Shown here: piece after piece, positions 1-64,000 of the stretch | Position numbering within the stretch: the stretch's first letter is position 1 | Layout of the letters: each line of letters opens with the position of its first letter | Source of the DNA: a virus | Lineage: Duplodnaviria > Caudoviricetes | Virus record (IMG/VR): IMGVR_UViG_2636415425_000001 | Span: 1-64,000 of that record | Length of the DNA stretch: 64,000 bases | Strand: one strand, 5' to 3' | The notes under the pieces: model-generated | Told to the model about the DNA's origin: nothing | The model's database searches: none | The model's input: only the letters and a program-made list of their open reading frames with translations | Position numbers and translations under genes: made by a program

Positions 1-285
1 ATGAATAGGCGGTCCGTCCTCCAGCCACGCGAGGCCGCAGTCCTCTCCCGCCTCGCCGCCGACGGCTCCATGACGGCGATGGAGATTGGCCACGACTCCG
101 GCCTTTACCCGAACGGCAGGCCGGCCACCTGGGCCGAGCTCGGCCGCCTCCTCGTCCAGCCGCTGCTACGCGCCGGCGCCGTCACCAAGGCCGGCCGCAA
201 ACCCCTTCGCTTCGAAATCACGGAACGCGGCCGGATCGCGATCGCGCTCTTCAAGGCCATCGCCAACAGAAAGGCATCGACATGA
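1..285 (+). CDS. Small winged-HTH-like protein
   Basis: 94 aa ORF; helix pattern followed by FEITERG wing motif. Confidence 0.5.
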   Translation: MNRRSVLQPREAAVLSRLAADGSMTAMEIGHDSGLYPNGRPATWAELGRLLVQPLLRAGAVTKAGRKPLRFEITERGRIAIALFKAIANRKAST

Positions 286-310
286 CGACCTCACATGAAG
301 GGAGACTAGC

Positions 311-577
311 TTGACCCGCTCAGGTGTTCTTCTGGCTGGGCTGATCCTCGCCCATTCCTGGTACCCGCCCGAGTGCTGCAGCGACGGCGACTGCCGGGCG
401 GTTCCCTGCGAGCAGATCTCCACAGATCCGCGCGCGCCTGGCCAGATCGTCTATGGCGACCATGCCGCCGGCAAGGAGGAGATCCGCCAGAGTCCCGACG
501 GCCAGTGCCATGTGTGCGCGCGGCCGTCGTCCTGGAAAATGTTCTGTGTGTGGATGCCGAAGGATCTAACGTCATGA
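311..577 (+). CDS. Secreted Cys-rich hypothetical protein
   Basis: GGGAG RBS, TTG start, signal peptide, AHSWYPPECCSxxDC motif. Confidence 0.7.
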   Translation: MTRSGVLLAGLILAHSWYPPECCSDGDCRAVPCEQISTDPRAPGQIVYGDHAAGKEEIRQSPDGQCHVCARPSSWKMFCVWMPKDLTS

Positions 578-1905
578 CCAATACGACTGCCCCTACCCAC
601 CGACCCGTGTCCGACGAGCGCGCGTTCGAGCTCGCACGCCGCCTCAAGGATCATCTCACGGCCGAAGAGGCCGCCATCGCGATCATGGAGTACGCGACGG
701 ACGCCATCGAGCAGGAACGCGCCCATCGCAGGGCCGCATGGGCTGACGATGACGACAGGCCGCTGCCGACCTATGGCCAGATCCCGTGGAAACAACTCGG
801 CCGCGACGTCGTGGACGCGATGTACGCCAAGCGCAGAGACTATGAATTTGACGAGACCTATTACCCTGGCCACCAGATGGTGCCCCAGATCAACTTCAAT
901 TCCCTCGCCCGCATCGTCGACAAATATCGCTACTACGGACAACCGCCCGCTTCGCGGCTGGAAGGAGGCCGCTACGAGTTCCCATACTCAAGGACGTTCC
1001 AGGCGATCGCCGCAGCGACGTCGTTGTATGCCGGTGGCATCGGCATCAACGTGTCGGTGGAGAAGTTTCAGGCGGCATTCAACAATCATCCCGGAGGAAA
1101 GCCCCTTCCGCACGAACAGGGCTCAGAGCCAAGCTGCCCGTTCTGCGGCCGCGATCCATTCCACCGTGTGGACAACGGCGTTGCCATGGAAGCCGTCGCT
1201 GTGACCTGCTGCGAGCTTGGCGACGCCTATTTCCGCGGCGCGCGCCCTCCGCTCGAGGAAGTCACCCTGGGTTGGGAAGAGTTCGTTCAGATCGGCCAGC
1301 GGCTATCCTCGCGACCGGAGACGCAGGGCGGCGACGTCGAGGTCGACGTTGACCGCCTTCGCAAAGCCATGACCGAGGCCTGCGACCTGCTGGCTGAGCG
1401 GACCCCCGGTAGCCCGGCCCGATCGCCGGGACACAACGCGCGTCTGCTTCTGGAGCGGGCGCTGAAGACCATCCCCGCGCCGGCCGCAGAACAGACGCCT
1501 GCGGCGCGTTGGCGCGAGGACGGCGAGCCCGATCCGCACGGCGACCGATACGACTGCGAGCGAGCACAGCTGGCCGGCGGCGACATGACCGATGACGAGG
1601 TGGCCAACGCGGTCTTCCTCAATTCAAGCATTCACAATCTGACAGTCGCTAAGGACCGGATCCGCTGGCTGTCCCGCCGGCTCGAGTCCGCGGGCAGGAA
1701 CGCTCCTATCATGGCTGCGCTGGCGAGGCGGCTTTGCCAGCTCTTCGACAGCGGCGGAGAGAGCCAGCGAACCGCCCGAGCGCGCCACGCGTCAGTTCTG
1801 TTCCGCATGCTCGATCAAGACGAGCCGCGCTATCGGGACGAACAGCGCAAATGCGACGCGGACCCGGTTGGCTATCTCGAGGCAGCCGAGCGCAGGGACC
1901 GTTGA
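574..1905 (+). CDS. Mosaic phage hypothetical protein (CPFC motif)
   Basis: Long ORF, ATGA overlap with upstream gene. Confidence 0.65.
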   Translation: MTNTTAPTHRPVSDERAFELARRLKDHLTAEEAAIAIMEYATDAIEQERAHRRAAWADDDDRPLPTYGQIPWKQLGRDVVDAMYAKRRDYEFDETYYPGHQMVPQINFNSLARIVDKYRYYGQPPASRLEGGRYEFPYSRTFQAIAAATSLYAGGIGINVSVEKFQAAFNNHPGGKPLPHEQGSEPSCPFCGRDPFHRVDNGVAMEAVAVTCCELGDAYFRGARPPLEEVTLGWEEFVQIGQRLSSRPETQGGDVEVDVDRLRKAMTEACDLLAERTPGSPARSPGHNARLLLERALKTIPAPAAEQTPAARWREDGEPDPHGDRYDCERAQLAGGDMTDDEVANAVFLNSSIHNLTVAKDRIRWLSRRLESAGRNAPIMAALARRLCQLFDSGGESQRTARARHASVLFRMLDQDEPRYRDEQRKCDADPVGYLEAAERRDR

Positions 1906-2150
1906 TGAACTTCGCGCCGGTCAGCACCCTCGCCGATCTTGAGACGCTCGAGCACGAGCAGATCCGCGAGGGCTATAGATCGGCCGAGCGCGGAGATCCC
2001 GAACCGGGACCGAACCGCGGCCGCGCCTTTTGGCATGGATGGAGAAACGCGATGATAGATCTGGGGGAGTTGCCCGGCGACGATGCGTCCAGGTCTTTGG
2101 CCCGCGAATATGCGGCCGCTCAGCGGCAGCGGGCGACGGAGGGGAAATGA
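1905..2150 (+). CDS. Rmf-like small protein
   Basis: EGYxxAxxG...FWHGWRNAMID resembles the ribosome modulation factor GY...WxxGWR pattern; coupled start/stop. Confidence 0.5.
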   Translation: MNFAPVSTLADLETLEHEQIREGYRSAERGDPEPGPNRGRAFWHGWRNAMIDLGELPGDDASRSLAREYAAAQRQRATEGK

Positions 2151-2680
2151 ACTTGATCGAAAAAGCCCGCGAATTCGCGCGGGAGAAACACGCACCACAA
2201 AAACGGAACTACACCGGCGAACCGTATTTCGTTCACCTCGAGGAAGTCGCCGGCATCGTGGAGCGCGCTGGACTGTCCGAGACGGCGATCGCCGCGGCAT
2301 GGTTGCACGATGTCGTCGAGGACACCGATGTCACCCTGCCCGAAGTCTGCGCCAAATTTGGCTCCGGCGTCGCGTTGATGGTGTTCGACCTCACCAACAC
2401 TCCGCCCATGGCGGGCATGAACAGCGAGCGCCGGAAGCGGGCTGACCGTCTCCGACTCGAGCTCGCCGGCCCTGAGACCCAGGGCATCAAGTGCGCGGAC
2501 TTCATCAGCAACACCTCGACGATCGTGAAGCACAATCCGGGCTTCGCGAAGAAGTATTTGCCGGAGAAGAGAGCCACGCTCGAGATCCTGACGAAGGCGC
2601 CGGCGCCGCTGCTCGACCAGGCGTGGCAATCGCTGATCGAGGCCGAGCGGCAGTTGGAGGCGACAAATGCCGCACGATGA
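2147..2680 (+). CDS. HD-domain small alarmone hydrolase (RelA/SpoT hydrolase, Mesh1-like)
   Basis: HxxQKR, GEPYFVH, LHDVVEDT and IKxADxISN motifs. Confidence 0.85.
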   Translation: MNLIEKAREFAREKHAPQKRNYTGEPYFVHLEEVAGIVERAGLSETAIAAAWLHDVVEDTDVTLPEVCAKFGSGVALMVFDLTNTPPMAGMNSERRKRADRLRLELAGPETQGIKCADFISNTSTIVKHNPGFAKKYLPEKRATLEILTKAPAPLLDQAWQSLIEAERQLEATNAAR

Positions 2681-3005
2681 GGATTACGATTACGGCTATG
2701 ACGACGACTACGATTCCGAGCGCGACTGTGAGCATGAGCACTACGAGATCGACGTCTGCACCGGTCGGGCACAGTGCGATTATTGCTCGAAGTCCTGGCA
2801 TCTGTCGGCGGAAGAGATTGATGCCGAACTGGATCGCCAAGCCAGCTATCAAGAGGAATGCGAACGCGAAGAACGTCGCCGGCGCAGACGAGAGTTCTGG
2901 CGGAAGCTGACACTGCCGGTCCGATGGCGGGTCTTCCGGCTGCTTGAGCGGATCTGGCCGCGCAAATCCCTGTCCGTGCTGACCGATGACGAGATTCCTT
3001 TTTGA
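2667..3005 (+). CDS. Hypothetical protein (acidic N-terminus, CxxC, DDEIPF SSB-like C-tail)
   Basis: ORF with GGAGG RBS. Confidence 0.65.
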   Translation: MPHDEDYDYGYDDDYDSERDCEHEHYEIDVCTGRAQCDYCSKSWHLSAEEIDAELDRQASYQEECEREERRRRRREFWRKLTLPVRWRVFRLLERIWPRKSLSVLTDDEIPF

Positions 3006-3017
3006 CAGGCAGCAACC

Positions 3018-3308
3018 ATGACCAACCCGCAGCAGATGATCACCATGGACGAGCTCGAGGCCGGCAAGATCGAGCAGATGTGGCTGGAGGCGGTCGTCGA
3101 AAAACTCGGCCTCAAGGGAAAGCCCGGGTCGGAGATCACTCAGGAGCGCGTGAAGGACACCAACGTCACCACGCTCTGGCACAAGAACCAGCCGATCGCG
3201 ATCGCTGTCCGGCAGCGGAACGACTGGAATTGGACCGCGCTGACGATGGTGGAGATCCAGCCGATGAAGGCCGAATTGGCAGGAGCGGTAGGAATCGAAC
3301 CCACGTAA
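3018..3308 (+). CDS. Hypothetical protein
   Basis: 96 aa ORF; 3' end overlaps antisense tRNA-Trp. Confidence 0.6.
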   Translation: MTNPQQMITMDELEAGKIEQMWLEAVVEKLGLKGKPGSEITQERVKDTNVTTLWHKNQPIAIAVRQRNDWNWTALTMVEIQPMKAELAGAVGIEPT

Positions 3309-3350
3309 CCGGTGTTGGAAGCCGGTGCCTTACCACTAGACGACACTCCC
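3277..3350 (-). tRNA. tRNA-Trp(CCA)
   Basis: Cloverleaf, loop TTCCAAC, C31.A39 mismatch, encoded CCA. Confidence 0.9.
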
Positions 3351-3752
3351 ATGGAGAACTTGATGACCGCCGACGAGACCTTCGATGCACTGGAAAAGCA
3401 CTTCGGCACCACCGTTCATGGCTGGCCTTGCATCCCGCGGACTCGCGCCAGGTGGTGGCAGTTCCGGGCGCGTCGCGAAGACAAGCTGGTCGATAGCGCC
3501 CTCGCCGCGATCGGCCGCGGTCCCTTCACGCCGGAGATGAGCCGCGTGTTCTGGGAGCAGGTCCGGTACGGCCAGGACATCTGCGAGGACGCCGGCGGAT
3601 ACGACTGGCGCTGCTGGTGCGCGGCACTCGGCCTGCCGTTCCGGCGACCGACCTTCACGTACAGCGGCTACGTCGCGCCCGGAGAGGATCCAAAGATCGG
3701 CGCCGCATATCGAGACGTCTTCACGGCACTCGGTGCCGGCGAAGGTATTTGA
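3351..3752 (+). CDS. Hypothetical protein
   Basis: ORF filling the gap between tRNA-Trp and tRNA-His; start uncertain. Confidence 0.55.
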   Translation: MENLMTADETFDALEKHFGTTVHGWPCIPRTRARWWQFRARREDKLVDSALAAIGRGPFTPEMSRVFWEQVRYGQDICEDAGGYDWRCWCAALGLPFRRPTFTYSGYVAPGEDPKIGAAYRDVFTALGAGEGI

Positions 3753-3827
3753 TGGTCCTGACTGGGTGAATCGAACACCGCGTCTCCCGGTCCACGGCCG
3801 AGCGTCCTACCATTGAACGAAGTCAGG
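3753..3827 (-). tRNA. tRNA-His(GTG)
   Basis: Loop CCGTGGA (C33), A73 and no G-1 (alphaproteobacterial type), CCA. Confidence 0.85.
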
Positions 3828-3837
3828 AGAATTGAAG

Positions 3838-4029
3838 ATGGCAACAGACGAACAGAAGACCGCATCCAAGCACGTCATGGATGCTGTGACGGCGCTCAAC
3901 AACGCGCTAACCGATGCCGGCGCGCTGGGCATCTTCGTCGAGCTCAGACAGTACGGCACAATCGGCGGGCGGAACGGCGGCTATCTCGTCGAGAAGATCG
4001 AGATTCGGGAAACGGTGCTACCGGCATGA
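3838..4029 (+). CDS. Hypothetical protein
   Basis: AGGAG RBS inside the antisense tRNA 5' end; ATGA overlap with next ORF. Confidence 0.6.
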   Translation: MATDEQKTASKHVMDAVTALNNALTDAGALGIFVELRQYGTIGGRNGGYLVEKIEIRETVLPA

Positions 4030-4361
4030 GATATCCCGTTCGCTGCTGCTGCGAGCCGACGAAGCTCTACGGTCACATCGAACTACCCGGTCCAGCCCGC
4101 CGCTCCGGCGACGCGTTCGTGGTAGAGCGCGCCGAACGCCTGCCGCGGCCGCGGTCCATACGCGAAATCCTCGACGGTCAGCCCAGCATGATGCCGGGCC
4201 TCCGCAGGCATCGCATGGAGTTGAAGCGCGTCGTCGGCCCCGGCCTGGATGAAATCGCGGTCTTTTCTGACGACAGGCCGATTGAGTTCTGGCGCAACAT
4301 CGTCGGGTTTGAAGAATTGGTCCCGGCGGACAGATTCGAACTGCCGACCAACGCCGTATGA
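4026..4361 (+). CDS. Hypothetical protein (VRCCCEP motif)
   Basis: ATGA-coupled ORF; 3' end overlaps tRNA-Met. Confidence 0.6.
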   Translation: MRYPVRCCCEPTKLYGHIELPGPARRSGDAFVVERAERLPRPRSIREILDGQPSMMPGLRRHRMELKRVVGPGLDEIAVFSDDRPIEFWRNIVGFEELVPADRFELPTNAV

Positions 4362-4392
4362 AAGCGCTGCACTACCGCCGTGCTACACCGGG
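4318..4392 (-). tRNA. tRNA-Met(CAT), probably elongator
   Basis: Loop TTCATAC; cloverleaf; CCA. Confidence 0.8.
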
Positions 4393-4399
4393 ATGAGAA

Positions 4400-4476
4400 T
4401 GGCAGGCGCGGCAGGAGTCGAACCTGCGGATGTCGGAATCAAAATCCGGTGCCTTAACCAGCTTGGCTACGCGCCC
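4400..4476 (-). tRNA. tRNA-Gln(TTG)
   Basis: Loop TTTTGAT; CCA. Confidence 0.9.
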
Positions 4477-4481
4477 ATGGG

Positions 4482-4558
4482 TGGTCCTGCCAACGGGAGT
4501 CGAACCCGCGAAGTCCGGCTTTGAAAGAGCCGTACCCTTTCCACCAGGCGATGGCAGG
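4482..4558 (-). tRNA. tRNA-Glu(TTC)
   Basis: Loop CTTTCAA; CCA. Confidence 0.9.
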
Positions 4559-4642
4559 CCATTTGCCGCCCACATCCTGCGCGAGTAGGATGGCAGTTGC
4601 CGGAACGCTGTTACCGCGGCGCCCGGCGCTTGAGTGGAGGGC

Positions 4643-4674
4643 CCCCGAGGAGATCACTCTCTCCTCGGGGTTTT
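4643..4674 (+). terminator. Intrinsic terminator ending the + strand operon
   Basis: 11-bp stem CCCCGAGGAGA/TCTCCTCGGGG followed by TTTT. Confidence 0.65.
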
Positions 4675-4685
4675 CGTCTCAGAAT

Positions 4686-4761
4686 TGGTGCGGGCGGTCG
4701 GGATCGAACCGAACACCTCCTGTTTGGAAGACAGGCACGCAGCCCACTACGCCACGCCCGC
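4686..4761 (-). tRNA. tRNA-Gly(TCC)
   Basis: Loop CTTCCAA; A73 discriminator; CCA. Confidence 0.9.
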
Positions 4762-4769
4762 GTTGAAAT

Positions 4770-4856
4770 TGGCGGAGAGCCGAGATCCCGCCTCCCATGG
4801 CCGTAGCCACCAACCGGTTAGCAACCGGCGCCGGGCACTCGCCCGATTGACTCTCC
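4770..4856 (-). tRNA. Atypical tRNA-Ser(GCT)
   Basis: GGAGAGT acceptor, G73, long variable arm, loop TTGCTAA; T-loop GGCGGGA; 6-bp D stem. Confidence 0.8.
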
Positions 4857-4860
4857 AAGA

Positions 4861-4937
4861 TGGCGATCGCCGCCGGACTCGAACCGGCAACCTCCGGGAT
4901 AGGAGCCGGGTGCTCTGTCCTGTTGAGCTAGGCGACC
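4861..4937 (-). tRNA. tRNA-Arg(CCT)
   Basis: Loop CTCCTAT, A20, G73; one anticodon-stem mismatch. Confidence 0.85.
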
Positions 4938-5026
4938 CTGGTGGACCAATTGCGCTGTTGATTTTCGTCAGAAATAGCAGTCATTTCGCTGCCCGGCGAT
5001 TTTGCCGAGATTGTTGGAGTCCGTTT

Positions 5027-5230
5027 ATGAAGGTTAAAATTAAGCGATTTGACGTGGAGATGGAGATCAAGAACAGCGGCATCGAGCTTGAAATCCGGTC
5101 ACCCGATGGCGAGAAGCAACTGGGTGATATGCAGGTTACCAAGACGGGTTTGGAATGGCATAACGGCAAAGCGTCGAGCGGCCCCAAGAAGACATGGCAG
5201 CAAGTGATCGCGTGGATGAATGACGAATGA
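5027..5230 (+). CDS. Small hypothetical protein, antisense within tRNA array
   Basis: GGAG RBS, 67 aa, lower GC, followed by hairpin at 5233-5269. Confidence 0.7.
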   Translation: MKVKIKRFDVEMEIKNSGIELEIRSPDGEKQLGDMQVTKTGLEWHNGKASSGPKKTWQQVIAWMNDE

Positions 5231-5274
5231 TTGACGAGAGGCGGCGGTTTTCCCAACCGTCGCCTCGTCGGCAT

Positions 5275-5350
5275 TGGCGCGCTCGGCAGGACTCGAACCC
5301 GCATGCGGCGGAGTAGAAATCCGCTGGCCGTCCAGTTGGCCCACGAGCGC
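5275..5350 (-). tRNA. tRNA-Arg(TCT)
   Basis: Loop TTTCTAC; CCA. Confidence 0.9.
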
Positions 5351-5389
5351 TCTGCAAAAGATCTGAAAATTAATCCTCCGTTTTGGCGT

Positions 5390-5464
5390 TGGAGTTCCAG
5401 GGCGGACTCGAACCGCCGTGCACGGTTTTGCAGACCGGCCGATAACCCCTCTCGGCACTGGAAC
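5390..5464 (-). tRNA. tRNA-Cys(GCA)
   Basis: Loop CTGCAAA; U73; CCA. Confidence 0.9.
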
Positions 5465-5468
5465 GAAT

Positions 5469-5546
5469 TGGCAGGGGATGACGGATTCGAACCGCCGATA
5501 CCGCGTTCAGAGCGCGGCGCTTTAGGCCAGGCTAAGCTAATCCCCG
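5469..5546 (-). tRNA. tRNA-Gln(CTG)
   Basis: Loop CTCTGAA; CCA. Confidence 0.9.
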
Positions 5547-5554
5547 TCAACCTA

Positions 5555-5630
5555 TGGTCAAGGCGGTCGGACTCGAACCGACGACATCCGGTACCCAAAA
5601 CCGGCGGGTTAGCCGCTACCCTACGCCCTG
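5555..5630 (-). tRNA. tRNA-Pro(TGG)
   Basis: Loop TTTGGGT; C1-G72, A73; CCA. Confidence 0.9.
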
Positions 5631-5636
5631 ATGATT

Positions 5637-5715
5637 TGGTGCCCACGGCAGGAGTTGAACCTGCATGCTCCAGTTACGGTTCTTGTGCTTCGTAGGCACA
5701 GCCGGTTACGTGGGC
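5637..5715 (-). tRNA. Atypical D-armless tRNA-Arg(ACG)
   Basis: Perfect acceptor, anticodon (CTACGAA) and T arms; only 8 nt where the D arm should be; 19-nt variable region. Confidence 0.75.
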
Positions 5716-5719
5716 GAAC

Positions 5720-5794
5720 TGGTGCAGCCAACAGGACTCGAACCCGTGTCGACCGGTTGAGAACCGGGCATCCTGGCCACTAGACGATGACTGC
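5720..5794 (-). tRNA. tRNA-Glu(CTC)
   Basis: Loop TTCTCAA; CCA. Confidence 0.9.
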
Positions 5795-5800
5795 GTGAAT

Positions 5801-5843
5801 TGGCTCCCCGACCAGGACTCGAACCTGGATGGACCCGGATTAA
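5801..5843 (-). pseudogene. Orphan 3' half of a tRNA-Asn-like gene
   Basis: TTAA-TCCGG...GGTTCGAGTCC...GGGGAGCCA; 5' half replaced by the HNH ORF end. Confidence 0.75.
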
Positions 5844-6235
5844 GCCGCGATCGGCTCTGCCGGCATCACTCTCGGATTCGACCCCTTCGGGATCGGAAGG
5901 CCGCGCGCGATATACGGGTCGACCCAGAATTTGGCCTCATCGAAGCTGCTTTGGGATGGGCAATCACGCAAACCAGCGTGCACTTCGCGGTGACAGTTGG
6001 CACAGAGCAAGATGCATTTCTTCAACTCGGCGACCAACACCTGCAACGAGCGGGGTGCGGCCCTGAACTGGCTGAACGAGAATTCCTTCTTGCTGGGATC
6101 AAGGTGGTGAATTTCCAGCGCTTCCTGGCAACGGTCGTAGCCGCACGTTTGGCATTTTCCACCCAAGGAGTCGCGCATTCGCATGGCTGTCCGGATGCGG
6201 TAGCGCTTCACCTTTTCCGTATTTGGCGCACCCAT
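5840..6235 (-). CDS. HNH endonuclease (free-standing homing type)
   Basis: CxxC...EIHH...CILLCANCHREVH. Confidence 0.9.
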   Translation of the reverse strand: MGAPNTEKVKRYRIRTAMRMRDSLGGKCQTCGYDRCQEALEIHHLDPSKKEFSFSQFRAAPRSLQVLVAELKKCILLCANCHREVHAGLRDCPSQSSFDEAKFWVDPYIARGLPIPKGSNPRVMPAEPIAA

Positions 6236-6241
6236 TTTCTT

Positions 6242-6325
6242 TGGCTCCCAAGGCACGACTCGAACGTGCAAGTCCTTCGACGTCGGATTAACAATCCGGT
6301 GCGTTTACCATTCCGCCACTTGGGA
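6242..6325 (-). tRNA. tRNA-Asn(GTT) with long variable arm
   Basis: Loop TTGTTAA, G73, variable hairpin GTC-GAAG-GAC; CCA. Confidence 0.85.
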
Positions 6326-6474
6326 AAACTGGATTCGGAGAGGCCATCCACCGGCAAGTGGTTGGCCCGTAAGGGATCGGGAAATACCGTCGGAGTTATC
6401 CCTCGAGCGGCATTTTGGACGATGGACGGAACCGCACGCCCCGTGGTTGTATGCCGGCGCTGGGAGTACCATCC

Positions 6475-6810
6475 ATGGAATTGAAATTTGCGTGGCTCGC
6501 GCTGGCGCTGGCCCTGGCGGGCTGCGCCGGCAGCAGTAGCGCTGACCGAGTGTTGCAGGCCTACGGGAATGTTCGCGTCGACGCCGCCTCACCTGGCCTG
6601 CCCTACGATTACGTCGTCTCGATCAACAACGTGAAGGACATCGGGTACGATCCCGACAATCCCGAGACCCGGAACAGCACCGCGCTACGCTTCATGAGCG
6701 CCCAGTGTCCATCCGCGCGGGTTGTCGGCGAGACCGTCATGACCACCGGATCCTATCCGCTCGGCGGCGCCGCCCGCACCTATGCGGTGCAGGTGAAGTG
6801 CAAAGCATAG
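6475..6810 (+). CDS. Lipoprotein (moron; possible superinfection exclusion)
   Basis: Signal peptide with LAGC lipobox; GGGAG RBS. Confidence 0.8.
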   Translation: MELKFAWLALALALAGCAGSSSADRVLQAYGNVRVDAASPGLPYDYVVSINNVKDIGYDPDNPETRNSTALRFMSAQCPSARVVGETVMTTGSYPLGGAARTYAVQVKCKA

Positions 6811-6882
6811 TGGTGGAGAGCGTCGGTACCGCCCCGACCGAGCCGATGGTGCAAACATCAGCTGCGCCCTTGCGCGCTCCCC
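6811..6882 (-). tRNA. Atypical tRNA-Ala(TGC)
   Basis: G3.U70, A73, loop TTTGCAC; T-loop GGCGGTA; minimal D arm; CCA. Confidence 0.8.
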
Positions 6883-7086
6883 AATTTTACAACGATGTCC
6901 GTGGTGCGGGGGCATCCCAGACGGCGAGCTACCCCCGGTGGACAGCGGGAGGATTCCGTATTTTGGAATCGAAAAGGCCTGTGAAACCTGGGTGTAAGTT
7001 TTTCGAGAACATCGCCGGGGTTGCAGAACCTGCTGGAACTTCCGTAAGGGATGAAGGGGGCGGAAAGCTGGACATAGGGGATTTCT

Positions 7087-8160
7087 TTGCCCGAATTTTT
7101 CGAGATCGATTTTATTCCGGTTCATAGGCGGGACAGCGGCGATGCGATTTCAATGCGCTATCAGAACGGCGCAACCTGGGAGGTCCATGCCGTCGACGGC
7201 GGCTTCGACACCACGACGCCAATAGTCGCAGCCCATATCAGGAACAACTACGGCACGGATTTCATCAACCGGGTGGTGGTGACCCACCCGGACCAGGACC
7301 ACGCCGAGGGGCTCGCAGGCATCCTCGAAGACTTCCGCGTCGGCGAACTCTGGATGCTGATGCCCTGGGATTATGCGGGAGAGCTGTTGCCGCACTTTGC
7401 GCGGTATAACAACGTCGCCCGTCTGCAGGAGCGTCTGCGTGAGGACTATCCGTACATCGCAAAGCTCGAAGAGATCGCGCGCCGCAAGCACATCCCGATC
7501 TACGCACCCTTCCAAGGAGCGCAGATCGGCGCGTTCACTGTCTTGGCACCGACACCGGATCGCTACCTGCGCATGGTGATCGAGTCGGAAAAGACGCCGC
7601 AGCGATCGATTCGCTCCAAATCCGTCCTTGCGACAATTACAGAGGCGGCCCGCTCGGTCGTGTCGATGATTAAGGCCGGCTGGGGCTCCGAGAATTTCTC
7701 GTCTGAGCCGACGAGCGTGGAAAACGAGATGAGCGTAGTGCAATACGCCTACCTGTGCGGCGAGCGCATCCTGCTCACCGGCGATGCCGGGCGCGACGGG
7801 ATGAAGGAGTCCGCCGACTATCTCGAAAGCCGCGGCGTCTCTCTGCCTGGCATAGATCGTTTCCAGGTGCCACACCACGGCGGCCGTCGCAACATATCGA
7901 CCGAACTCCTGGATCGCTGGGTCGGCCAGCGCCTCCCGCAAATGGTGAAGGAAGGCGATGAGCTGTTCACGGCTATGATTTCATCGGCCAAGGAAGATCC
8001 AGACCATCCCCGAAATGCCGTGCTGCGCGCGCTGTATCATCGAGGTGCCCGCATCGCGACCACAGAAGACGGACATTTTCGAACACAGAAGAACGCGCCC
8101 GAGCGCGCTGGCTGGGTCGCCGCGAAGCGACCGGCTTATCCCAGCGAGCAGGAAAGCTGA
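7087..8160 (+). CDS. MBL-fold metallo-hydrolase (ComEC/Rec2-like)
   Basis: GDA, DGG, THPDQDH, NEMS, LLTGD and VPHHG motifs. Confidence 0.9.
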   Translation: MPEFFEIDFIPVHRRDSGDAISMRYQNGATWEVHAVDGGFDTTTPIVAAHIRNNYGTDFINRVVVTHPDQDHAEGLAGILEDFRVGELWMLMPWDYAGELLPHFARYNNVARLQERLREDYPYIAKLEEIARRKHIPIYAPFQGAQIGAFTVLAPTPDRYLRMVIESEKTPQRSIRSKSVLATITEAARSVVSMIKAGWGSENFSSEPTSVENEMSVVQYAYLCGERILLTGDAGRDGMKESADYLESRGVSLPGIDRFQVPHHGGRRNISTELLDRWVGQRLPQMVKEGDELFTAMISSAKEDPDHPRNAVLRALYHRGARIATTEDGHFRTQKNAPERAGWVAAKRPAYPSEQES

Positions 8161-8924
8161 TGCTCAAGAACCTCGACACATACACCTTGAAGGCGCGCTA
8201 CTATCCCGCGCTCCTTGCTACCATTCCGGGATTAGCCGCGCTCGCGATACTGATTTCCTGGAGCAAATTTGGCCTCACGACGATTGTCGGATCGGCAGCT
8301 ATTCCAGTGCTCGTGTTTGCGGCCGCTGACATCGCGCGCCGTCTCGGAAAGCGCATTGAGCAACGGATTTACAATGAGGTCGGCGGCAAACCCTCCGTGA
8401 CGATGCTTCGATACTCTGACAACACGTTCGATGCCGGCTCGAAAGCCCAATACCGAGCTCTCCTAGAGTCCAAGGTAAATCAGCCTGCGCCGACAGAGGA
8501 GCAGGAACGCGAAAACATAATGGCAGGTGATGCCTTCTATGAGCGAGGCGGAGCTTGGCTTCGCGAGAACACTCGCGACGTTAAAAAATTCTCGCTTTTG
8601 TTCGCCGAAAACATCACTTATGGATTTCGACGAAATCTTTTCGGACTCAAGTGGCCTGCCTTACTTTTGAATCTAGGGCTCGTCCTGCTATCAGCCTTCT
8701 TTCTTTACAAGAAGATCCCACTCGATACCGACGACGATACAACGCTTCGACTTCTCGTCGTCTTTGCGCTGGCGATCATTCATTCGGTCTATATGGCTTT
8801 CGGTGTCAGCAAGCAGAGCGTGGTCGATGCTTCGCGCATCTACGCTCGACAACTCATCCTGTCATGCGAGATCTTTATCGCGAAAGCGAGCAAACTCACA
8901 TCCAAGACCGCGAAGAAAAAGTGA
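8160..8924 (+). CDS. Multi-pass (about 4 TM) membrane protein, possible defence effector
   Basis: TGATG coupling to the MBL gene; two pairs of hydrophobic helices; DxYxxxARxxP motif; lower GC. Confidence 0.8.
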   Translation: MLKNLDTYTLKARYYPALLATIPGLAALAILISWSKFGLTTIVGSAAIPVLVFAAADIARRLGKRIEQRIYNEVGGKPSVTMLRYSDNTFDAGSKAQYRALLESKVNQPAPTEEQERENIMAGDAFYERGGAWLRENTRDVKKFSLLFAENITYGFRRNLFGLKWPALLLNLGLVLLSAFFLYKKIPLDTDDDTTLRLLVVFALAIIHSVYMAFGVSKQSVVDASRIYARQLILSCEIFIAKASKLTSKTAKKK

Positions 8925-8931
8925 GGATATT

Positions 8932-9007
8932 TGGTGCCCGGAACAGGAGTTGAACCTGTATCTTCGCGTTTTCAGCGCGCCGCATAGACCAGCTTTGCTA
9001 TCCGGGC
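8932..9007 (-). tRNA. tRNA-Phe(GAA)
   Basis: Loop CTGAAAA; CCA. Confidence 0.9.
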
Positions 9008-9040
9008 AAGTTTGCGAAATTGCGCAAATGCGCAAGTTGA

Positions 9041-9114
9041 TGGCGCGGGCACCGGGAGTCGAACCCGGGCTTCGAGAGTGGCACTCTCGACGACTACCGT
9101 AGTCATTTGCCCGC
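9041..9114 (-). tRNA. tRNA-Gly(GCC), atypical
   Basis: Loop GTGCCAC; G73; CCA. Confidence 0.8.
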
Positions 9115-9120
9115 TTGAAT

Positions 9121-9208
9121 TGGTGCGCAGAGACGGAGTTGAACCGCCACAGGTTTAACCGGCGCGTTTACAGCGCGTTGGGCTCGCCACATGCCACAGT
9201 GTCTGCGC
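9121..9208 (-). tRNA. tRNA-Tyr(GTA)
   Basis: Loop CTGTAAA, long variable arm, irregular D arm; CCA. Confidence 0.85.
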
Positions 9209-9212
9209 GTGA

Positions 9213-9319
9213 TGGATCTGCTGCCGGGCCGAAGCCGATGCCGACTGTCCCTTCCCAGAGCCTCCGAACTTAATCCGAGGTTGCGGGCCTAGCGCGCGGG
9301 CGCGACACCCGGCAGCAGA
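9213..9319 (-). ncRNA. Putative CCA-ended structured ncRNA
   Basis: Terminal stem TCTGCTGCCG(GG)/(CC)CGGCAGCAGA followed by T-CCA; no anticodon arm. Confidence 0.55.
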
Positions 9320-9321
9320 AT

Positions 9322-9398
9322 TGGTTGCGGGGGCACGATTTGAACGTGCGGCCTCCAGGTTATGAGCCTAGCGAGCTACCGGGCTGCTCCACCCCGCG
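9322..9398 (-). tRNA. tRNA-fMet(CAT) initiator
   Basis: C1.A72 mismatch, CGCGGGGTGGAGCAG 5' end, alpha-type AGG/CCT anticodon stem. Confidence 0.93.
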
Positions 9399-9508
9399 AT
9401 AATCGTGCAAAGGCTACAAACTCCTCTGCGGCGCCGGCGTACATCCGGCCAAGGCGCGATCGTTAGCCCGACGACTAAATTCAGTTCGTGGCCTAACTGA
9501 GTCAAAAT

Positions 9509-9594
9509 TGGCGGAGAGCCGAGGAGTCGAACCCCCATCCCGAAGGAGCGACGGTTTTCAAGACCGCTGGCAGACCATCCCGCCTGGACTCTCC
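9509..9594 (-). tRNA. tRNA-Ser(TGA)
   Basis: Loop CTTGAAA, long variable arm, G73. Confidence 0.88.
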
Positions 9595-9682
9595 AATTTC
9601 GTAGACCTATCCGCTGGCGCGGCAGGCGCGGCCGTTTCAAATCTCCCAGTGAAGGGCGCGGGCCCCGCGCTTTTCGGTCATC

Positions 9683-9760
9683 TGGCTTCCCCTGCTGGAC
9701 TCGAACCAGCGGCCTCGGCCTTCGGACGGCCGCGCTCTCACTCCACTGAGCTAAGGGGAA
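9683..9760 (-). tRNA. tRNA-Arg(CCG)
   Basis: Loop GTCCGAA; CCA. Confidence 0.88.
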
Positions 9761-9764
9761 ATGC

Positions 9765-9797
9765 AAAACGAAAGCCGCCCGGATCGCTCCGGACGGC
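9765..9797 (-). terminator. Intrinsic terminator-like hairpin
   Basis: GCCGTCCGGA-GCGA-TCCGGGCGGC followed by TTTCGTTTT. Confidence 0.6.
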
Positions 9798-9808
9798 CTC
9801 GGAAAGAA

Positions 9809-9859
9809 TTCGCAGAAACTGCGAAAATTTCAGTTGACCCGATTCGCAGAAACTGCGAA
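9809..9859 (+). promoter_or_regulatory. Two identical palindromic operators TTCGCAG-AAA-CTGCGAA flanking a TTGACC -35 box
   Basis: Exact 17-bp copies at 9809-9825 and 9843-9859, upstream of the peptide and XRE genes. Confidence 0.7.
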
Positions 9860-9905
9860 TCTAAAGGGGTCAGGTAAACCCGCCTGACGACTAGGAGAAG
9901 GAAGA

Positions 9906-9974
9906 ATGAAGGTCACCTTCATCATCCGCCTCCGGTTCTGGAAGTGGACACTAGCACTGTCCGTTTCCCGGTAA
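9906..9974 (+). CDS. 22-aa basic/hydrophobic peptide MKVTFIIRLRFWKWTLALSVSR
   Basis: Strong AGGAG RBS; followed by long hairpin at 9973-10016. Confidence 0.5.
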   Translation: MKVTFIIRLRFWKWTLALSVSR

Positions 9975-10047
9975 CCGGGTTCCGGAGGGGGTCCAATCCC
10001 CTCCGGTTCCTTGGTTGAATATAGCCGTTTCATAGGAGGGCTTCAAC

Positions 10048-10317
10048 ATGGCCATCGAGAAGATCGCCACTGGCGCCGACATCGAGGCGCTGCGAAAGGC
10101 CCTTGGCTTCAACCAGGCTGAAATGGCCGACCGGATGGGGCTTGGCTCCAGGGCATATTTCACCATCGAGAAAAGCCCGGAAGCGGTCAATGACCGACAT
10201 ATCATGTTGGCCGAGCACGTCGCGCTGACCGTTGCAGTGGAGCGCGGCGACCGAAGTCTGGTCCCGAGCAACGTCGCCGATCTGGCGGACCGTTTCGCCA
10301 AGATCCGGAAGAAGTAA
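10048..10317 (+). CDS. XRE-family HTH transcriptional regulator
   Basis: LRKALGFNQAEMADRMGLGSRAYFTIE; AGGAGG RBS. Confidence 0.85.
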   Translation: MAIEKIATGADIEALRKALGFNQAEMADRMGLGSRAYFTIEKSPEAVNDRHIMLAEHVALTVAVERGDRSLVPSNVADLADRFAKIRKK

Positions 10318-10318
10318 C

Positions 10319-10347
10319 CCGGCGGCCTAACCCGCCGCCGGTCTTTT
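10319..10347 (+). terminator. Intrinsic terminator
   Basis: CCGGCGGC/GCCGCCGG stem followed by TCTTTT. Confidence 0.65.
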
Positions 10348-10473
10348 CAACGCTCACGCCGTCTGGTTGTATTGGGGCGCGGTCATCCCGCCTCTTTTTG
10401 ACAACACTGAATTTCTTCCTGGGCAATTTCCGGGACAAAGCCGTTTTGAAGTTGACCATTTCAGGAGACGCAT

Positions 10474-11058
10474 ATGGCGCTGGTCGCCTGCAGCGAATGT
10501 GGCCAATCGATCAGCGATCAGGCTACGGCGTGCCCGCACTGTGGTATGCCGCAATCGACACCTGCGCCACCGGACCTCGCTCCGCCAAACCCGGCGAAGC
10601 CCGGAGGTAAACCGTCTACGCGCGAGAAGTTCGTTGTGGGTGTCGCGCTCCTAATTGGAGCAGCCATCTTCATGACACCAAAGAGCGACACCGGTTCTGG
10701 CTCGGCGGCACGGTCAGCCGCGCCACCGGCAAAGGCGGATTGTGGTGACGATCTGGCTTGCCTCTTTAACCAGGTTCGCTTCGAGGCGGGCCGCGTGTGT
10801 CGGGACGATATCGAACGCCGTGCAAAGTACAGCTTCGAATGGACGAACTGGACGATTGACGGAATCTTCAATCAATACGGTTGGCTCGACAAGCAGGCTC
10901 GAACAGTCATTCTCGCTGGCGACGAACTCAAATTCCAGAACGGTTTCGGTGCGTGGTCAATCATGAACTATCGTTGCGACTACGATCCAGCAAAAAAACA
11001 GTTGCTGGCCGTGCGCGTCGGCGAAGGACGATTGCCAAGAATCGAACCCAAGAAGTAG
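10474..11058 (+). CDS. Zinc-ribbon membrane-anchored protein
   Basis: N-terminal CxxC...CPxCG, one TM helix, C-terminal domain. Confidence 0.85.
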   Translation: MALVACSECGQSISDQATACPHCGMPQSTPAPPDLAPPNPAKPGGKPSTREKFVVGVALLIGAAIFMTPKSDTGSGSAARSAAPPAKADCGDDLACLFNQVRFEAGRVCRDDIERRAKYSFEWTNWTIDGIFNQYGWLDKQARTVILAGDELKFQNGFGAWSIMNYRCDYDPAKKQLLAVRVGEGRLPRIEPKK

Positions 11059-11086
11059 CCGACGGCGGGTACCGCCGCCGGCCCCT

Positions 11087-11623
11087 TCATCTCTCGAGCT
11101 CGACGTCCCAGTACAGGAAGTCCTGCCAGGACTCGTGCAGGAAGTTCGGCGGGAAAAGCCGCTGTGCCGCCAGCAGGTCGTGCTGGTTCGGCTCGAACGG
11201 CGCCCGCAACGGCTTCAGGTGGAAGCGGTCCTTCCGCGTGTTGCAAGGACTGCACGCCGCCACGATGTTCGTCCACGACGTCTGACCACCGTCAGCGCGA
11301 GGCAGAACGTGATCGAACGTGAGCTCCCCGCGCAGGTGCTGCTCGCCGCAGTATTGGCAGCGGAAGCGATCGCGGAGGAAGACGTTGAACCGCGTGAAGG
11401 CCACCCGGGCCGGCGGCTTCACGTACTCGCGCAGCGCGATCACCGAGGGCAGGCGCATCACCGTCGACGGGCTGCGGATGACCTGGTCGTACTCCGCGAC
11501 GACGGCGTGAGATCCCTTCACCACGGCCTTAACGGCGTCTTCCCAATTGAATAGCGACAGCGGGAAATAGGACAGCGGCTGGAAGTCGGCATTGAGTACC
11601 AGCGCCGGATTTGCGGCAAACAT
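11087..11623 (-). CDS. HNH endonuclease (McrA-like, tRNA-array-associated type)
   Basis: LVLNAD...RDRFRCQYCG...TFDHVLP...NIVAACSPCN. Confidence 0.92.
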   Translation of the reverse strand: MFAANPALVLNADFQPLSYFPLSLFNWEDAVKAVVKGSHAVVAEYDQVIRSPSTVMRLPSVIALREYVKPPARVAFTRFNVFLRDRFRCQYCGEQHLRGELTFDHVLPRADGGQTSWTNIVAACSPCNTRKDRFHLKPLRAPFEPNQHDLLAAQRLFPPNFLHESWQDFLYWDVELER

Positions 11624-11735
11624 CGTCGGCTCCCTTGGCTGGAACTATGGTTGAATTGCGGCTGCGGGTTGGCTAGTTAGGATCGGTTCTTCTCTGGGTT
11701 GCGATTCCAAAACCAGCTATTTGCGGTGAATTTCA

Positions 11736-12368
11736 ATGAAATCGGGTACTTTCGGCCTTTTGTTGACCTGTATTGCCTGTCCCGCCTTGGCCGATCCGCT
11801 ACCCAACCCAGCAATGAACTGGACAGGCTTTTACCTCGGCGCCCACGGTGGCTACGGCGTCGCGTCCTCGATCTACAACGAGCGCGAGGGCGGCTTCGGC
11901 GGCGGTCAGGTAGGCTACAACTTCCAATACGAGCACCTGGTGCTCGGCATTGAGGGCGATGGCTTTGCTGGTCGGATAAGCCAAAGCACGAATACCGGCT
12001 ACGCCATCTCCAACACGATCAACGGCGGCTTCAGCGTCCGCGGCCGCGCAGGTATCGCTGTTGATCAGCTTCTCCTTTACGGCACGGGCGGCGTCGCCTT
12101 CGTCAAGAACCAGTTTTACTGGACCAATCTGTCCAACCCCGGCATCGGTCGCCCGTTGGTCGGCACTCCGATGCAGGATGCTCAGTGGCACGACGGCTGG
12201 ACTGTTGGAGCCGGCCTCGAGTACGCGTTCGATCGCAACTGGTCGGCGCAGGTCCAGTACACTTACGCGCGCTTTTCGGCTCACGACTATCTGTACCTCA
12301 ACAGCAACATCAACCACTACGGCTTCGACCTGTCGACGGCCCGAGCTGGCGTGAACTACCGCTTCTAG
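11736..12368 (+). CDS. Outer-membrane beta-barrel protein (Omp25/RopB family)
   Basis: Signal peptide, NWTGFYLG, GGQVGYN, GWTVGAGLEY, C-terminal GVNYRF. Confidence 0.92.
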   Translation: MKSGTFGLLLTCIACPALADPLPNPAMNWTGFYLGAHGGYGVASSIYNEREGGFGGGQVGYNFQYEHLVLGIEGDGFAGRISQSTNTGYAISNTINGGFSVRGRAGIAVDQLLLYGTGGVAFVKNQFYWTNLSNPGIGRPLVGTPMQDAQWHDGWTVGAGLEYAFDRNWSAQVQYTYARFSAHDYLYLNSNINHYGFDLSTARAGVNYRF

Positions 12369-12370
12369 GT

Positions 12371-12445
12371 TGGTAGGCGCAGCCGGATTCGAACCGACGA
12401 CCAAACCGTTATGAGCGGCCGGCTCTACCACTGAGCTATGCGCCC
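12371..12445 (-). tRNA. tRNA-Ile2(CAT, lysidine)
   Basis: GCCGCTCATAACGGT anticodon arm typical of Ile2. Confidence 0.85.
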
Positions 12446-12450
12446 GTTGA

Positions 12451-12527
12451 TGGTCGGCGTGGCAGGATTTGAACCTACGGCCCCCTGCTCCCGAAGCAGG
12501 TGCGCTACCAGGCTGCGCCACACGCCG
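12451..12527 (-). tRNA. tRNA-Pro(CGG)
   Basis: Loop TTCGGGA; CCA. Confidence 0.92.
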
Positions 12528-12560
12528 GATGAACTTTCCGATGAAATCGGACGATAGGAA

Positions 12561-12636
12561 TGGCGCCCCTGACGAGGATCGAACTCGCCGAAACCCGATC
12601 GACAGTCGGGCCCCTTCTCCAGCTGGGTCCAGGAGC
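12561..12636 (-). tRNA. tRNA-Asp(GTC)
   Basis: Loop CTGTCGA; G73. Confidence 0.88.
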
Positions 12637-12657
12637 AATTTGCATTTTTTGCAAAGA

Positions 12658-12741
12658 TGGTGCGCTCGGCCGGGGTCGAACCGGCACGGTTTCCCGGCGC
12701 CCTCTCAAGACGCTGCGTCTACCGAATTCCGCCACAAGCGC
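12658..12741 (-). tRNA. tRNA-Leu(GAG)
   Basis: Loop TTGAGAG, variable arm, A73. Confidence 0.9.
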
Positions 12742-12753
12742 ATATAAAGCCCC

Positions 12754-12912
12754 ATGCCCGAGAACGTCCGCTGCGACCATTGCGAAGAAGAATTCACGCC
12801 GGAAGAACTGGTCGTAGTGGCACCACCGGCCGGCGACGGCGAGTTGGCCTGCAAGCGGTGTATCGAAATCATGCTGAGGCGAGCGATCGCGAAGTTGCCT
12901 CGCGAGAACTGA
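12754..12912 (+). CDS. 52-aa zinc-finger-like protein
   Basis: MPENVRCDHC...LACKRC; fills the gap between tRNAs. Confidence 0.55.
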   Translation: MPENVRCDHCEEEFTPEELVVVAPPAGDGELACKRCIEIMLRRAIAKLPREN

Positions 12913-12915
12913 TCT

Positions 12916-13004
12916 TGGTGAACGAGGCAGGATTCGAACCTGCGCGGGGCTCAAGGCCCGTGCGGTTAAGAGCCGCGTGCCGTCGACCGCTTGGCTACTC
13001 GTCC
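12916..13004 (-). tRNA. tRNA-Lys(CTT) with long variable arm
   Basis: Loop CTCTTAA; variable hairpin GGGC-CTTGA-GCCC. Confidence 0.85.
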
Positions 13005-13005
13005 A

Positions 13006-13088
13006 TGGAGAATCCGGGTGGTTTCGAACCACTTGCGCACGGGTTAAAAGGCCGCTCCATCTCCAGTCAGGTTTAACGCTCCGGATCC
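13006..13088 (-). tRNA. Atypical tRNA-Lys(TTT)
   Basis: Loop CTTTTAA, enlarged D region, U73, possible 8/4 acceptor/T stems. Confidence 0.7.
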
Positions 13089-13231
13089 ATCGTTGCGATG
13101 GTTGCGGCGGCCAGCCGCTCCGGTTTGATGTGGCGCGCCGTGACGGCGTCGCTCTTCGCCTTTGCGCGCGCGAGCGCAGCCTGGCTCTCGGCCGACAGCA
13201 CATGCACGCCGGCGGGCAGCTTCTCGGTCAT
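13073..13231 (-). CDS. 52-aa hypothetical protein inside the tRNA operon
   Basis: GAGGAGG RBS; stop overlaps the tRNA-Lys 5' end. Confidence 0.5.
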   Translation of the reverse strand: MTEKLPAGVHVLSAESQAALARAKAKSDAVTARHIKPERLAAATIATMDPER

Positions 13232-13248
13232 GTCGGCCTCCTCGTTGT

Positions 13249-13323
13249 TGGTGCACGCTGCTGGAATCGAACCAACTGCCACTCGCTTATCAGGCGAGGC
13301 CCTCACCGGTCGGACTAACGTGC
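13249..13323 (-). tRNA. tRNA-Ile(GAT)
   Basis: Loop CTGATAA; irregular D arm. Confidence 0.85.
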
Positions 13324-13330
13324 GTTGAAA

Positions 13331-13405
13331 TGGTGCGTCTGGATGGAATTGAACCACCGGCATCGACCGTGTCAGGATCGCGCTCTACCACTGAGCTACG
13401 GACGC
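13331..13405 (-). tRNA. tRNA-Val(GAC)
   Basis: Loop CTGACAC. Confidence 0.92.
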
Positions 13406-13409
13406 GAAT

Positions 13410-13484
13410 TGGTGCGCGCTGACCGGCTCGAACGGCCGACATCCTGCGTGTAAAACAGGCGCTCACCCGCTGAGCTAAGCGCGC
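13410..13484 (-). tRNA. tRNA-Val(TAC)
   Basis: Loop TTTACAC. Confidence 0.92.
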
Positions 13485-13489
13485 GGTTG

Positions 13490-13568
13490 TGGTGCCCCAG
13501 GCCGGATTCGAACCGGCAATGAAGCTGCTTTTGAGGCAGCGGCGTCTACCACGTTCCGCCACCGGGGC
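13490..13568 (-). tRNA. tRNA-Leu(CAA), short variable loop
   Basis: Loop CTCAAAA. Confidence 0.9.
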
Positions 13569-13592
13569 AATGGAATGACCATGGAATTGCAA

Positions 13593-13675
13593 TGGTGCGG
13601 ACGGAGGGGATCGAACCCACACTCCGAAGAACCGGTTCCTGAGACCGGCGCGTCTACCACTTCCGCCACGTCCGC
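13593..13675 (-). tRNA. tRNA-Leu(CAG)
   Basis: Loop CTCAGGA; variable arm. Confidence 0.92.
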
Positions 13676-13707
13676 GCTAACTTATCTCGAGCTAGGGGGC
13701 TCTCACG

Positions 13708-14169
13708 ATGCACAAAATTCTAACGGCAGCAGTGGCTTTTACGGCCATCGCCGGGATCTCGCATGCGGAAGATAGGCAGACCCAAATGTTCACGGATCCT
13801 GACATGAACGCATGCTGGTTCGGGGAAGCCCCCGGTTGCGAATCCTGGGCGCGCGCGGAGAGCTATGCCACTATGGCGCTCATTTGCCGACAGATCGGCA
13901 AAGCCGATCGTTGCATGCCAGCCGAACAGGTTTTTGACATTACCTTGGTGGCCGGTGCAGCGATCGCTCTCGCCAAATCGAGCGCAGCAGGCAATCCGCT
14001 CCAGGACGATCGATTTTGGCTTGTGACGACCATATTGCGCGCCGCGAGCCGCGCTCGCGCAGCCCAATCAAATGCCGCTATTGAAGGCTTGCGAGCCGCG
14101 ATTGCGGCCGTACCTGAGAAGCTCCGGTGGGACGGCTTCCGCGAGACGCTGAAGGACAAGGGCTTGTAG
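13708..14169 (+). CDS. Secreted hypothetical protein
   Basis: Signal peptide ending SHA; GGGGG RBS. Confidence 0.7.
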   Translation: MHKILTAAVAFTAIAGISHAEDRQTQMFTDPDMNACWFGEAPGCESWARAESYATMALICRQIGKADRCMPAEQVFDITLVAGAAIALAKSSAAGNPLQDDRFWLVTTILRAASRARAAQSNAAIEGLRAAIAAVPEKLRWDGFRETLKDKGL

Positions 14170-14191
14170 AAGGCCTTGAGGTTTGACCGTC

Positions 14192-14266
14192 TGGTGCTTC
14201 CAGCAGGCCTCGAACCTGCGTTGCCGCCTTACCAAAGCGGTGTCCTCCCGACTGAACGATGGAAGC
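14192..14266 (-). tRNA. tRNA-Thr(GGT)
   Basis: Loop TTGGTAA. Confidence 0.9.
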
Positions 14267-14270
14267 GGAT

Positions 14271-14347
14271 TGGTGCCCGCAGCATGGGATCGAACCTGCG
14301 ACCTCTCGCCTACAATGCGAGCGCTGCTACCGCTGAGCTATACGGGC
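14271..14347 (-). tRNA. tRNA-Thr(TGT)
   Basis: Loop ATTGTAG; bulged T stem. Confidence 0.82.
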
Positions 14348-14447
14348 GGATCTGCTGGCCCCTCACCCGAACTCTGCGCCTGCAAGCGCAATGCGCGGAG
14401 CGAGGGAGCAGGACGGGAACAGTTTGCAGGCCGTGACCGTCAATCCT
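14348..14447 (-). ncRNA. Putative three-way-junction RNA with kissing loops
   Basis: Closing GGATT/GATCC stem; loops CCUGCAAA and UUGCAG are complementary. Confidence 0.5.
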
Positions 14448-14522
14448 TGGTGCCGGCGGCCAGATTTGAACTGGCGACCTTCGCGTTACGAGTGCGCTGC
14501 GCTACCGCTGCGCCACGCCGGC
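14448..14522 (-). tRNA. tRNA-Thr(CGT)
   Basis: Loop CTCGTAA. Confidence 0.9.
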
Positions 14523-14681
14523 GAGAGAGAAATTCACAAACGGCCAGGACGAGCCTGGCCAAAGAGAAAAACATCGCTGCCTGAAACCACCGTTTGCCGC
14601 TCCACTGAAGGAGACCGGTACCGGTCAGCGAGATCGCCTTATGTCCTTGCGGGGGCGATCGTCCCGTATTCCAAATTCACG

Positions 14682-14876
14682 TCATGCAGCCGTCGGCGCG
14701 CCGCGACGATGCGGCTGCGAGCGGTTTAGGTAATCGAGATAGATCCTGCGGGCCTGGGCCTCGGTGACCTTGCGGCGGGCCACGACGGTCCGCACGAAGG
14801 CGAGCGCGACCGGCGAGGAGAAAATCCTCTGCTCGGCACGGTTCTCGAGTCCTGTGGTGGTCTTGGTCCGGGACAT
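14682..14876 (-). CDS. Small basic hypothetical protein at the head of the tRNA operon
   Basis: GGAGAAGG RBS, 64 aa. Confidence 0.55.
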   Translation of the reverse strand: MSRTKTTTGLENRAEQRIFSSPVALAFVRTVVARRKVTEAQARRIYLDYLNRSQPHRRGAPTAA

Positions 14877-15125
14877 CGCCCTTCTCCGCCTGGTGTGGCG
14901 GAGGACGATTCCTGCCGCCGGTTACGCTCTTGCTGGTGTGGGTAGCCCGGACTGTCCGAGCAGATAATTCGAACCTTGCTTCGTCACGCGCATGCACGCC
15001 CAATCGCTCGACCGGGTAAACGGTCGTTCGATGGCGGCGGCGACGATATGTGCAGCTATGCGCAACACGGGCTTCGGTCCTAAGAGCGCGGGCAAATCAT
15101 TTGCCGGCGGTTTCGATGGGGCAGC

Positions 15126-15155
15126 GGTATGCGCAGAACTTCGCGAATCCGTCAA
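15126..15155 (-). promoter_or_regulatory. Candidate sigma70 promoter for the tRNA operon
   Basis: TTGACG-18 nt-CATACC; spacer holds the operator-like TTCGCGAAGTTCTGCGCA. Confidence 0.4.
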
Positions 15156-15288
15156 GGCCTCCACTCCGCACAATCGTTGAGCGAGGCCTCCGTTCCGTGC
15201 CGCCACGGGCAGTATGCCGCTCTAGCTAACTGCCTCAAGATATGGACGATTTGACTCCGGCGGAGCGCGCGGCATTCACTGCGGCATC

Positions 15289-15771
15289 ATGACCGAAAAA
15301 ATTTCTTCAGATGCCGCCAAATTGACGCGCCGACCGATGGAAGAGCGCACCGGATGGCACGTCTACTACGCCGATGTTTGCATCGGATGGATCGCCGCCC
15401 GAGCCGGCGTCCCCCGCGAGTCCGACCAGTGGGCATGGTACTGCGGCTTCTATCCGGGGGCTGCGCAGCACACCGAGCGTGACGGCACCGGGGTCGATTT
15501 CGAGCAGGCGCGAGCCCGCTTCGAGGGCGCCTGGGGAAATCTCGCTGAGATCCTGACCGAGGCCAATCTGCAGGAATGGCGCGATCAGCGCGACTGGACC
15601 GAGCGGAAATATGCGATGTGGGCGCGTGGCGAAAAGCTGCCTTCTCAACGGCCGTCATCGTTGATGCGCTGTCCCTGCGGGGCGACCTTTGATAGCCAGC
15701 AGCCCGACGAGAGCTACTCGCACCGCCAACACATCTATGCCGCGCAGAAGCGGGATGGGATTTCTCGATGA
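15289..15771 (+). CDS. Hypothetical protein
   Basis: 160 aa ORF; WxWxCGFYPG and CPCG motifs. Confidence 0.75.
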   Translation: MTEKISSDAAKLTRRPMEERTGWHVYYADVCIGWIAARAGVPRESDQWAWYCGFYPGAAQHTERDGTGVDFEQARARFEGAWGNLAEILTEANLQEWRDQRDWTERKYAMWARGEKLPSQRPSSLMRCPCGATFDSQQPDESYSHRQHIYAAQKRDGISR

Positions 15772-16031
15772 GAATGAAGGGCGATCGCCCCTATTCCGAC
15801 GCCGAGAAGGCCGCCCGCAGGATCATGGAGCACGCCCGCGCGTTCGAGCCGATCCAGGATGGCCGGATCTACATCGAGAAGATCAACCGACCGATGATCG
15901 ACGACGACCAGGCCACGCCGGCTGAATATTGGGCCGGGCTCCAATATGCGATCGGCCAAGGCTGGCTCGAGTACCACGAGAGCGGAACGTTTGTGAGGAT
16001 GAAGCAGGCAGGGAAAGACCTGTTCGCATAA
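15768..16031 (+). CDS. Hypothetical protein
   Basis: ATGA-coupled; HESGTFV motif. Confidence 0.75.
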   Translation: MRMKGDRPYSDAEKAARRIMEHARAFEPIQDGRIYIEKINRPMIDDDQATPAEYWAGLQYAIGQGWLEYHESGTFVRMKQAGKDLFA

Positions 16032-16063
16032 AAAACACCAGCGCCCTACCCCGACGCTGGTGT
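16030..16063. terminator. Terminator hairpin (U-tract on minus strand)
   Basis: AACACCAGCG/CGCTGGTGTT stem preceded by an A run. Confidence 0.55.
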
Positions 16064-16221
16064 TGTAGGTCCGCATGCGTTGTAGCTGCCGCTGCGTGAA
16101 GCCAGCTTCCAAAAATTACCGCCTGCACGGCAATCGGCCAATGGTCTAACGGAACTATTGGAACAATTTGCACGGACGAGTTCCGACTCGCAAAACCCAC
16201 CTCGATACCTATCTCCTGGGC

Positions 16222-16824
16222 ATGCCAAAACCCCTGTTTCAGCCCTGCGTGCCGGTCGCCGCCAAGGCCGTCCCCACCGGGCCGGACTGGCTGCACGAGG
16301 TCAAATATGACGGCTACCGCGGCCGCGTCGAGCGCGACGGCAACGTGGTGCGGGTAAGATCGAAGTCCGGGCTAGACTGGACGTGGCGCTTCCCGTGGAT
16401 CGTCGAGAGCGCGCTGCAACTGCAGGCCCAGCGCTTCGCGATCGACGGCGAGATCTGCGTGCTCGATGTCCGCGGCGTCTCCGACTTCGACGCCCTGCAC
16501 TCCAACCGACACAACGAGGAGGCCCAGCTCTACGCCTTCGACCTGGTCGCACTCGACGGCGACGATCTGCGCGAGCTGCCGCTATTCGAACGAAAGGGTC
16601 GGCTTGCAAAGCTGCTGGCGCGCCGGCCGCAGGGCATCTTCGCCGCACCCTTCGAGGCCGGCGAGATCGGCCCGGACCTATTTCGCGCAGCCTGCGACAT
16701 GGGGCTCGAGGGCCTCGTCTCGAAGCACCGGAACCGGAGCTACCGTCCGAAAACCTGCAGCTGGATCAAGGTCAAGAACCGGAAGCACCCCGCATTCAGC
16801 CGGGTGAAGGACGCCCTGTCGTGA
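16222..16824 (+). CDS. ATP-dependent DNA ligase, adenylation domain (LigD-type)
   Basis: WLHEVKYDGYR, IDGE, YAFDL, EGLVSK and WIKVKN motifs. Confidence 0.92.
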   Translation: MPKPLFQPCVPVAAKAVPTGPDWLHEVKYDGYRGRVERDGNVVRVRSKSGLDWTWRFPWIVESALQLQAQRFAIDGEICVLDVRGVSDFDALHSNRHNEEAQLYAFDLVALDGDDLRELPLFERKGRLAKLLARRPQGIFAAPFEAGEIGPDLFRAACDMGLEGLVSKHRNRSYRPKTCSWIKVKNRKHPAFSRVKDALS

Positions 16825-16829
16825 AGTTT

Positions 16830-16964
16830 TCAGCCGGCGGCTGAATGCACGATGAGAGAACCGACGAAAAAGGCGAGCGCGAGCAAGCTTCCGGCGACGA
16901 GCAAAATCATCGCGGTCGGAAACAGTGATCTGCGCTGCGGCGTGGAAATCACGATGTCGGTCAT
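16830..16964 (-). CDS. 44-aa single-TM peptide
   Basis: MTDIVISTPQRRSLFPTAMILLVAGSLLALAFFVGSLIVHSAAG. Confidence 0.45.
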   Translation of the reverse strand: MTDIVISTPQRRSLFPTAMILLVAGSLLALAFFVGSLIVHSAAG

Positions 16965-17032
16965 TTAACCAGATGTAGTATCCGCCGACACCGGATCATA
17001 TCCGGACTGATACGGATAGACCCTAGAAACGC

Positions 17033-17069
17033 AAAAAAAGCCCGGCCATCCCCATCGGGACAGCCGGGC
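17033..17069 (-). terminator. Intrinsic terminator after the lysis genes
   Basis: GCCCGGC...GCCGGGC followed by T7. Confidence 0.7.
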
Positions 17070-17188
17070 AAGGTGGCGTTTGGGTAGTTGGATGGGCGGC
17101 CACGGATTGCTCCGCGACAGCCCTTGGTTACCGTCGCAACTTGGAGGGCAACGACGGGTCCGTCACGGCGCGGGCATGCGCCGGATAT

Positions 17189-17362
17189 CTATTGAGAGAT
17201 GGGCACGACGATGAAGCAGAGCGCGACGATCAAGAGCCCGATGAATGCGACACCGAGAGCCGTGTTCGTCTGGTTGACCGACTGGGCGCGCTTCGCCATG
17301 AAAAACCCGGCAAGCGCAGCGACGACGCCGGCGCCGGCAGCAATCGGCACGACCCAATCCAT
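17189..17362 (-). CDS. 57-aa two-TM protein
   Basis: MDWVVPIAAGAGVVAALAGFF...ALGVAFIGLLIVALCFIVVPISQ. Confidence 0.55.
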   Translation of the reverse strand: MDWVVPIAAGAGVVAALAGFFMAKRAQSVNQTNTALGVAFIGLLIVALCFIVVPISQ

Positions 17363-17371
17363 CGCGGCCGC

Positions 17372-17761
17372 CTACGGGATGAGAGAAAGCGTCGTAGCGA
17401 TCGCGGCCGCAACGATGGTGGTGAAGATCCAGACCTCGCGGCCCCAGCGGTCAGGCGCAAACACCCGAATGACGCAGGCGACGCCGAGGATTTGAACAAG
17501 CGCTGTAACGAGAAGCACCGGGCTGTGCAGCATGGAGTCAGCGTCCATGCCGCCGTTATCGAGATGGCGCCAATACCAGATCCATATCCGGGAAGCCGCC
17601 TCGGGCGCGAACGCGACGAGCAGCGAAATTGCGGCCTGAAGCCGGACGCGCCTCACACCGTTCTCCATGATCTCGCGTACCATGTAGACGCCGAACATAA
17701 CGCAGGCGAAAATCAACAGAAACGCCAACGTGCCATTGGCGCTCTCGAGGAGTTTCAGCAT
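17372..17761 (-). CDS. Multi-TM membrane protein (lysis region)
   Basis: AAGGA RBS; about 4 hydrophobic helices. Confidence 0.7.
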   Translation of the reverse strand: MLKLLESANGTLAFLLIFACVMFGVYMVREIMENGVRRVRLQAAISLLVAFAPEAASRIWIWYWRHLDNGGMDADSMLHSPVLLVTALVQILGVACVIRVFAPDRWGREVWIFTTIVAAAIATTLSLIP

Positions 17762-17762
17762 T

Positions 17763-18047
17763 TCAAATTCCTTGCCTCTTGCCGAATGACCGCATGTCGT
17801 GAACGAGTTGCGCAATCTCGTCGTGCCGTGGCGATGCCTGCGCGGACTCGCTCGACGAACGCGAAAGACTTACTGCTTCACGAAGCCTGCTCTGCGCATT
17901 GGTGATCTCGCGATCAGCAGTGTCGAGGCGGCGCATCGTGGCTTCGTGATCGTGCAATGCATTTTCGGCTGAAGCTTTGTCGATCTCCTCGTCATCAAAC
18001 GCCTTGATGATGCGGAGATGGCGCAAAAATTGTCGGAAGAGGCTCAT
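17763..18047 (-). CDS. Coiled-coil hypothetical protein
   Basis: ATGA-coupled ORF. Confidence 0.65.
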   Translation of the reverse strand: MSLFRQFLRHLRIIKAFDDEEIDKASAENALHDHEATMRRLDTADREITNAQSRLREAVSLSRSSSESAQASPRHDEIAQLVHDMRSFGKRQGI

Positions 18048-18568
18048 CGCTGCCTCCGCAAAAGGGCCCCATCAATTTTCGAAGCGATGCTGTCGATCTT
18101 CACTTTTGTTTCGGTGGCGGCTGTCGCCGCGGCGGAGCTGCTGTCTCGCGCCAGCGTGACCATACCCGTTAGGACTCGAACGGCATCCGCCTGTGAGGCA
18201 AACGTGCCGATCAGGTCTTTCAGCTTTTCGATGTTGTTGCCGTGGTAGAACTCGATCCGCTGGTTCACCATCTCGAACGCCGTGGCCTGCACCTTGATGG
18301 CCTCGGCGAGCGCCTCGGTGACACGATTCCGCTCCTCGGTCGACTCCGCGACCTTGGTCAGGGCCGCGTTGTTTGCCTCGACGAGCTTGCTGAAACGCGC
18401 GAGCTCTTCCTTCCGCTCGACATGGAGACGGTTGTTCGCTTTGAACAGCACCACGATTGCTCCAGCCAGGACGGAGATGGTTGCCAGCAGCACCGCAATC
18501 ACGGCGCCGGCCGGCCCCCACCCGGCAAGGGTTTGGGCAACGATTTCAGGCGTGCCGGCGGCTCCCAT
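18044..18568 (-). CDS. TM plus coiled-coil protein (holin/antiholin-like)
   Basis: N-terminal TM followed by a long helix. Confidence 0.65.
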   Translation of the reverse strand: MGAAGTPEIVAQTLAGWGPAGAVIAVLLATISVLAGAIVVLFKANNRLHVERKEELARFSKLVEANNAALTKVAESTEERNRVTEALAEAIKVQATAFEMVNQRIEFYHGNNIEKLKDLIGTFASQADAVRVLTGMVTLARDSSSAAATAATETKVKIDSIASKIDGALLRRQR

Positions 18569-18810
18569 CACCGCTTGCCCGCCTTCTTCTGTCGCGAGCA
18601 AGCCCGGGCGACGTCGCGGTCACCGATCGCTTGGACTGCGACCGCGGCGAGCGCGCTGCTCGGCGCCGCCCGCATCTCGGCGGCTACCTGTTTTTGGAAG
18701 TCCTGCGACCAGGTGCGGACCGGCGGGCAGACAACCGCCGGCGCGGTATCGGGCATAGTGCAGGTAAGCTGGACCGCGATGAAGGCCCAGCCGGTGCAGG
18801 TGAACGTCAT
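18568..18810 (-). CDS. Putative outer spanin component (Rz1-like)
   Basis: Position after the Rz-like gene; VVCPP...RAC pattern; no clean lipobox. Confidence 0.45.
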   Translation of the reverse strand: MTFTCTGWAFIAVQLTCTMPDTAPAVVCPPVRTWSQDFQKQVAAEMRAAPSSALAAVAVQAIGDRDVARACSRQKKAGKR

Positions 18811-19073
18811 GCCGAGCCCTCCTCGAGGCGCTTGATGGCGTCGTCGACCGACTTCGGGGCATTGGCTTGTGCCTCGAGCTCGGCCTGCTGAGCGTCAATG
18901 GTGGCGTTCTGCTGCTGGACGGTCGCCTGCGCCGCGCCGAGATCCTTGGCGTTCTGGTCGGCACGCTGCCGCGCCAAGTAATCGTTTAGCGAGTTCCCGA
19001 AGGCGTTGAAGAACGCCTCCAGGAGCGGCTGCAGGACCGTTAGAACAGCGGCGACGGTCGTTCCGCTGAACAT
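18807..19073 (-). CDS. Putative inner spanin (Rz-like)
   Basis: Hydrophobic N-terminus plus coiled coil. Confidence 0.55.
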   Translation of the reverse strand: MFSGTTVAAVLTVLQPLLEAFFNAFGNSLNDYLARQRADQNAKDLGAAQATVQQQNATIDAQQAELEAQANAPKSVDDAIKRLEEGSA

Positions 19074-19083
19074 GGCGATCGCC

Positions 19084-19773
19084 TTACGTTTTGGGGACGC
19101 TGGTCACGGCGGCGTTGACGTCCGGGACGGCTTCCGGCGCCAGGTTCAGCCGCGCGATGATCTTCTGTGCGATCTGCTCCGGGGTGCCGATGAACTGGGC
19201 CAGCCAGTCGGAACCGTGATCCAGCACGTACTGGAGAGCGGCCGCGACGACCTGGTTGTGCACGTCCGCGGTCAGGGCTTTGTCCTTCGTCGCGCCCTGC
19301 ACCATGTTGATGCCGTAGTTGATGCCCTTCTGGAGCAGCTGGTCGGCACGGACCGACACCAGGATAGCGTAGACCTGCGCCGGCAGCTTCCGCAGCAGCC
19401 ACGTCACGAAAGCGAAGATCATGGTGCCGATCGCAGTGGCCCACTGAGACACCGTGGCACCGTACGCCCAGGTGACCTTCGTGGTGTCGCTGGTCGCCTG
19501 CGCGACCGTCTCCGGTGCCGCGGCGTCGGCTGCGAACGCGACGTCGATCGCGAGCGAGACGCCGACCAGCACGGCCAATCCGAGAGCGAACGGGCGGACG
19601 CGACGCGGCAGCGCAACGGCAGCCAGCGCCAGGCCGATCAGGCCGGCGATCAGCATGCCCGTCGGATCAAAGGACGGGCCTGCGGCGACGAAGAACGATT
19701 TGCCACCCGCCAGCGCCAGGCTCGGCGCGAGCAGAAGGGGCACGGCAAAAGCCGCGCTGTAGAAGCGGTTCAT
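19084..19773 (-). CDS. Holin-like membrane protein
   Basis: Several TM helices; located in the lysis cassette. Confidence 0.6.
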   Translation of the reverse strand: MNRFYSAAFAVPLLLAPSLALAGGKSFFVAAGPSFDPTGMLIAGLIGLALAAVALPRRVRPFALGLAVLVGVSLAIDVAFAADAAAPETVAQATSDTTKVTWAYGATVSQWATAIGTMIFAFVTWLLRKLPAQVYAILVSVRADQLLQKGINYGINMVQGATKDKALTADVHNQVVAAALQYVLDHGSDWLAQFIGTPEQIAQKIIARLNLAPEAVPDVNAAVTSVPKT

Positions 19774-19824
19774 ATTTCACCTTTTCGGTTGTGGAAATGC
19801 GCGATTTCCGTCGCGCGGCGTTCT

Positions 19825-20394
19825 TCAAGATGCCCGGCGATAGGTGCCGAACACGAAGTCCCAGATCGGCGTGGTGACGCCGAAATTACCCTTCCCGCCC
19901 CGGTGATGACCGGAGTGGTGATCGTTCATGAAAGCGATGTATCGCGACAGCTTCGCCTTCGGTCCGTGATGGTGGAACCGGACGTGGATGGCGCAGTACG
20001 CCAGGTAACCGATCATCACGCCGGCCACAAAGACCGCCGCGCGATCCTCACCCGCAACCGCGCAGGCCAGCAGCCAGACCGCGGCGAACGCCGAGAACGT
20101 GCCGAGGCTCGAGATGCCGATCATGTCGCGAGGGAGTCGATGGTGCATGTCATGCATCGGCGCGAAGCGATTGTTGCCGTGGAAGATCGCGCGATGGATC
20201 CAGTATTCCGCGAGCGTCCACGCCGCCACGCCGGCGCCCACCCATCCGGCGATCGCCGAGAGGCTGATGCGGCCGAGGACCGCGAAGGCGATCAACGTGC
20301 AGATCGCCCATGGCACCAGCAGGAAGTCGAGGAAATACTGAAACGGCGACAGGTCGAAGGCCGGATCGAGCCCGGCGTGACGGTTCTCGTCCAT
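19825..20394 (-). CDS. Fatty acid hydroxylase / sterol desaturase family protein
   Basis: His boxes EYWIHRxxxH, HxxHH, YxxxHxxxHH, HxxHH and NFGVTxxIWDxVFGT. Confidence 0.92.
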   Translation of the reverse strand: MDENRHAGLDPAFDLSPFQYFLDFLLVPWAICTLIAFAVLGRISLSAIAGWVGAGVAAWTLAEYWIHRAIFHGNNRFAPMHDMHHRLPRDMIGISSLGTFSAFAAVWLLACAVAGEDRAAVFVAGVMIGYLAYCAIHVRFHHHGPKAKLSRYIAFMNDHHSGHHRGGKGNFGVTTPIWDFVFGTYRRAS

Positions 20395-20399
20395 GGCCG

Positions 20400-21185
20400 T
20401 CACGCCTCGTTGGTGGATACGCGGCCGTTGCTGAGGACGACCGGGAGATGGCTGAAGCCGATCTGGCTTGCCGGCGGCGGCGGAACGTCCTTCGGCCACC
20501 AGAAACCCTGGTTAAGCCGCGAAGCGGCAAAGGGCTCGATGTTGACGGCATCAGACTGGTTGCCGCCAAGCCCCATCACGTTGCCGTGCTGATCTTTGCC
20601 GACAACGACCGTGATGTGACCGCCTCCGGTCCGCTTCATCGGAGCAAAGGCGCCGACCGCCGGCCCGGCCAGTTTCACGGACGGCCACTTACCGGCGAAG
20701 TCTAGAGCCCAAAGCGTCTTGGTGCCCTTGAGGCCCACCTTGGTCAGGATGTGATTGGCGAAGAGCGCGCACCACGGGATCGAATCGTGGGTGTATTCGG
20801 CCGCGATATCGCCGCCTTCATCCTTGGCCCAATCGATGATGACGGGGTTGTCCTTCGAACCCGCGCCCTCCTTCGTTCCGATCAGCTTGATGCCGGCTTC
20901 AAGCCACAGCGGCCGGCTGATTTCCGCTGCCGGCGCCGGTGCCGGTGCCTTTCCGGTCATAGCAGCGTCAAGGGCCGCTCCCGTCAACGGCCCCACCTCA
21001 CCATCGACGTTCAACCCGGCGCGCTTCTGGAACGTCTCGACTGCTGTATCGGTCGCCGGACCGAACCAGCCGGTCCCCTTCAAATCATATCCGATGGACT
21101 TCAGAGCAAGTTGAACCTGCTTCACGGCGTCACCCGTTGCGCCCATGCGCAAGGGCGTCGCCGCCACGAGGGCCGCGATCGTCAT
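20400..21185 (-). CDS. Endolysin: PG-binding domain plus TIGR02594-type NlpC/P60-like domain
   Basis: VKQVQLAL...FQK..GL.VDG.VGP.T; IPWCALF, GGHI, LGGNQSDAV. Confidence 0.9.
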   Translation of the reverse strand: MTIAALVAATPLRMGATGDAVKQVQLALKSIGYDLKGTGWFGPATDTAVETFQKRAGLNVDGEVGPLTGAALDAAMTGKAPAPAPAAEISRPLWLEAGIKLIGTKEGAGSKDNPVIIDWAKDEGGDIAAEYTHDSIPWCALFANHILTKVGLKGTKTLWALDFAGKWPSVKLAGPAVGAFAPMKRTGGGHITVVVGKDQHGNVMGLGGNQSDAVNIEPFAASRLNQGFWWPKDVPPPPASQIGFSHLPVVLSNGRVSTNEA

Positions 21186-21206
21186 CCCGTTCTCCTGTTG
21201 GGTATC

Positions 21207-21227
21207 AAAAAGCCGCCCGAAGGCGGC
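21207..21227 (-). terminator. Intrinsic terminator
   Basis: GCCGCC-TTCG-GGCGGC followed by TTTTT. Confidence 0.7.
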
Positions 21228-21235
21228 GCGTTAGA

Positions 21236-21649
21236 TCAAAGCTTCGAGGCGTTGATCCAGAGTTCGTCCATTTGGGCGGACGTCCATTGAAGAGCCGTGC
21301 CGAGCTTGAGAGTCGTGGGGTGATTCCGGTTGAACGAGGTGGCCCCGGATATCAGCATCTCCGCGTCGAATTGCTCCTCGGTAGGCAGGAGGTTGAGCAC
21401 CTGCTGCAGCGCAGCCGGGATATCACCTGTCTTGACCGCGGCGAGCGCCTCGGCGTTCGTGATGACGCCCTGAATGGCGAGGCGCTGGAAAAACTGGCGA
21501 TCCGAGATCGTCTCCGGCACCATCGTCGGATTGAGAAATGCAACGACGGACGGATCATCGTCGTCGATCGGATCGAGGACACGGTCGGGCTGCTCGCACC
21601 GAAACCATGAGACGATCTCACCAGCGTTGTTTCGCTCCACAAATCCCAT
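21236..21649 (-). CDS. Tail fibre assembly-like protein
   Basis: ISDRQFFQ.LA...MDELW..AS; follows the fibre gene. Confidence 0.7.
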   Translation of the reverse strand: MGFVERNNAGEIVSWFRCEQPDRVLDPIDDDDPSVVAFLNPTMVPETISDRQFFQRLAIQGVITNAEALAAVKTGDIPAALQQVLNLLPTEEQFDAEMLISGATSFNRNHPTTLKLGTALQWTSAQMDELWINASKL

Positions 21650-21654
21650 ATCGA

Positions 21655-23508
21655 TCAGCCCTCCAATGGATCAAACCAGCCGCGCGTAAAGCAGCGATAT
21701 GACGTCCCGGCTGCGGACGATCGCGCGCAGATTTGCGCGGACGTGTCCGTCCAGACCCTCAAATCGGACGCATTGCCAGAGGTCGCAGTCGAGGCTTCCA
21801 GACCGTTGGCACCAACGCTATAGCTTGGCGGGTTGTCAGTGATGCCGGTCTCGTGCGTCCACCAGGTGGTGTTTTGCGTAGCGTTCCAGGCGATGACATT
21901 GAGCAAAGCCTGCACCCTGACGCCAGTTGGACAGCTGGCGAGAGCGAACGTTTGTAACGTCGTTCCGATCGTCGTGGTTACATCCAGCGCCGAGCCCGGC
22001 CAGAAAAACTCCCTGCCCCGCTGCAAAATCTGCGAGAAATTTACACCACTGTTGAACCACACGGCACCGATGCGACGGAACAATGTGTATCCGGCCGGCA
22101 TCGTCGGCGCAGTTGCACTCTTGGACATCAGCACATCGACAACCGACGTCGTCGGATTTTTGATTATGAAGACATGGTAGAAGCCGTTTGCAAGCGCCCC
22201 GGTATCAAGGCAACCATTGTTGTTGCCAGCCGCCCATGCCGAACTTGACTTAGTCAGTGCAGCACTGAGAACGATCATATCGGTCCCGCTTCGATCGCAA
22301 GCGACACCGGCGCTGACGCTGAACGTCGAAACACCGCCCGGCGACGTGATCTTCAATCCTGAGAGATGGCCGAGCAGCAAGCCGGGGACACCGAGATTGA
22401 CGAGCGCAACAGGCTTATTCGTCAGATCAGACAGATTGGCGGTCGACGACAAGTCGCCAGCGCCCGGCTGACCGACGCGGCTGAAATTCCAATCGTTGAA
22501 CGTGCCGGCGCCGGCAAATTTATCCCTGTACATGAGGAGAGCGCCGGTCGATGGATCGTAAGTGCAGACCCCCTCTTGCCAGTTGCCGATGTTGGCATTG
22601 GACGATGCGCGAAGGCGAACGCCATTTTGATAAGACAGATCAGGTTGCGTCGTAAACCCGATGGTGCCGGCGCCGATCGTCACCGAAGTCGTGCTTGTTC
22701 CTTCTTTGAGGCTTTGAGCAATCAGCTTCCACTTGCCAGCCGCAAGATCGGTCGCGAACACTCCGGAGTTATGCGGAACGATGCACTGATACGTATTGCC
22801 ATTCGGCCCTGTCACGATCGACGCGGGCGCTGCTGCAACAAACGCTATGCCCGTCGCCCAGGCTACCGGGACGGCCCAGGGCACTGAGCCGGTATCGCCC
22901 TTGTCGCCTTTCGCCGCCAGCACCTGCCAGTAAGTTGGGTCCGGCGCTGGATGCCCAGATCCCGGCGTTTGGTTGATCCAGACATAGGACGTACCCGCTG
23001 TCGTCTGGACGTCGCCGACCGAATAGGCCGCGGCATTGTCGTATGCGCCGCGGAAGCTGAAACCCTTGTAGACCCCCAGATAGGACCAGGCGCCACCGGT
23101 ATGAACCCACATCTTTCCGGTGGTAGGCTGCAGCGCGTACTGCCCGTCCGTACCGAGCGAGGGATCGGGCGCCGCGAGCGACGCGTCGACGAACCAAAAG
23201 AAGCCCGACGTGTTCAGCGCCGCCACGAGCGCGGAAACATCCGCCATAGCTTGCGCACCGGCGATGCGCTGGGACGATACCTTCCAGACAACATACGCAA
23301 CGGCTGCCTGCGCGCCGCCACCCCACGGGGGAATGACGAGATGCGTGGGATCCGTAACGTCAGTGATGATCGTTTGGAAATTCCCGATCTGGAGAATGTC
23401 GCCGGGCCGCACGTTGGTGCTGGACCAGATCGTTCCGACTCCGGACACAGTGGTATCGCCGGCCGCAACGGAAACCGTCCCGGTCGAGTAACTGGCAAGC
23501 GCCGTCAT
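21655..23508 (-). CDS. Tail fibre protein
   Basis: YSTGTVSV...GT.W N-terminus, carbohydrate-binding-like repeats, NLSDL motif. Confidence 0.85.
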   Translation of the reverse strand: MTALASYSTGTVSVAAGDTTVSGVGTIWSSTNVRPGDILQIGNFQTIITDVTDPTHLVIPPWGGGAQAAVAYVVWKVSSQRIAGAQAMADVSALVAALNTSGFFWFVDASLAAPDPSLGTDGQYALQPTTGKMWVHTGGAWSYLGVYKGFSFRGAYDNAAAYSVGDVQTTAGTSYVWINQTPGSGHPAPDPTYWQVLAAKGDKGDTGSVPWAVPVAWATGIAFVAAAPASIVTGPNGNTYQCIVPHNSGVFATDLAAGKWKLIAQSLKEGTSTTSVTIGAGTIGFTTQPDLSYQNGVRLRASSNANIGNWQEGVCTYDPSTGALLMYRDKFAGAGTFNDWNFSRVGQPGAGDLSSTANLSDLTNKPVALVNLGVPGLLLGHLSGLKITSPGGVSTFSVSAGVACDRSGTDMIVLSAALTKSSSAWAAGNNNGCLDTGALANGFYHVFIIKNPTTSVVDVLMSKSATAPTMPAGYTLFRRIGAVWFNSGVNFSQILQRGREFFWPGSALDVTTTIGTTLQTFALASCPTGVRVQALLNVIAWNATQNTTWWTHETGITDNPPSYSVGANGLEASTATSGNASDLRVWTDTSAQICARSSAAGTSYRCFTRGWFDPLEG

Positions 23509-23576
23509 CTCGAGAACCTCTCGATTGAAGCTTCTTTGTGTTTGCGGGGGGCAGAGCCGCTATGGCTCCGCGCAGG

Positions 23577-23945
23577 CTACGGCAGCAGGGCCAGCCGCTG
23601 ATCCTCGTAGTGCGCCGGAACGCCATTGTCGGCGAGGATCCTGTTCAGCTCTTCCAGGGTCTGCGCATTGCGCACGGCGACGATCAGGCCCCTGCGCCTG
23701 TTTTCCTTGGCCATGAGATCGTCAGGCTTGGCGAGGATGATGGCCGCGAGCTGCTGCGCGGTTTTGCCCTCGATCCTGGCAGCCTCTTCAAATTCTGCGG
23801 TCGGCGCCGCACCGTTCTGCACAGACAGCGCCAGCATGTGCTTGCGGGAGTGCGCCACGTCATGCCCGTCAACCATCAGGAACGTGTTGATCCGGCGCTC
23901 CGCTCGCTTCTTTTCCTGGACGAGCGGCGAGATGCTAATTTTCAT
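23577..23945 (-). CDS. Tail-associated hypothetical protein
   Basis: Coupled ORF in the tail module. Confidence 0.7.
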   Translation of the reverse strand: MKISISPLVQEKKRAERRINTFLMVDGHDVAHSRKHMLALSVQNGAAPTAEFEEAARIEGKTAQQLAAIILAKPDDLMAKENRRRGLIVAVRNAQTLEELNRILADNGVPAHYEDQRLALLP

Positions 23946-24502
23946 CGCGCGATCACCTCGAAGGCGCCGACCTTGTACGGCTGCGCGGCAACAATGGTTA
24001 CCCGGAACGTGCCGGCCTGGTCGATCGCGAACTCGATCGCACCATCCGTGACGTCCTCCTGGTGGACCAGCCTGTTCTCAAACCAGACATAGACCGTGAA
24101 ATTTTCCGGCCGGACCGTCAGATGCAGCACATCGATGCCGTCCGCCTTGATCGGCCGGATTTCGCCGCTGATGACAACCTCCGGCTTGGGCCGAATTTCC
24201 GGCGGATCGGTCGACAGGTCGACATAGGCCTCTTTGATGTCGACCGGTCCATCGTAGAGGATGTGGTCAATGCCGGCCTCCGCGAACGACTTGGAGATCT
24301 CGTCCATCGGCCTTGCAGCCTCGAGAATGACCTGAGTAATGACGCCGTTCGCGTCGTGCCTGATGAGCGTCTTTGTCCTGTTCAGCGCCTTCGGCTCCTC
24401 GACAGTGATCGGCTGCGAGCCGACCGTCAGACCCTCACCGTCGGCCCCGGCCGGGACGAAGCCGGGAACAGCCCACGCACTATCGAGCGTTACGCCCGTC
24501 AT
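23942..24502 (-). CDS. Tail-associated hypothetical protein
   Basis: AGGAGG RBS, ATGA coupling. Confidence 0.7.
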   Translation of the reverse strand: MTGVTLDSAWAVPGFVPAGADGEGLTVGSQPITVEEPKALNRTKTLIRHDANGVITQVILEAARPMDEISKSFAEAGIDHILYDGPVDIKEAYVDLSTDPPEIRPKPEVVISGEIRPIKADGIDVLHLTVRPENFTVYVWFENRLVHQEDVTDGAIEFAIDQAGTFRVTIVAAQPYKVGAFEVIAR

Positions 24503-24903
24503 CCTGCGATCCTCCTGAACAGCGAAAAATAGAGCCGCCCGACTTGGTTGCCGAACTTGAACCGGAACTGGATCGCCGACGACGTCACCGCGGCGTAGAT
24601 CCAAAAGTCAGTGCCTCCGCCGCGGTAGGCTTCGCACTGTAGATATTGCGCGCCGGGATTGAGGATGATGCTGGGGTCGCAGTAACCCAGCATGAACGGA
24701 ACCTCCGGCAACGTCTCGCCGAAATTCAGCTGCGCCACGCTGTCGTTGCCGCTGTCGAGGGTGCCGCTCAAATAGAACTGATGGCCCGACCAGCGGGAGT
24801 CGAACACGGTCTGGTCGAGGTTTGCGAGGGACGCTTCGATGCCCGGCTTGCTGACCACGAGCTTGGCGTCTGCCCCTCCCTGCATCAGGACGCGCTGGGT
24901 CAC
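24499..24903 (-). CDS. Minor tail protein (VSKPG...FDS motif)
   Basis: GTGA coupling; paralogous motif shared with neighbours. Confidence 0.7.
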   Translation of the reverse strand: MTQRVLMQGGADAKLVVSKPGIEASLANLDQTVFDSRWSGHQFYLSGTLDSGNDSVAQLNFGETLPEVPFMLGYCDPSIILNPGAQYLQCEAYRGGGTDFWIYAAVTSSAIQFRFKFGNQVGRLYFSLFRRIAG

Positions 24904-25340
24904 CCGAGGCTCCGGTTGAAGACCATGTAGTCGACGTAAATGCCGTACGACTCGGAGATCAGATTGTTGAAGTTCATCGTGTTGTTGTGGATCTGGAAAC
25001 CGTTCTGGATCTCGTAATAGACCGTGCCGCCGATCGTGATGTCCCTCGGGACCGCCATGTCGAGGCGATACGGGTAGGAGACGACGCCATTGTCGATATA
25101 CGTCCGAAAGGAGACGTATGGATTTTGCGGCAGGGACGCCGGGTACGGGATAGACACGTTCCCACTGAGAGGCGGCAGGTAGATGCTGCCCGACATGATG
25201 ACCTGCTCGTTCTTGACGTCCGATTTGAGCAGGAACTGAGCTGCCGCCGTGGCCGCGACGACGTCGACGCCAGGCACGGAGAGCCAGACGCCGTACTGCC
25301 CGAGGTTGGGATGCAGCCCCATCAGGAAGCGCTGGGCCAC
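24900..25340 (-). CDS. Minor tail protein (LSVPG motif)
   Basis: ORF in the tail module. Confidence 0.7.
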   Translation of the reverse strand: MAQRFLMGLHPNLGQYGVWLSVPGVDVVAATAAAQFLLKSDVKNEQVIMSGSIYLPPLSGNVSIPYPASLPQNPYVSFRTYIDNGVVSYPYRLDMAVPRDITIGGTVYYEIQNGFQIHNNTMNFNNLISESYGIYVDYMVFNRSLG

Positions 25341-25778
25341 TTACCAGACCTTCCACGCGAGGTAGAACAGGTTGTATGCGATCCCATGCAACCGGGAGTA
25401 CCTCGCGAACACCAGGCCCGAGTCATCCGGCGTGAACCCGTCTCGCGCACATAGCACGGCGAAGGGAGAGCGCTGGATGGCGGTCGAGCTGTTGGCATCC
25501 CTCATCACGAGCGTCTGGCCGTATCCCGCGACACCCGAGCTGAGACTGTAAGGGACGATGTCGACGGCCGGCGGCGTTGGGTACGTGCCCGAATAGAATA
25601 CCTTGGCGCCGCTCAGAAACGTGTAGGCCGGAATGAGGCCGACCTCGAGCGGCCTGCCCTGGTTCAACCGGCTGTCGAGCGACAGGTACTTGTAATCGAC
25701 GGCCGGCGGAAACTGCGCGTCGTACCCCGGCTTGGATACCGTGACCCTGGTTGGATCGATATAGATCCGGACGGCCAC
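25341..25778 (-). CDS. Minor tail protein (VSKPGYD motif)
   Basis: ORF in the tail module. Confidence 0.7.
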   Translation of the reverse strand: MAVRIYIDPTRVTVSKPGYDAQFPPAVDYKYLSLDSRLNQGRPLEVGLIPAYTFLSGAKVFYSGTYPTPPAVDIVPYSLSSGVAGYGQTLVMRDANSSTAIQRSPFAVLCARDGFTPDDSGLVFARYSRLHGIAYNLFYLAWKVW

Positions 25779-25782
25779 ACGG

Positions 25783-28700
25783 TCACTCCGAGATGACGAG
25801 GGTGCCGGCCGTCAGGTTGAAGACCGTCTTGCCATCTGAGCTCTGGATGATGCCGGCAGTTACGGTCCCGATGTTGGCCGAGATCGCGCTCAACACGCCG
25901 ACGTTCATCATGCGTGCCGTGAGGACGCCATCAAGGAACAAGTTCGCCGTGATGCCAATCGAAGGAACTCCGCTGATCGTGCCCACGGTGAAGACCGCTT
26001 TCGGCGCGCCGCCATTGTAGCCTGGCAGTTGGATCTGGAACTTGTCGGCGACGACGGTGAAGGCTGAGACCCCCGAACCGCCGTTGACCAACTGTATTCC
26101 GGAGATGTAGCCGTTCACGTTGAGCGTGAGGGACCATGCCGCGGCGGCGTATCCGCCCAGCTGCGCGATCGCGGTCGATTGTTCCGTGATCGACGCGTTG
26201 ACGTCGCCGAACTCAGCCGTAACGGACGTGCTGAGATCCGCGACGGCTTGCTGGGCGTCGACGGCGACGGTCTGCACCGTGGCGATTTGAGCAAATGCAG
26301 CGCCCACACGGGCCGAAATTTCGGACTTGATCGACTTTTTGTCGAGCCAGTTGCGCGCGTCCTGGTTCGCAACGGCCGCCGTGGTCGCCTGCAGGACGGC
26401 GTTGATCTCGTCGTTGTTCTGATCCGTGACGTCGGCGACCTGTTTTTTCAGCGCCGCGTTGAACGACTCGAGCGTGACCATGCCGGGCGCCAGCTTGACC
26501 GTGGGAGCATCGAGATCGACGGTCGAATAGGCGCCGCGCATTGTCGCATTGACGGCCTGCACTCGCAGCGTCGCGCCCGCCAGGCTGACGATGATGTCGA
26601 ACTGGTTCTCAGCGCCCTCGTAGACCTGCGTCCAGCTCTTGCCGCCGTCATATGTGATGCCGGCAACGTAGTAGACTGCACCTTCCGTCGGGAACCAACT
26701 GGCGAACAGCCTCGGCTCGGCGGTACCTTGGCTGATGTAGGCATTCAGACCGTAGACCAGCGGAACCTTGGCATTTGACGGATATTGCGGGCTCGGCAGG
26801 ATCGGCGGGGTGCCGAGATCGGTCGCATGGACCCGCTCGTCGTCAACGACGAGGCTGAGCGAGCAGGTATCGCCATTCGGCGTGCCGTTCAGGACGAGGC
26901 AGAGCTTCGAGGCACTCTCGCCGGTGCCCAGTTCGAAGGACGCCGGCTCGCCACCATCCTCACGCGCCAAAACCGCGGCCAATGTGGTCGACTGCGCCGC
27001 CTGGGCCGCCGCCAGGCTGGTTGGGTCGAGATTCGCGATCGACGCATTGGCGCCCTTGCCGCAGGCGATGGGGCCGAAGAACTTGCCGTTCGGCATGCGC
27101 AGCCGGATGTAGAACGGTCCGCTATCCCATGTCGGCGCCGGGTCAAGCGTTAGGGCATTGCCGGCGACGCCGACCACCGCGCCACCGTATCCGTAGTCCT
27201 GCGGCAGTTCGGACTGCAGCCGGATAACGGAGCCGAGGGTAATCGCCCTGCCCTCGTACTCGACGCCGATCGTGACGTTCTCTCGACGGTAGAAGGACTG
27301 CAGATAGGTGAAGGCACACTCGCGGAAGGCCTGCAACCGGTTGACGATGCCGTCAATTCGGATGGTCGTGGCGTTGAGCGAGGTGAAAGTGTCGCTGTTC
27401 GGCGGGTACTGGACCTGCGCGGCCTGCCAGGTGTTCTCGTCGACATACTCGAGAATGACCGCATCCGGGTCTTCCTCGCCGAGCATCGTGAGGTCGATCG
27501 CGGTCGAGTCCCGCACGATCTCCCGATCGGTCAGCAACATCGTCGGGACGTCACGCCATTCGTCGCGAACGATGGAGACGGTATCCCCGAGCCAAAAGTG
27601 CTTTGCTCTAGCGACAGCGAGGATCTTGTCGAAGGCATCGGGTACCGCGACGGCGGCGTCGAAGCGGAAATCGAACGTGTCGCCGCGGCTGGTGCACCCC
27701 GCTGCAAAGTTCACGACGGCGTTGAAATCGACCTTCGAGATGCCGAGGCCGGATCCGTATTGGGTGTTGCTGACGCTGTCAAAGAAGGCCCAGCCGGGAT
27801 TGCGCGTCGCTTGCTGTACGAAAGCTGCCCCATTCCAAACCGGGAGAACCCGGGTGGCCAGCACGCCGAACTTATAGGAGCCCTGCGTGGACTGCGACGC
27901 CTTGATCCGGATCGCGATCGTTGAGACGTCCGGGAACGAGTTGTTGCCCTTCAGGAACGAGCGGAGACCGGCCCAGATGACGGAATTGGAGCCGCCGGTG
28001 CCGGCGAGCTCGGCATCCTCGCGCCTGAAGCGGACCAGGTATCGACCCGGGAAGACGTCGACCTTCACGCTGTTGCGGACTGGCGCCTGCGACGCGTACT
28101 GAAACGACGTCGAGAACAGCGTCACGAACGGCCCGGTCTGGGTGCCTGCATCATCGCAGGTGGCGTATTCAGCCGTCAGCCCGACGTTTGAATAGCCGAT
28201 CGAATTGTCCTTGCCGCTGACGGTGAAGCAGCCGGCCGGGAACGCGAAGTCGACCGCGATGGACTGCGAGAGTGTGCCGGCGGGATTGGCGACGAACGGG
28301 CCGACCCATGCGCCAGGCGTCCTGGCCGACGGCGGCAACGGCGCGCCCATGGCATCGTACTGACCGCCGGACGAGCCCGCCCCCGACGGCAGCTGTTGGC
28401 CGGTGACCTCGGCCGACTGGTCGACGTTGGTCGGGAACAACGTGACGGTCGCACCCGGCGCATAGAACGCGACCTGCGCGCCGGCGAACGCCGCCGAGAC
28501 CCCATTGACCGGATCCCAGAAGATCGTGTCGTCGACGTAGATCTTCTCGTAGGACATGCTGCCCATCGAGACCGAGAGCAGCAGGTTGAGATATTGGTCG
28601 TTGCCAACGAACTCGGCCCAGGGCGTCGCGGCGAAGTCCGGGAAGGCCTTCATGCGGCCATACCAAACCGGCAGCGGCTGCCCCAGCTTGGCAACGTTGC

Positions 28701-29286
28701 CCTGTGCCGTTACCGAATAGATCTGGTCCGGCGTAGCGTTCGGCGAGTTGGTCGCGCCGGCCTTCGGAAGGATCAGGGCGTTGACGAGGAGCGTGCCGCC
28801 GATAGCGAGGCCCGCACCGAGCGCCGTCGCGCCGAAGCTGCCGGCGGCGAGACCGAACAGGCCGACGGGCGCCCAAAGCGCGAATGCCGACACCGCCACG
28901 AGGGCGACGATACCGATGATCTGCTTGACCGAATTGCCGCCCTGCCCGCCACCGCGGGGGAAGCTCATGAAGCGGACGCGATCGTCAGGACCGATCCGGC
29001 GCCGGCGCCATTCCTTCCGCAGCACCGCCTCGCCGTTGATCTCGAGGATCGTCGGCAGTCCCTTCGCGAACTGCCAGCCATAGGCGCGATCGCGCCATGC
29101 CCAATTGGTCCGGCGCAGGAAGGACGTCACGGTTTCGCGCGGCCGCGGCTGAGCGCGCGCGACCTCGAGGCCCGGCATCACGAGATGCAGAGCGGGATGG
29201 CGGGGCGCGCGCTCACGCCGACGGCGGTCACGCGGCCGCGGCGCCGGAGAGCGAGGCGCCGGAGCGGGTTTCAACGATCCATGCAT
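25783..29286 (-). CDS. Tail tip / host-specificity protein (lambda J-like, with I-like N-terminus)
   Basis: LGQPLPVWYG, ATRNPGW and F.V.AD.F C-terminal motifs; 1167 aa. Confidence 0.9.
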   Translation of the reverse strand: MHGSLKPAPAPRSPAPRPRDRRRRERAPRHPALHLVMPGLEVARAQPRPRETVTSFLRRTNWAWRDRAYGWQFAKGLPTILEINGEAVLRKEWRRRRIGPDDRVRFMSFPRGGGQGGNSVKQIIGIVALVAVSAFALWAPVGLFGLAAGSFGATALGAGLAIGGTLLVNALILPKAGATNSPNATPDQIYSVTAQGNVAKLGQPLPVWYGRMKAFPDFAATPWAEFVGNDQYLNLLLSVSMGSMSYEKIYVDDTIFWDPVNGVSAAFAGAQVAFYAPGATVTLFPTNVDQSAEVTGQQLPSGAGSSGGQYDAMGAPLPPSARTPGAWVGPFVANPAGTLSQSIAVDFAFPAGCFTVSGKDNSIGYSNVGLTAEYATCDDAGTQTGPFVTLFSTSFQYASQAPVRNSVKVDVFPGRYLVRFRREDAELAGTGGSNSVIWAGLRSFLKGNNSFPDVSTIAIRIKASQSTQGSYKFGVLATRVLPVWNGAAFVQQATRNPGWAFFDSVSNTQYGSGLGISKVDFNAVVNFAAGCTSRGDTFDFRFDAAVAVPDAFDKILAVARAKHFWLGDTVSIVRDEWRDVPTMLLTDREIVRDSTAIDLTMLGEEDPDAVILEYVDENTWQAAQVQYPPNSDTFTSLNATTIRIDGIVNRLQAFRECAFTYLQSFYRRENVTIGVEYEGRAITLGSVIRLQSELPQDYGYGGAVVGVAGNALTLDPAPTWDSGPFYIRLRMPNGKFFGPIACGKGANASIANLDPTSLAAAQAAQSTTLAAVLAREDGGEPASFELGTGESASKLCLVLNGTPNGDTCSLSLVVDDERVHATDLGTPPILPSPQYPSNAKVPLVYGLNAYISQGTAEPRLFASWFPTEGAVYYVAGITYDGGKSWTQVYEGAENQFDIIVSLAGATLRVQAVNATMRGAYSTVDLDAPTVKLAPGMVTLESFNAALKKQVADVTDQNNDEINAVLQATTAAVANQDARNWLDKKSIKSEISARVGAAFAQIATVQTVAVDAQQAVADLSTSVTAEFGDVNASITEQSTAIAQLGGYAAAAWSLTLNVNGYISGIQLVNGGSGVSAFTVVADKFQIQLPGYNGGAPKAVFTVGTISGVPSIGITANLFLDGVLTARMMNVGVLSAISANIGTVTAGIIQSSDGKTVFNLTAGTLVISE

Positions 29287-29287
29287 G

Positions 29288-29698
29288 TCAGTTCGGCTCG
29301 AAAAACGTCAGCTTCTTCCAGCCCATTTGACGCAGGGCCAGAACGGTTTCGCAGGCAACCCCCTGCTTCTCGTCGCAGTGGATGACCCGCTGCTCGGACT
29401 TCAACCAGACGCCGATATGCGCCGGCACCCGCAGGTGGGCCATCAGGACGAGCGCGCCATCCGCGGCGACGACAAGGCCGCCGGGCCCCTCTGGCACTTC
29501 TCGCCACAAGCCTCGCTCGGGATGCCCCTCGAAGGACTCCAGCACCCAGCGCTTCGAGAAGTCGTTGGGTACCGGGATGCGGGGGAGATCGCGCCCGAAC
29601 AGTTCCTTCTCGACGTGGCAGGCGAAGTCCCAGCAGTTTCGCGCCTGCCATGCCCACGGTTCGCCGATAAGCGGCGCCAGAAATTCGGAACGGTTCAT
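29288..29698 (-). CDS. NlpC/P60 tail assembly protein (lambda K-like)
   Basis: IGEPW...NCWDF...HIGVW...VIH. Confidence 0.85.
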   Translation of the reverse strand: MNRSEFLAPLIGEPWAWQARNCWDFACHVEKELFGRDLPRIPVPNDFSKRWVLESFEGHPERGLWREVPEGPGGLVVAADGALVLMAHLRVPAHIGVWLKSEQRVIHCDEKQGVACETVLALRQMGWKKLTFFEPN

Positions 29699-30222
29699 TA
29701 AGGCAGCAAGCTCGGGAATTGGACGTAGTCGTAGTTCTTCGTGAGGCGCGGAAACCGCTTGTTCTGCAGGTTCTTCACCATCACGGTGCCGGTGATCGAG
29801 GTACCGACCACCTTGACGTTGCGGAGCTCGAACTCGACCGCGCCATAGGACGGCTGCGTCAAGTCCGAGGCGAGATATTCCCGGTACAGAACCGAGATGT
29901 ACTCGCGGTACCCCAAGGCGGCCCGGATCTTGGGCAGCAACTCGCGATTGACGTTGTCGATCTTGATGTCGGTCTGCGGCGGCTGCCCCTGCCGCTGCTC
30001 CGGATACTTCGACTCGAACGGGCACGCGATGAACGTCACCGTTTCGCCGGGATTGCGCGGGGCCGACAACTCGATCCCGAAGGTCATGTCGTCACCGACG
30101 TTGGCGACGACGCGCGCCGCGACATCGAACGACGACTGCCAGATTTCGAGCGTGTGATAGACCCGCGCGCTAGGCGGGCAAGACGCGTAGGCCTCGAGGA
30201 GCGCTTCGTTGTGTGTCGCCAT
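29698..30222 (-). CDS. DUF1833-type minor tail protein
   Basis: EAYAS.P...TLEI...IDNV...YREYL...FP.L. Confidence 0.85.
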   Translation of the reverse strand: MATHNEALLEAYASCPPSARVYHTLEIWQSSFDVAARVVANVGDDMTFGIELSAPRNPGETVTFIACPFESKYPEQRQGQPPQTDIKIDNVNRELLPKIRAALGYREYISVLYREYLASDLTQPSYGAVEFELRNVKVVGTSITGTVMVKNLQNKRFPRLTKNYDYVQFPSLLP

Positions 30223-30593
30223 CAGAGATTAAACACCATCAGGGTCATCGTCGCCGCGACGTGGCTCGTTCCCACCGGCACGTAGGTTGGCTTGCCGCCC
30301 TTCGCGAACTTGCAGGTCTTGCTGGTGTAGGAAGACCCGAGCCAGACGTTGGCGGTGAACCTGCCGGACCCGTTACCGAGCGTGTCCCTCACCCAAGCGA
30401 CAAACGTGTCGTACTCTGCCAGCGTGAGATTGATCGTCTGCACCACGGTCCCGACGTTGTCGCCGGGCCGCGGGCGTTCTCGCGTATTCCCGCCTTCCAT
30501 GTCGGTCGCGATCGGGTCCAGGAACCGCTTCTGGATTTGGAATCCACTTTTTTGCGGCCGGCTGTTGACCCCGGGCCAAGACGGAAGGGCCAT
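30222..30593 (-). CDS. Distal tail protein (lambda M-like)
   Basis: Position after the tape measure gene; WP...TDMEGG. Confidence 0.75.
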   Translation of the reverse strand: MALPSWPGVNSRPQKSGFQIQKRFLDPIATDMEGGNTRERPRPGDNVGTVVQTINLTLAEYDTFVAWVRDTLGNGSGRFTANVWLGSSYTSKTCKFAKGGKPTYVPVGTSHVAATMTLMVFNL

Positions 30594-30596
30594 CGC

Positions 30597-33500
30597 TTAG
30601 CTCCCGAAACCGCGTTGACGTGACGTCATGGCCTGAGAGATCGGGCCATTGCGGGAAGCGTCGTCGACCATGAGACCGGTGACGGCGTTTTTGAACATGA
30701 TATCGACCTGCGTGCCGTTATTTGTCCGGCTGACGCTGGTCTGCGGATCGGATCCAGACGGCGCGTTGTAGATGTTCACCGTTACAGCACCGCCGCCGGC
30801 ACTGTTGTCGTTTGCAGCACCCAAGCCGCCGGCGGAGACGCCGAGGCGCCCGTCGCGGCCGCGGCGCAGCGGCATGACGGCCTCCTCGCCGGCCTCGCCC
30901 ATGAGACCGGTGCCACCATTCGCCATAGGGAACAGAGTCGGCCGTGTCACGACGCCACCGAGCCGGAACGGGATGATGTTGCCGCCGGCGAAGACGTTGC
31001 CGCGGGCGCTCGGCGCTACGGGGCCAAACAGGTTGCTGCCGGCGGTGCCAGGCGAGCCGAAGGTGACGCCGGCGGACCCGAGGAGCGACCCGAAATCAGC
31101 GCCGCCACCCAGACCACCGAACGAGCTCTGCAGGCTCCGCATCAACGGCCCGACGACGAGCAGCTTGATGATCATTTCCTCGATCGCTCGGATCACCAGC
31201 TTCGAGGTGTCGGAGAACGCCTGGCCGAAGCTCTTGGACCCGTCGATCGCATCGGTGATTCCGGTCACGAGGTCGCTCGAGATCGTCGAAGAACTCTGGC
31301 TGATTGCCGCGTTTGTGCGGAGCGCTTGGGCCTCGACCGAGGCTAGCGCGGTCGCGACGTCCGGATAAACGGACTTCAACTGCTGCGCGATTTGAACGTC
31401 GTCGGGCGACAGCAGCGCGGTCTGGCGACCGAACCTAATGTCGTTCTGGATCTGCTTGAGCGCATTGGCCTGTGCCGCTGCACCGAGCGCCTTGGCCTGC
31501 GCTTCGATCGCGGCCTTGTCTTGGTCGGTCAGTTCTTTGTGGTTGCGGACGGCGTCGGTGAGAGCCGTCATCCGGGCCACGTACTCGGCCGCAGCACCCG
31601 CGGACATGCCGATCGTCGCGGTCTGGATCTTGGTCGCATCGGCCTGGGCCTTGATCTGCAGCGAGCCGTCGGCCTGCGCGCGGGCAAGGTCCAACTGATC
31701 CTTGATCTGCTTTGCCGTCAGGCCGGCGCCGGCTTCCTGTGCCCGCTGGAGCTCGAGCGTCTTCTGCCTGACGCTGTCAAGCACGCCGGCCGACTGACCG
31801 AGCGCGGACATGCGCGCCGATTGGACGCTGGAGGCAATATCCAACTGCAGGGCCGCCGTCGCCCGGCCGGTGTCCGTCGGTGATGCACCAATCTGGGCCG
31901 ACTTGGCGCGGATCTGCTCAAGTCCGGCAGCCAGCCGTTCCGCCGGGCTTGCCGCGGCGCCGAGGAACTCGACGAGGGCGTTCTTCGGCAGGGCCGCCAG
32001 CGCAGCACTGGTCGCCGTGATCGAGCGCTGCAGTTGGTCCATCGACTGACCAACCTTGGCCAGCTTCTGGTCGACGTCCGGCGCCGCGGCGAGGTCTTGA
32101 AGCAGCTTCAGTTGGTTCTGGAGATCCTGCGTCTGGCCGATGATCGGCAGCGCGGTCCGAATGGCCTGCTGCTGGGCCAGCGACTGCTGCGCATTGCGCG
32201 CTTCCTCGACAGCGGTCTTCTGGCGCTGGAGCGCGGCGGTAACCTTGTCGATCTGCGCTTGGGCGGCAGCGACGGCAGCGGGGTCAGCGATGGCCCCCAG
32301 CATCCCGGTCTCCGGATTGACCGTCCGCCCGCCTGTCTTCTGCAGAAATTCGAGATTGCGCTGGGCCGCCTGCAACTGGGCGTCGAGCGTCTGCGCCGGA
32401 TTCAAGACGTTGTAGATGCTCTTGCCAATCGAGTCCCAAGCGTTCGAAACGGTGTTGCCAAGCGCCGTCCATGCAGTCCGCGTCGTCGAGACGGTATTAG
32501 CGACGTCCAGCAGGCTTGATTTCACGCCCGCCGCGAGCACCACCTGCGCGGCGTAGGTCTTGTTCTGAGCGACAAGGTTCGTGATGTTTTGCTTCGTCGC
32601 GGCATCCAGGAAGCCGAGGCGCTGATTGAGATCTTCCGCGCCCTTCACCGGGTCGGCGAAGGCCTGCGCCAGCATCTTTGCCGCTTCCGTAGCGTCGACG
32701 CCGAAGATAGTCGAGATGTCCTTGCCCATCTGTACGATCGGCAGGATGTTGTCGTTGGCGATTTTGCCGGTCTCGGCCAGCGTCGCCGCAAATGATCGCG
32801 CCTCGGCGACCGAAAGCCCCGACCGGGATGAACCGGCGTCCGCGATCGAGTTGATGCTGCCAGGAGTGGCGCCGCTCGCGCGGCCGGATCCAAGGACCGA
32901 CCGGTTCACCTCCTGCTGCTTGTTCTGAAATGAGATCAGGGCTGCCACGCCAAGCCCGATTGCGCCGGCGATGCCGCCCCACACCAGACGGCCAACGCTG
33001 AGCAGGCTCAGAAACTTCGACCCAATCACGCTCGCGAAATCCAAAATGCTGGCCTTCGACGACTGGAAGATCTGGAAGACCTGCCCGCCCTGCTGCGCCA
33101 GGATCATGAAAGGCGACTGACCGAGCGCGAGGCCGGTGACGACGTCGTTCAGCTGATAGGACAGGTTGACGAGTTCGCCGGACGCGACACGGCCTGTGGT
33201 GCTGGCGTTCTTCAGCTGCTGTTGCACGTCGGTCAGCCGCTTCGCCAGCATGACCTGGGCCTGCTCATACTCGCCGGTCGAGATGTAACCGTCGGCGAGC
33301 AGCTTCTTGTATGTGACCATCTCGGCGCCGAGCCGCTGGAATTCCGTCTCGAGCGGCGCGATCTTCGAGCGCAGTTGCTCAGCCGCCGCGGTCATCTTCT
33401 GCTCGGCCGCGATTGCCTCGTCGAATTCCGCAGCCATGGCGGCGCCGGCGGCGTCGATCTCCATGAAAGCAGCGGCTGACGCCCTCGCCGATTTGGTGAC

Positions 33501-34424
33501 CTGGTCGTAGCCGAACGCCTGCGCGATCGATTGCTGGGTGCTGGCAGCGAGATGCGCGGCTCGTGCCTGCTCGATCTGGTCGAGGCGCGCGACCTCTGCG
33601 GCAAGGGCTTCATAGGTCGCGCCCTGCGAGGTCGCCGAAGCGCCGCCACCACCCAGAGCCTCAGTTAGGCTGCGCTGGAAATTCGCACCGGCCTGCTCGG
33701 CACGCATCCGGGCGATGTCGTCCAACTGTCGCAGATTGGCATCGAAGACGCTGGCGGAGTCCTTCGCAGACTTCGCTGCACCGGCGATCATCAGCCGGTC
33801 GAGATCCGCGCCGAATGCCGCACCGGTTTCCTGCGCCTTGGCCCGAGCGACCCCCTCGAGCCCGCCGTACTGCGCCAGGAAGGCGTCCGCACTATCCTTG
33901 GCCGACTTCGAATCGCCGCCGATGCCGAACGTGGCATTGATATCGGCTTGTGACTTCTGCGCCGTCGCCAATTGCTCGATCGCTGTCGCGGCACGGGTCG
34001 CGACCTCGGCATGGATCGAATATTCGTCGTTCAGCTGCCTGACGGCCGAGGTGATGGAGACCAAACCCTTCTCGGCTAGCGACGTGGCATCGGCGGTGAG
34101 CCCAAACTTCCGATAGGCCGCATCCAGGAGCAGGTTGGCCCGGTCGAGACCCATGCCACGGTCAACGGCGTTGCCAATCCGGCGGATAATCGCCTCGAAC
34201 TGCGCACCGGCGCCGTAGCCATCCAGCAAGGCCTTGCTGACAGAGGCCATGCCGCCCGGGATCCGAGCCAGCGCCGCATCCTGCTGCGCCAAGGCCGCGT
34301 TCAGGGCCTTGTCGCTCGCGATCATGCGATTGTCGGCGTCGACCTTCTGCTGGGCGCCACGGACATAGCCCGTGGCGTCGTAGTCAGAGGTGACTCGGAG
34401 AGACGACAGAGCTACTCCCGCCAT
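30597..34424 (-). CDS. Tail tape measure protein
   Basis: 1275 aa, Ala-rich; NLSYQLNDV...GQSPF..LAQQGGQ; GEAGEEAVMPL. Confidence 0.95.
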   Translation of the reverse strand: MAGVALSSLRVTSDYDATGYVRGAQQKVDADNRMIASDKALNAALAQQDAALARIPGGMASVSKALLDGYGAGAQFEAIIRRIGNAVDRGMGLDRANLLLDAAYRKFGLTADATSLAEKGLVSITSAVRQLNDEYSIHAEVATRAATAIEQLATAQKSQADINATFGIGGDSKSAKDSADAFLAQYGGLEGVARAKAQETGAAFGADLDRLMIAGAAKSAKDSASVFDANLRQLDDIARMRAEQAGANFQRSLTEALGGGGASATSQGATYEALAAEVARLDQIEQARAAHLAASTQQSIAQAFGYDQVTKSARASAAAFMEIDAAGAAMAAEFDEAIAAEQKMTAAAEQLRSKIAPLETEFQRLGAEMVTYKKLLADGYISTGEYEQAQVMLAKRLTDVQQQLKNASTTGRVASGELVNLSYQLNDVVTGLALGQSPFMILAQQGGQVFQIFQSSKASILDFASVIGSKFLSLLSVGRLVWGGIAGAIGLGVAALISFQNKQQEVNRSVLGSGRASGATPGSINSIADAGSSRSGLSVAEARSFAATLAETGKIANDNILPIVQMGKDISTIFGVDATEAAKMLAQAFADPVKGAEDLNQRLGFLDAATKQNITNLVAQNKTYAAQVVLAAGVKSSLLDVANTVSTTRTAWTALGNTVSNAWDSIGKSIYNVLNPAQTLDAQLQAAQRNLEFLQKTGGRTVNPETGMLGAIADPAAVAAAQAQIDKVTAALQRQKTAVEEARNAQQSLAQQQAIRTALPIIGQTQDLQNQLKLLQDLAAAPDVDQKLAKVGQSMDQLQRSITATSAALAALPKNALVEFLGAAASPAERLAAGLEQIRAKSAQIGASPTDTGRATAALQLDIASSVQSARMSALGQSAGVLDSVRQKTLELQRAQEAGAGLTAKQIKDQLDLARAQADGSLQIKAQADATKIQTATIGMSAGAAAEYVARMTALTDAVRNHKELTDQDKAAIEAQAKALGAAAQANALKQIQNDIRFGRQTALLSPDDVQIAQQLKSVYPDVATALASVEAQALRTNAAISQSSSTISSDLVTGITDAIDGSKSFGQAFSDTSKLVIRAIEEMIIKLLVVGPLMRSLQSSFGGLGGGADFGSLLGSAGVTFGSPGTAGSNLFGPVAPSARGNVFAGGNIIPFRLGGVVTRPTLFPMANGGTGLMGEAGEEAVMPLRRGRDGRLGVSAGGLGAANDNSAGGGAVTVNIYNAPSGSDPQTSVSRTNNGTQVDIMFKNAVTGLMVDDASRNGPISQAMTSRQRGFGS

Positions 34425-34824
34425 GATATCCCCCCTCCGTCATCCGCTTGCGGTTGTCTTCCGCCTCCCTCTCCTTCCGTGCTTCACGCGCGACGTGCTC
34501 GAGGTATTCCTCGTCCAAGCCGCCGACGAGCGCCAAGAACGTCTCGAACTCGACGCCACAGATACCGTAGCGCCGCGCATAAGCATCGATTGAGAGGAAG
34601 GTGATGGGCGACTCTCCGCCCATGGCGCCGTATTGGCGATCGAACCGAAGCGCGTGCCAGGCTCGCCAGTACGTTTCGGCCCAGAATGGAAGCGAAGCTT
34701 CATCCGGGCGCTCGGCCTGCGCCGCAAACTCTGCGGCGTCAGGGTCTTCTTCGGCGAGCTCGGCGAGCCAATCGTCCGTGCCCTTCTGCTCGAGCTCGTA
34801 GCGAAGGGCCGCCCTCAGTTTTTT
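34384..34824 (-). CDS. Tail assembly chaperone -1 frameshift extension (gpGT-like)
   Basis: Open -1 frame LRAALRYEL...PITFLSIDAYA after slippery A AAA AAC at 34818-34824. Confidence 0.8.
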   Translation of the reverse strand, partial: KKLRAALRYELEQKGTDDWLAELAEEDPDAAEFAAQAERPDEASLPFWAETYWRAWHALRFDRQYGAMGGESPITFLSIDAYARRYGICGVEFETFLALVGGLDEEYLEHVAREARKEREAEDNRKRMTEGGYHGGSSSVVSPSHL

Positions 34825-35261
34825 ACTTTGGCCGCGACGAACTCGGCCTCATCACGACCGACCCGCATTGCGGCGGCATAGATCGAGCCTCGGATATAGC
34901 GGTACTCCGGATCGGTCAGGATCTCGGTCGCCTTCTCCTTCGAGAACAAGATGTCCTGCTCGTCATCATCGACCAAGCCGTCCCAGCCGAGAAGCAAGTG
35001 CTCCACGGCAAGTTCGCCATAGGCGTCGGCGAGGATCTCATCCGGAACGCTGTCACCGTGCTTGCGGGCCAGCTTGGCGGCGATCGCATCGCGAGCGATC
35101 CTGAACGGTGCGTAGTTCGTCGACCGGACGAACCACTTGATTGCACCGCCGGCGTCAATATCAAGAGCCGGTATCCAGTCGCCTTCGCGCTCCTTCTGGC
35201 TGTCGGCCCTCATTGAGGACAGTTTCAACTTACGCACGGTCTTTTCGGGGGTTTCAGTCAT
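34815..35261 (-). CDS. Tail assembly chaperone (gpG-like)
   Basis: EGDW...LLGWDGL; ends KN* at the slippery site. Confidence 0.85.
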   Translation of the reverse strand: MTETPEKTVRKLKLSSMRADSQKEREGDWIPALDIDAGGAIKWFVRSTNYAPFRIARDAIAAKLARKHGDSVPDEILADAYGELAVEHLLLGWDGLVDDDEQDILFSKEKATEILTDPEYRYIRGSIYAAAMRVGRDEAEFVAAKVKN

Positions 35262-35431
35262 GGTTTGGTGTCACCTTGGAGAAACAAGGGAACCTGGCTG
35301 GCGCCAGGGGTGAGACCGCACTTCACGAGGACACCAATCCTCTACCGGCATCAACCGGTCCTGAAGGCGGAGAAAGATGGAGATAGGGTGAGCGAAATGT
35401 CCGGCGCGATCGGCGCAGCCGCAACACTTCG

Positions 35432-36664
35432 TTATTGAAGCTGCGGAGGCGTCGGAGGCGCCGACGGAGTGTTCCGATACGAGTTATACTGCGACAGCGT
35501 CACCGAGAAGGCGATGCCGCCCGGATTGTTCGGACCCGTGATCAGCAGCCGCGCATCAGTCACTGACGACGTGATGGCGAAATTGAACTGGGCTCGCCCG
35601 GCGGTGGCCGGCAACGGCTGGATCGTACTGATGGGCGAGGTGCCCGATATGACAGTCCAAACGCAAGGATTTCCAGCGGTGCAGCCTGTCTCTGCCGATA
35701 TATCGGCGGAAGCCCAATAGGTGTCGCCACTGTTCAACGTTCCGATCGGGACGCCGCCGCCTAGCGGATAGGCGGAAGCCGAGATCGTTATCGACCCGGC
35801 GCTATTCCATACCGCACTGCCACCGAACGCCGGATCGCCGACGAAGCCGGATGCATTGGTCGGGAAGGTCGTCTCGAGCACGGTGTTGAGCGTCGGAAAC
35901 GGATAGCTGGTTGTCGCCTCTACAGTGCAGCGATTGATCTGCAGGAGATTGTCGAGGAATTCAGAAAATACCCAAGACCCGGCATATGTCGCCAGCTGCG
36001 GATCGTGCACGGTCTGACTGCCGAGCACGGCGCCGGTCGCCGCGTTGCGCATTACCATGGAGGCGTTTGTGCCCCCATCGTAATTCAGCTCACTCTGGTA
36101 TTGAACGCCTGACACCAGTGTGTAGTTGGCGGAAACCCACCACGCGGGCAGAGTGAAGTTTGCGCCATTCACGCCGAGACGCAGGAGGAAGAACGTTGCG
36201 TCACTCTCGCCGTGCAGATAGGGCAGCGTTCCGGTGGTGTCGTTGGTGAACGCATAGGTTGGCGGCGTGTTCACCGTGCCGGATGGATAATTCCACAGGC
36301 ACGACATCCGACGCGGCACTTGCCCGAACTTCTGAAATGCGTACAGGACTTGGCTCCCGACCGGCAGCGTCATCCGGCCGCCGCCCGCGATGCCGTTCGC
36401 CGCGCCAGTGCCGCTGGCCTGATACGCCGGCCCCTTCGGCGGGATGCGACCATTCAGCGATGTCGTCTTGCCTGTGTAGTCGTCATAGCCGAGATATTTC
36501 GAGAACGGAGCCGGCTTGCCGAGCAGCGATGTCTGCCGGCTTTGATCGAAGGCGTGAGCTTCGGTCACATGTTGCAGGAAATTGATGAAGACTGCGATGA
36601 AGGCGATCAGCGCGAGGATCGGAACAGTCCAACTCAACCACCGGGGGATGGGACGGTTATGCAT
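35432..36664 (-). CDS. Membrane-anchored/exported beta-rich protein
   Basis: N-terminal TM/signal, S/T/G-rich; TGATG coupling. Confidence 0.75.
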   Translation of the reverse strand: MHNRPIPRWLSWTVPILALIAFIAVFINFLQHVTEAHAFDQSRQTSLLGKPAPFSKYLGYDDYTGKTTSLNGRIPPKGPAYQASGTGAANGIAGGGRMTLPVGSQVLYAFQKFGQVPRRMSCLWNYPSGTVNTPPTYAFTNDTTGTLPYLHGESDATFFLLRLGVNGANFTLPAWWVSANYTLVSGVQYQSELNYDGGTNASMVMRNAATGAVLGSQTVHDPQLATYAGSWVFSEFLDNLLQINRCTVEATTSYPFPTLNTVLETTFPTNASGFVGDPAFGGSAVWNSAGSITISASAYPLGGGVPIGTLNSGDTYWASADISAETGCTAGNPCVWTVISGTSPISTIQPLPATAGRAQFNFAITSSVTDARLLITGPNNPGGIAFSVTLSQYNSYRNTPSAPPTPPQLQ

Positions 36665-37716
36665 CAGTTGAGCCCCACCGTCGCGATACCGACGCGCAGC
36701 ACCTCCCCGCTTACCGGCACATACGGGTTGGTCACCTCAACCATGCCGATGATGTTCTGCGTGCCCGACGTACATTGCGCCTGATACGGTGCCCCGGACA
36801 GGCTCACGCCGCTGTTGGAGCCGGACGATTGATTGCTGCCGAGCGTGAACGGGGTGCCGTTGAAACTACCTGTCAGGTTGGCGAAGTCGGCTGACGTGAT
36901 GTTGAAGGCCGCATTGTCGTTCACATTCGTGCCAGGCGTCGCCGAGAACAACCACAACACGCCACTCAGCTTCAGCGTCGGGTTGGCGCTCGACCAGATG
37001 TCGGTACGCGTGATCAGAACCTGGCCACCGTTCACGCGGCAGACACCGCTGAGCGTGAAGAAGTTCGTCGCGCCCGAGGTCGCATTATTCCAGCCGGTGT
37101 TGACCGTGTATGTGGTCGTGTTGGCTGGCCGGGTAATCGAGGCCGTCGCGTATGCCGCGAACCCGGCGCCGATAGCGTTGCCCGACGCATCAACGTTCTG
37201 GGTCTTCTGGGTACCGTTTGTCTGGTTCGCCGCGGTGGCTGCTCCAGATGGTAGGTTGACGGTCAGCGTTCCGGCCAGGAGCGCGCGGACCGCCTCGAGC
37301 TTGACTCCCTGATAGCGGTTGATCGCCATCAGGCTGGCTGCGCTGGAGCCGTCCCAGGTCGAATTGGCCTGCGCGCCGATGGAGGTATCGATGTTGCCGA
37401 CAGACGTGTTGCCGGTTGCCTGGTTTGCTGCGGTTGCGGCTCCGTTCAACGTGCCAAGATTGAAAGTCGGCGTCGATGCAAAGCCGGGCAGCAGGACGCC
37501 CGTTCCGAACTGAAACGAGAGCGGATTGGCCGCCGTACCAACCGCGGTGCCGGCACTATCCGTCAAGTAATGCGGGACGATGCACACCACGCTCGTGCAG
37601 TCGCCGCTGCTCTTGAATGTGAGCGTCGCGCCATCCTTATTTTTGCTGGTGAAGTCAGCACAAGCGGGACCGACCAGTGCAGCAATCAGGGCAAGAGCGA
37701 GCGATATCCTGCGCAT
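36664..37716 (-). CDS. Exported fibre-like protein
   Basis: Signal peptide; repeated GAATAANQ; G/T/N-rich. Confidence 0.8.
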   Translation of the reverse strand: MRRISLALALIAALVGPACADFTSKNKDGATLTFKSSGDCTSVVCIVPHYLTDSAGTAVGTAANPLSFQFGTGVLLPGFASTPTFNLGTLNGAATAANQATGNTSVGNIDTSIGAQANSTWDGSSAASLMAINRYQGVKLEAVRALLAGTLTVNLPSGAATAANQTNGTQKTQNVDASGNAIGAGFAAYATASITRPANTTTYTVNTGWNNATSGATNFFTLSGVCRVNGGQVLITRTDIWSSANPTLKLSGVLWLFSATPGTNVNDNAAFNITSADFANLTGSFNGTPFTLGSNQSSGSNSGVSLSGAPYQAQCTSGTQNIIGMVEVTNPYVPVSGEVLRVGIATVGLN

Positions 37717-37725
37717 AGCGGCTCC

Positions 37726-37956
37726 TTAGAAAAGGGCTGAAAAAATCGAGGTCTGGCAGCTGTCAGAGAAGTCGATCTGGCCCTGACCGGTGCAGCCGAC
37801 CGGCTGGACACCTCCGGACTGCTTCTTCATAACGGCGCGGCCCATCTTCCCGACGCTGACGCCATACTTGCCGACACCGAGAGCCTGCACGTCGGTGCCC
37901 AAAAAGGCGGAGGCGAGCAGAGCGGCCACCGCAAACGCGGCGATAGCGCGCTTCAT
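37726..37956 (-). CDS. Small exported protein
   Basis: Signal peptide MKRAIAAFAVAALLASA; ATGA coupling. Confidence 0.65.
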   Translation of the reverse strand: MKRAIAAFAVAALLASAFLGTDVQALGVGKYGVSVGKMGRAVMKKQSGGVQPVGCTGQGQIDFSDSCQTSIFSALF

Positions 37957-38324
37957 GGATTGGCCACGATCGAGATGATCTGGCCGGCCTTCACTCCGAA
38001 ATATTCCGGGGCATCCGGTCCCAGCGGAGTGTTCGCAGTCGTTGCAGCGGTCGATCCCGCGGGACCAATGGACACCGCGCACCTGGTGTCGCAATTGACG
38101 CGGATATAGGTCGTCCCGACTGAGAACGCCGCCGACTCGGCATGACCGCCCGAGAAGTCAATCAGAGGCTGCTCCACCGCAGGAGGCATCGCCGCAATCT
38201 GCAATCGAACGTTCATTGCGGCTGCGCCGGCCTCGGTAAACTCGGCGATATGTGCCTTCGCCGCGAATGCCGGGCTTCCGCCCAGCAAAACGGTAGCCGC
38301 GATCAGCGCCATGACCCTGTTCAT
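37953..38324 (-). CDS. Exported hypothetical protein
   Basis: Signal peptide ending AFA; PEYFGV motif. Confidence 0.75.
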   Translation of the reverse strand: MNRVMALIAATVLLGGSPAFAAKAHIAEFTEAGAAAMNVRLQIAAMPPAVEQPLIDFSGGHAESAAFSVGTTYIRVNCDTRCAVSIGPAGSTAATTANTPLGPDAPEYFGVKAGQIISIVANP

Positions 38325-38372
38325 GTCGTTTAGCCTCGTTTTCGCGATGTGGGAGAGCGGCGGATCAGGCGC

Positions 38373-39854
38373 TTATTCGACATACTCGAGCCGATCGAGG
38401 AGTACGTGCGCATTGGTCACGACGTCCTGCGAGGCCTGGTAATCGAAGTCCGCCATGACGTCCGTATTCTTGGCAGTGGCCTGCGGGTTGCCGCCGCCGC
38501 GGTACACGGCGCGCGGCACCTGGAAGATCAGGGCTTGGCCGTTCTTCGAGATGCGCGAATTGATCGGCCGCGGCGTGCCGTTGTAGAAGGCCTGCACCTC
38601 GGTCGCGCTGCCGAAGTACGTCGTGACCTTGCCGGTCACGGTGCACTCACCGTCGTTGATCGCCACCGGAGCGTCGGAGTCGACAGCGTCCAGCGTCCGG
38701 AGGTTGTTGTTGATCTGGATCGAGAAGCCCTTCGCCCAGTTCGGCGCGCCCAACTGCAGCTGGTTGACGCCCAGGCGCCCCACGTTGGCGTTTGCGGCCA
38801 TGACGACGCCCGTGGTGACGGGATCCGGGCTGGCGTCCAAAGGCACCGTCCCGATGCTGCCGCCGAGACCCGTGAACGTTGCCTGCCACTTCAACTTGTC
38901 GCCGCTCTGCATGTCGACATTGAAGGTGTTGGCCTGCATGCCGATGTTCACGATGTAGGACGGCACCGGCTGGCCGAGGAAGCCGCGCTCGATCGTCACG
39001 GAGTTCGGCAGGACGCCGTTCTTGATCTGGTCGCCAAAGAAGGCCCAGATCGTCTTGCCCGTGCCGGCATCGGCTGCCCAGCCCGACGGCAGATTGTCCA
39101 GCGTCAGCTTCTGAGCCGCGATCGCGGTGACGCGCGCATATGCGGCCGCTCGCGCCTTCGCCCCGGCAGTGACCAGGAACGCAAACTGGGTGATATCGGC
39201 ACCGCCGCCGACCTTGATCCACTGACCGACGACAAGCCCGAGGGTGGTGAAGTCGAGCGCGGTCGAACCGAGACCGTCAACCAAGGCCGTGATGTCGCCC
39301 GCAACGCCGGCAAAGCCAACGACCTTCAACTTGGCGGTGCCGGGAGGTGCTGCTTCCGCCACCAGGCCGGCCGCGCCGACGATTGTGGTTCCGGTTGAGG
39401 CAGACGCTCGGAAGACCTGGTTGTTGGCTGCCTGGCCGAAGCCGCTCGCGCGCACCAGCATGCCCACCTTCACCGCGGCGCCGCCCGACGCCACGGCATA
39501 GGTCGAGGCGGTCGTGCCAGCATCGGTGATGATGCTGTCGGCGACGCCATCGTTGAAGAACTGCGGGGTGTTCACCCAGACGCTCTCGAAGGCCGACATC
39601 AGGATCTCGGACAGCGGCGAGCCGTCGTCCGGATACGAGATTTCACCGTTCAGCCCGCCCGACGATGCCTGGTTCGTCTTGATTGGGTCACCGAGCATGC
39701 GGTCGTCTCGGATTTCCTCCGAGTCCACATACGTCGGACCATACTGGAGCGACTCGCCGGTCATTCTGACCTTGCGCATGCGAGGCGTCGTCGGGGTTAC
39801 TCCCGGCGTGGTCTCCCGAACGAGCGTTACTTGCGTGCGGTTGGCTGAGGTCAC
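38373..39854 (-). CDS. Major tail tube protein
   Basis: ETTPGVTP...RMTGESL...SEEIRDDR N-terminus. Confidence 0.88.
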   Translation of the reverse strand: MTSANRTQVTLVRETTPGVTPTTPRMRKVRMTGESLQYGPTYVDSEEIRDDRMLGDPIKTNQASSGGLNGEISYPDDGSPLSEILMSAFESVWVNTPQFFNDGVADSIITDAGTTASTYAVASGGAAVKVGMLVRASGFGQAANNQVFRASASTGTTIVGAAGLVAEAAPPGTAKLKVVGFAGVAGDITALVDGLGSTALDFTTLGLVVGQWIKVGGGADITQFAFLVTAGAKARAAAYARVTAIAAQKLTLDNLPSGWAADAGTGKTIWAFFGDQIKNGVLPNSVTIERGFLGQPVPSYIVNIGMQANTFNVDMQSGDKLKWQATFTGLGGSIGTVPLDASPDPVTTGVVMAANANVGRLGVNQLQLGAPNWAKGFSIQINNNLRTLDAVDSDAPVAINDGECTVTGKVTTYFGSATEVQAFYNGTPRPINSRISKNGQALIFQVPRAVYRGGGNPQATAKNTDVMADFDYQASQDVVTNAHVLLDRLEYVE

Positions 39855-39919
39855 GGCTTTCTCCCAAAGAAAAAGGCGCCAGAGGCGCCTTGCGTGAGGT
39901 CAGGAATTGTGGGTGATGA

Positions 39920-40174
39920 CTATTTTTCGGACGTCGGCGGAGCTGCCTTCGGGAGCGGCTCGGGCTTGTCCGGCGCGACGAACACGGGCGCCGACGGCGG
40001 GCCTGGCAGCGGCGCAGGCTTGTCGCCCTGCTCCTTGATGAAGCCGCGCGACTTCAGCGTCTCGATGGTGTGCGGCTCGATATGATCGTCCGAGCGGACA
40101 ACGTTGCTGCGGTCGTCATCGGGCTTGAAGCGGCGGTTCACGGTGTTGAACGGCTTCACGACGTCATAGTCCAT
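39920..40174 (-). CDS. Hypothetical protein
   Basis: AGGAG RBS. Confidence 0.7.
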   Translation of the reverse strand: MDYDVVKPFNTVNRRFKPDDDRSNVVRSDDHIEPHTIETLKSRGFIKEQGDKPAPLPGPPSAPVFVAPDKPEPLPKAAPPTSEK

Positions 40175-40183
40175 TGCTGTCTC

Positions 40184-40663
40184 CTATTCGGCCTCGGTCA
40201 GGCGCCATTCAATGCTGACGGACATCAGGTAATAGTTCGCGTTCTCGGCTCCGGGATCACCGGCGCCCATGTCGGCGTCCAAGAACTCGAGGCGATCATT
40301 GAGCATCGTCTTGCCGCGGAACATGTTCGCGAGTCCCTTGGCGATCCGGCGAGCGTCGCGCGATCCAATGCCGCGAGGCGTGAAGACGTGGAACCAGAGC
40401 GTTCCTTCCTCATCCCAGCGATTGCCGCCGGGATCGACACCGCCGCCGATCGATTGTTGCCCGTACAACTGGCTGTTCAGGATGACCAGAACCCAACTCT
40501 TGATCTCTCCACTCGGAGAACTGTCTCCCTCGTTCTCGTAAACGAGCGGCGCGACGCTGAAATCCCAGTCGCCCGCTACCAACTGGTTATTGGTGACATC
40601 GACGTAACCAAGATAGCCGCGGATCGCGTCGAACACCTCGTCGTACGGTTGATCCACCATCAC
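40184..40663 (-). CDS. Tail terminator protein
   Basis: Position; G.L.FHVFTP.G.G motif. Confidence 0.75.
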   Translation of the reverse strand: MMVDQPYDEVFDAIRGYLGYVDVTNNQLVAGDWDFSVAPLVYENEGDSSPSGEIKSWVLVILNSQLYGQQSIGGGVDPGGNRWDEEGTLWFHVFTPRGIGSRDARRIAKGLANMFRGKTMLNDRLEFLDADMGAGDPGAENANYYLMSVSIEWRLTEAE

Positions 40664-41313
40664 TCGACCTTCATCGTCATGACCAGCGCCGGGTATGTCA
40701 TCTGCGCACCGGCCGCGGTGTCAGCCCTGAGCCTCGTTCTGGCGAACGGGCGATAGCCGCGCCGGAACTTCCCCTTCAGGATGTAGCCGCCAGGCAGCGT
40801 AATCATCGTCCGCTTGGCCGTGACGAAGTTGCCGAACCGCGCCATGACCATCTTCCGAACGTCTTCGATAATGCCCGGCGGCACCGACATCCGCATGTGA
40901 CCGACGTCGATCTTGCGGCTGTAAGGCCGATTGTTCGTCAATATGACGGTCGAGTTGATCGAGATGGTGTCGAAGTTCGCTACCACGCCGCCAGGCGTCA
41001 TGATGAACCACGACTTCTTGTAGTCGCCGGACTTCTCCGGTGATCTATCGACCGCGGCTTGCAGCGCGAGCTCGATAATTTCCTGCCACCACCTGAAGAC
41101 GTAGAGAATCGGCCCCGGCGGCTCGACCGTGTCTTCGTCGGCTTCGGGACGACCGTTGACGTACTTGTCGTAGCGCTCGGACCCGACGCCTTCCTGGATG
41201 GCCTTCGACAGTTCGGAGCGAGCGAAGGCCGCCAGTTCCCTTGCGATGTTCTCCGGCGCGATCCCGGCGGTTGCCAACTGGAGATCGCGCGCGAACGTCG
41301 AGATCCTGGCCAT
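40660..41313 (-). CDS. Neck/tail completion protein (HK97 gp10-like)
   Basis: SP..SG.Y..SW...NN.PY..KI..G. Confidence 0.75.
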   Translation of the reverse strand: MARISTFARDLQLATAGIAPENIARELAAFARSELSKAIQEGVGSERYDKYVNGRPEADEDTVEPPGPILYVFRWWQEIIELALQAAVDRSPEKSGDYKKSWFIMTPGGVVANFDTISINSTVILTNNRPYSRKIDVGHMRMSVPPGIIEDVRKMVMARFGNFVTAKRTMITLPGGYILKGKFRRGYRPFARTRLRADTAAGAQMTYPALVMTMKVE

Positions 41314-41315
41314 CG

Positions 41316-41696
41316 CTAACCGTCTACCATCATCTTGACGCGGACAATCTCGCCATTTACGGCGATAGCGTCGCTCGCCTTCACCGTCTTCGGCTTGCCT
41401 TTGATGACTACGACATCGCCGATCACCGGAATGCCGGGGTCAACATCGAACGGCGGGGCCGGCCGTGGTGGCGCATGCTGCGGCCAGCCCGCAGCCCTGA
41501 TTTGCGTCATCGAGATGATGACGACCGACGGCTCTTTATAGATACCCTTTGTGAGTTCCTCAGCGTTGAGGCGATAGCTTCGGACGTGCGCACGGACTGG
41601 GACCTCGTCCTTGTTCGCGCCGATATTGCGGCGAAGGACGATGTCCTCGCCCTCGGCCTGCAACGATGCATCGAGGTCGTCGATGTGGTCGCTCAT
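41316..41696 (-). CDS. Head-closure protein
   Basis: Position and size. Confidence 0.65.
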   Translation of the reverse strand: MSDHIDDLDASLQAEGEDIVLRRNIGANKDEVPVRAHVRSYRLNAEELTKGIYKEPSVVIISMTQIRAAGWPQHAPPRPAPPFDVDPGIPVIGDVVVIKGKPKTVKASDAIAVNGEIVRVKMMVDG

Positions 41697-41699
41697 GGC

Positions 41700-42371
41700 C
41701 TACACCGACCGGGAGCGGTAAGGAGCCAGCTTGGCCTGGATGTCCGGCGGCAGGCCACCGCCCTGCGCGAGACCGCCTACCCAATATTCCCTGGCGTCGA
41801 TGTCCTGGACATCCAGCGATTTTAGCAGCGGATCGCGAGTCCGTGCGGCCCGCATGCCCTTGACGATGTCGACGACGGCGGACTCGATGTCGTATGGCAA
41901 CGTTCGGGCAGCGCCCTGGTCTGGCAGCAGCCATCCTGCGGTAAACCTGACCTCGATCTTGACCCGACAGCGCCAGAAGCACTCCTGATAGAAACCGAGG
42001 CCCCGCAATCTGGTCAGGACGCCGTTCCGCCCCTCGAGCTCATACTGCTCGGCGGTGAGATCGACATCATTCTCTTTGATGTAGGCGATCGCGGTCACCG
42101 GCCTGCGAGCCAGGACCAGCTTGGTCAGACCGCGATGCTGGTCCCGGAGTAGGAAGGTCTGGATCAGTTCCTCCGACGCCAGCGTGCGCGTGCCGTCATC
42201 GGCCATTGTCACCCTAAGATGGGAGCACACCATCGCGCTGGCGCGCGCGATGGCTTCGTCGATATAGGCATCTTCGGCCGTGCCGCTGATTTTCAGGTCG
42301 GATTTGATCGTATCCCGGAGGGTCAGCGCAGTCAGCGCTGCCGGGACCGCCCGAACGATGGTGCTCAGCAT
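41700..42371 (-). CDS. Head-tail connector (adaptor)
   Basis: IK.DL.I...ED..I...I; FTAG; LP.DI..A. Confidence 0.8.
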   Translation of the reverse strand: MLSTIVRAVPAALTALTLRDTIKSDLKISGTAEDAYIDEAIARASAMVCSHLRVTMADDGTRTLASEELIQTFLLRDQHRGLTKLVLARRPVTAIAYIKENDVDLTAEQYELEGRNGVLTRLRGLGFYQECFWRCRVKIEVRFTAGWLLPDQGAARTLPYDIESAVVDIVKGMRAARTRDPLLKSLDVQDIDAREYWVGGLAQGGGLPPDIQAKLAPYRSRSV

Positions 42372-42402
42372 CTACGCCTCACCAGCACAGCCGATCCAGA
42401 TA

Positions 42403-42909
42403 TCAGCCGGCCTTGGAAGCGCCGGCGCCAGCGTCCGTGCCGGCAGCACTGCCACCGGCGCCGTCCTGCGCGCCGCCGGCGGCCGCCTGACCTCCGGTGC
42501 CCTCCGACTGCCCCTCCGAATGACCATCGGTGGTATCGCCGGTCTGACCAGCAGCCGAAGTCTCGGGGTTCGCGCGGCGATCGACTTCCGCCTGGACGAT
42601 CGTGCGAGCCTCATCGGTGCCTGCCACTGGTTTGCCGAAGATCTTCTCGGCCAGCGCCTTCAGCGCGAACCATTTCAGCTTCGACCAGTTCTCCGGGATC
42701 TCGACCTGGCCATCGACCACGATGACTTTCCCCCCACCATCACCAGCGCCGGCGGCGTCAGCCCCTTCGCTGCCCTCCGGGACTGCCAGCCCATATTTCA
42801 GCGCGGTCTCGGCGAGATCACCATCGATCACATCGCCTTCGACGAAATTGGTTGGATCGGTCTCGCCGTCCCTGACACCCGGAAAGGGCGTAATGACTAC
42901 TGCGCTCAT
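42403..42909 (-). CDS. Hypothetical virion-module protein
   Basis: F.G..DG......F..GD; IPENW..L.W motif. Confidence 0.7.
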   Translation of the reverse strand: MSAVVITPFPGVRDGETDPTNFVEGDVIDGDLAETALKYGLAVPEGSEGADAAGAGDGGGKVIVVDGQVEIPENWSKLKWFALKALAEKIFGKPVAGTDEARTIVQAEVDRRANPETSAAGQTGDTTDGHSEGQSEGTGGQAAAGGAQDGAGGSAAGTDAGAGASKAG

Positions 42910-42999
42910 GGCAGATCTCCCTTAGTTTGGAACACACGACCCCAGGTCGCGGCGCCGTTTGGACGACGGCGCCGCACCGGATCGCGAGAGCCTCTCAGG

Positions 43000-43395
43000 T
43001 TACGCAAGTGGCGAGACGCGGGCCCGCGAGCGGATGACTGCCATCGACTGCAGCATGCCCGTGGTCGCGCCAGCCGTGACGATCGAGCCACGGACATAGC
43101 GCTTGCTGCCGACATAACCGACGCGCTGAACAGCGTTCTGGCCGGCAGCGCTCGTAACCGGGGCGAAACCGCCCTGGATGTCGGAGGCAGCAGCGGCGAC
43201 GTAGTTTGTGCCATCGTCGCTGTGCTGGATCGACGGGGTATGCGAGCCATCGGTCCAGGCGCCGGCTTCGAATGCGAACATCACGCTCTCGTAGCCCTGG
43301 AGGTCGACGGTTGCGCCGTTCGCGGTGCCGTTCACACGGGCCGCCGGCGCAAGGGTCTGAGCAACGTCAACGTTGCTCCGGAGATCACGCTTCAT
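43000..43395 (-). CDS. Capsid-associated/decoration protein
   Basis: VDLQGYES...QHSDDG...VGY.GSKRYVR; directly after the capsid gene. Confidence 0.75.
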   Translation of the reverse strand: MKRDLRSNVDVAQTLAPAARVNGTANGATVDLQGYESVMFAFEAGAWTDGSHTPSIQHSDDGTNYVAAAASDIQGGFAPVTSAAGQNAVQRVGYVGSKRYVRGSIVTAGATTGMLQSMAVIRSRARVSPLA

Positions 43396-43490
43396 AGCGC
43401 TGGTCCCTTCTGAAGGTTGAGGAAATGGTGGAGCAGTGCCGCGGCCCGGCGAGCGCCGAGCCGCGCTAATGAACGATGCTCGAAGCGCGC

Positions 43491-44903
43491 TTACGCGAAC
43501 TTCAGGAGCTTGATCGCCTCGAAGTTCTGGACACCACCGCCGACGCGCTTAGTCGTGTAGAACAGCACGTAGGGCTTGGCGGTGTACGGGTCGCGCAGGA
43601 CGCGGATGCCGATCCGATCGATGATCAGATAGCCGCGCTTGAAGTCGCCATAGGCGACCGAGAGCGAGTTGGCACCCATGTCCGGCATGTCCGGCATCTC
43701 GACCGCCGGCCGTCCGAGAATCTCCTCAATGAAGCCCTCCTGGCGGAGGACCATGTTGAGAAGATAGTTGCCCTGGCCATCCTTCAGCTTCCGGATCGCA
43801 CCGAGCGTGCCGCGGTTCGCGATGAACGTCGAATTGATGCGGTACGGGCTCTTCACCGAATGCAGGAGGTCGACCAGGCAGTCCGCCGGGTTGGTGGCCG
43901 CGAAGGCGCCGGCTGCACCGGTGGTCACAAAGCCGATCTTGCCCCAGGCATAGGCGGCATTCGCAACAGTCTGATAACCGCCAATGATACCGTTCGGCTT
44001 GTTCTGGCCGTCGCCGACCACGAAGGCGTTGCCCTCCTGACGAGCGAACTCCAGTTGCACCTCGCCGGCGATCCAGGCGCCGATGTCGACGAAGGCATCG
44101 TCGAGAAGGCTCTGGGAAGCTGCCGGCATGGCGTACATTTCCATGACCGGGAACTTCAGTTCGCTCAAATTCGAGCCCGCGGTCTGCGGACGGGAATCGA
44201 CTTCGCCGACCCAGCCCGACGCCGTACCGTGCTGGTTGACCAGCTTGCGGTACTCCGAGGTGCCAATCGTGCGGACCGTGGCAAGATCGCGCATCGGCGA
44301 GATCTGCTGCACAACCTCGTCGATCGTCTGCTCGATCTCCGGCAGAACGGTGTAGCCACCATCCGGATCGGAGCCGATCGACATCGCGGCCTTGACCTCG
44401 AGGTCGCGAAGCGCCGAAGCGCCACCCTGGAGGGCGTTCTCACCACGGCGGAAGTACGTGGCGAACGCCTTAGCGTACTCCGGCAGGTTCGGGTTCGAGA
44501 CGCGCGGATCCTTGGAGGCCTTGGCGCCACCACCGCCGAGAGCGGTCAGGGAAGCCTGCTTCTCGTTGAGCTTCTCGATGTCCGCCAGCACCTTCTTGAT
44601 GAGGGCGTCGGCATCCTTGTTCGCCTGGACAAGCTCATCGACCGAGGCGTTGATCTTGTTGACCTTCTCGTCGGTTACGGCGTCCGCCTTGTTCTTCAGG
44701 GCGGCATCGTTCTCCGTCTTGAAGGTGGCGAAGGTCGCCTGGAGCTGTTCGTAGCTGGTCTTCTGGGCAGCCTTGAACTGGTCCAGATTGGTGGTGAGCT
44801 GCTGCACGAGCTCAGCAACGTTCGCACCGTCAGCACGGATACCGCCGAGCATGAGGGCACGAGGCGCAGCCGACTGCAGCGCGCGCGGATTAACGTGGCG
44901 CAT
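43491..44903 (-). CDS. Major capsid protein, HK97 family
   Basis: DGGYTV.PE, GWVGE, GDG.NKP.G, GDFKRGY, RVGG motifs. Confidence 0.96.
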   Translation of the reverse strand: MRHVNPRALQSAAPRALMLGGIRADGANVAELVQQLTTNLDQFKAAQKTSYEQLQATFATFKTENDAALKNKADAVTDEKVNKINASVDELVQANKDADALIKKVLADIEKLNEKQASLTALGGGGAKASKDPRVSNPNLPEYAKAFATYFRRGENALQGGASALRDLEVKAAMSIGSDPDGGYTVLPEIEQTIDEVVQQISPMRDLATVRTIGTSEYRKLVNQHGTASGWVGEVDSRPQTAGSNLSELKFPVMEMYAMPAASQSLLDDAFVDIGAWIAGEVQLEFARQEGNAFVVGDGQNKPNGIIGGYQTVANAAYAWGKIGFVTTGAAGAFAATNPADCLVDLLHSVKSPYRINSTFIANRGTLGAIRKLKDGQGNYLLNMVLRQEGFIEEILGRPAVEMPDMPDMGANSLSVAYGDFKRGYLIIDRIGIRVLRDPYTAKPYVLFYTTKRVGGGVQNFEAIKLLKFA

Positions 44904-44931
44904 AGCCAATTCCTTCAGATTTTGAGGGGTT

Positions 44932-46326
44932 TCAGGACTTCAGGGACTGATTCAGGCCAGCGAGGGCCGCGATCAGGTCAGCGTCACCAGCGCCAGGCGT
45001 GGTGGTGGTGACGTCAGCGCCAGGCTTGACGTCGGTTTGACCAGCGGTCGCCGCAGGCGAGCCGCTCTTCAAATCTCGGATGAGCGAACGGAACGTGCCG
45101 CGGGACATGCCTTCATGTCCGGCATCGTTCTTCGTCAGGATCTTCTCGATTTCGCGCACCGCCGGCGTGCCTTCCTGGCTCGCCGCGCTCACGATCATGT
45201 TGCGGGCCTGCGCCGCCGGGACATGGCCACGGCGGACCAACGCAGCCTCGATGTGGAGAGCCGCAATCTTCGACTTCGAGCTCGCCGCCGCGGCCTTGTC
45301 TTCCTTGATCTTGTCCTGCGACAGGATCGTATCGGCGAACCCCTCGTCGATCGCCTGCTTCGCGCCGATGAACGTCTCGTCGTCCATGTAGTTCTGGACG
45401 TGGGCGGTCTTCATGTCGGTGCGGGCGACGTAGATGTCGCACAGCGCCTGATCGAAAGGCTCGAGATAGTCAGCGACGTCGCGCATGTCGTTGCGGTTGC
45501 CGATCGCCATGACCCAGCAGTTGTGGATCATGATGAAGGCGCCCTGCCCGATCTGGATCTCGTCGCCGGCCATGGCGATCACCGATGCGGCGCTCGCGGC
45601 CAGCGCCATGACCTTCACGGTCACTTTGCCCGGATACTGGTTGAACAGATTGTAGATCGAGATGCCTTCGAACATATCGCCGCCGGGCGAATTGATCTGC
45701 ACCTCGACCGGTTGGCCGCCGAAGCTTTTCAGCTGGTCCGAGATCCACTTATCGGTGATGCCGCCACCGGTCCAAAAGTCGTAACCGATGACGTCGAAGA
45801 TCTCGATGACGTTCTTCTCGTCAGCGGCCGCGGCGCGAATGCCGGGATTCCAGCGCGAGAAGCAGTCCGGGCTCGCCGGCGCCGAACTCGCGAGATCGGA
45901 CCGCGGCTGCACCTCAATCCGAGGCGGGCGGTTCGCGACCGTGATCGCGCCGGCGCTCGGGCCCTTTCCGGCGTCGGCCTGGCTCGAGTCGCTGTCGCCG
46001 TTGATCTCATCGAGCAGCGCGCCGGCAGCGTCATAGATGGCCTTGTCCTTCTGCGCGCTCGAACGTGACCGGATCGACACCAGCGCGCTTTTGTAGATCT
46101 TGCCACCCTTCGCGAAGGGATACTTCCAGTGGTCCTTGGTGTCGAAGCTCTCGGTCGTGTCGACGCCGAGATGGTTCTTGCCATAGGTCGCCCAATCCGT
46201 GCCGGCATCACCGAGCAACGCATTGCCGTCGTCGGCAGTGAATGACCACGCCGAGTCCCGATCGATGTTGTCGCCGGCGATGAGTTCGCGCGCGTAGGCG
46301 CGGCCGGCGCGATTGAGATCAGCCAT
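44932..46326 (-). CDS. ClpP-type prohead protease with N-terminal extra domain
   Basis: INSPGGD.FEG, AASAASVIAMAG, IMIHN. Confidence 0.92.
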   Translation of the reverse strand: MADLNRAGRAYARELIAGDNIDRDSAWSFTADDGNALLGDAGTDWATYGKNHLGVDTTESFDTKDHWKYPFAKGGKIYKSALVSIRSRSSAQKDKAIYDAAGALLDEINGDSDSSQADAGKGPSAGAITVANRPPRIEVQPRSDLASSAPASPDCFSRWNPGIRAAAADEKNVIEIFDVIGYDFWTGGGITDKWISDQLKSFGGQPVEVQINSPGGDMFEGISIYNLFNQYPGKVTVKVMALAASAASVIAMAGDEIQIGQGAFIMIHNCWVMAIGNRNDMRDVADYLEPFDQALCDIYVARTDMKTAHVQNYMDDETFIGAKQAIDEGFADTILSQDKIKEDKAAAASSKSKIAALHIEAALVRRGHVPAAQARNMIVSAASQEGTPAVREIEKILTKNDAGHEGMSRGTFRSLIRDLKSGSPAATAGQTDVKPGADVTTTTPGAGDADLIAALAGLNQSLKS

Positions 46327-46338
46327 GTGCCCTCTCGA

Positions 46339-47631
46339 TTACTTTGATGTCGGAGCGTTCGGATCGTGCGCGGCCAAGTCGTTGGTCGCTTTGTTCGCAT
46401 CCTGCATGTTCACGGCCTGCAGGTAGGTATCGCCGCCTTCGATCGGATTCTCGTCTTCCATCTCGCGGACGTCGTTCGCCGACCACCAGCCCCATTGACG
46501 GCCGACGGCGTACGACAGCATCCGCGTCTTGATGTCAGCCCGCATCAGGCCCGCTGGATTGATCCGGACGTAGAGATTCGGATCGTCGGCCGGCTGCAGG
46601 TCGCGCTTGATCGCGTCTTGCCACATCGTGAACCAGTCCTGGAGCGTGTAGGCGACGAACCCGATGCCCATCGACTCGATGCCGGAGCCCCACGACGTTT
46701 GCTTTGTCGTCAGACCGACCATGAACGGCGGCACGCCGAAGAACATGCAGATCTCAGTCGCCGTGATCTCCCGGTTCTCGATGAACTGCATATCCTCGTT
46801 GCTGAGGTCGACCTTCTCCCATTTCAACCCGCCCTCGAGGATGAGGGTTTTGTGCGCGTTCTCTGCTCCGCGGTACTCGTCGAGGTTGGCCTTCAGGCGA
46901 TCCTTTTCCGGATCGTCCATCTCACCCTCGGTTGACAGCACCGTCCCAACCGAGGTGCCGTTCTTGTACATCTTAGCCAAGCGTTTCTCGGACTGGATCG
47001 AGATGCCGAGCGTCTCACGGGCGAAACCGAGTACCGACAAGCCGTTGATGCCGTCGAGCGACATGCCACGGAGATGCAGCATGTCTTCCTGGGCGATGGT
47101 GACCTGACCACCGTCGGGGCGCGTATAGGTGTATGTCAGCGTGAAGTCGGAATTCTGCCTCACTTGCATGGCGCCGGTCAGCGGGATCAGCCACTTGATC
47201 TTGCCGATGGCACCACGAACGATCAGCGCGTAGCCGTTACCGCGCATCAACACCATCATCTGCATGAGGCGCTTGAACTCGCTCGGCGTCTGCCAAGGGT
47301 TCGGCTTCGTCTTCAGGACGTTCCAAATCACGGCGTCCTCGGCGTCGACCCGGTTCTTCCCGACACGCCGCTTGATGTCCATTGGCAGCGTCGCCATAGC
47401 GCCGCAGATGATGGCCGAACACCGATATGCGGTGGCAACCTTCAGCGCGCTATGCGGCGTGACCGGCGCGCCGGCCTCGCTTTCATAGCCGCGGCCGCGC
47501 AGCCATTCCGACACCCGAGGGTCGTCGAGGTCGAGCATCTCCGACACCTCGACGGATGCATTGATCCGCGGCTCGCGCCGCTGCTCGACTGGAACGCCGC
47601 CGCCAGATCTGAAGAAATCGAGAAATCCCAT
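46339..47631 (-). CDS. Portal protein, HK97 family
   Basis: KPNPWQT, GNGYA, LHLRG.SLDG..GLS, FFGVPP. Confidence 0.96.
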   Translation of the reverse strand: MGFLDFFRSGGGVPVEQRREPRINASVEVSEMLDLDDPRVSEWLRGRGYESEAGAPVTPHSALKVATAYRCSAIICGAMATLPMDIKRRVGKNRVDAEDAVIWNVLKTKPNPWQTPSEFKRLMQMMVLMRGNGYALIVRGAIGKIKWLIPLTGAMQVRQNSDFTLTYTYTRPDGGQVTIAQEDMLHLRGMSLDGINGLSVLGFARETLGISIQSEKRLAKMYKNGTSVGTVLSTEGEMDDPEKDRLKANLDEYRGAENAHKTLILEGGLKWEKVDLSNEDMQFIENREITATEICMFFGVPPFMVGLTTKQTSWGSGIESMGIGFVAYTLQDWFTMWQDAIKRDLQPADDPNLYVRINPAGLMRADIKTRMLSYAVGRQWGWWSANDVREMEDENPIEGGDTYLQAVNMQDANKATNDLAAHDPNAPTSK

Positions 47632-47640
47632 TCAGACCCC

Positions 47641-49323
47641 TCAAAGGACCGTTGCCCTCGGCTTTGCGCGGCCATGAGCCTTCGGGTTGGTCGCCATCAG
47701 ATAGGCGGAGTTGAACATTGCGATCGCGGGATCGATCTTGGAGTCGCCGGCGGTCTGCTTCGTCGCGCGGATCGCCGTTGCCGTCGGCTCGATCTTCAGG
47801 TTGCTGACGCACCAATCCATCATCGGGCTCGGAGCGTGCCGAAGCTTCCCGGAAACCAGCATGCGTTCGCAGGTCTTGATGCTGTTCATCATGCCGAAGC
47901 CCTGGGGGGCGCCGATGAGCAGCTTGTTGTCGACCGTGATATCGACGTCCTTGTCCGCCAAGGCATCGACGAATTCGCCGAGACCAGCCGGGTCGACCGC
48001 GACACCGCCGAGAAGGCGCCGGTCCTTCACCAACTTGATGATGCGGACGATCTTCGAGATGTCCTGCAACGAGTCATCGACGATGGTGAGATCGCCCTCC
48101 TTCTCAAACTGAAGCAGGCGCGGTGCGATCGACTGCCTGAGTTCGAGCACGCCGCGGTGGCACCAGGCATGAACCCAGAGCAACCAGTCGCGGGTTTCGC
48201 GGTGCCGCCCCAGGAGGCTGAGGCCGAACAAGTCGTCGAGACCGCCGCCATCGATACCAGGGACGATGACGTCGCAAACCTTGAACAGGTACCGCAGAGT
48301 GATCCGGTCGTCGTCACGCTTCTGCCAGTGCGCGGCACCTGCCCAGCGGTTCGCCCGGAGGTTCATGCCGATCTCGACGTTGAGATGCTTGGCCAGGAAG
48401 GTCCGGAGCGCGTCCTCGCTGCCGCGCTGGGCCTTGATTAGTTCGCCGAGCAGCCATTCCGTGCTGACTGACTTGTCGAGGTTCGGGTTGGTGATCCGCC
48501 AGTTCTTCGGATCGAGATAGCCTTTCGCGGCGAGGATGGCAGCCGGGAATTCGTACAGCACGCCGAGGCTGGTCGGATCCACGATCTTTCCGTCGCGGAC
48601 GTCGCGGAAGTAATCCAGCTTCTCCTTGAACACGCCGGTCGGCGGAGCATCCGACTGGGTCGTCAGGAAGATGACGAACCCCTCGGGCCTCGAGACCAGG
48701 CCGCCGAGCGCTTCCTGGAACATCGAAGCGGCGTGAGCGCGCTTGCCGAAGATCCAGAGCTCGTCGACGAGCACGAAGGCCGCCTTCTTGCCGCCGACAA
48801 CGTCGGTGTCGGCGGCGACGACCTTCAGGACCGCGTCTGTCGTCAGATGTGTGATCTGCCGATAGTTGTCCTGGACGTGCAGCAGATCCTTCAGCTTGGG
48901 GTGCAGCCTGACCATGGCCGCCGCCGGCACAAACGAGTTGTTGGCGATCTCGATCGTCGGCGCCAGGATGAGCAGTTCGGCGCCGTGCCGCCAGTTCCGC
49001 ACCAGCGCGGTAACCATGATGCCGGCTGCGATCGTCGACTTGGTGTTCTTCTTGCTGATCAGCAGCAAGAACTCGCGGATCAACCGCTTCGCCTGCCCGT
49101 GATCATAGGCGCCGAAGATCGCCCGGACGAAATCGAACACCCATGGCTCGCAGGCCTCGCCGAAGGTCGGCTGCCGCGGCAGATCGTAGATCCGGAGCGA
49201 CTTGAACACCTCGAGCGCGGCGTCCGCTTCGTCCGGGAACAGCGGCTCGAACGGCACCAGGCTCTCGCCTGCGACAATCCTCCGTTCCCAATCGATGCAC
49301 GCTGTGGACCAAGCCAGCGTCAT
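47641..49323 (-). CDS. terL: Terminase large subunit
   Basis: ISKKNTKST Walker A, LVDELW Walker B, GIDGGGLDDL nuclease motif, KIDP. Confidence 0.96.
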   Translation of the reverse strand: MTLAWSTACIDWERRIVAGESLVPFEPLFPDEADAALEVFKSLRIYDLPRQPTFGEACEPWVFDFVRAIFGAYDHGQAKRLIREFLLLISKKNTKSTIAAGIMVTALVRNWRHGAELLILAPTIEIANNSFVPAAAMVRLHPKLKDLLHVQDNYRQITHLTTDAVLKVVAADTDVVGGKKAAFVLVDELWIFGKRAHAASMFQEALGGLVSRPEGFVIFLTTQSDAPPTGVFKEKLDYFRDVRDGKIVDPTSLGVLYEFPAAILAAKGYLDPKNWRITNPNLDKSVSTEWLLGELIKAQRGSEDALRTFLAKHLNVEIGMNLRANRWAGAAHWQKRDDDRITLRYLFKVCDVIVPGIDGGGLDDLFGLSLLGRHRETRDWLLWVHAWCHRGVLELRQSIAPRLLQFEKEGDLTIVDDSLQDISKIVRIIKLVKDRRLLGGVAVDPAGLGEFVDALADKDVDITVDNKLLIGAPQGFGMMNSIKTCERMLVSGKLRHAPSPMMDWCVSNLKIEPTATAIRATKQTAGDSKIDPAIAMFNSAYLMATNPKAHGRAKPRATVL

Positions 49324-49517
49324 TGCGATCGCGACGACCTGTGGCGCCGCCGAAGCTCTTTGTGCAGGCCGGTGACGAGAGGCTCAGCGCGCCGCTGGCC
49401 GCACCGGGACAGGATGGCGACCGCTCTATCGAGCGTGCAGAACGGCAGGCGACGCATGATCCGCATGGCGACGACGCGCCGACCGGGGCGCTCGTGATAC
49501 GACTGCCGCCCGTACAC
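49320..49517 (-). CDS. Small basic ORF between terS and terL
   Basis: ATGA overlap with terL; fills the gap. Confidence 0.4.
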   Translation of the reverse strand: MYGRQSYHERPGRRVVAMRIMRRLPFCTLDRAVAILSRCGQRRAEPLVTGLHKELRRRHRSSRSQ

Positions 49518-49522
49518 GCCGG

Positions 49523-49978
49523 CTACTCATTGACCGCGGTGTTGTCGATCACCAGGCCGATCTTTGGCGGCTCAGGCGGCTGAAACGCTCCCGACGCCGC
49601 AACTCGTTCTGCCGCGGCCTTGCGCTCGGCCTTCTTGCCGACCTTCTCCGGCGCAGGTGGTGCAGCCGGCACTTCGCCGCCCGCCCTGCCCAGATCCGCG
49701 ATCGCCTGCGCGGCCGCCGACACCCGAGTCATCTCCTCGAGCTTCTTGATGCAGGTGGCGTTGCCCTTCTTCGCCTGCTTGAACAGGAGCCCGACCACCT
49801 CGGCCCGCTTCTTGGCCACGCCGGTCGCGATCTCGTCAGGGAAGGACTTTGCCAACGTCGGCGTCGAGATCCCGAGCACCCGAGCGCATTCGTCCTGGGA
49901 CATTCCGCACGCGATCCACTCTTCGACCTTCGTGCGCTGCGCTTTCGTCGGTTTGAACGCCGGCCGACCTCGGGCCAT
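49523..49978 (-). CDS. terS: Terminase small subunit
   Basis: GRP.FKPT..QR N-terminus, HTH, GKK...PP C-terminus. Confidence 0.85.
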   Translation of the reverse strand: MARGRPAFKPTKAQRTKVEEWIACGMSQDECARVLGISTPTLAKSFPDEIATGVAKKRAEVVGLLFKQAKKGNATCIKKLEEMTRVSAAAQAIADLGRAGGEVPAAPPAPEKVGKKAERKAAAERVAASGAFQPPEPPKIGLVIDNTAVNE

Positions 49979-50036
49979 GCCGAAACTCCAATTTCTTTGC
50001 CGTTCTTGGCGTTCCGGACAAATTTTCCGGCCAGCC

Positions 50037-50111
50037 AAAAAAAATTGCGCGAATGAGCCCCCGTGCGGTCCGTGCCCCCGCCGGTTCCCAGACTTTCCGA
50101 CCCCATACCCC
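50037..50111 (-). other. Candidate cos/packaging site
   Basis: G-rich GGGGTATGGGGTCGGAAAGT...ACCG...CATTCGCGCAATTTTTTTT immediately upstream of terS, resembling HK97-like cos regions. Confidence 0.5.
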
Positions 50112-50356
50112 TTGGCCGAGCATGGCCGGCCGGCTTGCGGCGGGTTGGCGTGTCGTTAGCGCTGGCGTGCGATAGGCCGAGGCGCGTAGCCTGGCCGATT
50201 AGTGTCAACCCTGCAGGCTACATGCTGGCGCCGCTGGCGCCGCGCCGCGCGCGCGGTAGCCTTCCGCGCTTCTGTCTCGAATAGCTGGCGCTAGTGGCGT
50301 TGCGCGGTTGACGTCGCGGCCTTGCATCGATCCGCCGAGGCCGAGGCCAGAAATGC

Positions 50357-50386
50357 AAAACCCGCCGAGGCTTCCCGCGGCGGGTT
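50357..50386 (-). terminator. Terminator-like hairpin downstream of a TTGACA (50441-50446)
   Basis: AACCCGCCG...CGGCGGGTTTT. Confidence 0.5.
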
Positions 50387-50559
50387 GGCTGCAGTGACAC
50401 TGCGCCGAATGCCTGTTCTGAATCATAACTGGAGTCGGACTGTCAAACCCGGTTCCGCTACTCGGCGGTGCATGACGGCGCCGCGCGGCCTCGGCCTCTC
50501 CCTCTTCTGTGATAGCTATTGCTTACGGACTGTTGAAACTCACGGAATAGGGAAACCCA

Positions 50560-50871
50560 ATGACTGCAGCAAAGGCGGATAAGACGGCGCCGAGGCAAGC
50601 CGGCAAAGGCCGCGCCTATGCCTCGGCCGGCGCCGCAATGCGAATCAGCGCGGCCGAATTCATGGCTTGGCAGGAAGAGCTACGCCTATCCAATGGCGCC
50701 GCAGCTGCAGCGCTATTCATCTCGCCCAATACCGTTACAGCGGTGCGCGCGGAAGGCGGTAGCGCTGAACTGGCGCTGAAGTGTCGCGCCATCGCCGCCG
50801 GCCTTTCGCCAGCGCTACCCATGCAAGAGGCCTTTCGCCTCGGCCGAATTGCCGCGATCCTGCAGGAATAG
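50560..50871 (+). CDS. HTH (XRE-like) protein
   Basis: EF.AWQEEL.LS...AAAAL.IS.NTV. Confidence 0.7.
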   Translation: MTAAKADKTAPRQAGKGRAYASAGAAMRISAAEFMAWQEELRLSNGAAAAALFISPNTVTAVRAEGGSAELALKCRAIAAGLSPALPMQEAFRLGRIAAILQE

Positions 50872-50945
50872 AGCCGCAATTCCCTCTAGTGTGAGTCCGG
50901 CCGGGCTAAAGGCTATCTTTTTTCACAGAACAGCGAATTAGGGGA

Positions 50946-50975
50946 TTGACACGCGCCGCGCTTTATAGGCATGTG
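50946..50975 (+). promoter_or_regulatory. Candidate sigma70 promoter for the + strand island
   Basis: Perfect TTGACA just upstream of the first repeat; a similar TTGACA at 57880. Confidence 0.5.
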
Positions 50976-51018
50976 CGGTTTGTGAGGCGCGATTGTGCGC
51001 AAATCTAAAGGCCGCGAA

Positions 51019-51192
51019 ATGAACGCTTTCATTTCCTCTTGCATCGCAAATCCGGCTTTGGCCGGTTTCCTCTTTGCTGCGATCTATTCCCTTTGCTGGG
51101 CTGGCCTAGCTCCCTTCCTGTATGCGCCGGCAAAGCCTCGGCGCCTCATGATCCGGCGCCGCGCGCGCCGTTCCAGTTCGCCGCGCCGCTAA
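51019..51192 (+). CDS. Small membrane protein
   Basis: Follows repeat and RBS; TM plus basic tail. Confidence 0.55.
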   Translation: MNAFISSCIANPALAGFLFAAIYSLCWAGLAPFLYAPAKPRRLMIRRRARRSSSPRR

Positions 51193-51243
51193 CCCGGCAA
51201 GGCTCAACCCGCGCAATCGTGCGCAAATCGAAAAGGTAAGACA

Positions 51244-51429
51244 GTGACAAACTCAACCGTGAAAAGCCTCTTGCACCATGCGGCCGCGGCGATCCGGGTT
51301 GGAAACCTCACACTCGCATTGCGGCTTGTGTCCAATGCCGAATGCCTGGCCTCGGCGGACGAAACCATTTCCGCGGTGCGCCTCGGCCATATTCGCACCG
51401 CGCGGCTTGCGCTCGCAATCGCGAACTGA
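51244..51429 (+). CDS. Hypothetical protein
   Basis: Follows repeat and AAGG RBS. Confidence 0.6.
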   Translation: MTNSTVKSLLHHAAAAIRVGNLTLALRLVSNAECLASADETISAVRLGHIRTARLALAIAN

Positions 51430-51442
51430 GGAGCGCGCGACA

Positions 51443-51655
51443 ATGGCAACCGCCACAATCAAAAAGCGCGATCATGTCACCTATGTTTGCAGCGCTGGTG
51501 TCACCGTTACCGCCATCGTTCGCACCGCGCACCGCGACGGTACCGCTACGGTTGAGGCCCGGCATATGCTGGACTCGGCCGGCAATATCCGCGGTTGCTA
51601 TCTCGGTTACCGCTACCGTTTCGACGCCAGCGATCTAACCCGGGTTGAGGCATAA
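51443..51655 (+). CDS. Hypothetical protein (SH3-like beta pattern)
   Basis: GAGGAG RBS. Confidence 0.65.
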   Translation: MATATIKKRDHVTYVCSAGVTVTAIVRTAHRDGTATVEARHMLDSAGNIRGCYLGYRYRFDASDLTRVEA

Positions 51656-51660
51656 CGCAC

Positions 51661-51900
51661 ATGGCAAAGCCTGATGATTTGACCGTGTACGCCTCGGCCG
51701 GATATGCCGCGCCGGATTCCACAAATCCGCACCTCTGGAGTAGCGCAACACACATTGCCTATTGCCTCGGCCAATGGTTTCACGCAACCGGCCGGCCGGC
51801 GCCGCGCGCGGTCCGCATGTCCCGCGGCCTTTCGATCCGCGCAAACGATATGCTGATACGCTGGGATGCTAAAACCGGCGCATGCGAGCGTATCAACTAA
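51661..51900 (+). CDS. Hypothetical protein
   Basis: GAGG RBS. Confidence 0.65.
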   Translation: MAKPDDLTVYASAGYAAPDSTNPHLWSSATHIAYCLGQWFHATGRPAPRAVRMSRGLSIRANDMLIRWDAKTGACERIN

Positions 51901-51991
51901 CGCGATTTGCAGCCTATGCCGTGCACGTCACGGCATAACCGGCAAACCGCCGAAACCGCGCAATTGTGCGCAAACTGAAAAGGAAACCGCT

Positions 51992-52096
51992 ATGAAGTAT
52001 CGCAAGCATGACTCCGACCGCCGGCCGATGGACAAGCGGACTCGGCGCGCCGCGGTGCGCAACGGAAAGCGCTCGTTTCTGAATTCGTGCCTCTGA
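51992..52096 (+). CDS. 34-aa basic peptide
   Basis: Follows repeat and AAGGA RBS. Confidence 0.55.
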   Translation: MKYRKHDSDRRPMDKRTRRAAVRNGKRSFLNSCL

Positions 52097-52107
52097 GGGA
52101 TACGCCA

Positions 52108-52563
52108 ATGCGATGGACGTTTGACCAATGGTTGACGGCATGCGGCGCGGAAATGTCGCTCCAGTTTAATTGGACGCTGGAGCATTCCGGGTTGCGCGGT
52201 TTCGATTGGAGCGCGGCCTATGGCCGAGGCCTCACGGTCCGCGCGGCTTGTGACGCGGCTTACGATCATGTGCAGGAAACTGCACTAGACGGCGCCGTCT
52301 ATTTCAATTGCTGCACTGGCAACACGGCGCCGGATTGGTCCGCCTTCCGTTCGCTCGAAATTGGCGGATGCAAAATGGTGAGCAATTCCGCTGGCGAAAG
52401 CTACGTGCACGGGAATCAGGCGCCGGACGATTCCGCTTTTTGGACTGTCTACGCTCGCGAGCATGACGGTTGCGCGCTGGCGATTACCGATTGCGGAATC
52501 CTCACGGAAACCCACGCGATAGCGGAAACGCTTTCCCGGCTTTCCGGCCTTCCCCTGATTTGA
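52108..52563 (+). CDS. Hypothetical protein
   Basis: GAGGG RBS; FWTVYAR...AITDC motif. Confidence 0.65.
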   Translation: MRWTFDQWLTACGAEMSLQFNWTLEHSGLRGFDWSAAYGRGLTVRAACDAAYDHVQETALDGAVYFNCCTGNTAPDWSAFRSLEIGGCKMVSNSAGESYVHGNQAPDDSAFWTVYAREHDGCALAITDCGILTETHAIAETLSRLSGLPLI

Positions 52564-52655
52564 CGTTGCGACACTGCGCAGCATGTCTGCGCAGCACGGA
52601 ACGCCAAAGCGGACCAACGCGCGATTGTGCGCAAACTTGAAAAGGACAACGGCCA

Positions 52656-52898
52656 ATGCCTTGGAAACTGGAACTGCAGGAAACCCGGCGCGGTTGCCAA
52701 ATGCTGGAAACGACACCGCGCTATGACGTTCTCTTGAACGGCGCGCGAACCGGCCAGCTGTATTTCAACACGCGCGGTTATGTCGGATATCTGCCGACGC
52801 CGGCCGGCGGAAAGATCGATATCGGAGAGAAGGGAATCACGGCGTTTCGTCGCGAGGTTTCCGCGCTCAACCGGGAAGCTAGGAACCTGGCCGGCTAA
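52656..52898 (+). CDS. Hypothetical protein
   Basis: Follows repeat and RBS. Confidence 0.65.
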   Translation: MPWKLELQETRRGCQMLETTPRYDVLLNGARTGQLYFNTRGYVGYLPTPAGGKIDIGEKGITAFRREVSALNREARNLAG

Positions 52899-52936
52899 CC
52901 CGCGCGATTGTGCGCAAATTGAAAGGACAGACTACA

Positions 52937-53128
52937 ATGGCACGATATGGCGGCGATCCGCGATGGATCATTACCAAATATCCGACCAATGACCGCAACG
53001 GCCGTTTCATCCCGGTAGGAACGCGCGCGTTCTACTATCCCGCTTCCAAACGCATGTTGACCGGCGCCGAGGCGGAACAGGCAAGCCGTGACTTTGAGGC
53101 CGCGCGCTTTGACGAAAGCATGGGGTAA
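52937..53128 (+). CDS. Hypothetical protein
   Basis: Follows repeat and RBS; DPRWI..KY motif. Confidence 0.7.
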   Translation: MARYGGDPRWIITKYPTNDRNGRFIPVGTRAFYYPASKRMLTGAEAEQASRDFEAARFDESMG

Positions 53129-53133
53129 CGGAA

Positions 53134-53433
53134 ATGGATTTTGCAGCATTCCAAGCCGCCGCGGCCGAGCTGGATAACCGGATGACAACGGCCGGCGCGC
53201 GCCTCGGCGCCGTGACAGAAAGCCTTGCGGCCGAGATGGGGATTCCGGCGCGCGGTCCGATGGGATTGACGCCCGATCGAATTAAGTTCGATCCGCGATA
53301 CCGGCTTGCGAAGGCCGCGGCCGATATCGCCTTTTCGGAACTGCGCGCATTCAATGCCCGGTATGCCCGGCGGTTCAAGAAAGAGATACGCGCCGCGATT
53401 GACGCGCGGCGCCGTGCCAAGGCAACGGCCTGA
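53134..53433 (+). CDS. Hypothetical protein (GPMGLTPD motif)
   Basis: Adjacent ORF. Confidence 0.7.
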   Translation: MDFAAFQAAAAELDNRMTTAGARLGAVTESLAAEMGIPARGPMGLTPDRIKFDPRYRLAKAAADIAFSELRAFNARYARRFKKEIRAAIDARRRAKATA

Positions 53434-53497
53434 CCTGGCCTCGGCCTTCCCTCAATTCTCGGCGCGATTGTGCGCAAATCAGAAAGGACAATGGACC

Positions 53498-54589
53498 ATG
53501 CAACAGGTTGATTTGATCGCGGCAAAGGCTGCAAAGGCAACGGAACGGCGCGCGCTCGCAATCGTCGCGTATGACAACGCAACAGCGAATCCCGATTGCG
53601 CGAACTGGCGCGCGGTTGCCGATTTGCTTAGGCTCGCATTGCCGGCGCCGAAAGCCGGATCCGCCGCGGCCAAGATCCCGGACGGCGCGGCCGATCATTG
53701 GGCGGACTATGTGATTCCGGCAAGCGCGACCAAACGTCTAGGCAAATCGCCTATTATCGTTGTCACGTTCTCTTGCGGCGCCGTGGTACGCGCGCCGGCA
53801 GTTTCCCTTCCCGGCAAGCCGGTCAATATCGGCCGCGGCTTGCGTGTTGCCTTTGCCTTCTACCGGGCACGGATCGCACGGGAATTCGGCAAGGCCTCGG
53901 CCATTGGTTCCGATTGTGTCGCGGTTCCGGCCATCGTTTCCGTTGCCTGTGACGTTGCCGGCGCCGAGTATTCCGCCGAGGAATGCAACGCGCGAACGGC
54001 CGAATTCCGCCGCGGCCGTTTCGATCATATCGCGCTTTCGGCCGAGGCCTCGGCCTTGCCGGAAACCGCCGAGGCCGGCGAGTTGACGCGCGCCGACTTC
54101 TACCGCGGCCATTACCTCATTGCCTCGGCCGAGGCCGAGATTTTGGCCGGCGCCAATGAGGATCACGCGGCCGAGCTCGGCGCGCAGATTGCCGACTATC
54201 GGTCGCGTCTCGGCGGTATGGCCTGGCTGGAGATTGAAGCGCGGCGCCGCGCCATCATTCGCGCGGCCGAGGCCGAGGCGAAAGCCGCGGCAAAGGCCGA
54301 GGCCGAGGCCGGCCGGCGCGCCGAGCAAGAGGCCGAGGCCCGCGCAGCTGCAGCCGAGGCCGAGGCGTCGCGGTTGCGGCTTGTCGCGGACAATTCCGCC
54401 AGCGTCGAAACCGCGTCGGCTTCCCTCCCGGATACGGCCGATTCCCTCCCGGTTGCGCCCGCGCCCAAATCGATCGCGCCTATCCCGGTTGCGCCTTCCC
54501 GCGCCGCGCGCTTCCTGGCCTCGTCATCGCTCGGCGCGCCTCGGCCTTCCCTCCCGGTTGCGCCTTTCTGCGCGATCCGCGCCAGCTAG
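53498..54589 (+). CDS. Hypothetical Ala-rich protein
   Basis: Follows repeat and RBS; 363 aa. Confidence 0.7.
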   Translation: MQQVDLIAAKAAKATERRALAIVAYDNATANPDCANWRAVADLLRLALPAPKAGSAAAKIPDGAADHWADYVIPASATKRLGKSPIIVVTFSCGAVVRAPAVSLPGKPVNIGRGLRVAFAFYRARIAREFGKASAIGSDCVAVPAIVSVACDVAGAEYSAEECNARTAEFRRGRFDHIALSAEASALPETAEAGELTRADFYRGHYLIASAEAEILAGANEDHAAELGAQIADYRSRLGGMAWLEIEARRRAIIRAAEAEAKAAAKAEAEAGRRAEQEAEARAAAAEAEASRLRLVADNSASVETASASLPDTADSLPVAPAPKSIAPIPVAPSRAARFLASSSLGAPRPSLPVAPFCAIRAS

Positions 54590-54604
54590 TCGGAGTCGCC
54601 AGCA

Positions 54605-54802
54605 ATGCGAGCCTATGGATTCGATATCTTGCCCGATGGCGCAAAGTTTCGCCTGATTGATCGCTGCGAATTCAACAATTGGGGCGAGCTATCGCCGCGG
54701 TTTGATACTCCAGCCGAGGCCGAGGAATACGCGCGCCGCTGCGACGAATTCAAGCGCGGCAAGCGTTCAAGCGTCGAATTGCGCGCTTGGGAACTGCACT
54801 AG
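54605..54802 (+). CDS. Hypothetical protein
   Basis: GGAG RBS; FDT..EA..YA motif. Confidence 0.65.
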   Translation: MRAYGFDILPDGAKFRLIDRCEFNNWGELSPRFDTPAEAEEYARRCDEFKRGKRSSVELRAWELH

Positions 54803-54872
54803 GCCGCGGCGCGCCTCGGCCTCACGGAATGCAACACGCGCGATTGTGCGCAAACGGAAAGGAAAACAGACC

Positions 54873-55286
54873 ATGCGGAAGCCGAATCCCAACAAAGAGA
54901 AGGCCGCGCAGCTGGCGCGCCAGATTGCCAACATGACGGAAGAGCAGAAGGCGATTTGGCTGCAGCGCGCGCCGATCCTCACCGCGGACGCGCGGCCGAT
55001 ATCCGGGAAAAATCACATGCTGGCGGCGATGCAATGCGAAGGCGCAACCATGCTCGGCGGCTTCAATCAATGGCTTTCCGCCGGTCGCGTGGTGCGCAAA
55101 GGCGAGTCCGCAATCTACATTTTCGCGCCGTCCGGCCGGCGCGCGACGGCCGAGACCTCGGCGGCGCCGAGCGCGGAAGGCGCCGCGGCCGAGGCCGTGG
55201 CGGAGTCCGTGCGGTTTATCCTGGTCCCGGTTTTCGACGTCTCGCAAACCGAGGAAAAGCCGGCCGAGCAAGCCGCCGCGGCCTAG
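54873..55286 (+). CDS. ArdC-like N-terminal ssDNA-binding domain protein (anti-restriction family)
   Basis: S.KN.ML...Q...GFNQW...GR.VRKGE.AI.I.AP...VFDVSQTE. Confidence 0.8.
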   Translation: MRKPNPNKEKAAQLARQIANMTEEQKAIWLQRAPILTADARPISGKNHMLAAMQCEGATMLGGFNQWLSAGRVVRKGESAIYIFAPSGRRATAETSAAPSAEGAAAEAVAESVRFILVPVFDVSQTEEKPAEQAAAA

Positions 55287-55371
55287 TCCCGGGTACGGCC
55301 GATTTCCCCAATCCCTCGGCTACGGCCGATTTTCTCGGCGCAATTGTGCGCAAACCAAAGGAGCTAACGAC

Positions 55372-55641
55372 ATGCCGAAATTGATTCTCGATTGCCACCC
55401 CGCAACCGTCCAGGGCGATTGCATCTTGACGTCCATCATGCAAGCCGGCCCCGTGGCGCGCCTCGTTGTCGATATCGCGCGCGCCGCGGACGCCGAAAGG
55501 GAATTCGCGGATTACTGCAAGAGCATTGAGGCAACCGGCAAGCCGGCGAGCGTTTCAATGCGGATCGCCCGCGCCGATCGCTCCCCGCCTGGCTTCAAGA
55601 AACTGAAGGGCGCGGCCGGCTTTCACAGTGTCAATTGCTGA
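55372..55641 (+). CDS. Hypothetical protein
   Basis: Follows repeats and AAGGAG RBS. Confidence 0.7.
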   Translation: MPKLILDCHPATVQGDCILTSIMQAGPVARLVVDIARAADAEREFADYCKSIEATGKPASVSMRIARADRSPPGFKKLKGAAGFHSVNC

Positions 55642-55651
55642 GGGCGCCGAA

Positions 55652-55846
55652 ATGACTTTCCGCGCCTATGACTTTCCTGCGGCCGTCATCCGGATTTATG
55701 CGGATGGCAGCTGCAGGGAGTTTCCGAAATGGTGCCTAATGATAAGCGTCGAACGCTCGCGCGCCTATGTCGCCAGTGCACTGCGCGAGTTGCGCAGCTA
55801 TCGGCGGCGCCTCGCCGCTGAACCGCTTCGCCCCGCCGCCGCCTGA
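55652..55846 (+). CDS. Hypothetical protein
   Basis: GAGGG RBS. Confidence 0.55.
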   Translation: MTFRAYDFPAAVIRIYADGSCREFPKWCLMISVERSRAYVASALRELRSYRRRLAAEPLRPAAA

Positions 55847-55874
55847 TTTCCCATCACAGAACAAAGGAACCGTT

Positions 55875-56282
55875 ATGCATCTCACCTTGCCCCGCTCGCC
55901 GCTCGCCGCGCTCGTTAACGAGGCCTCAAAGTATCGATGGCGCATCCGCTACGCGCTGCAGCGCTACGGCGTAGCCTGGCGCTACGCTCGCCAGCGCTCA
56001 ACCCGCGATGACGGATTGACGCTGCTTTTCGACGCCGAGCATATCGCCGGGATTTACGGCCTCGCCTGCTTGTCCGAGGAATCCGTTTTGGATCGCGCGC
56101 GCGACCTATACGGCGACATTCCCGGTCTTGAGCGATGGGCGGCGGACGCTTGCGCGCGCGTCAACTCGAAACATGGCGGCGGCGATGGCGAAATGATCGG
56201 CGCGGCGGAAGATTGGGCGCTTGAACTGATGGCCGAATACGCCGCGCACGATGGCGTGACGCTGGCAGAACTCGCCGAGTAA
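55875..56282 (+). CDS. Hypothetical protein
   Basis: AAGGA RBS. Confidence 0.65.
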   Translation: MHLTLPRSPLAALVNEASKYRWRIRYALQRYGVAWRYARQRSTRDDGLTLLFDAEHIAGIYGLACLSEESVLDRARDLYGDIPGLERWAADACARVNSKHGGGDGEMIGAAEDWALELMAEYAAHDGVTLAELAE

Positions 56283-56419
56283 CCCCCGGCGCCGGCTGAT
56301 TCCCCAGCCGGCGCGACACCTCCCGACTACGGCCGATTTTGCGCGGTGGATGACGCGCGGACCTGGCCGCAGCCGCTCAACCATCCGCGCAATAGTGCGC
56401 AAAGCGAAAGGACGCTCCC

Positions 56420-56653
56420 ATGAGAACGATTAAGCCCGCGACACGCGACAATGCAATCCAACTCAACAACGCAATAGCGCTGATGAAGAAGGCCCGCGGC
56501 TGGTTGCGCGGCGCCGATAGCCCGAAAGCGTTGGAAGCGCTGCAAGCGGCGCTGAAGAGCGCCGAGGGCGCAAAGCGACACATGCAGCACAGACTCAACC
56601 GGGCCAATCCGCCTGGCCTTCGCGCGCCCGGCGTCGATCACATGCCGGGATAG
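56420..56653 (+). CDS. Hypothetical helical protein (ALKSAEGAKRH motif)
   Basis: Follows repeat and RBS. Confidence 0.7.
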   Translation: MRTIKPATRDNAIQLNNAIALMKKARGWLRGADSPKALEALQAALKSAEGAKRHMQHRLNRANPPGLRAPGVDHMPG

Positions 56654-56718
56654 CCTCCGGGCTACGGCTGATTTTCCACCCCTCGCATACGGCTAATTTT
56701 CACAAGGAGATCACCATC

Positions 56719-57624
56719 ATGAGCACAATCACGATTTGGACTTGCACCACGGAAGGCGACAACTGCGGGACCGAAACCACGGTGCACGCAACCCAAGGCG
56801 AGGCCGTGGACTACGTGCGCGCAGCGCTCCGCGATATTCTCAAAAACCGCAGACCCGAGCGCCTGGCAGCGATCGCGGCGGCGACCGCCGAGAACATCAA
56901 AGAACTCTGGGAAGATGCGGTTGACGGACCTTGCATCATCGAAGAGCAGTCCGTGACGCTTCCGCCCTTTGCGGTCGCGATCTACGAAACCCGCTACGGC
57001 GACGAAACGCGCCTCTACGCCAACACGGACGACGCGCAGACCTGGCGCCGCGAGATCGCCGCCGAGAACTGGGCGGCGCGGATGGACGAGGAACGGCCGG
57101 CCGATGCCGACGAGACCGCAGACGCCTATTTCCATCACGTCGGCGAGGCGCGCGGCGACTTCTTCCGGGTCGAAGAGCTGGAGATGATCGGCGGCACAGT
57201 CCCGGTTGCGCCTGCCCAGGACTGGCGCCAGATCGCCCGCGACTTGGCCGGCGCGCTCGATGCATGCACCCATCAGATTGGCCAGATGCGCGGCATGTTC
57301 GACGACGAGGACGGCACGATTGCGGAAGCAGTTTCCGACGCTGACGCCGCCTCCGAAGCCTACCGCCGAGCCGCCGCCGGCCTCCCGGCTGCGCCCGCGC
57401 TGCAGCCCATCGGTCAAGATGACCGCGCCTGCTCGGAAGGCTGGGGCCTCTTCGAGAACAGCGACACAGGCCGGCTTGAGATTCAGGCCGACGCCGAGTC
57501 CTCAATCTTTGTGCGTGACGGCGTGAGCCACGACGACGAGGCCGAGGCATTCGTAAAAGCAAAGGCCGCCGAGGGCAGCGAGTACCACGCCGCGGCGCTC
57601 GCCCGTGTCGGTACGGCCCAATAG
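56719..57624 (+). CDS. Acidic hypothetical protein (possible DNA mimic)
   Basis: AAGGAG RBS; D/E-rich, 301 aa. Confidence 0.75.
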   Translation: MSTITIWTCTTEGDNCGTETTVHATQGEAVDYVRAALRDILKNRRPERLAAIAAATAENIKELWEDAVDGPCIIEEQSVTLPPFAVAIYETRYGDETRLYANTDDAQTWRREIAAENWAARMDEERPADADETADAYFHHVGEARGDFFRVEELEMIGGTVPVAPAQDWRQIARDLAGALDACTHQIGQMRGMFDDEDGTIAEAVSDADAASEAYRRAAAGLPAAPALQPIGQDDRACSEGWGLFENSDTGRLEIQADAESSIFVRDGVSHDDEAEAFVKAKAAEGSEYHAAALARVGTAQ

Positions 57625-57683
57625 GCCCGGCTACGATCGATTTTCCACCCCCGAGCTACGGCCGATTTTGAGGAGCAGCACAC

Positions 57684-57875
57684 ATGCACTTGAGCGAGAC
57701 GACAAACGGAAAGCTGGCGGAGGTCTCAACCCAGATTGAGGAGCTAATCCGCTGGGCTGAAGCGGACGCCGAGCACGCCCGCGAAAACGACGCGCGTCAA
57801 ACCGCGCGAGATGATCGGAGCCGCGCCGCGAAGCTCCGCAAGGCGCTCGCCCTGGTGCGAGCGTGCGAGCGATAG
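57684..57875 (+). CDS. Hypothetical protein
   Basis: GAGGAG RBS. Confidence 0.65.
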   Translation: MHLSETTNGKLAEVSTQIEELIRWAEADAEHARENDARQTARDDRSRAAKLRKALALVRACER

Positions 57876-57952
57876 CCACTTGACACCGCCGGCAATCTGA
57901 CTCATTGAACAACCCCCGCGCGATTGTGCGCAAATTGAAAGGATGAAGACAC

Positions 57953-60316
57953 ATGCAGCATTCCGCCACCTATTCGCCCGATGATAACAAGCTGCGCCTT
58001 TACCCGGCGCACCGGCTCGACGCCGAGGAGCACGCGCGCGTAAAGGCGCACGGCTTCAAATGGGCGCCGCGTCAAGAATTGTTCGTTGCGCCGATGTGGA
58101 CGCCAGAACGCGAAGACCTGCTGATTGAGATGTGCGGCGAGATCGGCGACGAGGACAAGAGCCTGGTAGAGCGCGCCGAGGATCGCGCCGACCGTTTCGA
58201 CGAATACAGCGACAAGCGGCTGTCGGAAGCTAACCGCGCGCGCGAGGCCGTGGACCAGATCGCGGAGCGGTTCGCGATGGGGCAGCCGATTTTGGTCGGC
58301 CATCATTCCGAGAAGAGCGCACGCAAGGACAAGGAGCGGATGGACTCCGGCATGCGCAAGGCAATCAAGCTGTGGGACACTTCCAAATATTGGACGGCCC
58401 GCGCCGAGGGCGCCATCGCCCACGCGAAATACAAGGAACTGCCGGCGGTGCGTCATCGCCGCATCAAGGGCATTGAGTCCGATAAGCGGAAGCTGGAGCG
58501 CCAGCAGGCCGAGACCGAAAGGCAGCTGAAAGCCTGGCAGATCGTCGCCGGCATCACGGACCCGGAGAAGCAGCGCGCGGCCGGTTTGGCCGTGGCCAAC
58601 ACCGGCGGTTATTGGTCGATGTCGTTTCCGCTGGCCGACTATCCGCGCGACCCGCCGGCCTCGCAGTATGAGGGACCGATGGGCCTTTGGTCGGCGATTG
58701 AAGGGAACGTCATCACCGCCGCCCAGGCCGCCGCTATCGCAATTCCTGGCCTGGAGCGCGGCGGGCCTCGGCGGGAGCGCTGGATTGCGCACTATGACAA
58801 CCGGCTGGCCTATGAACGGGCGATGTTGGCCGAGCAGATCGGCGCGGAGGCCACTGCCAACCCGCTTGCAGACCGTTTCGCCTTCGCCGTTGGTGGTCAG
58901 GTGCAAACCCGCCGCAGCGACGATTGGCTTACGATTGTGAAGGTCAGCAAGGGCGCTAACGGCTCGGTTTCCAGCATTCAAACCGCAGCCCCGTCAGGAT
59001 CGCGCGGGCGCGGCGTTTACTGGAAGGTCGAAAGCGTCCGCGACTATCGCGCGCCGACCGCCGAGAACGTCGCCGCGGCGAAGGCCGCCACGAAGCTCCC
59101 GCCGATTTGCAACTATCCCGGCGAGGGATTCCGCGAAATGACTGAAGCCGAATGGAAGGCGCGCCGGCAGTTCTCGGATTTCTCCTATATCGGCACGGTG
59201 AAGGCGACCGAGACCCAAGGCGCGCACCGCGTCCGCCAGATGCCGACGCCCGGCGAGTTCTGGAAGGCGCAAAAGGTTTTCATCACGGATGCAAAGCGCG
59301 TCGATCCGCCCAAGATCGCGCCGGCACCAGAGCCGACCGAACCGGCCGAATTTGTGGCTGAGTATGTCGCGCCGCCCGCGGTCGATCTTGACGCCATGCT
59401 GGCCACGGTCGGCGAAATCGTGGGCGCGCCGGTCGAGGCCGCGGCCCAGGACGAGCCCGAGGCCGCGCCGGCGCTGGCCCCGGATGCGCCCGCGGAAGAA
59501 CCGCGACGCCTCGGCGACGCCAAGGCGGAGGCGCAGCGCATCGGCGCGGAGATCATCACCGGACTCGGCCAATTCCGTGTTGGCCTCGGCCAGCACGTTA
59601 CCGACTGGTGCGACGACGAGGCGACCGCCTGGCGGCAGTTCTGCGGACTGGCTGGCGTGCCGTTTGAGGCCGAGGCCGTGCCGGCTGATCTGCGGCCGCG
59701 CGTTCTCGCCCCGGTCCCGGATACGGCCGATTTGCCGGCGCCGACCGCGGCGGACAGTTTCGAGGCCATGCGGGCGATGTTGAAGGGCGGCGGCGTGCAA
59801 GTCGTCGTCGCGCCTCAACTCTTCCCGACGTCGGACGAACTCGCCGCGGACGTTGCGGAGGCCGCGGACATCCGGCCCGGGCAACGCATCTTGGAGCCGA
59901 GCGCCGGAACCGGCGCCCTGATCGAGGCTGCGCGCAACTGCGCCAATGATCTGCAGGTGGTGGCGGTCGAGATCAACACGAAGCTGTGCCATGCATTGGC
60001 GGACCGCTTCACCGGCATGCAAATGACCGTCATCAATGCGGACTTTCTCGACATGGCCGGCGTCACGGACAAGTTTGATCGGATCATCATGAATCCGCCT
60101 TTCGAGCGCGGCGCCGATATCAAGCATATCGAGAACGCGCGGCGGTTTCTGAAGCCTAACGGCCGCCTGGTCGCCATCTGTGCCGACGGCCCGCGCCAGC
60201 GCGCGAAGCTCGAACCGATCGCGGTGGAGTATCGCGCCCTGCCCGCGGGATCCTTCAAGGCTGCTGGCACCATGGTCAACACGGCGTTGGTCGTGATCGA
60301 CGGGCCGCCGGGATAG
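57953..60316 (+). CDS. DUF3560-type domain fused to an N6-adenine DNA methyltransferase
   Basis: ATYSPDDNKLRLY, GQPILVGHHSE; C-terminal LFPT, LEPSAGTG, AVEI, MNPPF. Confidence 0.9.
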   Translation: MQHSATYSPDDNKLRLYPAHRLDAEEHARVKAHGFKWAPRQELFVAPMWTPEREDLLIEMCGEIGDEDKSLVERAEDRADRFDEYSDKRLSEANRAREAVDQIAERFAMGQPILVGHHSEKSARKDKERMDSGMRKAIKLWDTSKYWTARAEGAIAHAKYKELPAVRHRRIKGIESDKRKLERQQAETERQLKAWQIVAGITDPEKQRAAGLAVANTGGYWSMSFPLADYPRDPPASQYEGPMGLWSAIEGNVITAAQAAAIAIPGLERGGPRRERWIAHYDNRLAYERAMLAEQIGAEATANPLADRFAFAVGGQVQTRRSDDWLTIVKVSKGANGSVSSIQTAAPSGSRGRGVYWKVESVRDYRAPTAENVAAAKAATKLPPICNYPGEGFREMTEAEWKARRQFSDFSYIGTVKATETQGAHRVRQMPTPGEFWKAQKVFITDAKRVDPPKIAPAPEPTEPAEFVAEYVAPPAVDLDAMLATVGEIVGAPVEAAAQDEPEAAPALAPDAPAEEPRRLGDAKAEAQRIGAEIITGLGQFRVGLGQHVTDWCDDEATAWRQFCGLAGVPFEAEAVPADLRPRVLAPVPDTADLPAPTAADSFEAMRAMLKGGGVQVVVAPQLFPTSDELAADVAEAADIRPGQRILEPSAGTGALIEAARNCANDLQVVAVEINTKLCHALADRFTGMQMTVINADFLDMAGVTDKFDRIIMNPPFERGADIKHIENARRFLKPNGRLVAICADGPRQRAKLEPIAVEYRALPAGSFKAAGTMVNTALVVIDGPPG

Positions 60317-60391
60317 TCCCGGCTGCGCCCTCCCGCTTACGACCGATTTCCAAACCCTCCCGGCTACGATCGATTTTGAAAGGAACACAGC

Positions 60392-60886
60392 ATGCCTGAC
60401 CGTTTCGAATACACTTCGGAAGAGCGGATGTTGCTCGCCCGCCTGGCCCAAGGCCGGCAAACCGACCGGGATTGCATCCCTGAGCGCGTGCTCGTCAATC
60501 GAGGCATGGCGCGCCGGGTCGATCCCGGAGAGATCGAGATCACACCAGCCGGTCGCGACGAGCTCGCACGGATCGCCTCGAGCGCTGCTTTCTCCGGTCC
60601 AATCGACGGCGCACGCGCCGGCATCATCGAGGCGCTCGGCGGCGCGTTCGCAACGCCTCCGGCTTCGCCACCGCCTGGCCGGCAACTGACCGACGATGAG
60701 AAGGCCTTCATCGCTCGCATGGCGCCGCACGTCATGGCCGGCAAGACCCTCGAGGAAGCCGGGGCGGCCGTCCTCCAGGATGATGAACGCTTGTGGCTGA
60801 CCGCCATGGAGGATTCGGACGTCGGCCGCGCGATCCGCGGCGAGCTCGCCAAGGCGACATACGTCGCAGCGCGCGCGAAGCCATAG
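60392..60886 (+). CDS. Hypothetical protein
   Basis: AAGGA RBS after repeats. Confidence 0.7.
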   Translation: MPDRFEYTSEERMLLARLAQGRQTDRDCIPERVLVNRGMARRVDPGEIEITPAGRDELARIASSAAFSGPIDGARAGIIEALGGAFATPPASPPPGRQLTDDEKAFIARMAPHVMAGKTLEEAGAAVLQDDERLWLTAMEDSDVGRAIRGELAKATYVAARAKP

Positions 60887-60959
60887 GCGCGGCTGCCCCG
60901 ACTACGACTGATTTCCCATCACCCCCTCGGCTACGGCCGATTTGAAAGGAGAATTACCC

Positions 60960-61331
60960 ATGCTCGTCACCGTCAAGGCCGGCGCCAAGGTGGAAGGCCA
61001 CACCTTCAGCCAGGACTCGAACCAAAACTTTGGGCGGGAGAAAGCCGAAGGCCTGATCAAAGATGGCCGCGCAAGGCCCGCGGCGTTCGACGCCGAGGGA
61101 ATCTGCCGGATCAACACGCGGTTCGAAGCATGGCTCAACGAACATGGCGCGCTCGCGATCGGGTCTTGCGGCGATGCCTTTCTGCATCTCTCGCCGGAAT
61201 TTCCGTTGGCTTACTTGCCCGAGGCACTGCAAGCCTATCAAGCGGGGCACCACCACGGCATGAGTTACGGCCGCAGCAAACTGCAGAACGAGCTTCTGAA
61301 CTTGCTCGGGGCCGAGCCATGCAAGATATGA
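60960..61331 (+). CDS. Hypothetical protein
   Basis: AAGGAG RBS after repeats. Confidence 0.7.
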   Translation: MLVTVKAGAKVEGHTFSQDSNQNFGREKAEGLIKDGRARPAAFDAEGICRINTRFEAWLNEHGALAIGSCGDAFLHLSPEFPLAYLPEALQAYQAGHHHGMSYGRSKLQNELLNLLGAEPCKI

Positions 61332-61606
61332 CGGGGGAAGAGACAGTCACCGCGGCCGGCTACAGGGTTGCCACTCGCGCCGAGTTCGATGCCGCCACCG
61401 ACGTGCCCGCGGGCGTGCGCCTGGTGGCCGATCGCCTCTTCAAACGCTGGGGCGGCGACTTCGTTGTTTACGATCCGGCCGGCGGTGATGACGGCTGGCT
61501 GCTGATCGACGACGACCGCGAGCAGATCATAGGCGAGACCGTGGAACACCTCGGACGGCTCAAACCTGAGCCGACTGCGCCGCCGGCACAAGGCTCGCTG
61601 TTTTGA
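61328..61606 (+). CDS. Hypothetical protein
   Basis: ATGA coupling; ends QGSLF (clamp-binding-like). Confidence 0.6.
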   Translation: MTGEETVTAAGYRVATRAEFDAATDVPAGVRLVADRLFKRWGGDFVVYDPAGGDDGWLLIDDDREQIIGETVEHLGRLKPEPTAPPAQGSLF

Positions 61607-61642
61607 CACCCGGATACGATCGATTTTGAAAGGAGACCGAGC

Positions 61643-61816
61643 ATGCCGCGGAACTGGATCGTGCGCGAGCGCCACCCATTCGATGATGGATACTGGGCGC
61701 GCTATGACGGCAAACGCCGCCCCAACAAGTCATTGACCGAGAAACGTGAGGGCTGGGAGGCTTGCGACCGCGAGATTGCCGAAGAAGCCCACGACGCTGA
61801 GGAGGCTGTGCTATGA
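61643..61816 (+). CDS. 57-aa protein, weakly Rmf-like
   Basis: AAGGAG RBS; FDDGYWA..DG...EGWE. Confidence 0.55.
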   Translation: MPRNWIVRERHPFDDGYWARYDGKRRPNKSLTEKREGWEACDREIAEEAHDAEEAVL

Positions 61817-62181
61817 GGCAGGTCCGCCGCGTCCCCGCCGATTGGCAGCACCCTCGCAATTCCTGGGGTCGATATACGCCGCTCCTTGAGTCCGCCCCGG
61901 ATGCACCCGCGCCCGATCTTTCCCGCTGCATGCCGGCATGGCCGGAGGCGGAGCGCACCCACTGGCAGTTGTACGAGACCACCAGCGCCGGCACGCCGGT
62001 TTCGCCGCCCTGCCCGTCGCCCGAGGCCTTGGCCAAATGGCTTGCCGACCACCATGTGGAGGCCGCACCAGGTTTCACCGGAACGGAGGCGCAATGGCTC
62101 GGCGCCATCAAGCGCGGCGGCGTCATTCCGCCGGTGATGACCGTCGGCAAGCAGCAGGTCTCGCCGCTGGATTACACCTGA
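61813..62181 (+). CDS. Hypothetical protein
   Basis: RQVRRVPADWQHP...WQLYETTSAGTPVSP motif; ATGA coupling. Confidence 0.75.
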   Translation: MRQVRRVPADWQHPRNSWGRYTPLLESAPDAPAPDLSRCMPAWPEAERTHWQLYETTSAGTPVSPPCPSPEALAKWLADHHVEAAPGFTGTEAQWLGAIKRGGVIPPVMTVGKQQVSPLDYT

Positions 62182-62275
62182 TCGGCCGGGACTCCCGGCT
62201 ACGATCGATTTTGTGCTACCCCCTCGGCTACGGCCGATTCCGGGCGATTGTGCCCAACCGGAAAGGAACTCTCAG

Positions 62276-62599
62276 ATGTCGCCCCCCAGATTTGTTCACC
62301 GCAAGATCTCGGCCGAGGACTTCAAGGCCGAGTTGGCGAAGCAGGGCATGTCGGTGCCGGCGTTCGCCCGTGTCTGGTGCCAGAACCTTTCGACCGTCAC
62401 GAAATGGGCCAACGGCGGGAACGATATCCCGACCTGGGTGCCGATCGCGCTGACCATGATGACGCTGCCAAACGCTCACGGGACCGCCCGTATGGCGGCG
62501 GCGGCGATGATCGAAGAAGATCGGCTGCATCCCGAGCTCGGAAAATTCCCGTACCAGAAGCTTCGGCAGATGCCGGCGGACGACGAGATCGAGGAATAG
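62276..62599 (+). CDS. HTH (XRE/Cro-like) protein
   Basis: DFKAEL...GMS..AFAR......TV.KW.NG...IP.WV. Confidence 0.75.
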   Translation: MSPPRFVHRKISAEDFKAELAKQGMSVPAFARVWCQNLSTVTKWANGGNDIPTWVPIALTMMTLPNAHGTARMAAAAMIEEDRLHPELGKFPYQKLRQMPADDEIEE

Positions 62600-62605
62600 T
62601 CCCGG

Positions 62606-62821
62606 CTACGATCGATTTTGCGTGCCCCGGCTGCGCCTTTTCTTCGCCGCGTGCCGTTTCTTGGGCGGCGCTCGCTTCGCCGCTGGCGCCGGCGGCGCGT
62701 CCTTCGCTGCGGCCGCGGCGTCGAGGGCATCGAGCTCCCGCTTCTGCGCCTGCATCCGTTCCCACCTGGCTTCGCGTTGAGCGCGCAGCGCGTCGGCGCG
62801 CGGTGACGGCTCCCTGCTCAT
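62606..62821 (-). CDS. Small basic hypothetical protein
   Basis: ATGA coupling. Confidence 0.5.
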   Translation of the reverse strand: MSREPSPRADALRAQREARWERMQAQKRELDALDAAAAAKDAPPAPAAKRAPPKKRHAAKKRRSRGTQNRS

Positions 62822-63006
62822 GACGGCGACCTTTGCCAGAACCAGCGGCGCCGGCGCAACAGCACGATTGCCTCTTGCGATCGGCCAGCAACGCTGATCG
62901 GTCGCCAACCGTCCGCAATTCGGCTGTTTAACTCTCGCCGCAACCATCCCTGCGACTGCGTGGAGTAAATGCTTTGGAGATCGTATTCGTAGCGATAGAG
63001 CAGCAT
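62818..63006 (-). CDS. Hypothetical protein
   Basis: AGGAG RBS; LN....DGW motif. Confidence 0.55.
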   Translation of the reverse strand: MLLYRYEYDLQSIYSTQSQGWLRRELNSRIADGWRPISVAGRSQEAIVLLRRRRWFWQRSPS

Positions 63007-63017
63007 CGGTCCGACTC

Positions 63018-63284
63018 CTAACCTGCGTCCGTGGGGACTTCGCCGACCTCGAGCATGACCGGCGGATGGCTCTGCGAGATGATCCGGAGGTGCACCGGCG
63101 CGCCGGCGTTCAACCGGGCCAACTCTTCCGCCGTCGGCATCCACGCGGACGACAGCGAGGGCAGCGAATTATTCAGCACCTCAACGCGGATCGGCAGATC
63201 CATGCACTTGCCATCCCTCTCCTCGTCCCAGTTCCTCGGCGCCTCCAGCACCTTGTTGCAGCCGGAGATCCTTGCGATTTCCAT
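63018..63284 (-). CDS. Hypothetical protein
   Basis: AGGAGG RBS; AP..WD...G.C..LPI...SAW.PT.EEL..LNAG. Confidence 0.75.
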   Translation of the reverse strand: MEIARISGCNKVLEAPRNWDEERDGKCMDLPIRVEVLNNSLPSLSSAWMPTAEELARLNAGAPVHLRIISQSHPPVMLEVGEVPTDAG

Positions 63285-63294
63285 TAGTACCCTC

Positions 63295-63639
63295 CTACGA
63301 TCGCATCCGGTCCGCTCGAGCCTGCAATCCCTTGCGGACGTTGTGCTCGGCGCATTTGCAGGCGCCGTTGTTCAGGTCTAGGGCGCGGGATCGATCGTCC
63401 CTGATCTCGACGACATGATCGGCGTACATCTGGTCGCCGTTGGCCCGGCTGCGCTCGCAGCGGACGCCATCCTCGACATGCTCGCAGCGCCAGCCGGCGC
63501 GCTTCTTGACCTGCAGCGCCCACCGCTGGTGCTCGGCAGTCTGGTAGTGCGGGTCCGCGCGCTTCTCCGGAGGCTTCACCTTCCTGGTGTCGAGGGTCGG
63601 AACGCGCGGGCCCAGCGTGGGAATTCGAGACCGCTTCAT
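63295..63639 (-). CDS. Terminase-associated HNH endonuclease (HK97 gp74-like)
   Basis: Y....H..W...V.....C; ADHVVEI......LD..N....C..H..K. Confidence 0.85.
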   Translation of the reverse strand: MKRSRIPTLGPRVPTLDTRKVKPPEKRADPHYQTAEHQRWALQVKKRAGWRCEHVEDGVRCERSRANGDQMYADHVVEIRDDRSRALDLNNGACKCAEHNVRKGLQARADRMRS

Positions 63640-63821
63640 TTCTTTTCCCCGCGCCGCGGCCCGAACATCTTCCGGCCCATAGATCGCACCATTTCGCGCT
63701 GGTCCCATGTCATCACGTCGTTGTCGACATCGAGCAGGAGGAGACCATACTCACGCCAAACCCGCTGTTTCGTTTCCAGCGGCGTCTCGCGGCTATTGGG
63801 GGCAAACCGTCCGAGGGACAT
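63636..63821 (-). CDS. Hypothetical protein
   Basis: ATGA coupling with the HNH gene. Confidence 0.55.
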   Translation of the reverse strand: MSLGRFAPNSRETPLETKQRVWREYGLLLLDVDNDVMTWDQREMVRSMGRKMFGPRRGEKK

Positions 63822-63831
63822 CAATCCAACC

Positions 63832-64000
63832 CTACTTCTGCAAGCCCATGCCGGCGGCGATCCTCAGCCGCCGAACCGCGTCCCATGTCCGGTCGACGAT
63901 CTCGACGCCGTCGTAAAGCTTCACCAGCGCGTTCAGCGCGACCCGGAAGTCCGAATTGTTGGTGCGGTGCTCCTCGCCGCCATGCATCCGGACGTCCTCG
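63832..64000 (-). CDS. 3' end of a hypothetical protein (partial)
   Basis: Open frame ...DFRVALNALVKLYDG...GMGLQK*. Confidence 0.5.
   Translation of the reverse strand, partial: EDVRMHGGEEHRTNNSDFRVALNALVKLYDGVEIVDRTWDAVRRLRIAAGMGLQK

Follow-up and report, generated by a model that had tools for sequence, protein, structure and literature searches.

The question raised by this locus is why one and the same short hairpin should stand before the ribosome sites of eleven genes in the early block of a ~100-kb Bradyrhizobium prophage with 31 tRNA genes, of which the window analysed here, a stretch of 64,000 nucleotides (64 kb), forms part. The pattern GSGCRATNGTGCSC has 11 matches in the window, all on the + strand, where shuffled sequences lead one to expect 0.14 (none of 100 shuffles reached 11 copies, the maximum being 2); these are exactly the sites named in an earlier sequence-only reading, whose claim of 11 same-strand copies ahead of a Shine-Dalgarno sequence is thus borne out. 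A covariance model trained on 103 copies found these 11 sites alone in the 64-kb window, at 33.8-47.6 bits, the next-ranked match (13 bits, E 0.39) lying on the opposite strand, and by both pattern and model the repeat is restricted to positions 50987-62255. Across the whole 8.27-Mb genome the pattern followed by AA is matched 12 times; 11 of these matches are the window sites and the twelfth lies within an open frame of 519 codons and lacks a following Shine-Dalgarno sequence. Same-strand copies, 7-12 in each, occur in the matching early block of nine related proviruses, in whose whole records the repeat is likewise restricted to one block. Its sequence is almost invariant within the Bradyrhizobium clade, and it is also carried by a divergent phage of 55% G+C (G211) and by soil metagenome contigs.

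The placement of the hairpin is as constant as its sequence. After each window copy come AA, a gap of 2-5 nt and a (G)AAAGG(A) Shine-Dalgarno sequence; the 3' end of the hairpin lies 6-8 nt 5' of the Shine-Dalgarno and 18-23 nt from an ATG or GTG start in all 11 copies (Table 1), and among 10 phages 97 of the 98 copies with an open reading frame lie 18-24 nt from its start. The conserved block spans -5 to +26, the Shine-Dalgarno included, and no conserved box was found upstream of the hairpin (information <0.4 bit). The window loops are ATTG (n=8), ATCG (n=1) and ATAG (n=1), with ATTG also in the copy whose stem is GGGCG/TGCCC, whilst stem position 5 is G in seven copies and A in four, opposite an invariant T. 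In every relative it is the final copy, at the orthologous site, that has the GGGCG/TGCCC stem, which is one ancient, inherited change. A search of positions 50000-63000 against Rfam, at E values up to 5, gave two unrelated weak matches and none at a hairpin, in agreement with the earlier reading, which did not recognise the motif as a described one.

Table 1. Hairpin units, promoter-like boxes, mini-terminator-like repeat and candidate regulators, in window coordinates.
Feature	Position	Strand	Description	Basis
Candidate regulator, 103-aa XRE-like HTH protein	50560..50871	+	just 5' of P1	
Putative promoter P1	50946..50974	+	TTGACA, 17 nt, GCATGT; transcription start inferred	
Hairpin unit 1	50987..51021	+	GCGCG-ATTG-TGCGC, AA, Shine-Dalgarno, ATG 51019; product 57 aa, hydrophobic stretch and Arg-rich tail	pattern, flanks, covariance model
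Hairpin unit 2	51211..51246	+	GCGCA-ATCG-TGCGC, GTG 51244, 61 aa	pattern, flanks, covariance model
Hairpin unit 3	51958..51994	+	GCGCA-ATTG-TGCGC, ATG 51992	pattern, flanks, covariance model
Candidate trans factor, 34-aa arginine-rich micro-protein gene	51992..52096	+	conserved	
Hairpin unit 4	52619..52658	+	ATG 52656, 80 aa	pattern, flanks, covariance model
Hairpin unit 5	52902..52939	+	ATG 52937, 63 aa	pattern, flanks, covariance model
Hairpin unit 6	53462..53500	+	ATG 53498, 363 aa, no family	pattern, flanks, covariance model
Second repeat, CGGCTACGRCCGATT(TT)	span 54429..62617	+	16 copies, 5-bp stem, UACG loop, T-run, mini-terminator-like	
Hairpin unit 7	54838..54875	+	ATG 54873, 137 aa, ArdC N-terminal-like anti-restriction domain	pattern, flanks, covariance model
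Hairpin unit 8	55338..55374	+	ATG 55372, 89 aa	pattern, flanks, covariance model
Hairpin unit 9	56387..56422	+	GCGCA-ATAG-TGCGC, ATG 56420, 77 aa	pattern, flanks, covariance model
Putative promoter P2	57880..57908	+	TTGACA, 17 nt, CATTGA	
Hairpin unit 10	57918..57955	+	ATG 57953, 787 aa, DUF3560 and methyltransferase	pattern, flanks, covariance model
Hairpin unit 11	62242..62278	+	compensated stem GGGCG-ATTG-TGCCC, ATG 62276	pattern, flanks, covariance model
Candidate regulator, 107-aa XRE-like HTH protein	62276..62599	+	last gene of + strand block	

Our best explanation, which we put at somewhat less than an even chance, is that the repeat is an mRNA operator placed beside the ribosome site for a phage regulator. 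Each early cassette would carry in front of its first gene a portable leader of ~30 nt, in which a G+C-rich hairpin of 5 bp is followed by an invariant AA, a spacer of 2-5 nt and an AAAGG Shine-Dalgarno, with the hairpin ending 18-24 nt 5' of the start; a phage-encoded regulator would bind this hairpin in the mRNA, next to the ribosome site, and set translation, the most likely direction of effect being repression following an initial burst. A single protein would thus govern a changing set of about ten anti-defence-type cassettes and, if true, one regulator would co-control on the mRNA eleven early genes which can themselves be swapped. The cargo of the block includes an ArdC-N-like anti-restriction protein and a DUF3560-methyltransferase, and cargo of this anti-defence type fits such an operator.

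The sequence-only reading had taken the variation among copies as covariation, and had preferred a single-stranded structure on the sense strand to a site in duplex DNA. Within the window the covariation is not established, as it amounts to one double change (at 62242) and one G/A transition; it does hold in divergent relatives, where stems are altered but still paired (TCGCA/TGCGA, TGCGA/TCGCA, TTGCA/TGCAA and GGGCG/TGCCC), and the sense-strand hairpin is therefore real. In alignments which had been fitted to the structure, 99.6% of cells pair among 113 copies from 11 phages, with double changes in two of the five pairs and a covariation score of 0.165 against 0.098 in shuffles (matched by 0 of 500), and 98.4% of cells pair in a diverse subset of 50 copies, in which pair 1 is GC in 46, UA in two, GU in one and other in one, and pair 2 is CG in 45, GC in three and UA in one. 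The two central stem pairs do not vary in either alignment, so that the covariation comes from the outer pairs and reflects few independent events; the nine GC cells at pair 2 of the 113-copy alignment, for example, correspond to about a single inherited change. A structure-blind anchor (AA, spacer, RARGG and start codon) led to 18 sites, of which 13 have all five pairs of the hairpin and four others have four pairs, against one of seven controls, and the divergent copies retain a hairpin whose stem differs and whose loop is 3-5 nt long. Together with the compensated stems this search upholds the single-stranded reading over a purely double-stranded site. Furthermore, 66 of 106 closing pairs are G.U, and such pairs form on the sense strand only.

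These results bear directly on the possibility, which we consider distinctly unlikely, that the repeat acts only as DNA: a 14-bp operator or "stoperator" for an XRE-like HTH protein or the prophage repressor, blocking initiation at P1 and P2 and elongation between cassettes, so that the block would stay silent in a lysogen. The 14-bp inverted repeat, GCGC-N6-GCGC, is laid out like the operator of an HTH dimer and could plausibly be one; the core GC/CG pairs are invariant, the phage is temperate, two conserved HTH-fold proteins flank the block, and copies 1 and 10 lie directly 3' of promoter-like boxes. However, the variants mostly change both arms and keep the pairing, which a base-reading protein would not need; the G or A at position 5 opposite a fixed T leaves the half-sites asymmetric, the 3-5 nt loops of G211 would alter half-site spacing, and a roadblock needs no tight phasing to the ribosome site. 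The copies are intergenic and in one orientation, like the L5 stoperators, and in the accessible part of that account the Cluster A mycobacteriophage sites are also many, 13-14 bp long, placed in the short gaps between the genes of a temperate phage and oriented with the direction of transcription (PMC9283540). As described there, stoperators are asymmetric duplex sites bound by a repressor monomer and spread genome-wide (PMC9283540); identity with them was rejected, as here the two arms are inverted copies whose changes compensate each other, and all sites fall in one block, in phase with the ribosome sites.

If the pairing argues for RNA, the unpaired positions bear on whether a protein reads it. 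The 41 copies from the four closest phages (the window and three relatives) all share A6, G9 and the AA tail, while flanks and neighbouring genes diverge in these phages; judged from this alignment, the constraint on the repeat reaches beyond pairing and is sequence-specific. An unlikely alternative, yet one to be taken seriously, is a leader that works without any trans factor, the small stable hairpin keeping G+C-rich upstream sequence off the A-rich ribosome site; it would also shield transcripts, primary or processed, at their 5' end, and any cassette placed behind it would be reliably translated. The fixed spacing between hairpin and ribosome site, the at least 24 unrelated gene families behind the hairpin and its position ~2-7 nt from the predicted 5' end at P1 and P2 would all be expected of such a leader. 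In G211, moreover, loop and stem drift while hairpin, AA and spacing persist, and its variable loops (AACG, ATCA, ATTC, ATTT, TAC and CTTAA) count against a loop-specific binder and suit a factor-free role. Against this stand the unpaired but invariant A6, G9 and AA, the other genes of the block which manage without a hairpin, and the weakness of the hairpin itself: the minimum-energy fold includes it in 8 of 11 contexts, once with the register displaced by a base, and it is not favoured in the other three; with folding z-scores of -1.2 to +1.3 it is not thermodynamically singled out.

The mRNA operator, as we envisage it, would stand both a few bases past P1 and P2 and internal to transcripts. 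At both predicted promoters the repeat lies 9-14 nt 3' of the -10-like hexamer, with 12 nt between the end of P1 and hairpin 1 and 9 nt between the end of P2 and hairpin 10; an E. coli-style promoter scan called none, P1 and P2 included. A TTGAC box is present 41-43 nt upstream of the first copy in all 10 Bradyrhizobium-type phages, and 36-39 nt upstream of the copy before the DUF3560-methyltransferase gene in eight of the 10. Overall, 21 of 105 copies have such a box within 60 nt upstream, 18 of them at these two orthologous positions. As conserved TTGAC boxes precede two copies only, the hairpin is not itself a promoter and, to judge from the distribution of boxes, most copies cannot be promoter-linked operators.

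A promoter of another kind, used by a phage-specific RNA polymerase or sigma factor and starting transcription between hairpin and ribosome site, is the least probable of the alternatives. A short, strongly conserved, one-strand motif directly 5' of genes would be in keeping with phages that bring their own polymerase, and terminator-like hairpins do occur 5' of several copies. A conserved upstream box is absent, however, compensated stems are unexpected in a duplex promoter, and only ~6-10 nt of leader would precede the Shine-Dalgarno; a search of the genome for T7-type RNA polymerase domains found none, though it was silent in control genomes too.

A second repeat, CGGCTACGRCCGATT(TT), is terminator-like in form, with 17 matches at up to two mismatches against 0.47 expected, all but one on the + strand in the span given in Table 1. 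Its copies lie mostly just 3' of stop codons, several as tandem pairs; two stand immediately 5' of hairpin unit 8, and one copy (55316-55329) scored as terminator-like. Sixteen such repeats between genes invite comparison with antitermination. In phage lambda the boxB element bound by N is an RNA hairpin, G+C-rich and of 5 bp, close to where the early transcripts begin, and the arginine-rich protein is encoded early. A boxB-like role here, in which the 34-aa peptide would bind the hairpin on nascent RNA and allow read-through of the mini-terminators between cassettes, seems to us quite improbable. The resemblance lies in the 5-bp G+C-rich stem, in the promoter-proximal copies 1 and 10 and in a small arginine-rich protein encoded early in the block of every relative; but the loop is not of the 5-nt GNRA-like kind, each block has eleven sites and not a single one for the operon, the peptide falls far short of N in length and has no detectable homology to Pfam families or solved structures, and the phasing to the ribosome site is left unexplained. 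A boxA-like consensus pattern gave 8 matches against 13.5 expected, none recurring beside the hairpins. A lambda-type nut site was rejected on these grounds: no boxA beside the hairpins, another loop, many sites, and an unrelated, shorter peptide.

For the regulator of the proposed mRNA operator, the likeliest binder would be either of the conserved XRE-like HTH proteins on the two sides of the block, acting in the fashion of Aca1 or Aca2, which recognise an inverted repeat in promoter DNA and also its hairpin form in the 5' UTR. The 103-aa protein has homologues in 10 of 10 relatives examined, and its model (pLDDT 74) gave XRE, HigA and C-protein HTH folds as top PDB matches (E 0.04-0.5, probability up to 1.0), with E 0.65 against the fold of ZF40 Aca2; Pfam offered HTH_17 at E 0.05 only, and a profile search of all PDB sequences gave nothing better than E 0.2, none of the matches being named Aca. 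The 107-aa protein, which occupies the usual position of an aca gene in the block, also has homologues in 10 of 10 relatives (model pLDDT 69), with HigA2, C-proteins, lambda repressor and SinR as top PDB folds (E 0.1-0.6); it had no Pfam match and no match by profile against all PDB sequences. The models thus suggest XRE-type folds for both, by weak matches (E 0.04-0.6), whilst neither reaches the threshold of a family in the Pfam profile search, and by Pfam and PDB sequence neither is a detectable member of an Aca family. The conserved 34-aa arginine-rich peptide may be an alternative binder. In each of the 11 phages, and in four multi-copy metagenome contigs, its gene follows a hairpin copy; the peptide has only five cluster representatives among 1.84 billion proteins, and Pfam and PDB searches with it were without match.

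The Aca systems provide the closest comparison. According to the available portion of PMC13551039, the Aca1 and Aca2 HTH proteins bind both promoter DNA and 5'-UTR hairpins, the binding of Aca2 blocks the ribosome site, RNA motifs are predicted between genes within anti-defence operons as well, and Aca regulation is predicted for several neighbouring operons. In position and pairing, as far as these can be read from sequence, the present repeat is of this known kind of 5'-UTR hairpin next to a ribosome site. In both cases a small structured hairpin adjoins the ribosome site of phage genes which are, here putatively, of anti-defence type, and the block includes an HTH gene (PMC13551039). In the Aca systems an inverted repeat also lies by the promoter (PMC13551039); here its counterpart follows two predicted promoters. 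Unlike them, the block of 11 kb holds eleven copies of one module, against one to three in the portion available; the hairpin sequence differs and has no Rfam match, no known anti-CRISPR gene was identified, and the HTH proteins cannot be detected as Aca1 or Aca2 members among Pfam families and PDB sequences. This precedent, the second repeat, the two conserved TTGAC boxes and the 34-aa gene had all escaped the sequence-only reading.

The start-associated sequences (SAS and ESAS) of Cluster K mycobacteriophages are similar in that 11-19 copies of a short, asymmetric, one-orientation repeat lie a few bases from starts, keep to the non-structural half of the genome of a temperate phage, precede genes of various families and do not occur in the genome of the host. 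In the accessible text, SAS is the ribosome site itself, with the 13-bp consensus GGGATAGGAGCCC situated 3-7 bp from the start codon, and pairing in ESAS is described by its authors as unsupported (PMC3203893); the function of SAS was still given as unverified in 2025 (PMC3203893; PMC12699233). The present repeat, in contrast, stands 5' of the ribosome site, its pairing is supported, its sequence is not GGGATAGGAGCCC, and the host phylum is unrelated.

What lies behind the hairpin changes from phage to phage: of the at least 24 gene families which the repeat precedes, three are universal. The ends of homology blocks between relatives fall at the motif in 180 of 1210 cases, against 4.5% expected, and 85% fall elsewhere. 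The sequence-only reading had suggested a recombination handle analogous to the PeSL (promoter-early stem-loop) elements of T4-type phages, and as a description of behaviour this stands. As with PeSLs, in the available parts of PMC2839356 and PMC4122927, short repeats lie between small non-essential genes of a hyperplastic region and mark the limits of what has been inserted, deleted or replaced between relatives, and cassettes have standard ends, here with the leader at the start and a mini-terminator at the close. A PeSL, as described there, combines a strong sigma-70-type promoter with a terminating stem-loop (PMC2839356, PMC4122927), whereas the terminator-like repeat here is a separate element, CGGCTACGRCCGATT(TT); identity with PeSL units was rejected, as ~80% of copies lack a -35 box and the hairpin is followed by AA and no T-run. 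A dedicated recombination site for one-gene cassettes, like an integron attC or the target of a site-specific recombinase, is highly improbable: the enrichment of block ends and the turnover of cargo would suit it, but most block ends lie elsewhere, no recombinase was found in the block, the repeat is 14 nt long and phased to the ribosome site as recombination does not require, and any repeat makes joints by homologous recombination, as the accessible text of PMC2839356 and PMC4122927 has it. Because the same sequence fronts every cassette, the repeat also serves as a short-homology joint for the gain, loss and swapping of cassettes between relatives. The clearest such case is in the related phage G204, in which a cassette of 1140 bp is exactly bounded by two copies of the repeat, and hairpin unit 5 of the window aligns with both of its ends.

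Eleven same-strand copies of a 14-nt hairpin had been proposed from the sequence alone and exactly this number was recovered, the pattern GSGCRATNGTGCSC having 11 matches in the 64-kb window, all on the + strand, against 0.14 expected. The proposed phasing with the ribosome site was likewise borne out: each copy is followed by AA, 2-5 nt and (G)AAAGG(A), with a start codon 18-23 nt downstream. A covariance model trained on 103 copies picks out the same 11 positions and no others in the window (33.8-47.6 bits; next best 13 bits, E 0.39), and no Rfam family matches the hairpin. The whole 8.27-Mb genome holds one extra match, which falls within an open frame of 519 codons, is not followed by a ribosome site and is taken as chance. 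When 41 copies from the four closest phages were aligned on the motif, conservation spanned -5 to +26, the consensus being two A/C-rich positions, CC, GCGCRAYNGTGCGC, AA, four variable positions and AAAGG; as no position upstream of the motif exceeded 0.4 bit in these copies, there is no -35-like box. Across ten phages, an ORF of at least 25 codons follows 98 of 101 copies and its start codon is found 18-24 nt past the hairpin in all but one of the 98 (97/98). The block of early genes carrying the hairpins starts right beyond the terminase genes and ends at 62599, past which minus-strand genes are likely; GC3-based gene calling was too weak in its left half to define all genes there.

Coordinates of the features discussed, as positions in the window
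Feature	Position	Strand	Remark
31 tRNA genes	3277-14522	minus	
Large terminase gene	47641-49323	minus	
Small-terminase-like gene	49523-50038		upstream of large terminase gene
103-aa protein	50560-50871		
Equivalent of G202 inverted repeat	50966-50978		P1 -10 region
Hairpin, 11 copies	50987-62255	plus	
57-aa protein	51019-51192		first gene of block
34-aa arginine-rich peptide	51992-52096		
Variable 158-aa ORF	52087-52563		
Second repeat, 16 copies	54429-62617	plus	
ArdC N-terminal-like anti-restriction domain protein	54873-55286		
DUF3560 + methyltransferase	57953-60316		
107-aa protein	62276-62599		

The large terminase is 96% identical to that of a Bradyrhizobium sp. genome and also matches 102-109-kb IMG/VR proviruses. 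Nine further proviruses carry 7-12 copies of the hairpin each, on a single strand and in a single 10-12-kb block in every one; no copies were found in G203, a 17.5-kb fragment. A blastn search with 50500-58000 as the query found nothing in the GenBank phage collection. No cluster occurs in any of 200 genomes from the same bacterial family, so the hairpin is not a host regulon among the genomes searched; scattered motif matches, one to four per genome and on both strands, occur in 72 of the 200. About ten copies are present in G211 (L187, L188), a 104.6-kb IMG/VR metagenome phage of 55% G+C which has only three block proteins in common with the window (the ArdC-like, DUF3560-methyltransferase and 107-aa proteins) and in whose leaders the stems and loops are much freer. 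The hairpin module predates the Bradyrhizobium clade and extends beyond it. Scanning of metagenome contigs yielded 91 stretches with the exact unit and six short contigs with two to six model matches each. One 24-mer, made up of the consensus hairpin and then AACCCAAAGG, is found unchanged in six or more unrelated contigs (L190, L196, L209, L224, L249 and L258) with unconserved flanks; many single metagenome matches share it, the model matching only locally, and these were taken as coding sequence or chance and not counted as members. The 24-mer probably belongs to a conserved coding sequence and is not a hairpin element.

The sequence-only reading had taken the covariation of the stem as evidence of a single-stranded structure. 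The window alone does not prove this, because the stem hardly varies within the Bradyrhizobium clade, where position 5 is G or A facing a fixed T, and because GGGCR/TGCCC, the form of each phage's last copy, is a single old double change and not a set of repeated events. Divergent relatives with compensated stems do prove it. In G211 the stems include TCGCA-ATTC-TGCGA, TGCGA-ATTT-TCGCA and GGCA-ATCA-TGCC, and the loop is 3 nt long before the DUF3560 orthologue and 5 nt long in the GGGCG/TGCCC copy; TTGCA-ATCG-TGCAA occurs in a metagenome contig, and of the relatives G206 has GCGCG-ATCG-CGCGT and G204 a terminal G.T. Over 113 copies the stem positions pair in 99.6% of cells, with a covariation score of 0.165 against 0.098 in shuffles, none of 500 of which reached it. 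A diverse 50-copy subset (the window, G206, G211 and the six contigs, picked so that low-scoring copies stay in) pairs in 98.4%, with double changes at pairs 1 and 2. As both alignments had been fitted to the structure, a structure-blind test was added in which the divergent set was anchored on AA, spacer, RARGG and start codon; 13 of 18 sites show a hairpin that has all five pairs and ends at the AA, four have four pairs and the remaining one, within a gene, has two, compared with 1/7 in a small control set. Stem breaks affect terminal pairs only and G.U pairs occur on the sense strand only. Caution is called for, however, as the two central pairs are invariant, the independent compensated events are few and the folding energies are unremarkable: the hairpin forms part of the minimum-energy structure in eight of the 11 contexts (with a one-base register shift in one of them), and the z-scores of the 74-nt contexts (-1.2 to +1.3) are not significant.

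All ten Bradyrhizobium-type phages have a TTGAC box 41-43 nt before the first copy (putative promoter P1), and eight of the ten have one 36-39 nt before the copy fronting the DUF3560-methyltransferase gene (putative promoter P2). Given a 17-nt spacer and a hexamer, we infer that the hairpin begins about 2-7 nt past the predicted start. Elsewhere the box is nearly absent, being within 60 nt of only 21 of 105 copies overall; most copies must therefore lie within transcripts, and the hairpin itself is no conventional promoter. That it is a phage-specific promoter is scarcely credible: a T7-type RNA polymerase (PF00940) had no match in the genome, a weak result since the control genomes were negative too. 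An E. coli-style consensus scan called no promoter at any hairpin, the P1 and P2 boxes included. The -10 region of P1 in phage G202 (L151:3395-3425) contains a 12-nt inverted repeat, GCGCATGTGCGC, whose core CATGTGCG is kept in the other phages; this repeat is like the hairpin motif and could be a second operator on DNA.

Being sense-strand, phased with the ribosome site and mostly inside transcripts, the hairpin is pointed to as acting on mRNA, and an operator or stoperator which works as DNA only is quite improbable. Antitermination through a boxB-like hairpin is very improbable; boxA is not enriched. Terminator-like sites in an E. coli-style scan number 23 against 15.4 expected. Folding of the 52 nt upstream of the copies is somewhat more stable than that of control windows (-16.7 versus -14.8 kcal/mol, Mann-Whitney p 3e-4). 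A second repeat, CGGCTACGRCCGATT(TT), which comprises a 5-bp stem, a UACG loop and a T-run, has 16 copies where 0.47 would be expected, mostly right after stop codons and several as tandem pairs; the two copies at 54429 and 59718 are inside long ORFs. With these terminator-like repeats past the stop codons, the cassettes thus share a uniform front and, within the right half of the block, a uniform end as well.

Relatives differ greatly in the gene content of the block, and at least 24 families are represented among the first genes behind the hairpins; just three of these families recur in nine or more of the ten Bradyrhizobium-type phages. The ends of pairwise homology blocks lie at -10 to +35 of the motif start in 180 of 1210 cases (15%, compared with 4.5% for a uniform spread), with peaks at -5 to +4 and +25 to +29; the other 85% are away from the motif. 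In G204, two copies enclosing a 1140-bp cassette absent from the window both align to the window copy at 52902. The earlier suggestion of a recombination handle, analogous to the promoter-early stem-loops (PeSLs) of T4-type phages, stands as regards the enrichment of breakpoints, which is better read as a by-product of the motif than as its function. Joint behaviour of this kind is argued to be a by-product in the PeSL work (PMC2839356, PMC4122927), and by analogy we read it so in these phages. It is compatible with all readings of the hairpin, and a dedicated recombination site is highly improbable.

The invariance of the unpaired A6, G9 and AA points to recognition by some factor. A leader that insulates or stabilises without any factor, which the loop drift in G211 favours, is unlikely. 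According to PMC13551039, Aca2 binds promoter DNA and 5'-UTR hairpins, thereby blocking the ribosome site, while for Aca1 the target is a single stem-loop; anti-defence operons have further RNA motifs between their genes, and several neighbouring operons can be served by one Aca protein. By analogy, the block fits such a scheme, with an HTH regulator on 5'-UTR hairpins, on a larger scale; it is on account of this fit that we commit to the Aca-type reading, with a confidence that falls a little short of even.

In the Aca-type reading, the 103-aa and 107-aa proteins would be the likelier binders of the hairpin and the 34-aa peptide the alternative. Both larger proteins are present in 10/10 relatives. 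Their structure models, based on 9-10 sequences, have pLDDT values of 74 and 69 respectively, and the best PDB fold matches are to XRE-type HTH domains (HigA2, C-proteins, lambda repressor and SinR) at a weak E of 0.04-0.6, with ZF40 Aca2 among the matches at E 0.65; neither protein has a Pfam family above threshold or matches a solved Aca protein by sequence. The 34-aa peptide is encoded behind a hairpin in 11/11 phages and four multi-copy contigs, has only five cluster representatives among 1.84 billion proteins and no Pfam or PDB match, and judging by its composition may resemble arginine-rich RNA-binding motifs. Synonymous and non-synonymous codon differences between its closest orthologues are about equal (132 versus 126), on which basis we read it as under purifying selection. 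The hairpin of its own gene is often the most degenerate copy. The peptide ends in FLNSCL, and its gene overlaps the start of the variable 158-aa ORF by 10 nt in another frame.

It is rather unlikely that the block works as a counterpart of stoperators at the RNA level, in which a single small factor of the phage would recognise a portable module of hairpin and ribosome site before every cassette, and a gene recombined in behind the module would automatically join the regulon, the mini-terminators providing standard 3' ends. The factor might then be the 34-aa peptide, in a Tat/TAR- or N/boxB-like pair, or an HTH protein acting on the same repeat as both DNA and RNA, and the regulon so joined would be one of timed, post-transcriptionally controlled anti-defence genes. 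Sigma-54, CtrA, DnaA, IHF, CsrA and ROSE-type readings were dropped on inspection against the respective consensus sequences.

No published description of the hairpin was found in a literature search aimed at analogues rather than at the hairpin sequence itself, and the motif lists of PMC13551039 may already include the hairpin or its HTH proteins. In kind the element lies between the Aca RNA motifs, the PeSL cassettes and the start-associated sequences found in Cluster K mycobacteriophages, a function for which had yet to be verified in 2025 (PMC3203893, PMC12699233). If the hairpin is the RNA operator of a regulator, Aca2-type regulation would be scaled up in this phage family, with a standard module before about ten exchangeable genes as opposed to one operon leader, which, if true, explains how newly acquired anti-defence genes are correctly timed at once. 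A 14-nt RNA and three small candidate proteins make a compact, testable case, and how often HTH proteins act on mRNA is a question only now opening. If no factor is needed, the hairpin would act as a natural insulator of the ribosome sites in a host of high G+C; the system is more interesting if one factor proves to read all copies. The covariance model serves as a marker for early cassette regions in Bradyrhizobium-type prophages and soil metagenomes, and therefore for candidate anti-defence genes.

A Pfam and PHROGs scan left 14 of 21 block proteins without any family, and the other matches were mostly to families of unknown function. The alignment of the DUF3560-methyltransferase fusion covers only 37-62% of its length in seven of ten relatives, its middle part being replaceable. 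The 57-aa protein combines a hydrophobic stretch with a C-terminal tail very rich in arginine; it contains 10 K/R residues and no D/E. The tRNA genes at the other end of the window cover most amino acids, an unusually large array for a temperate phage of ~100 kb.
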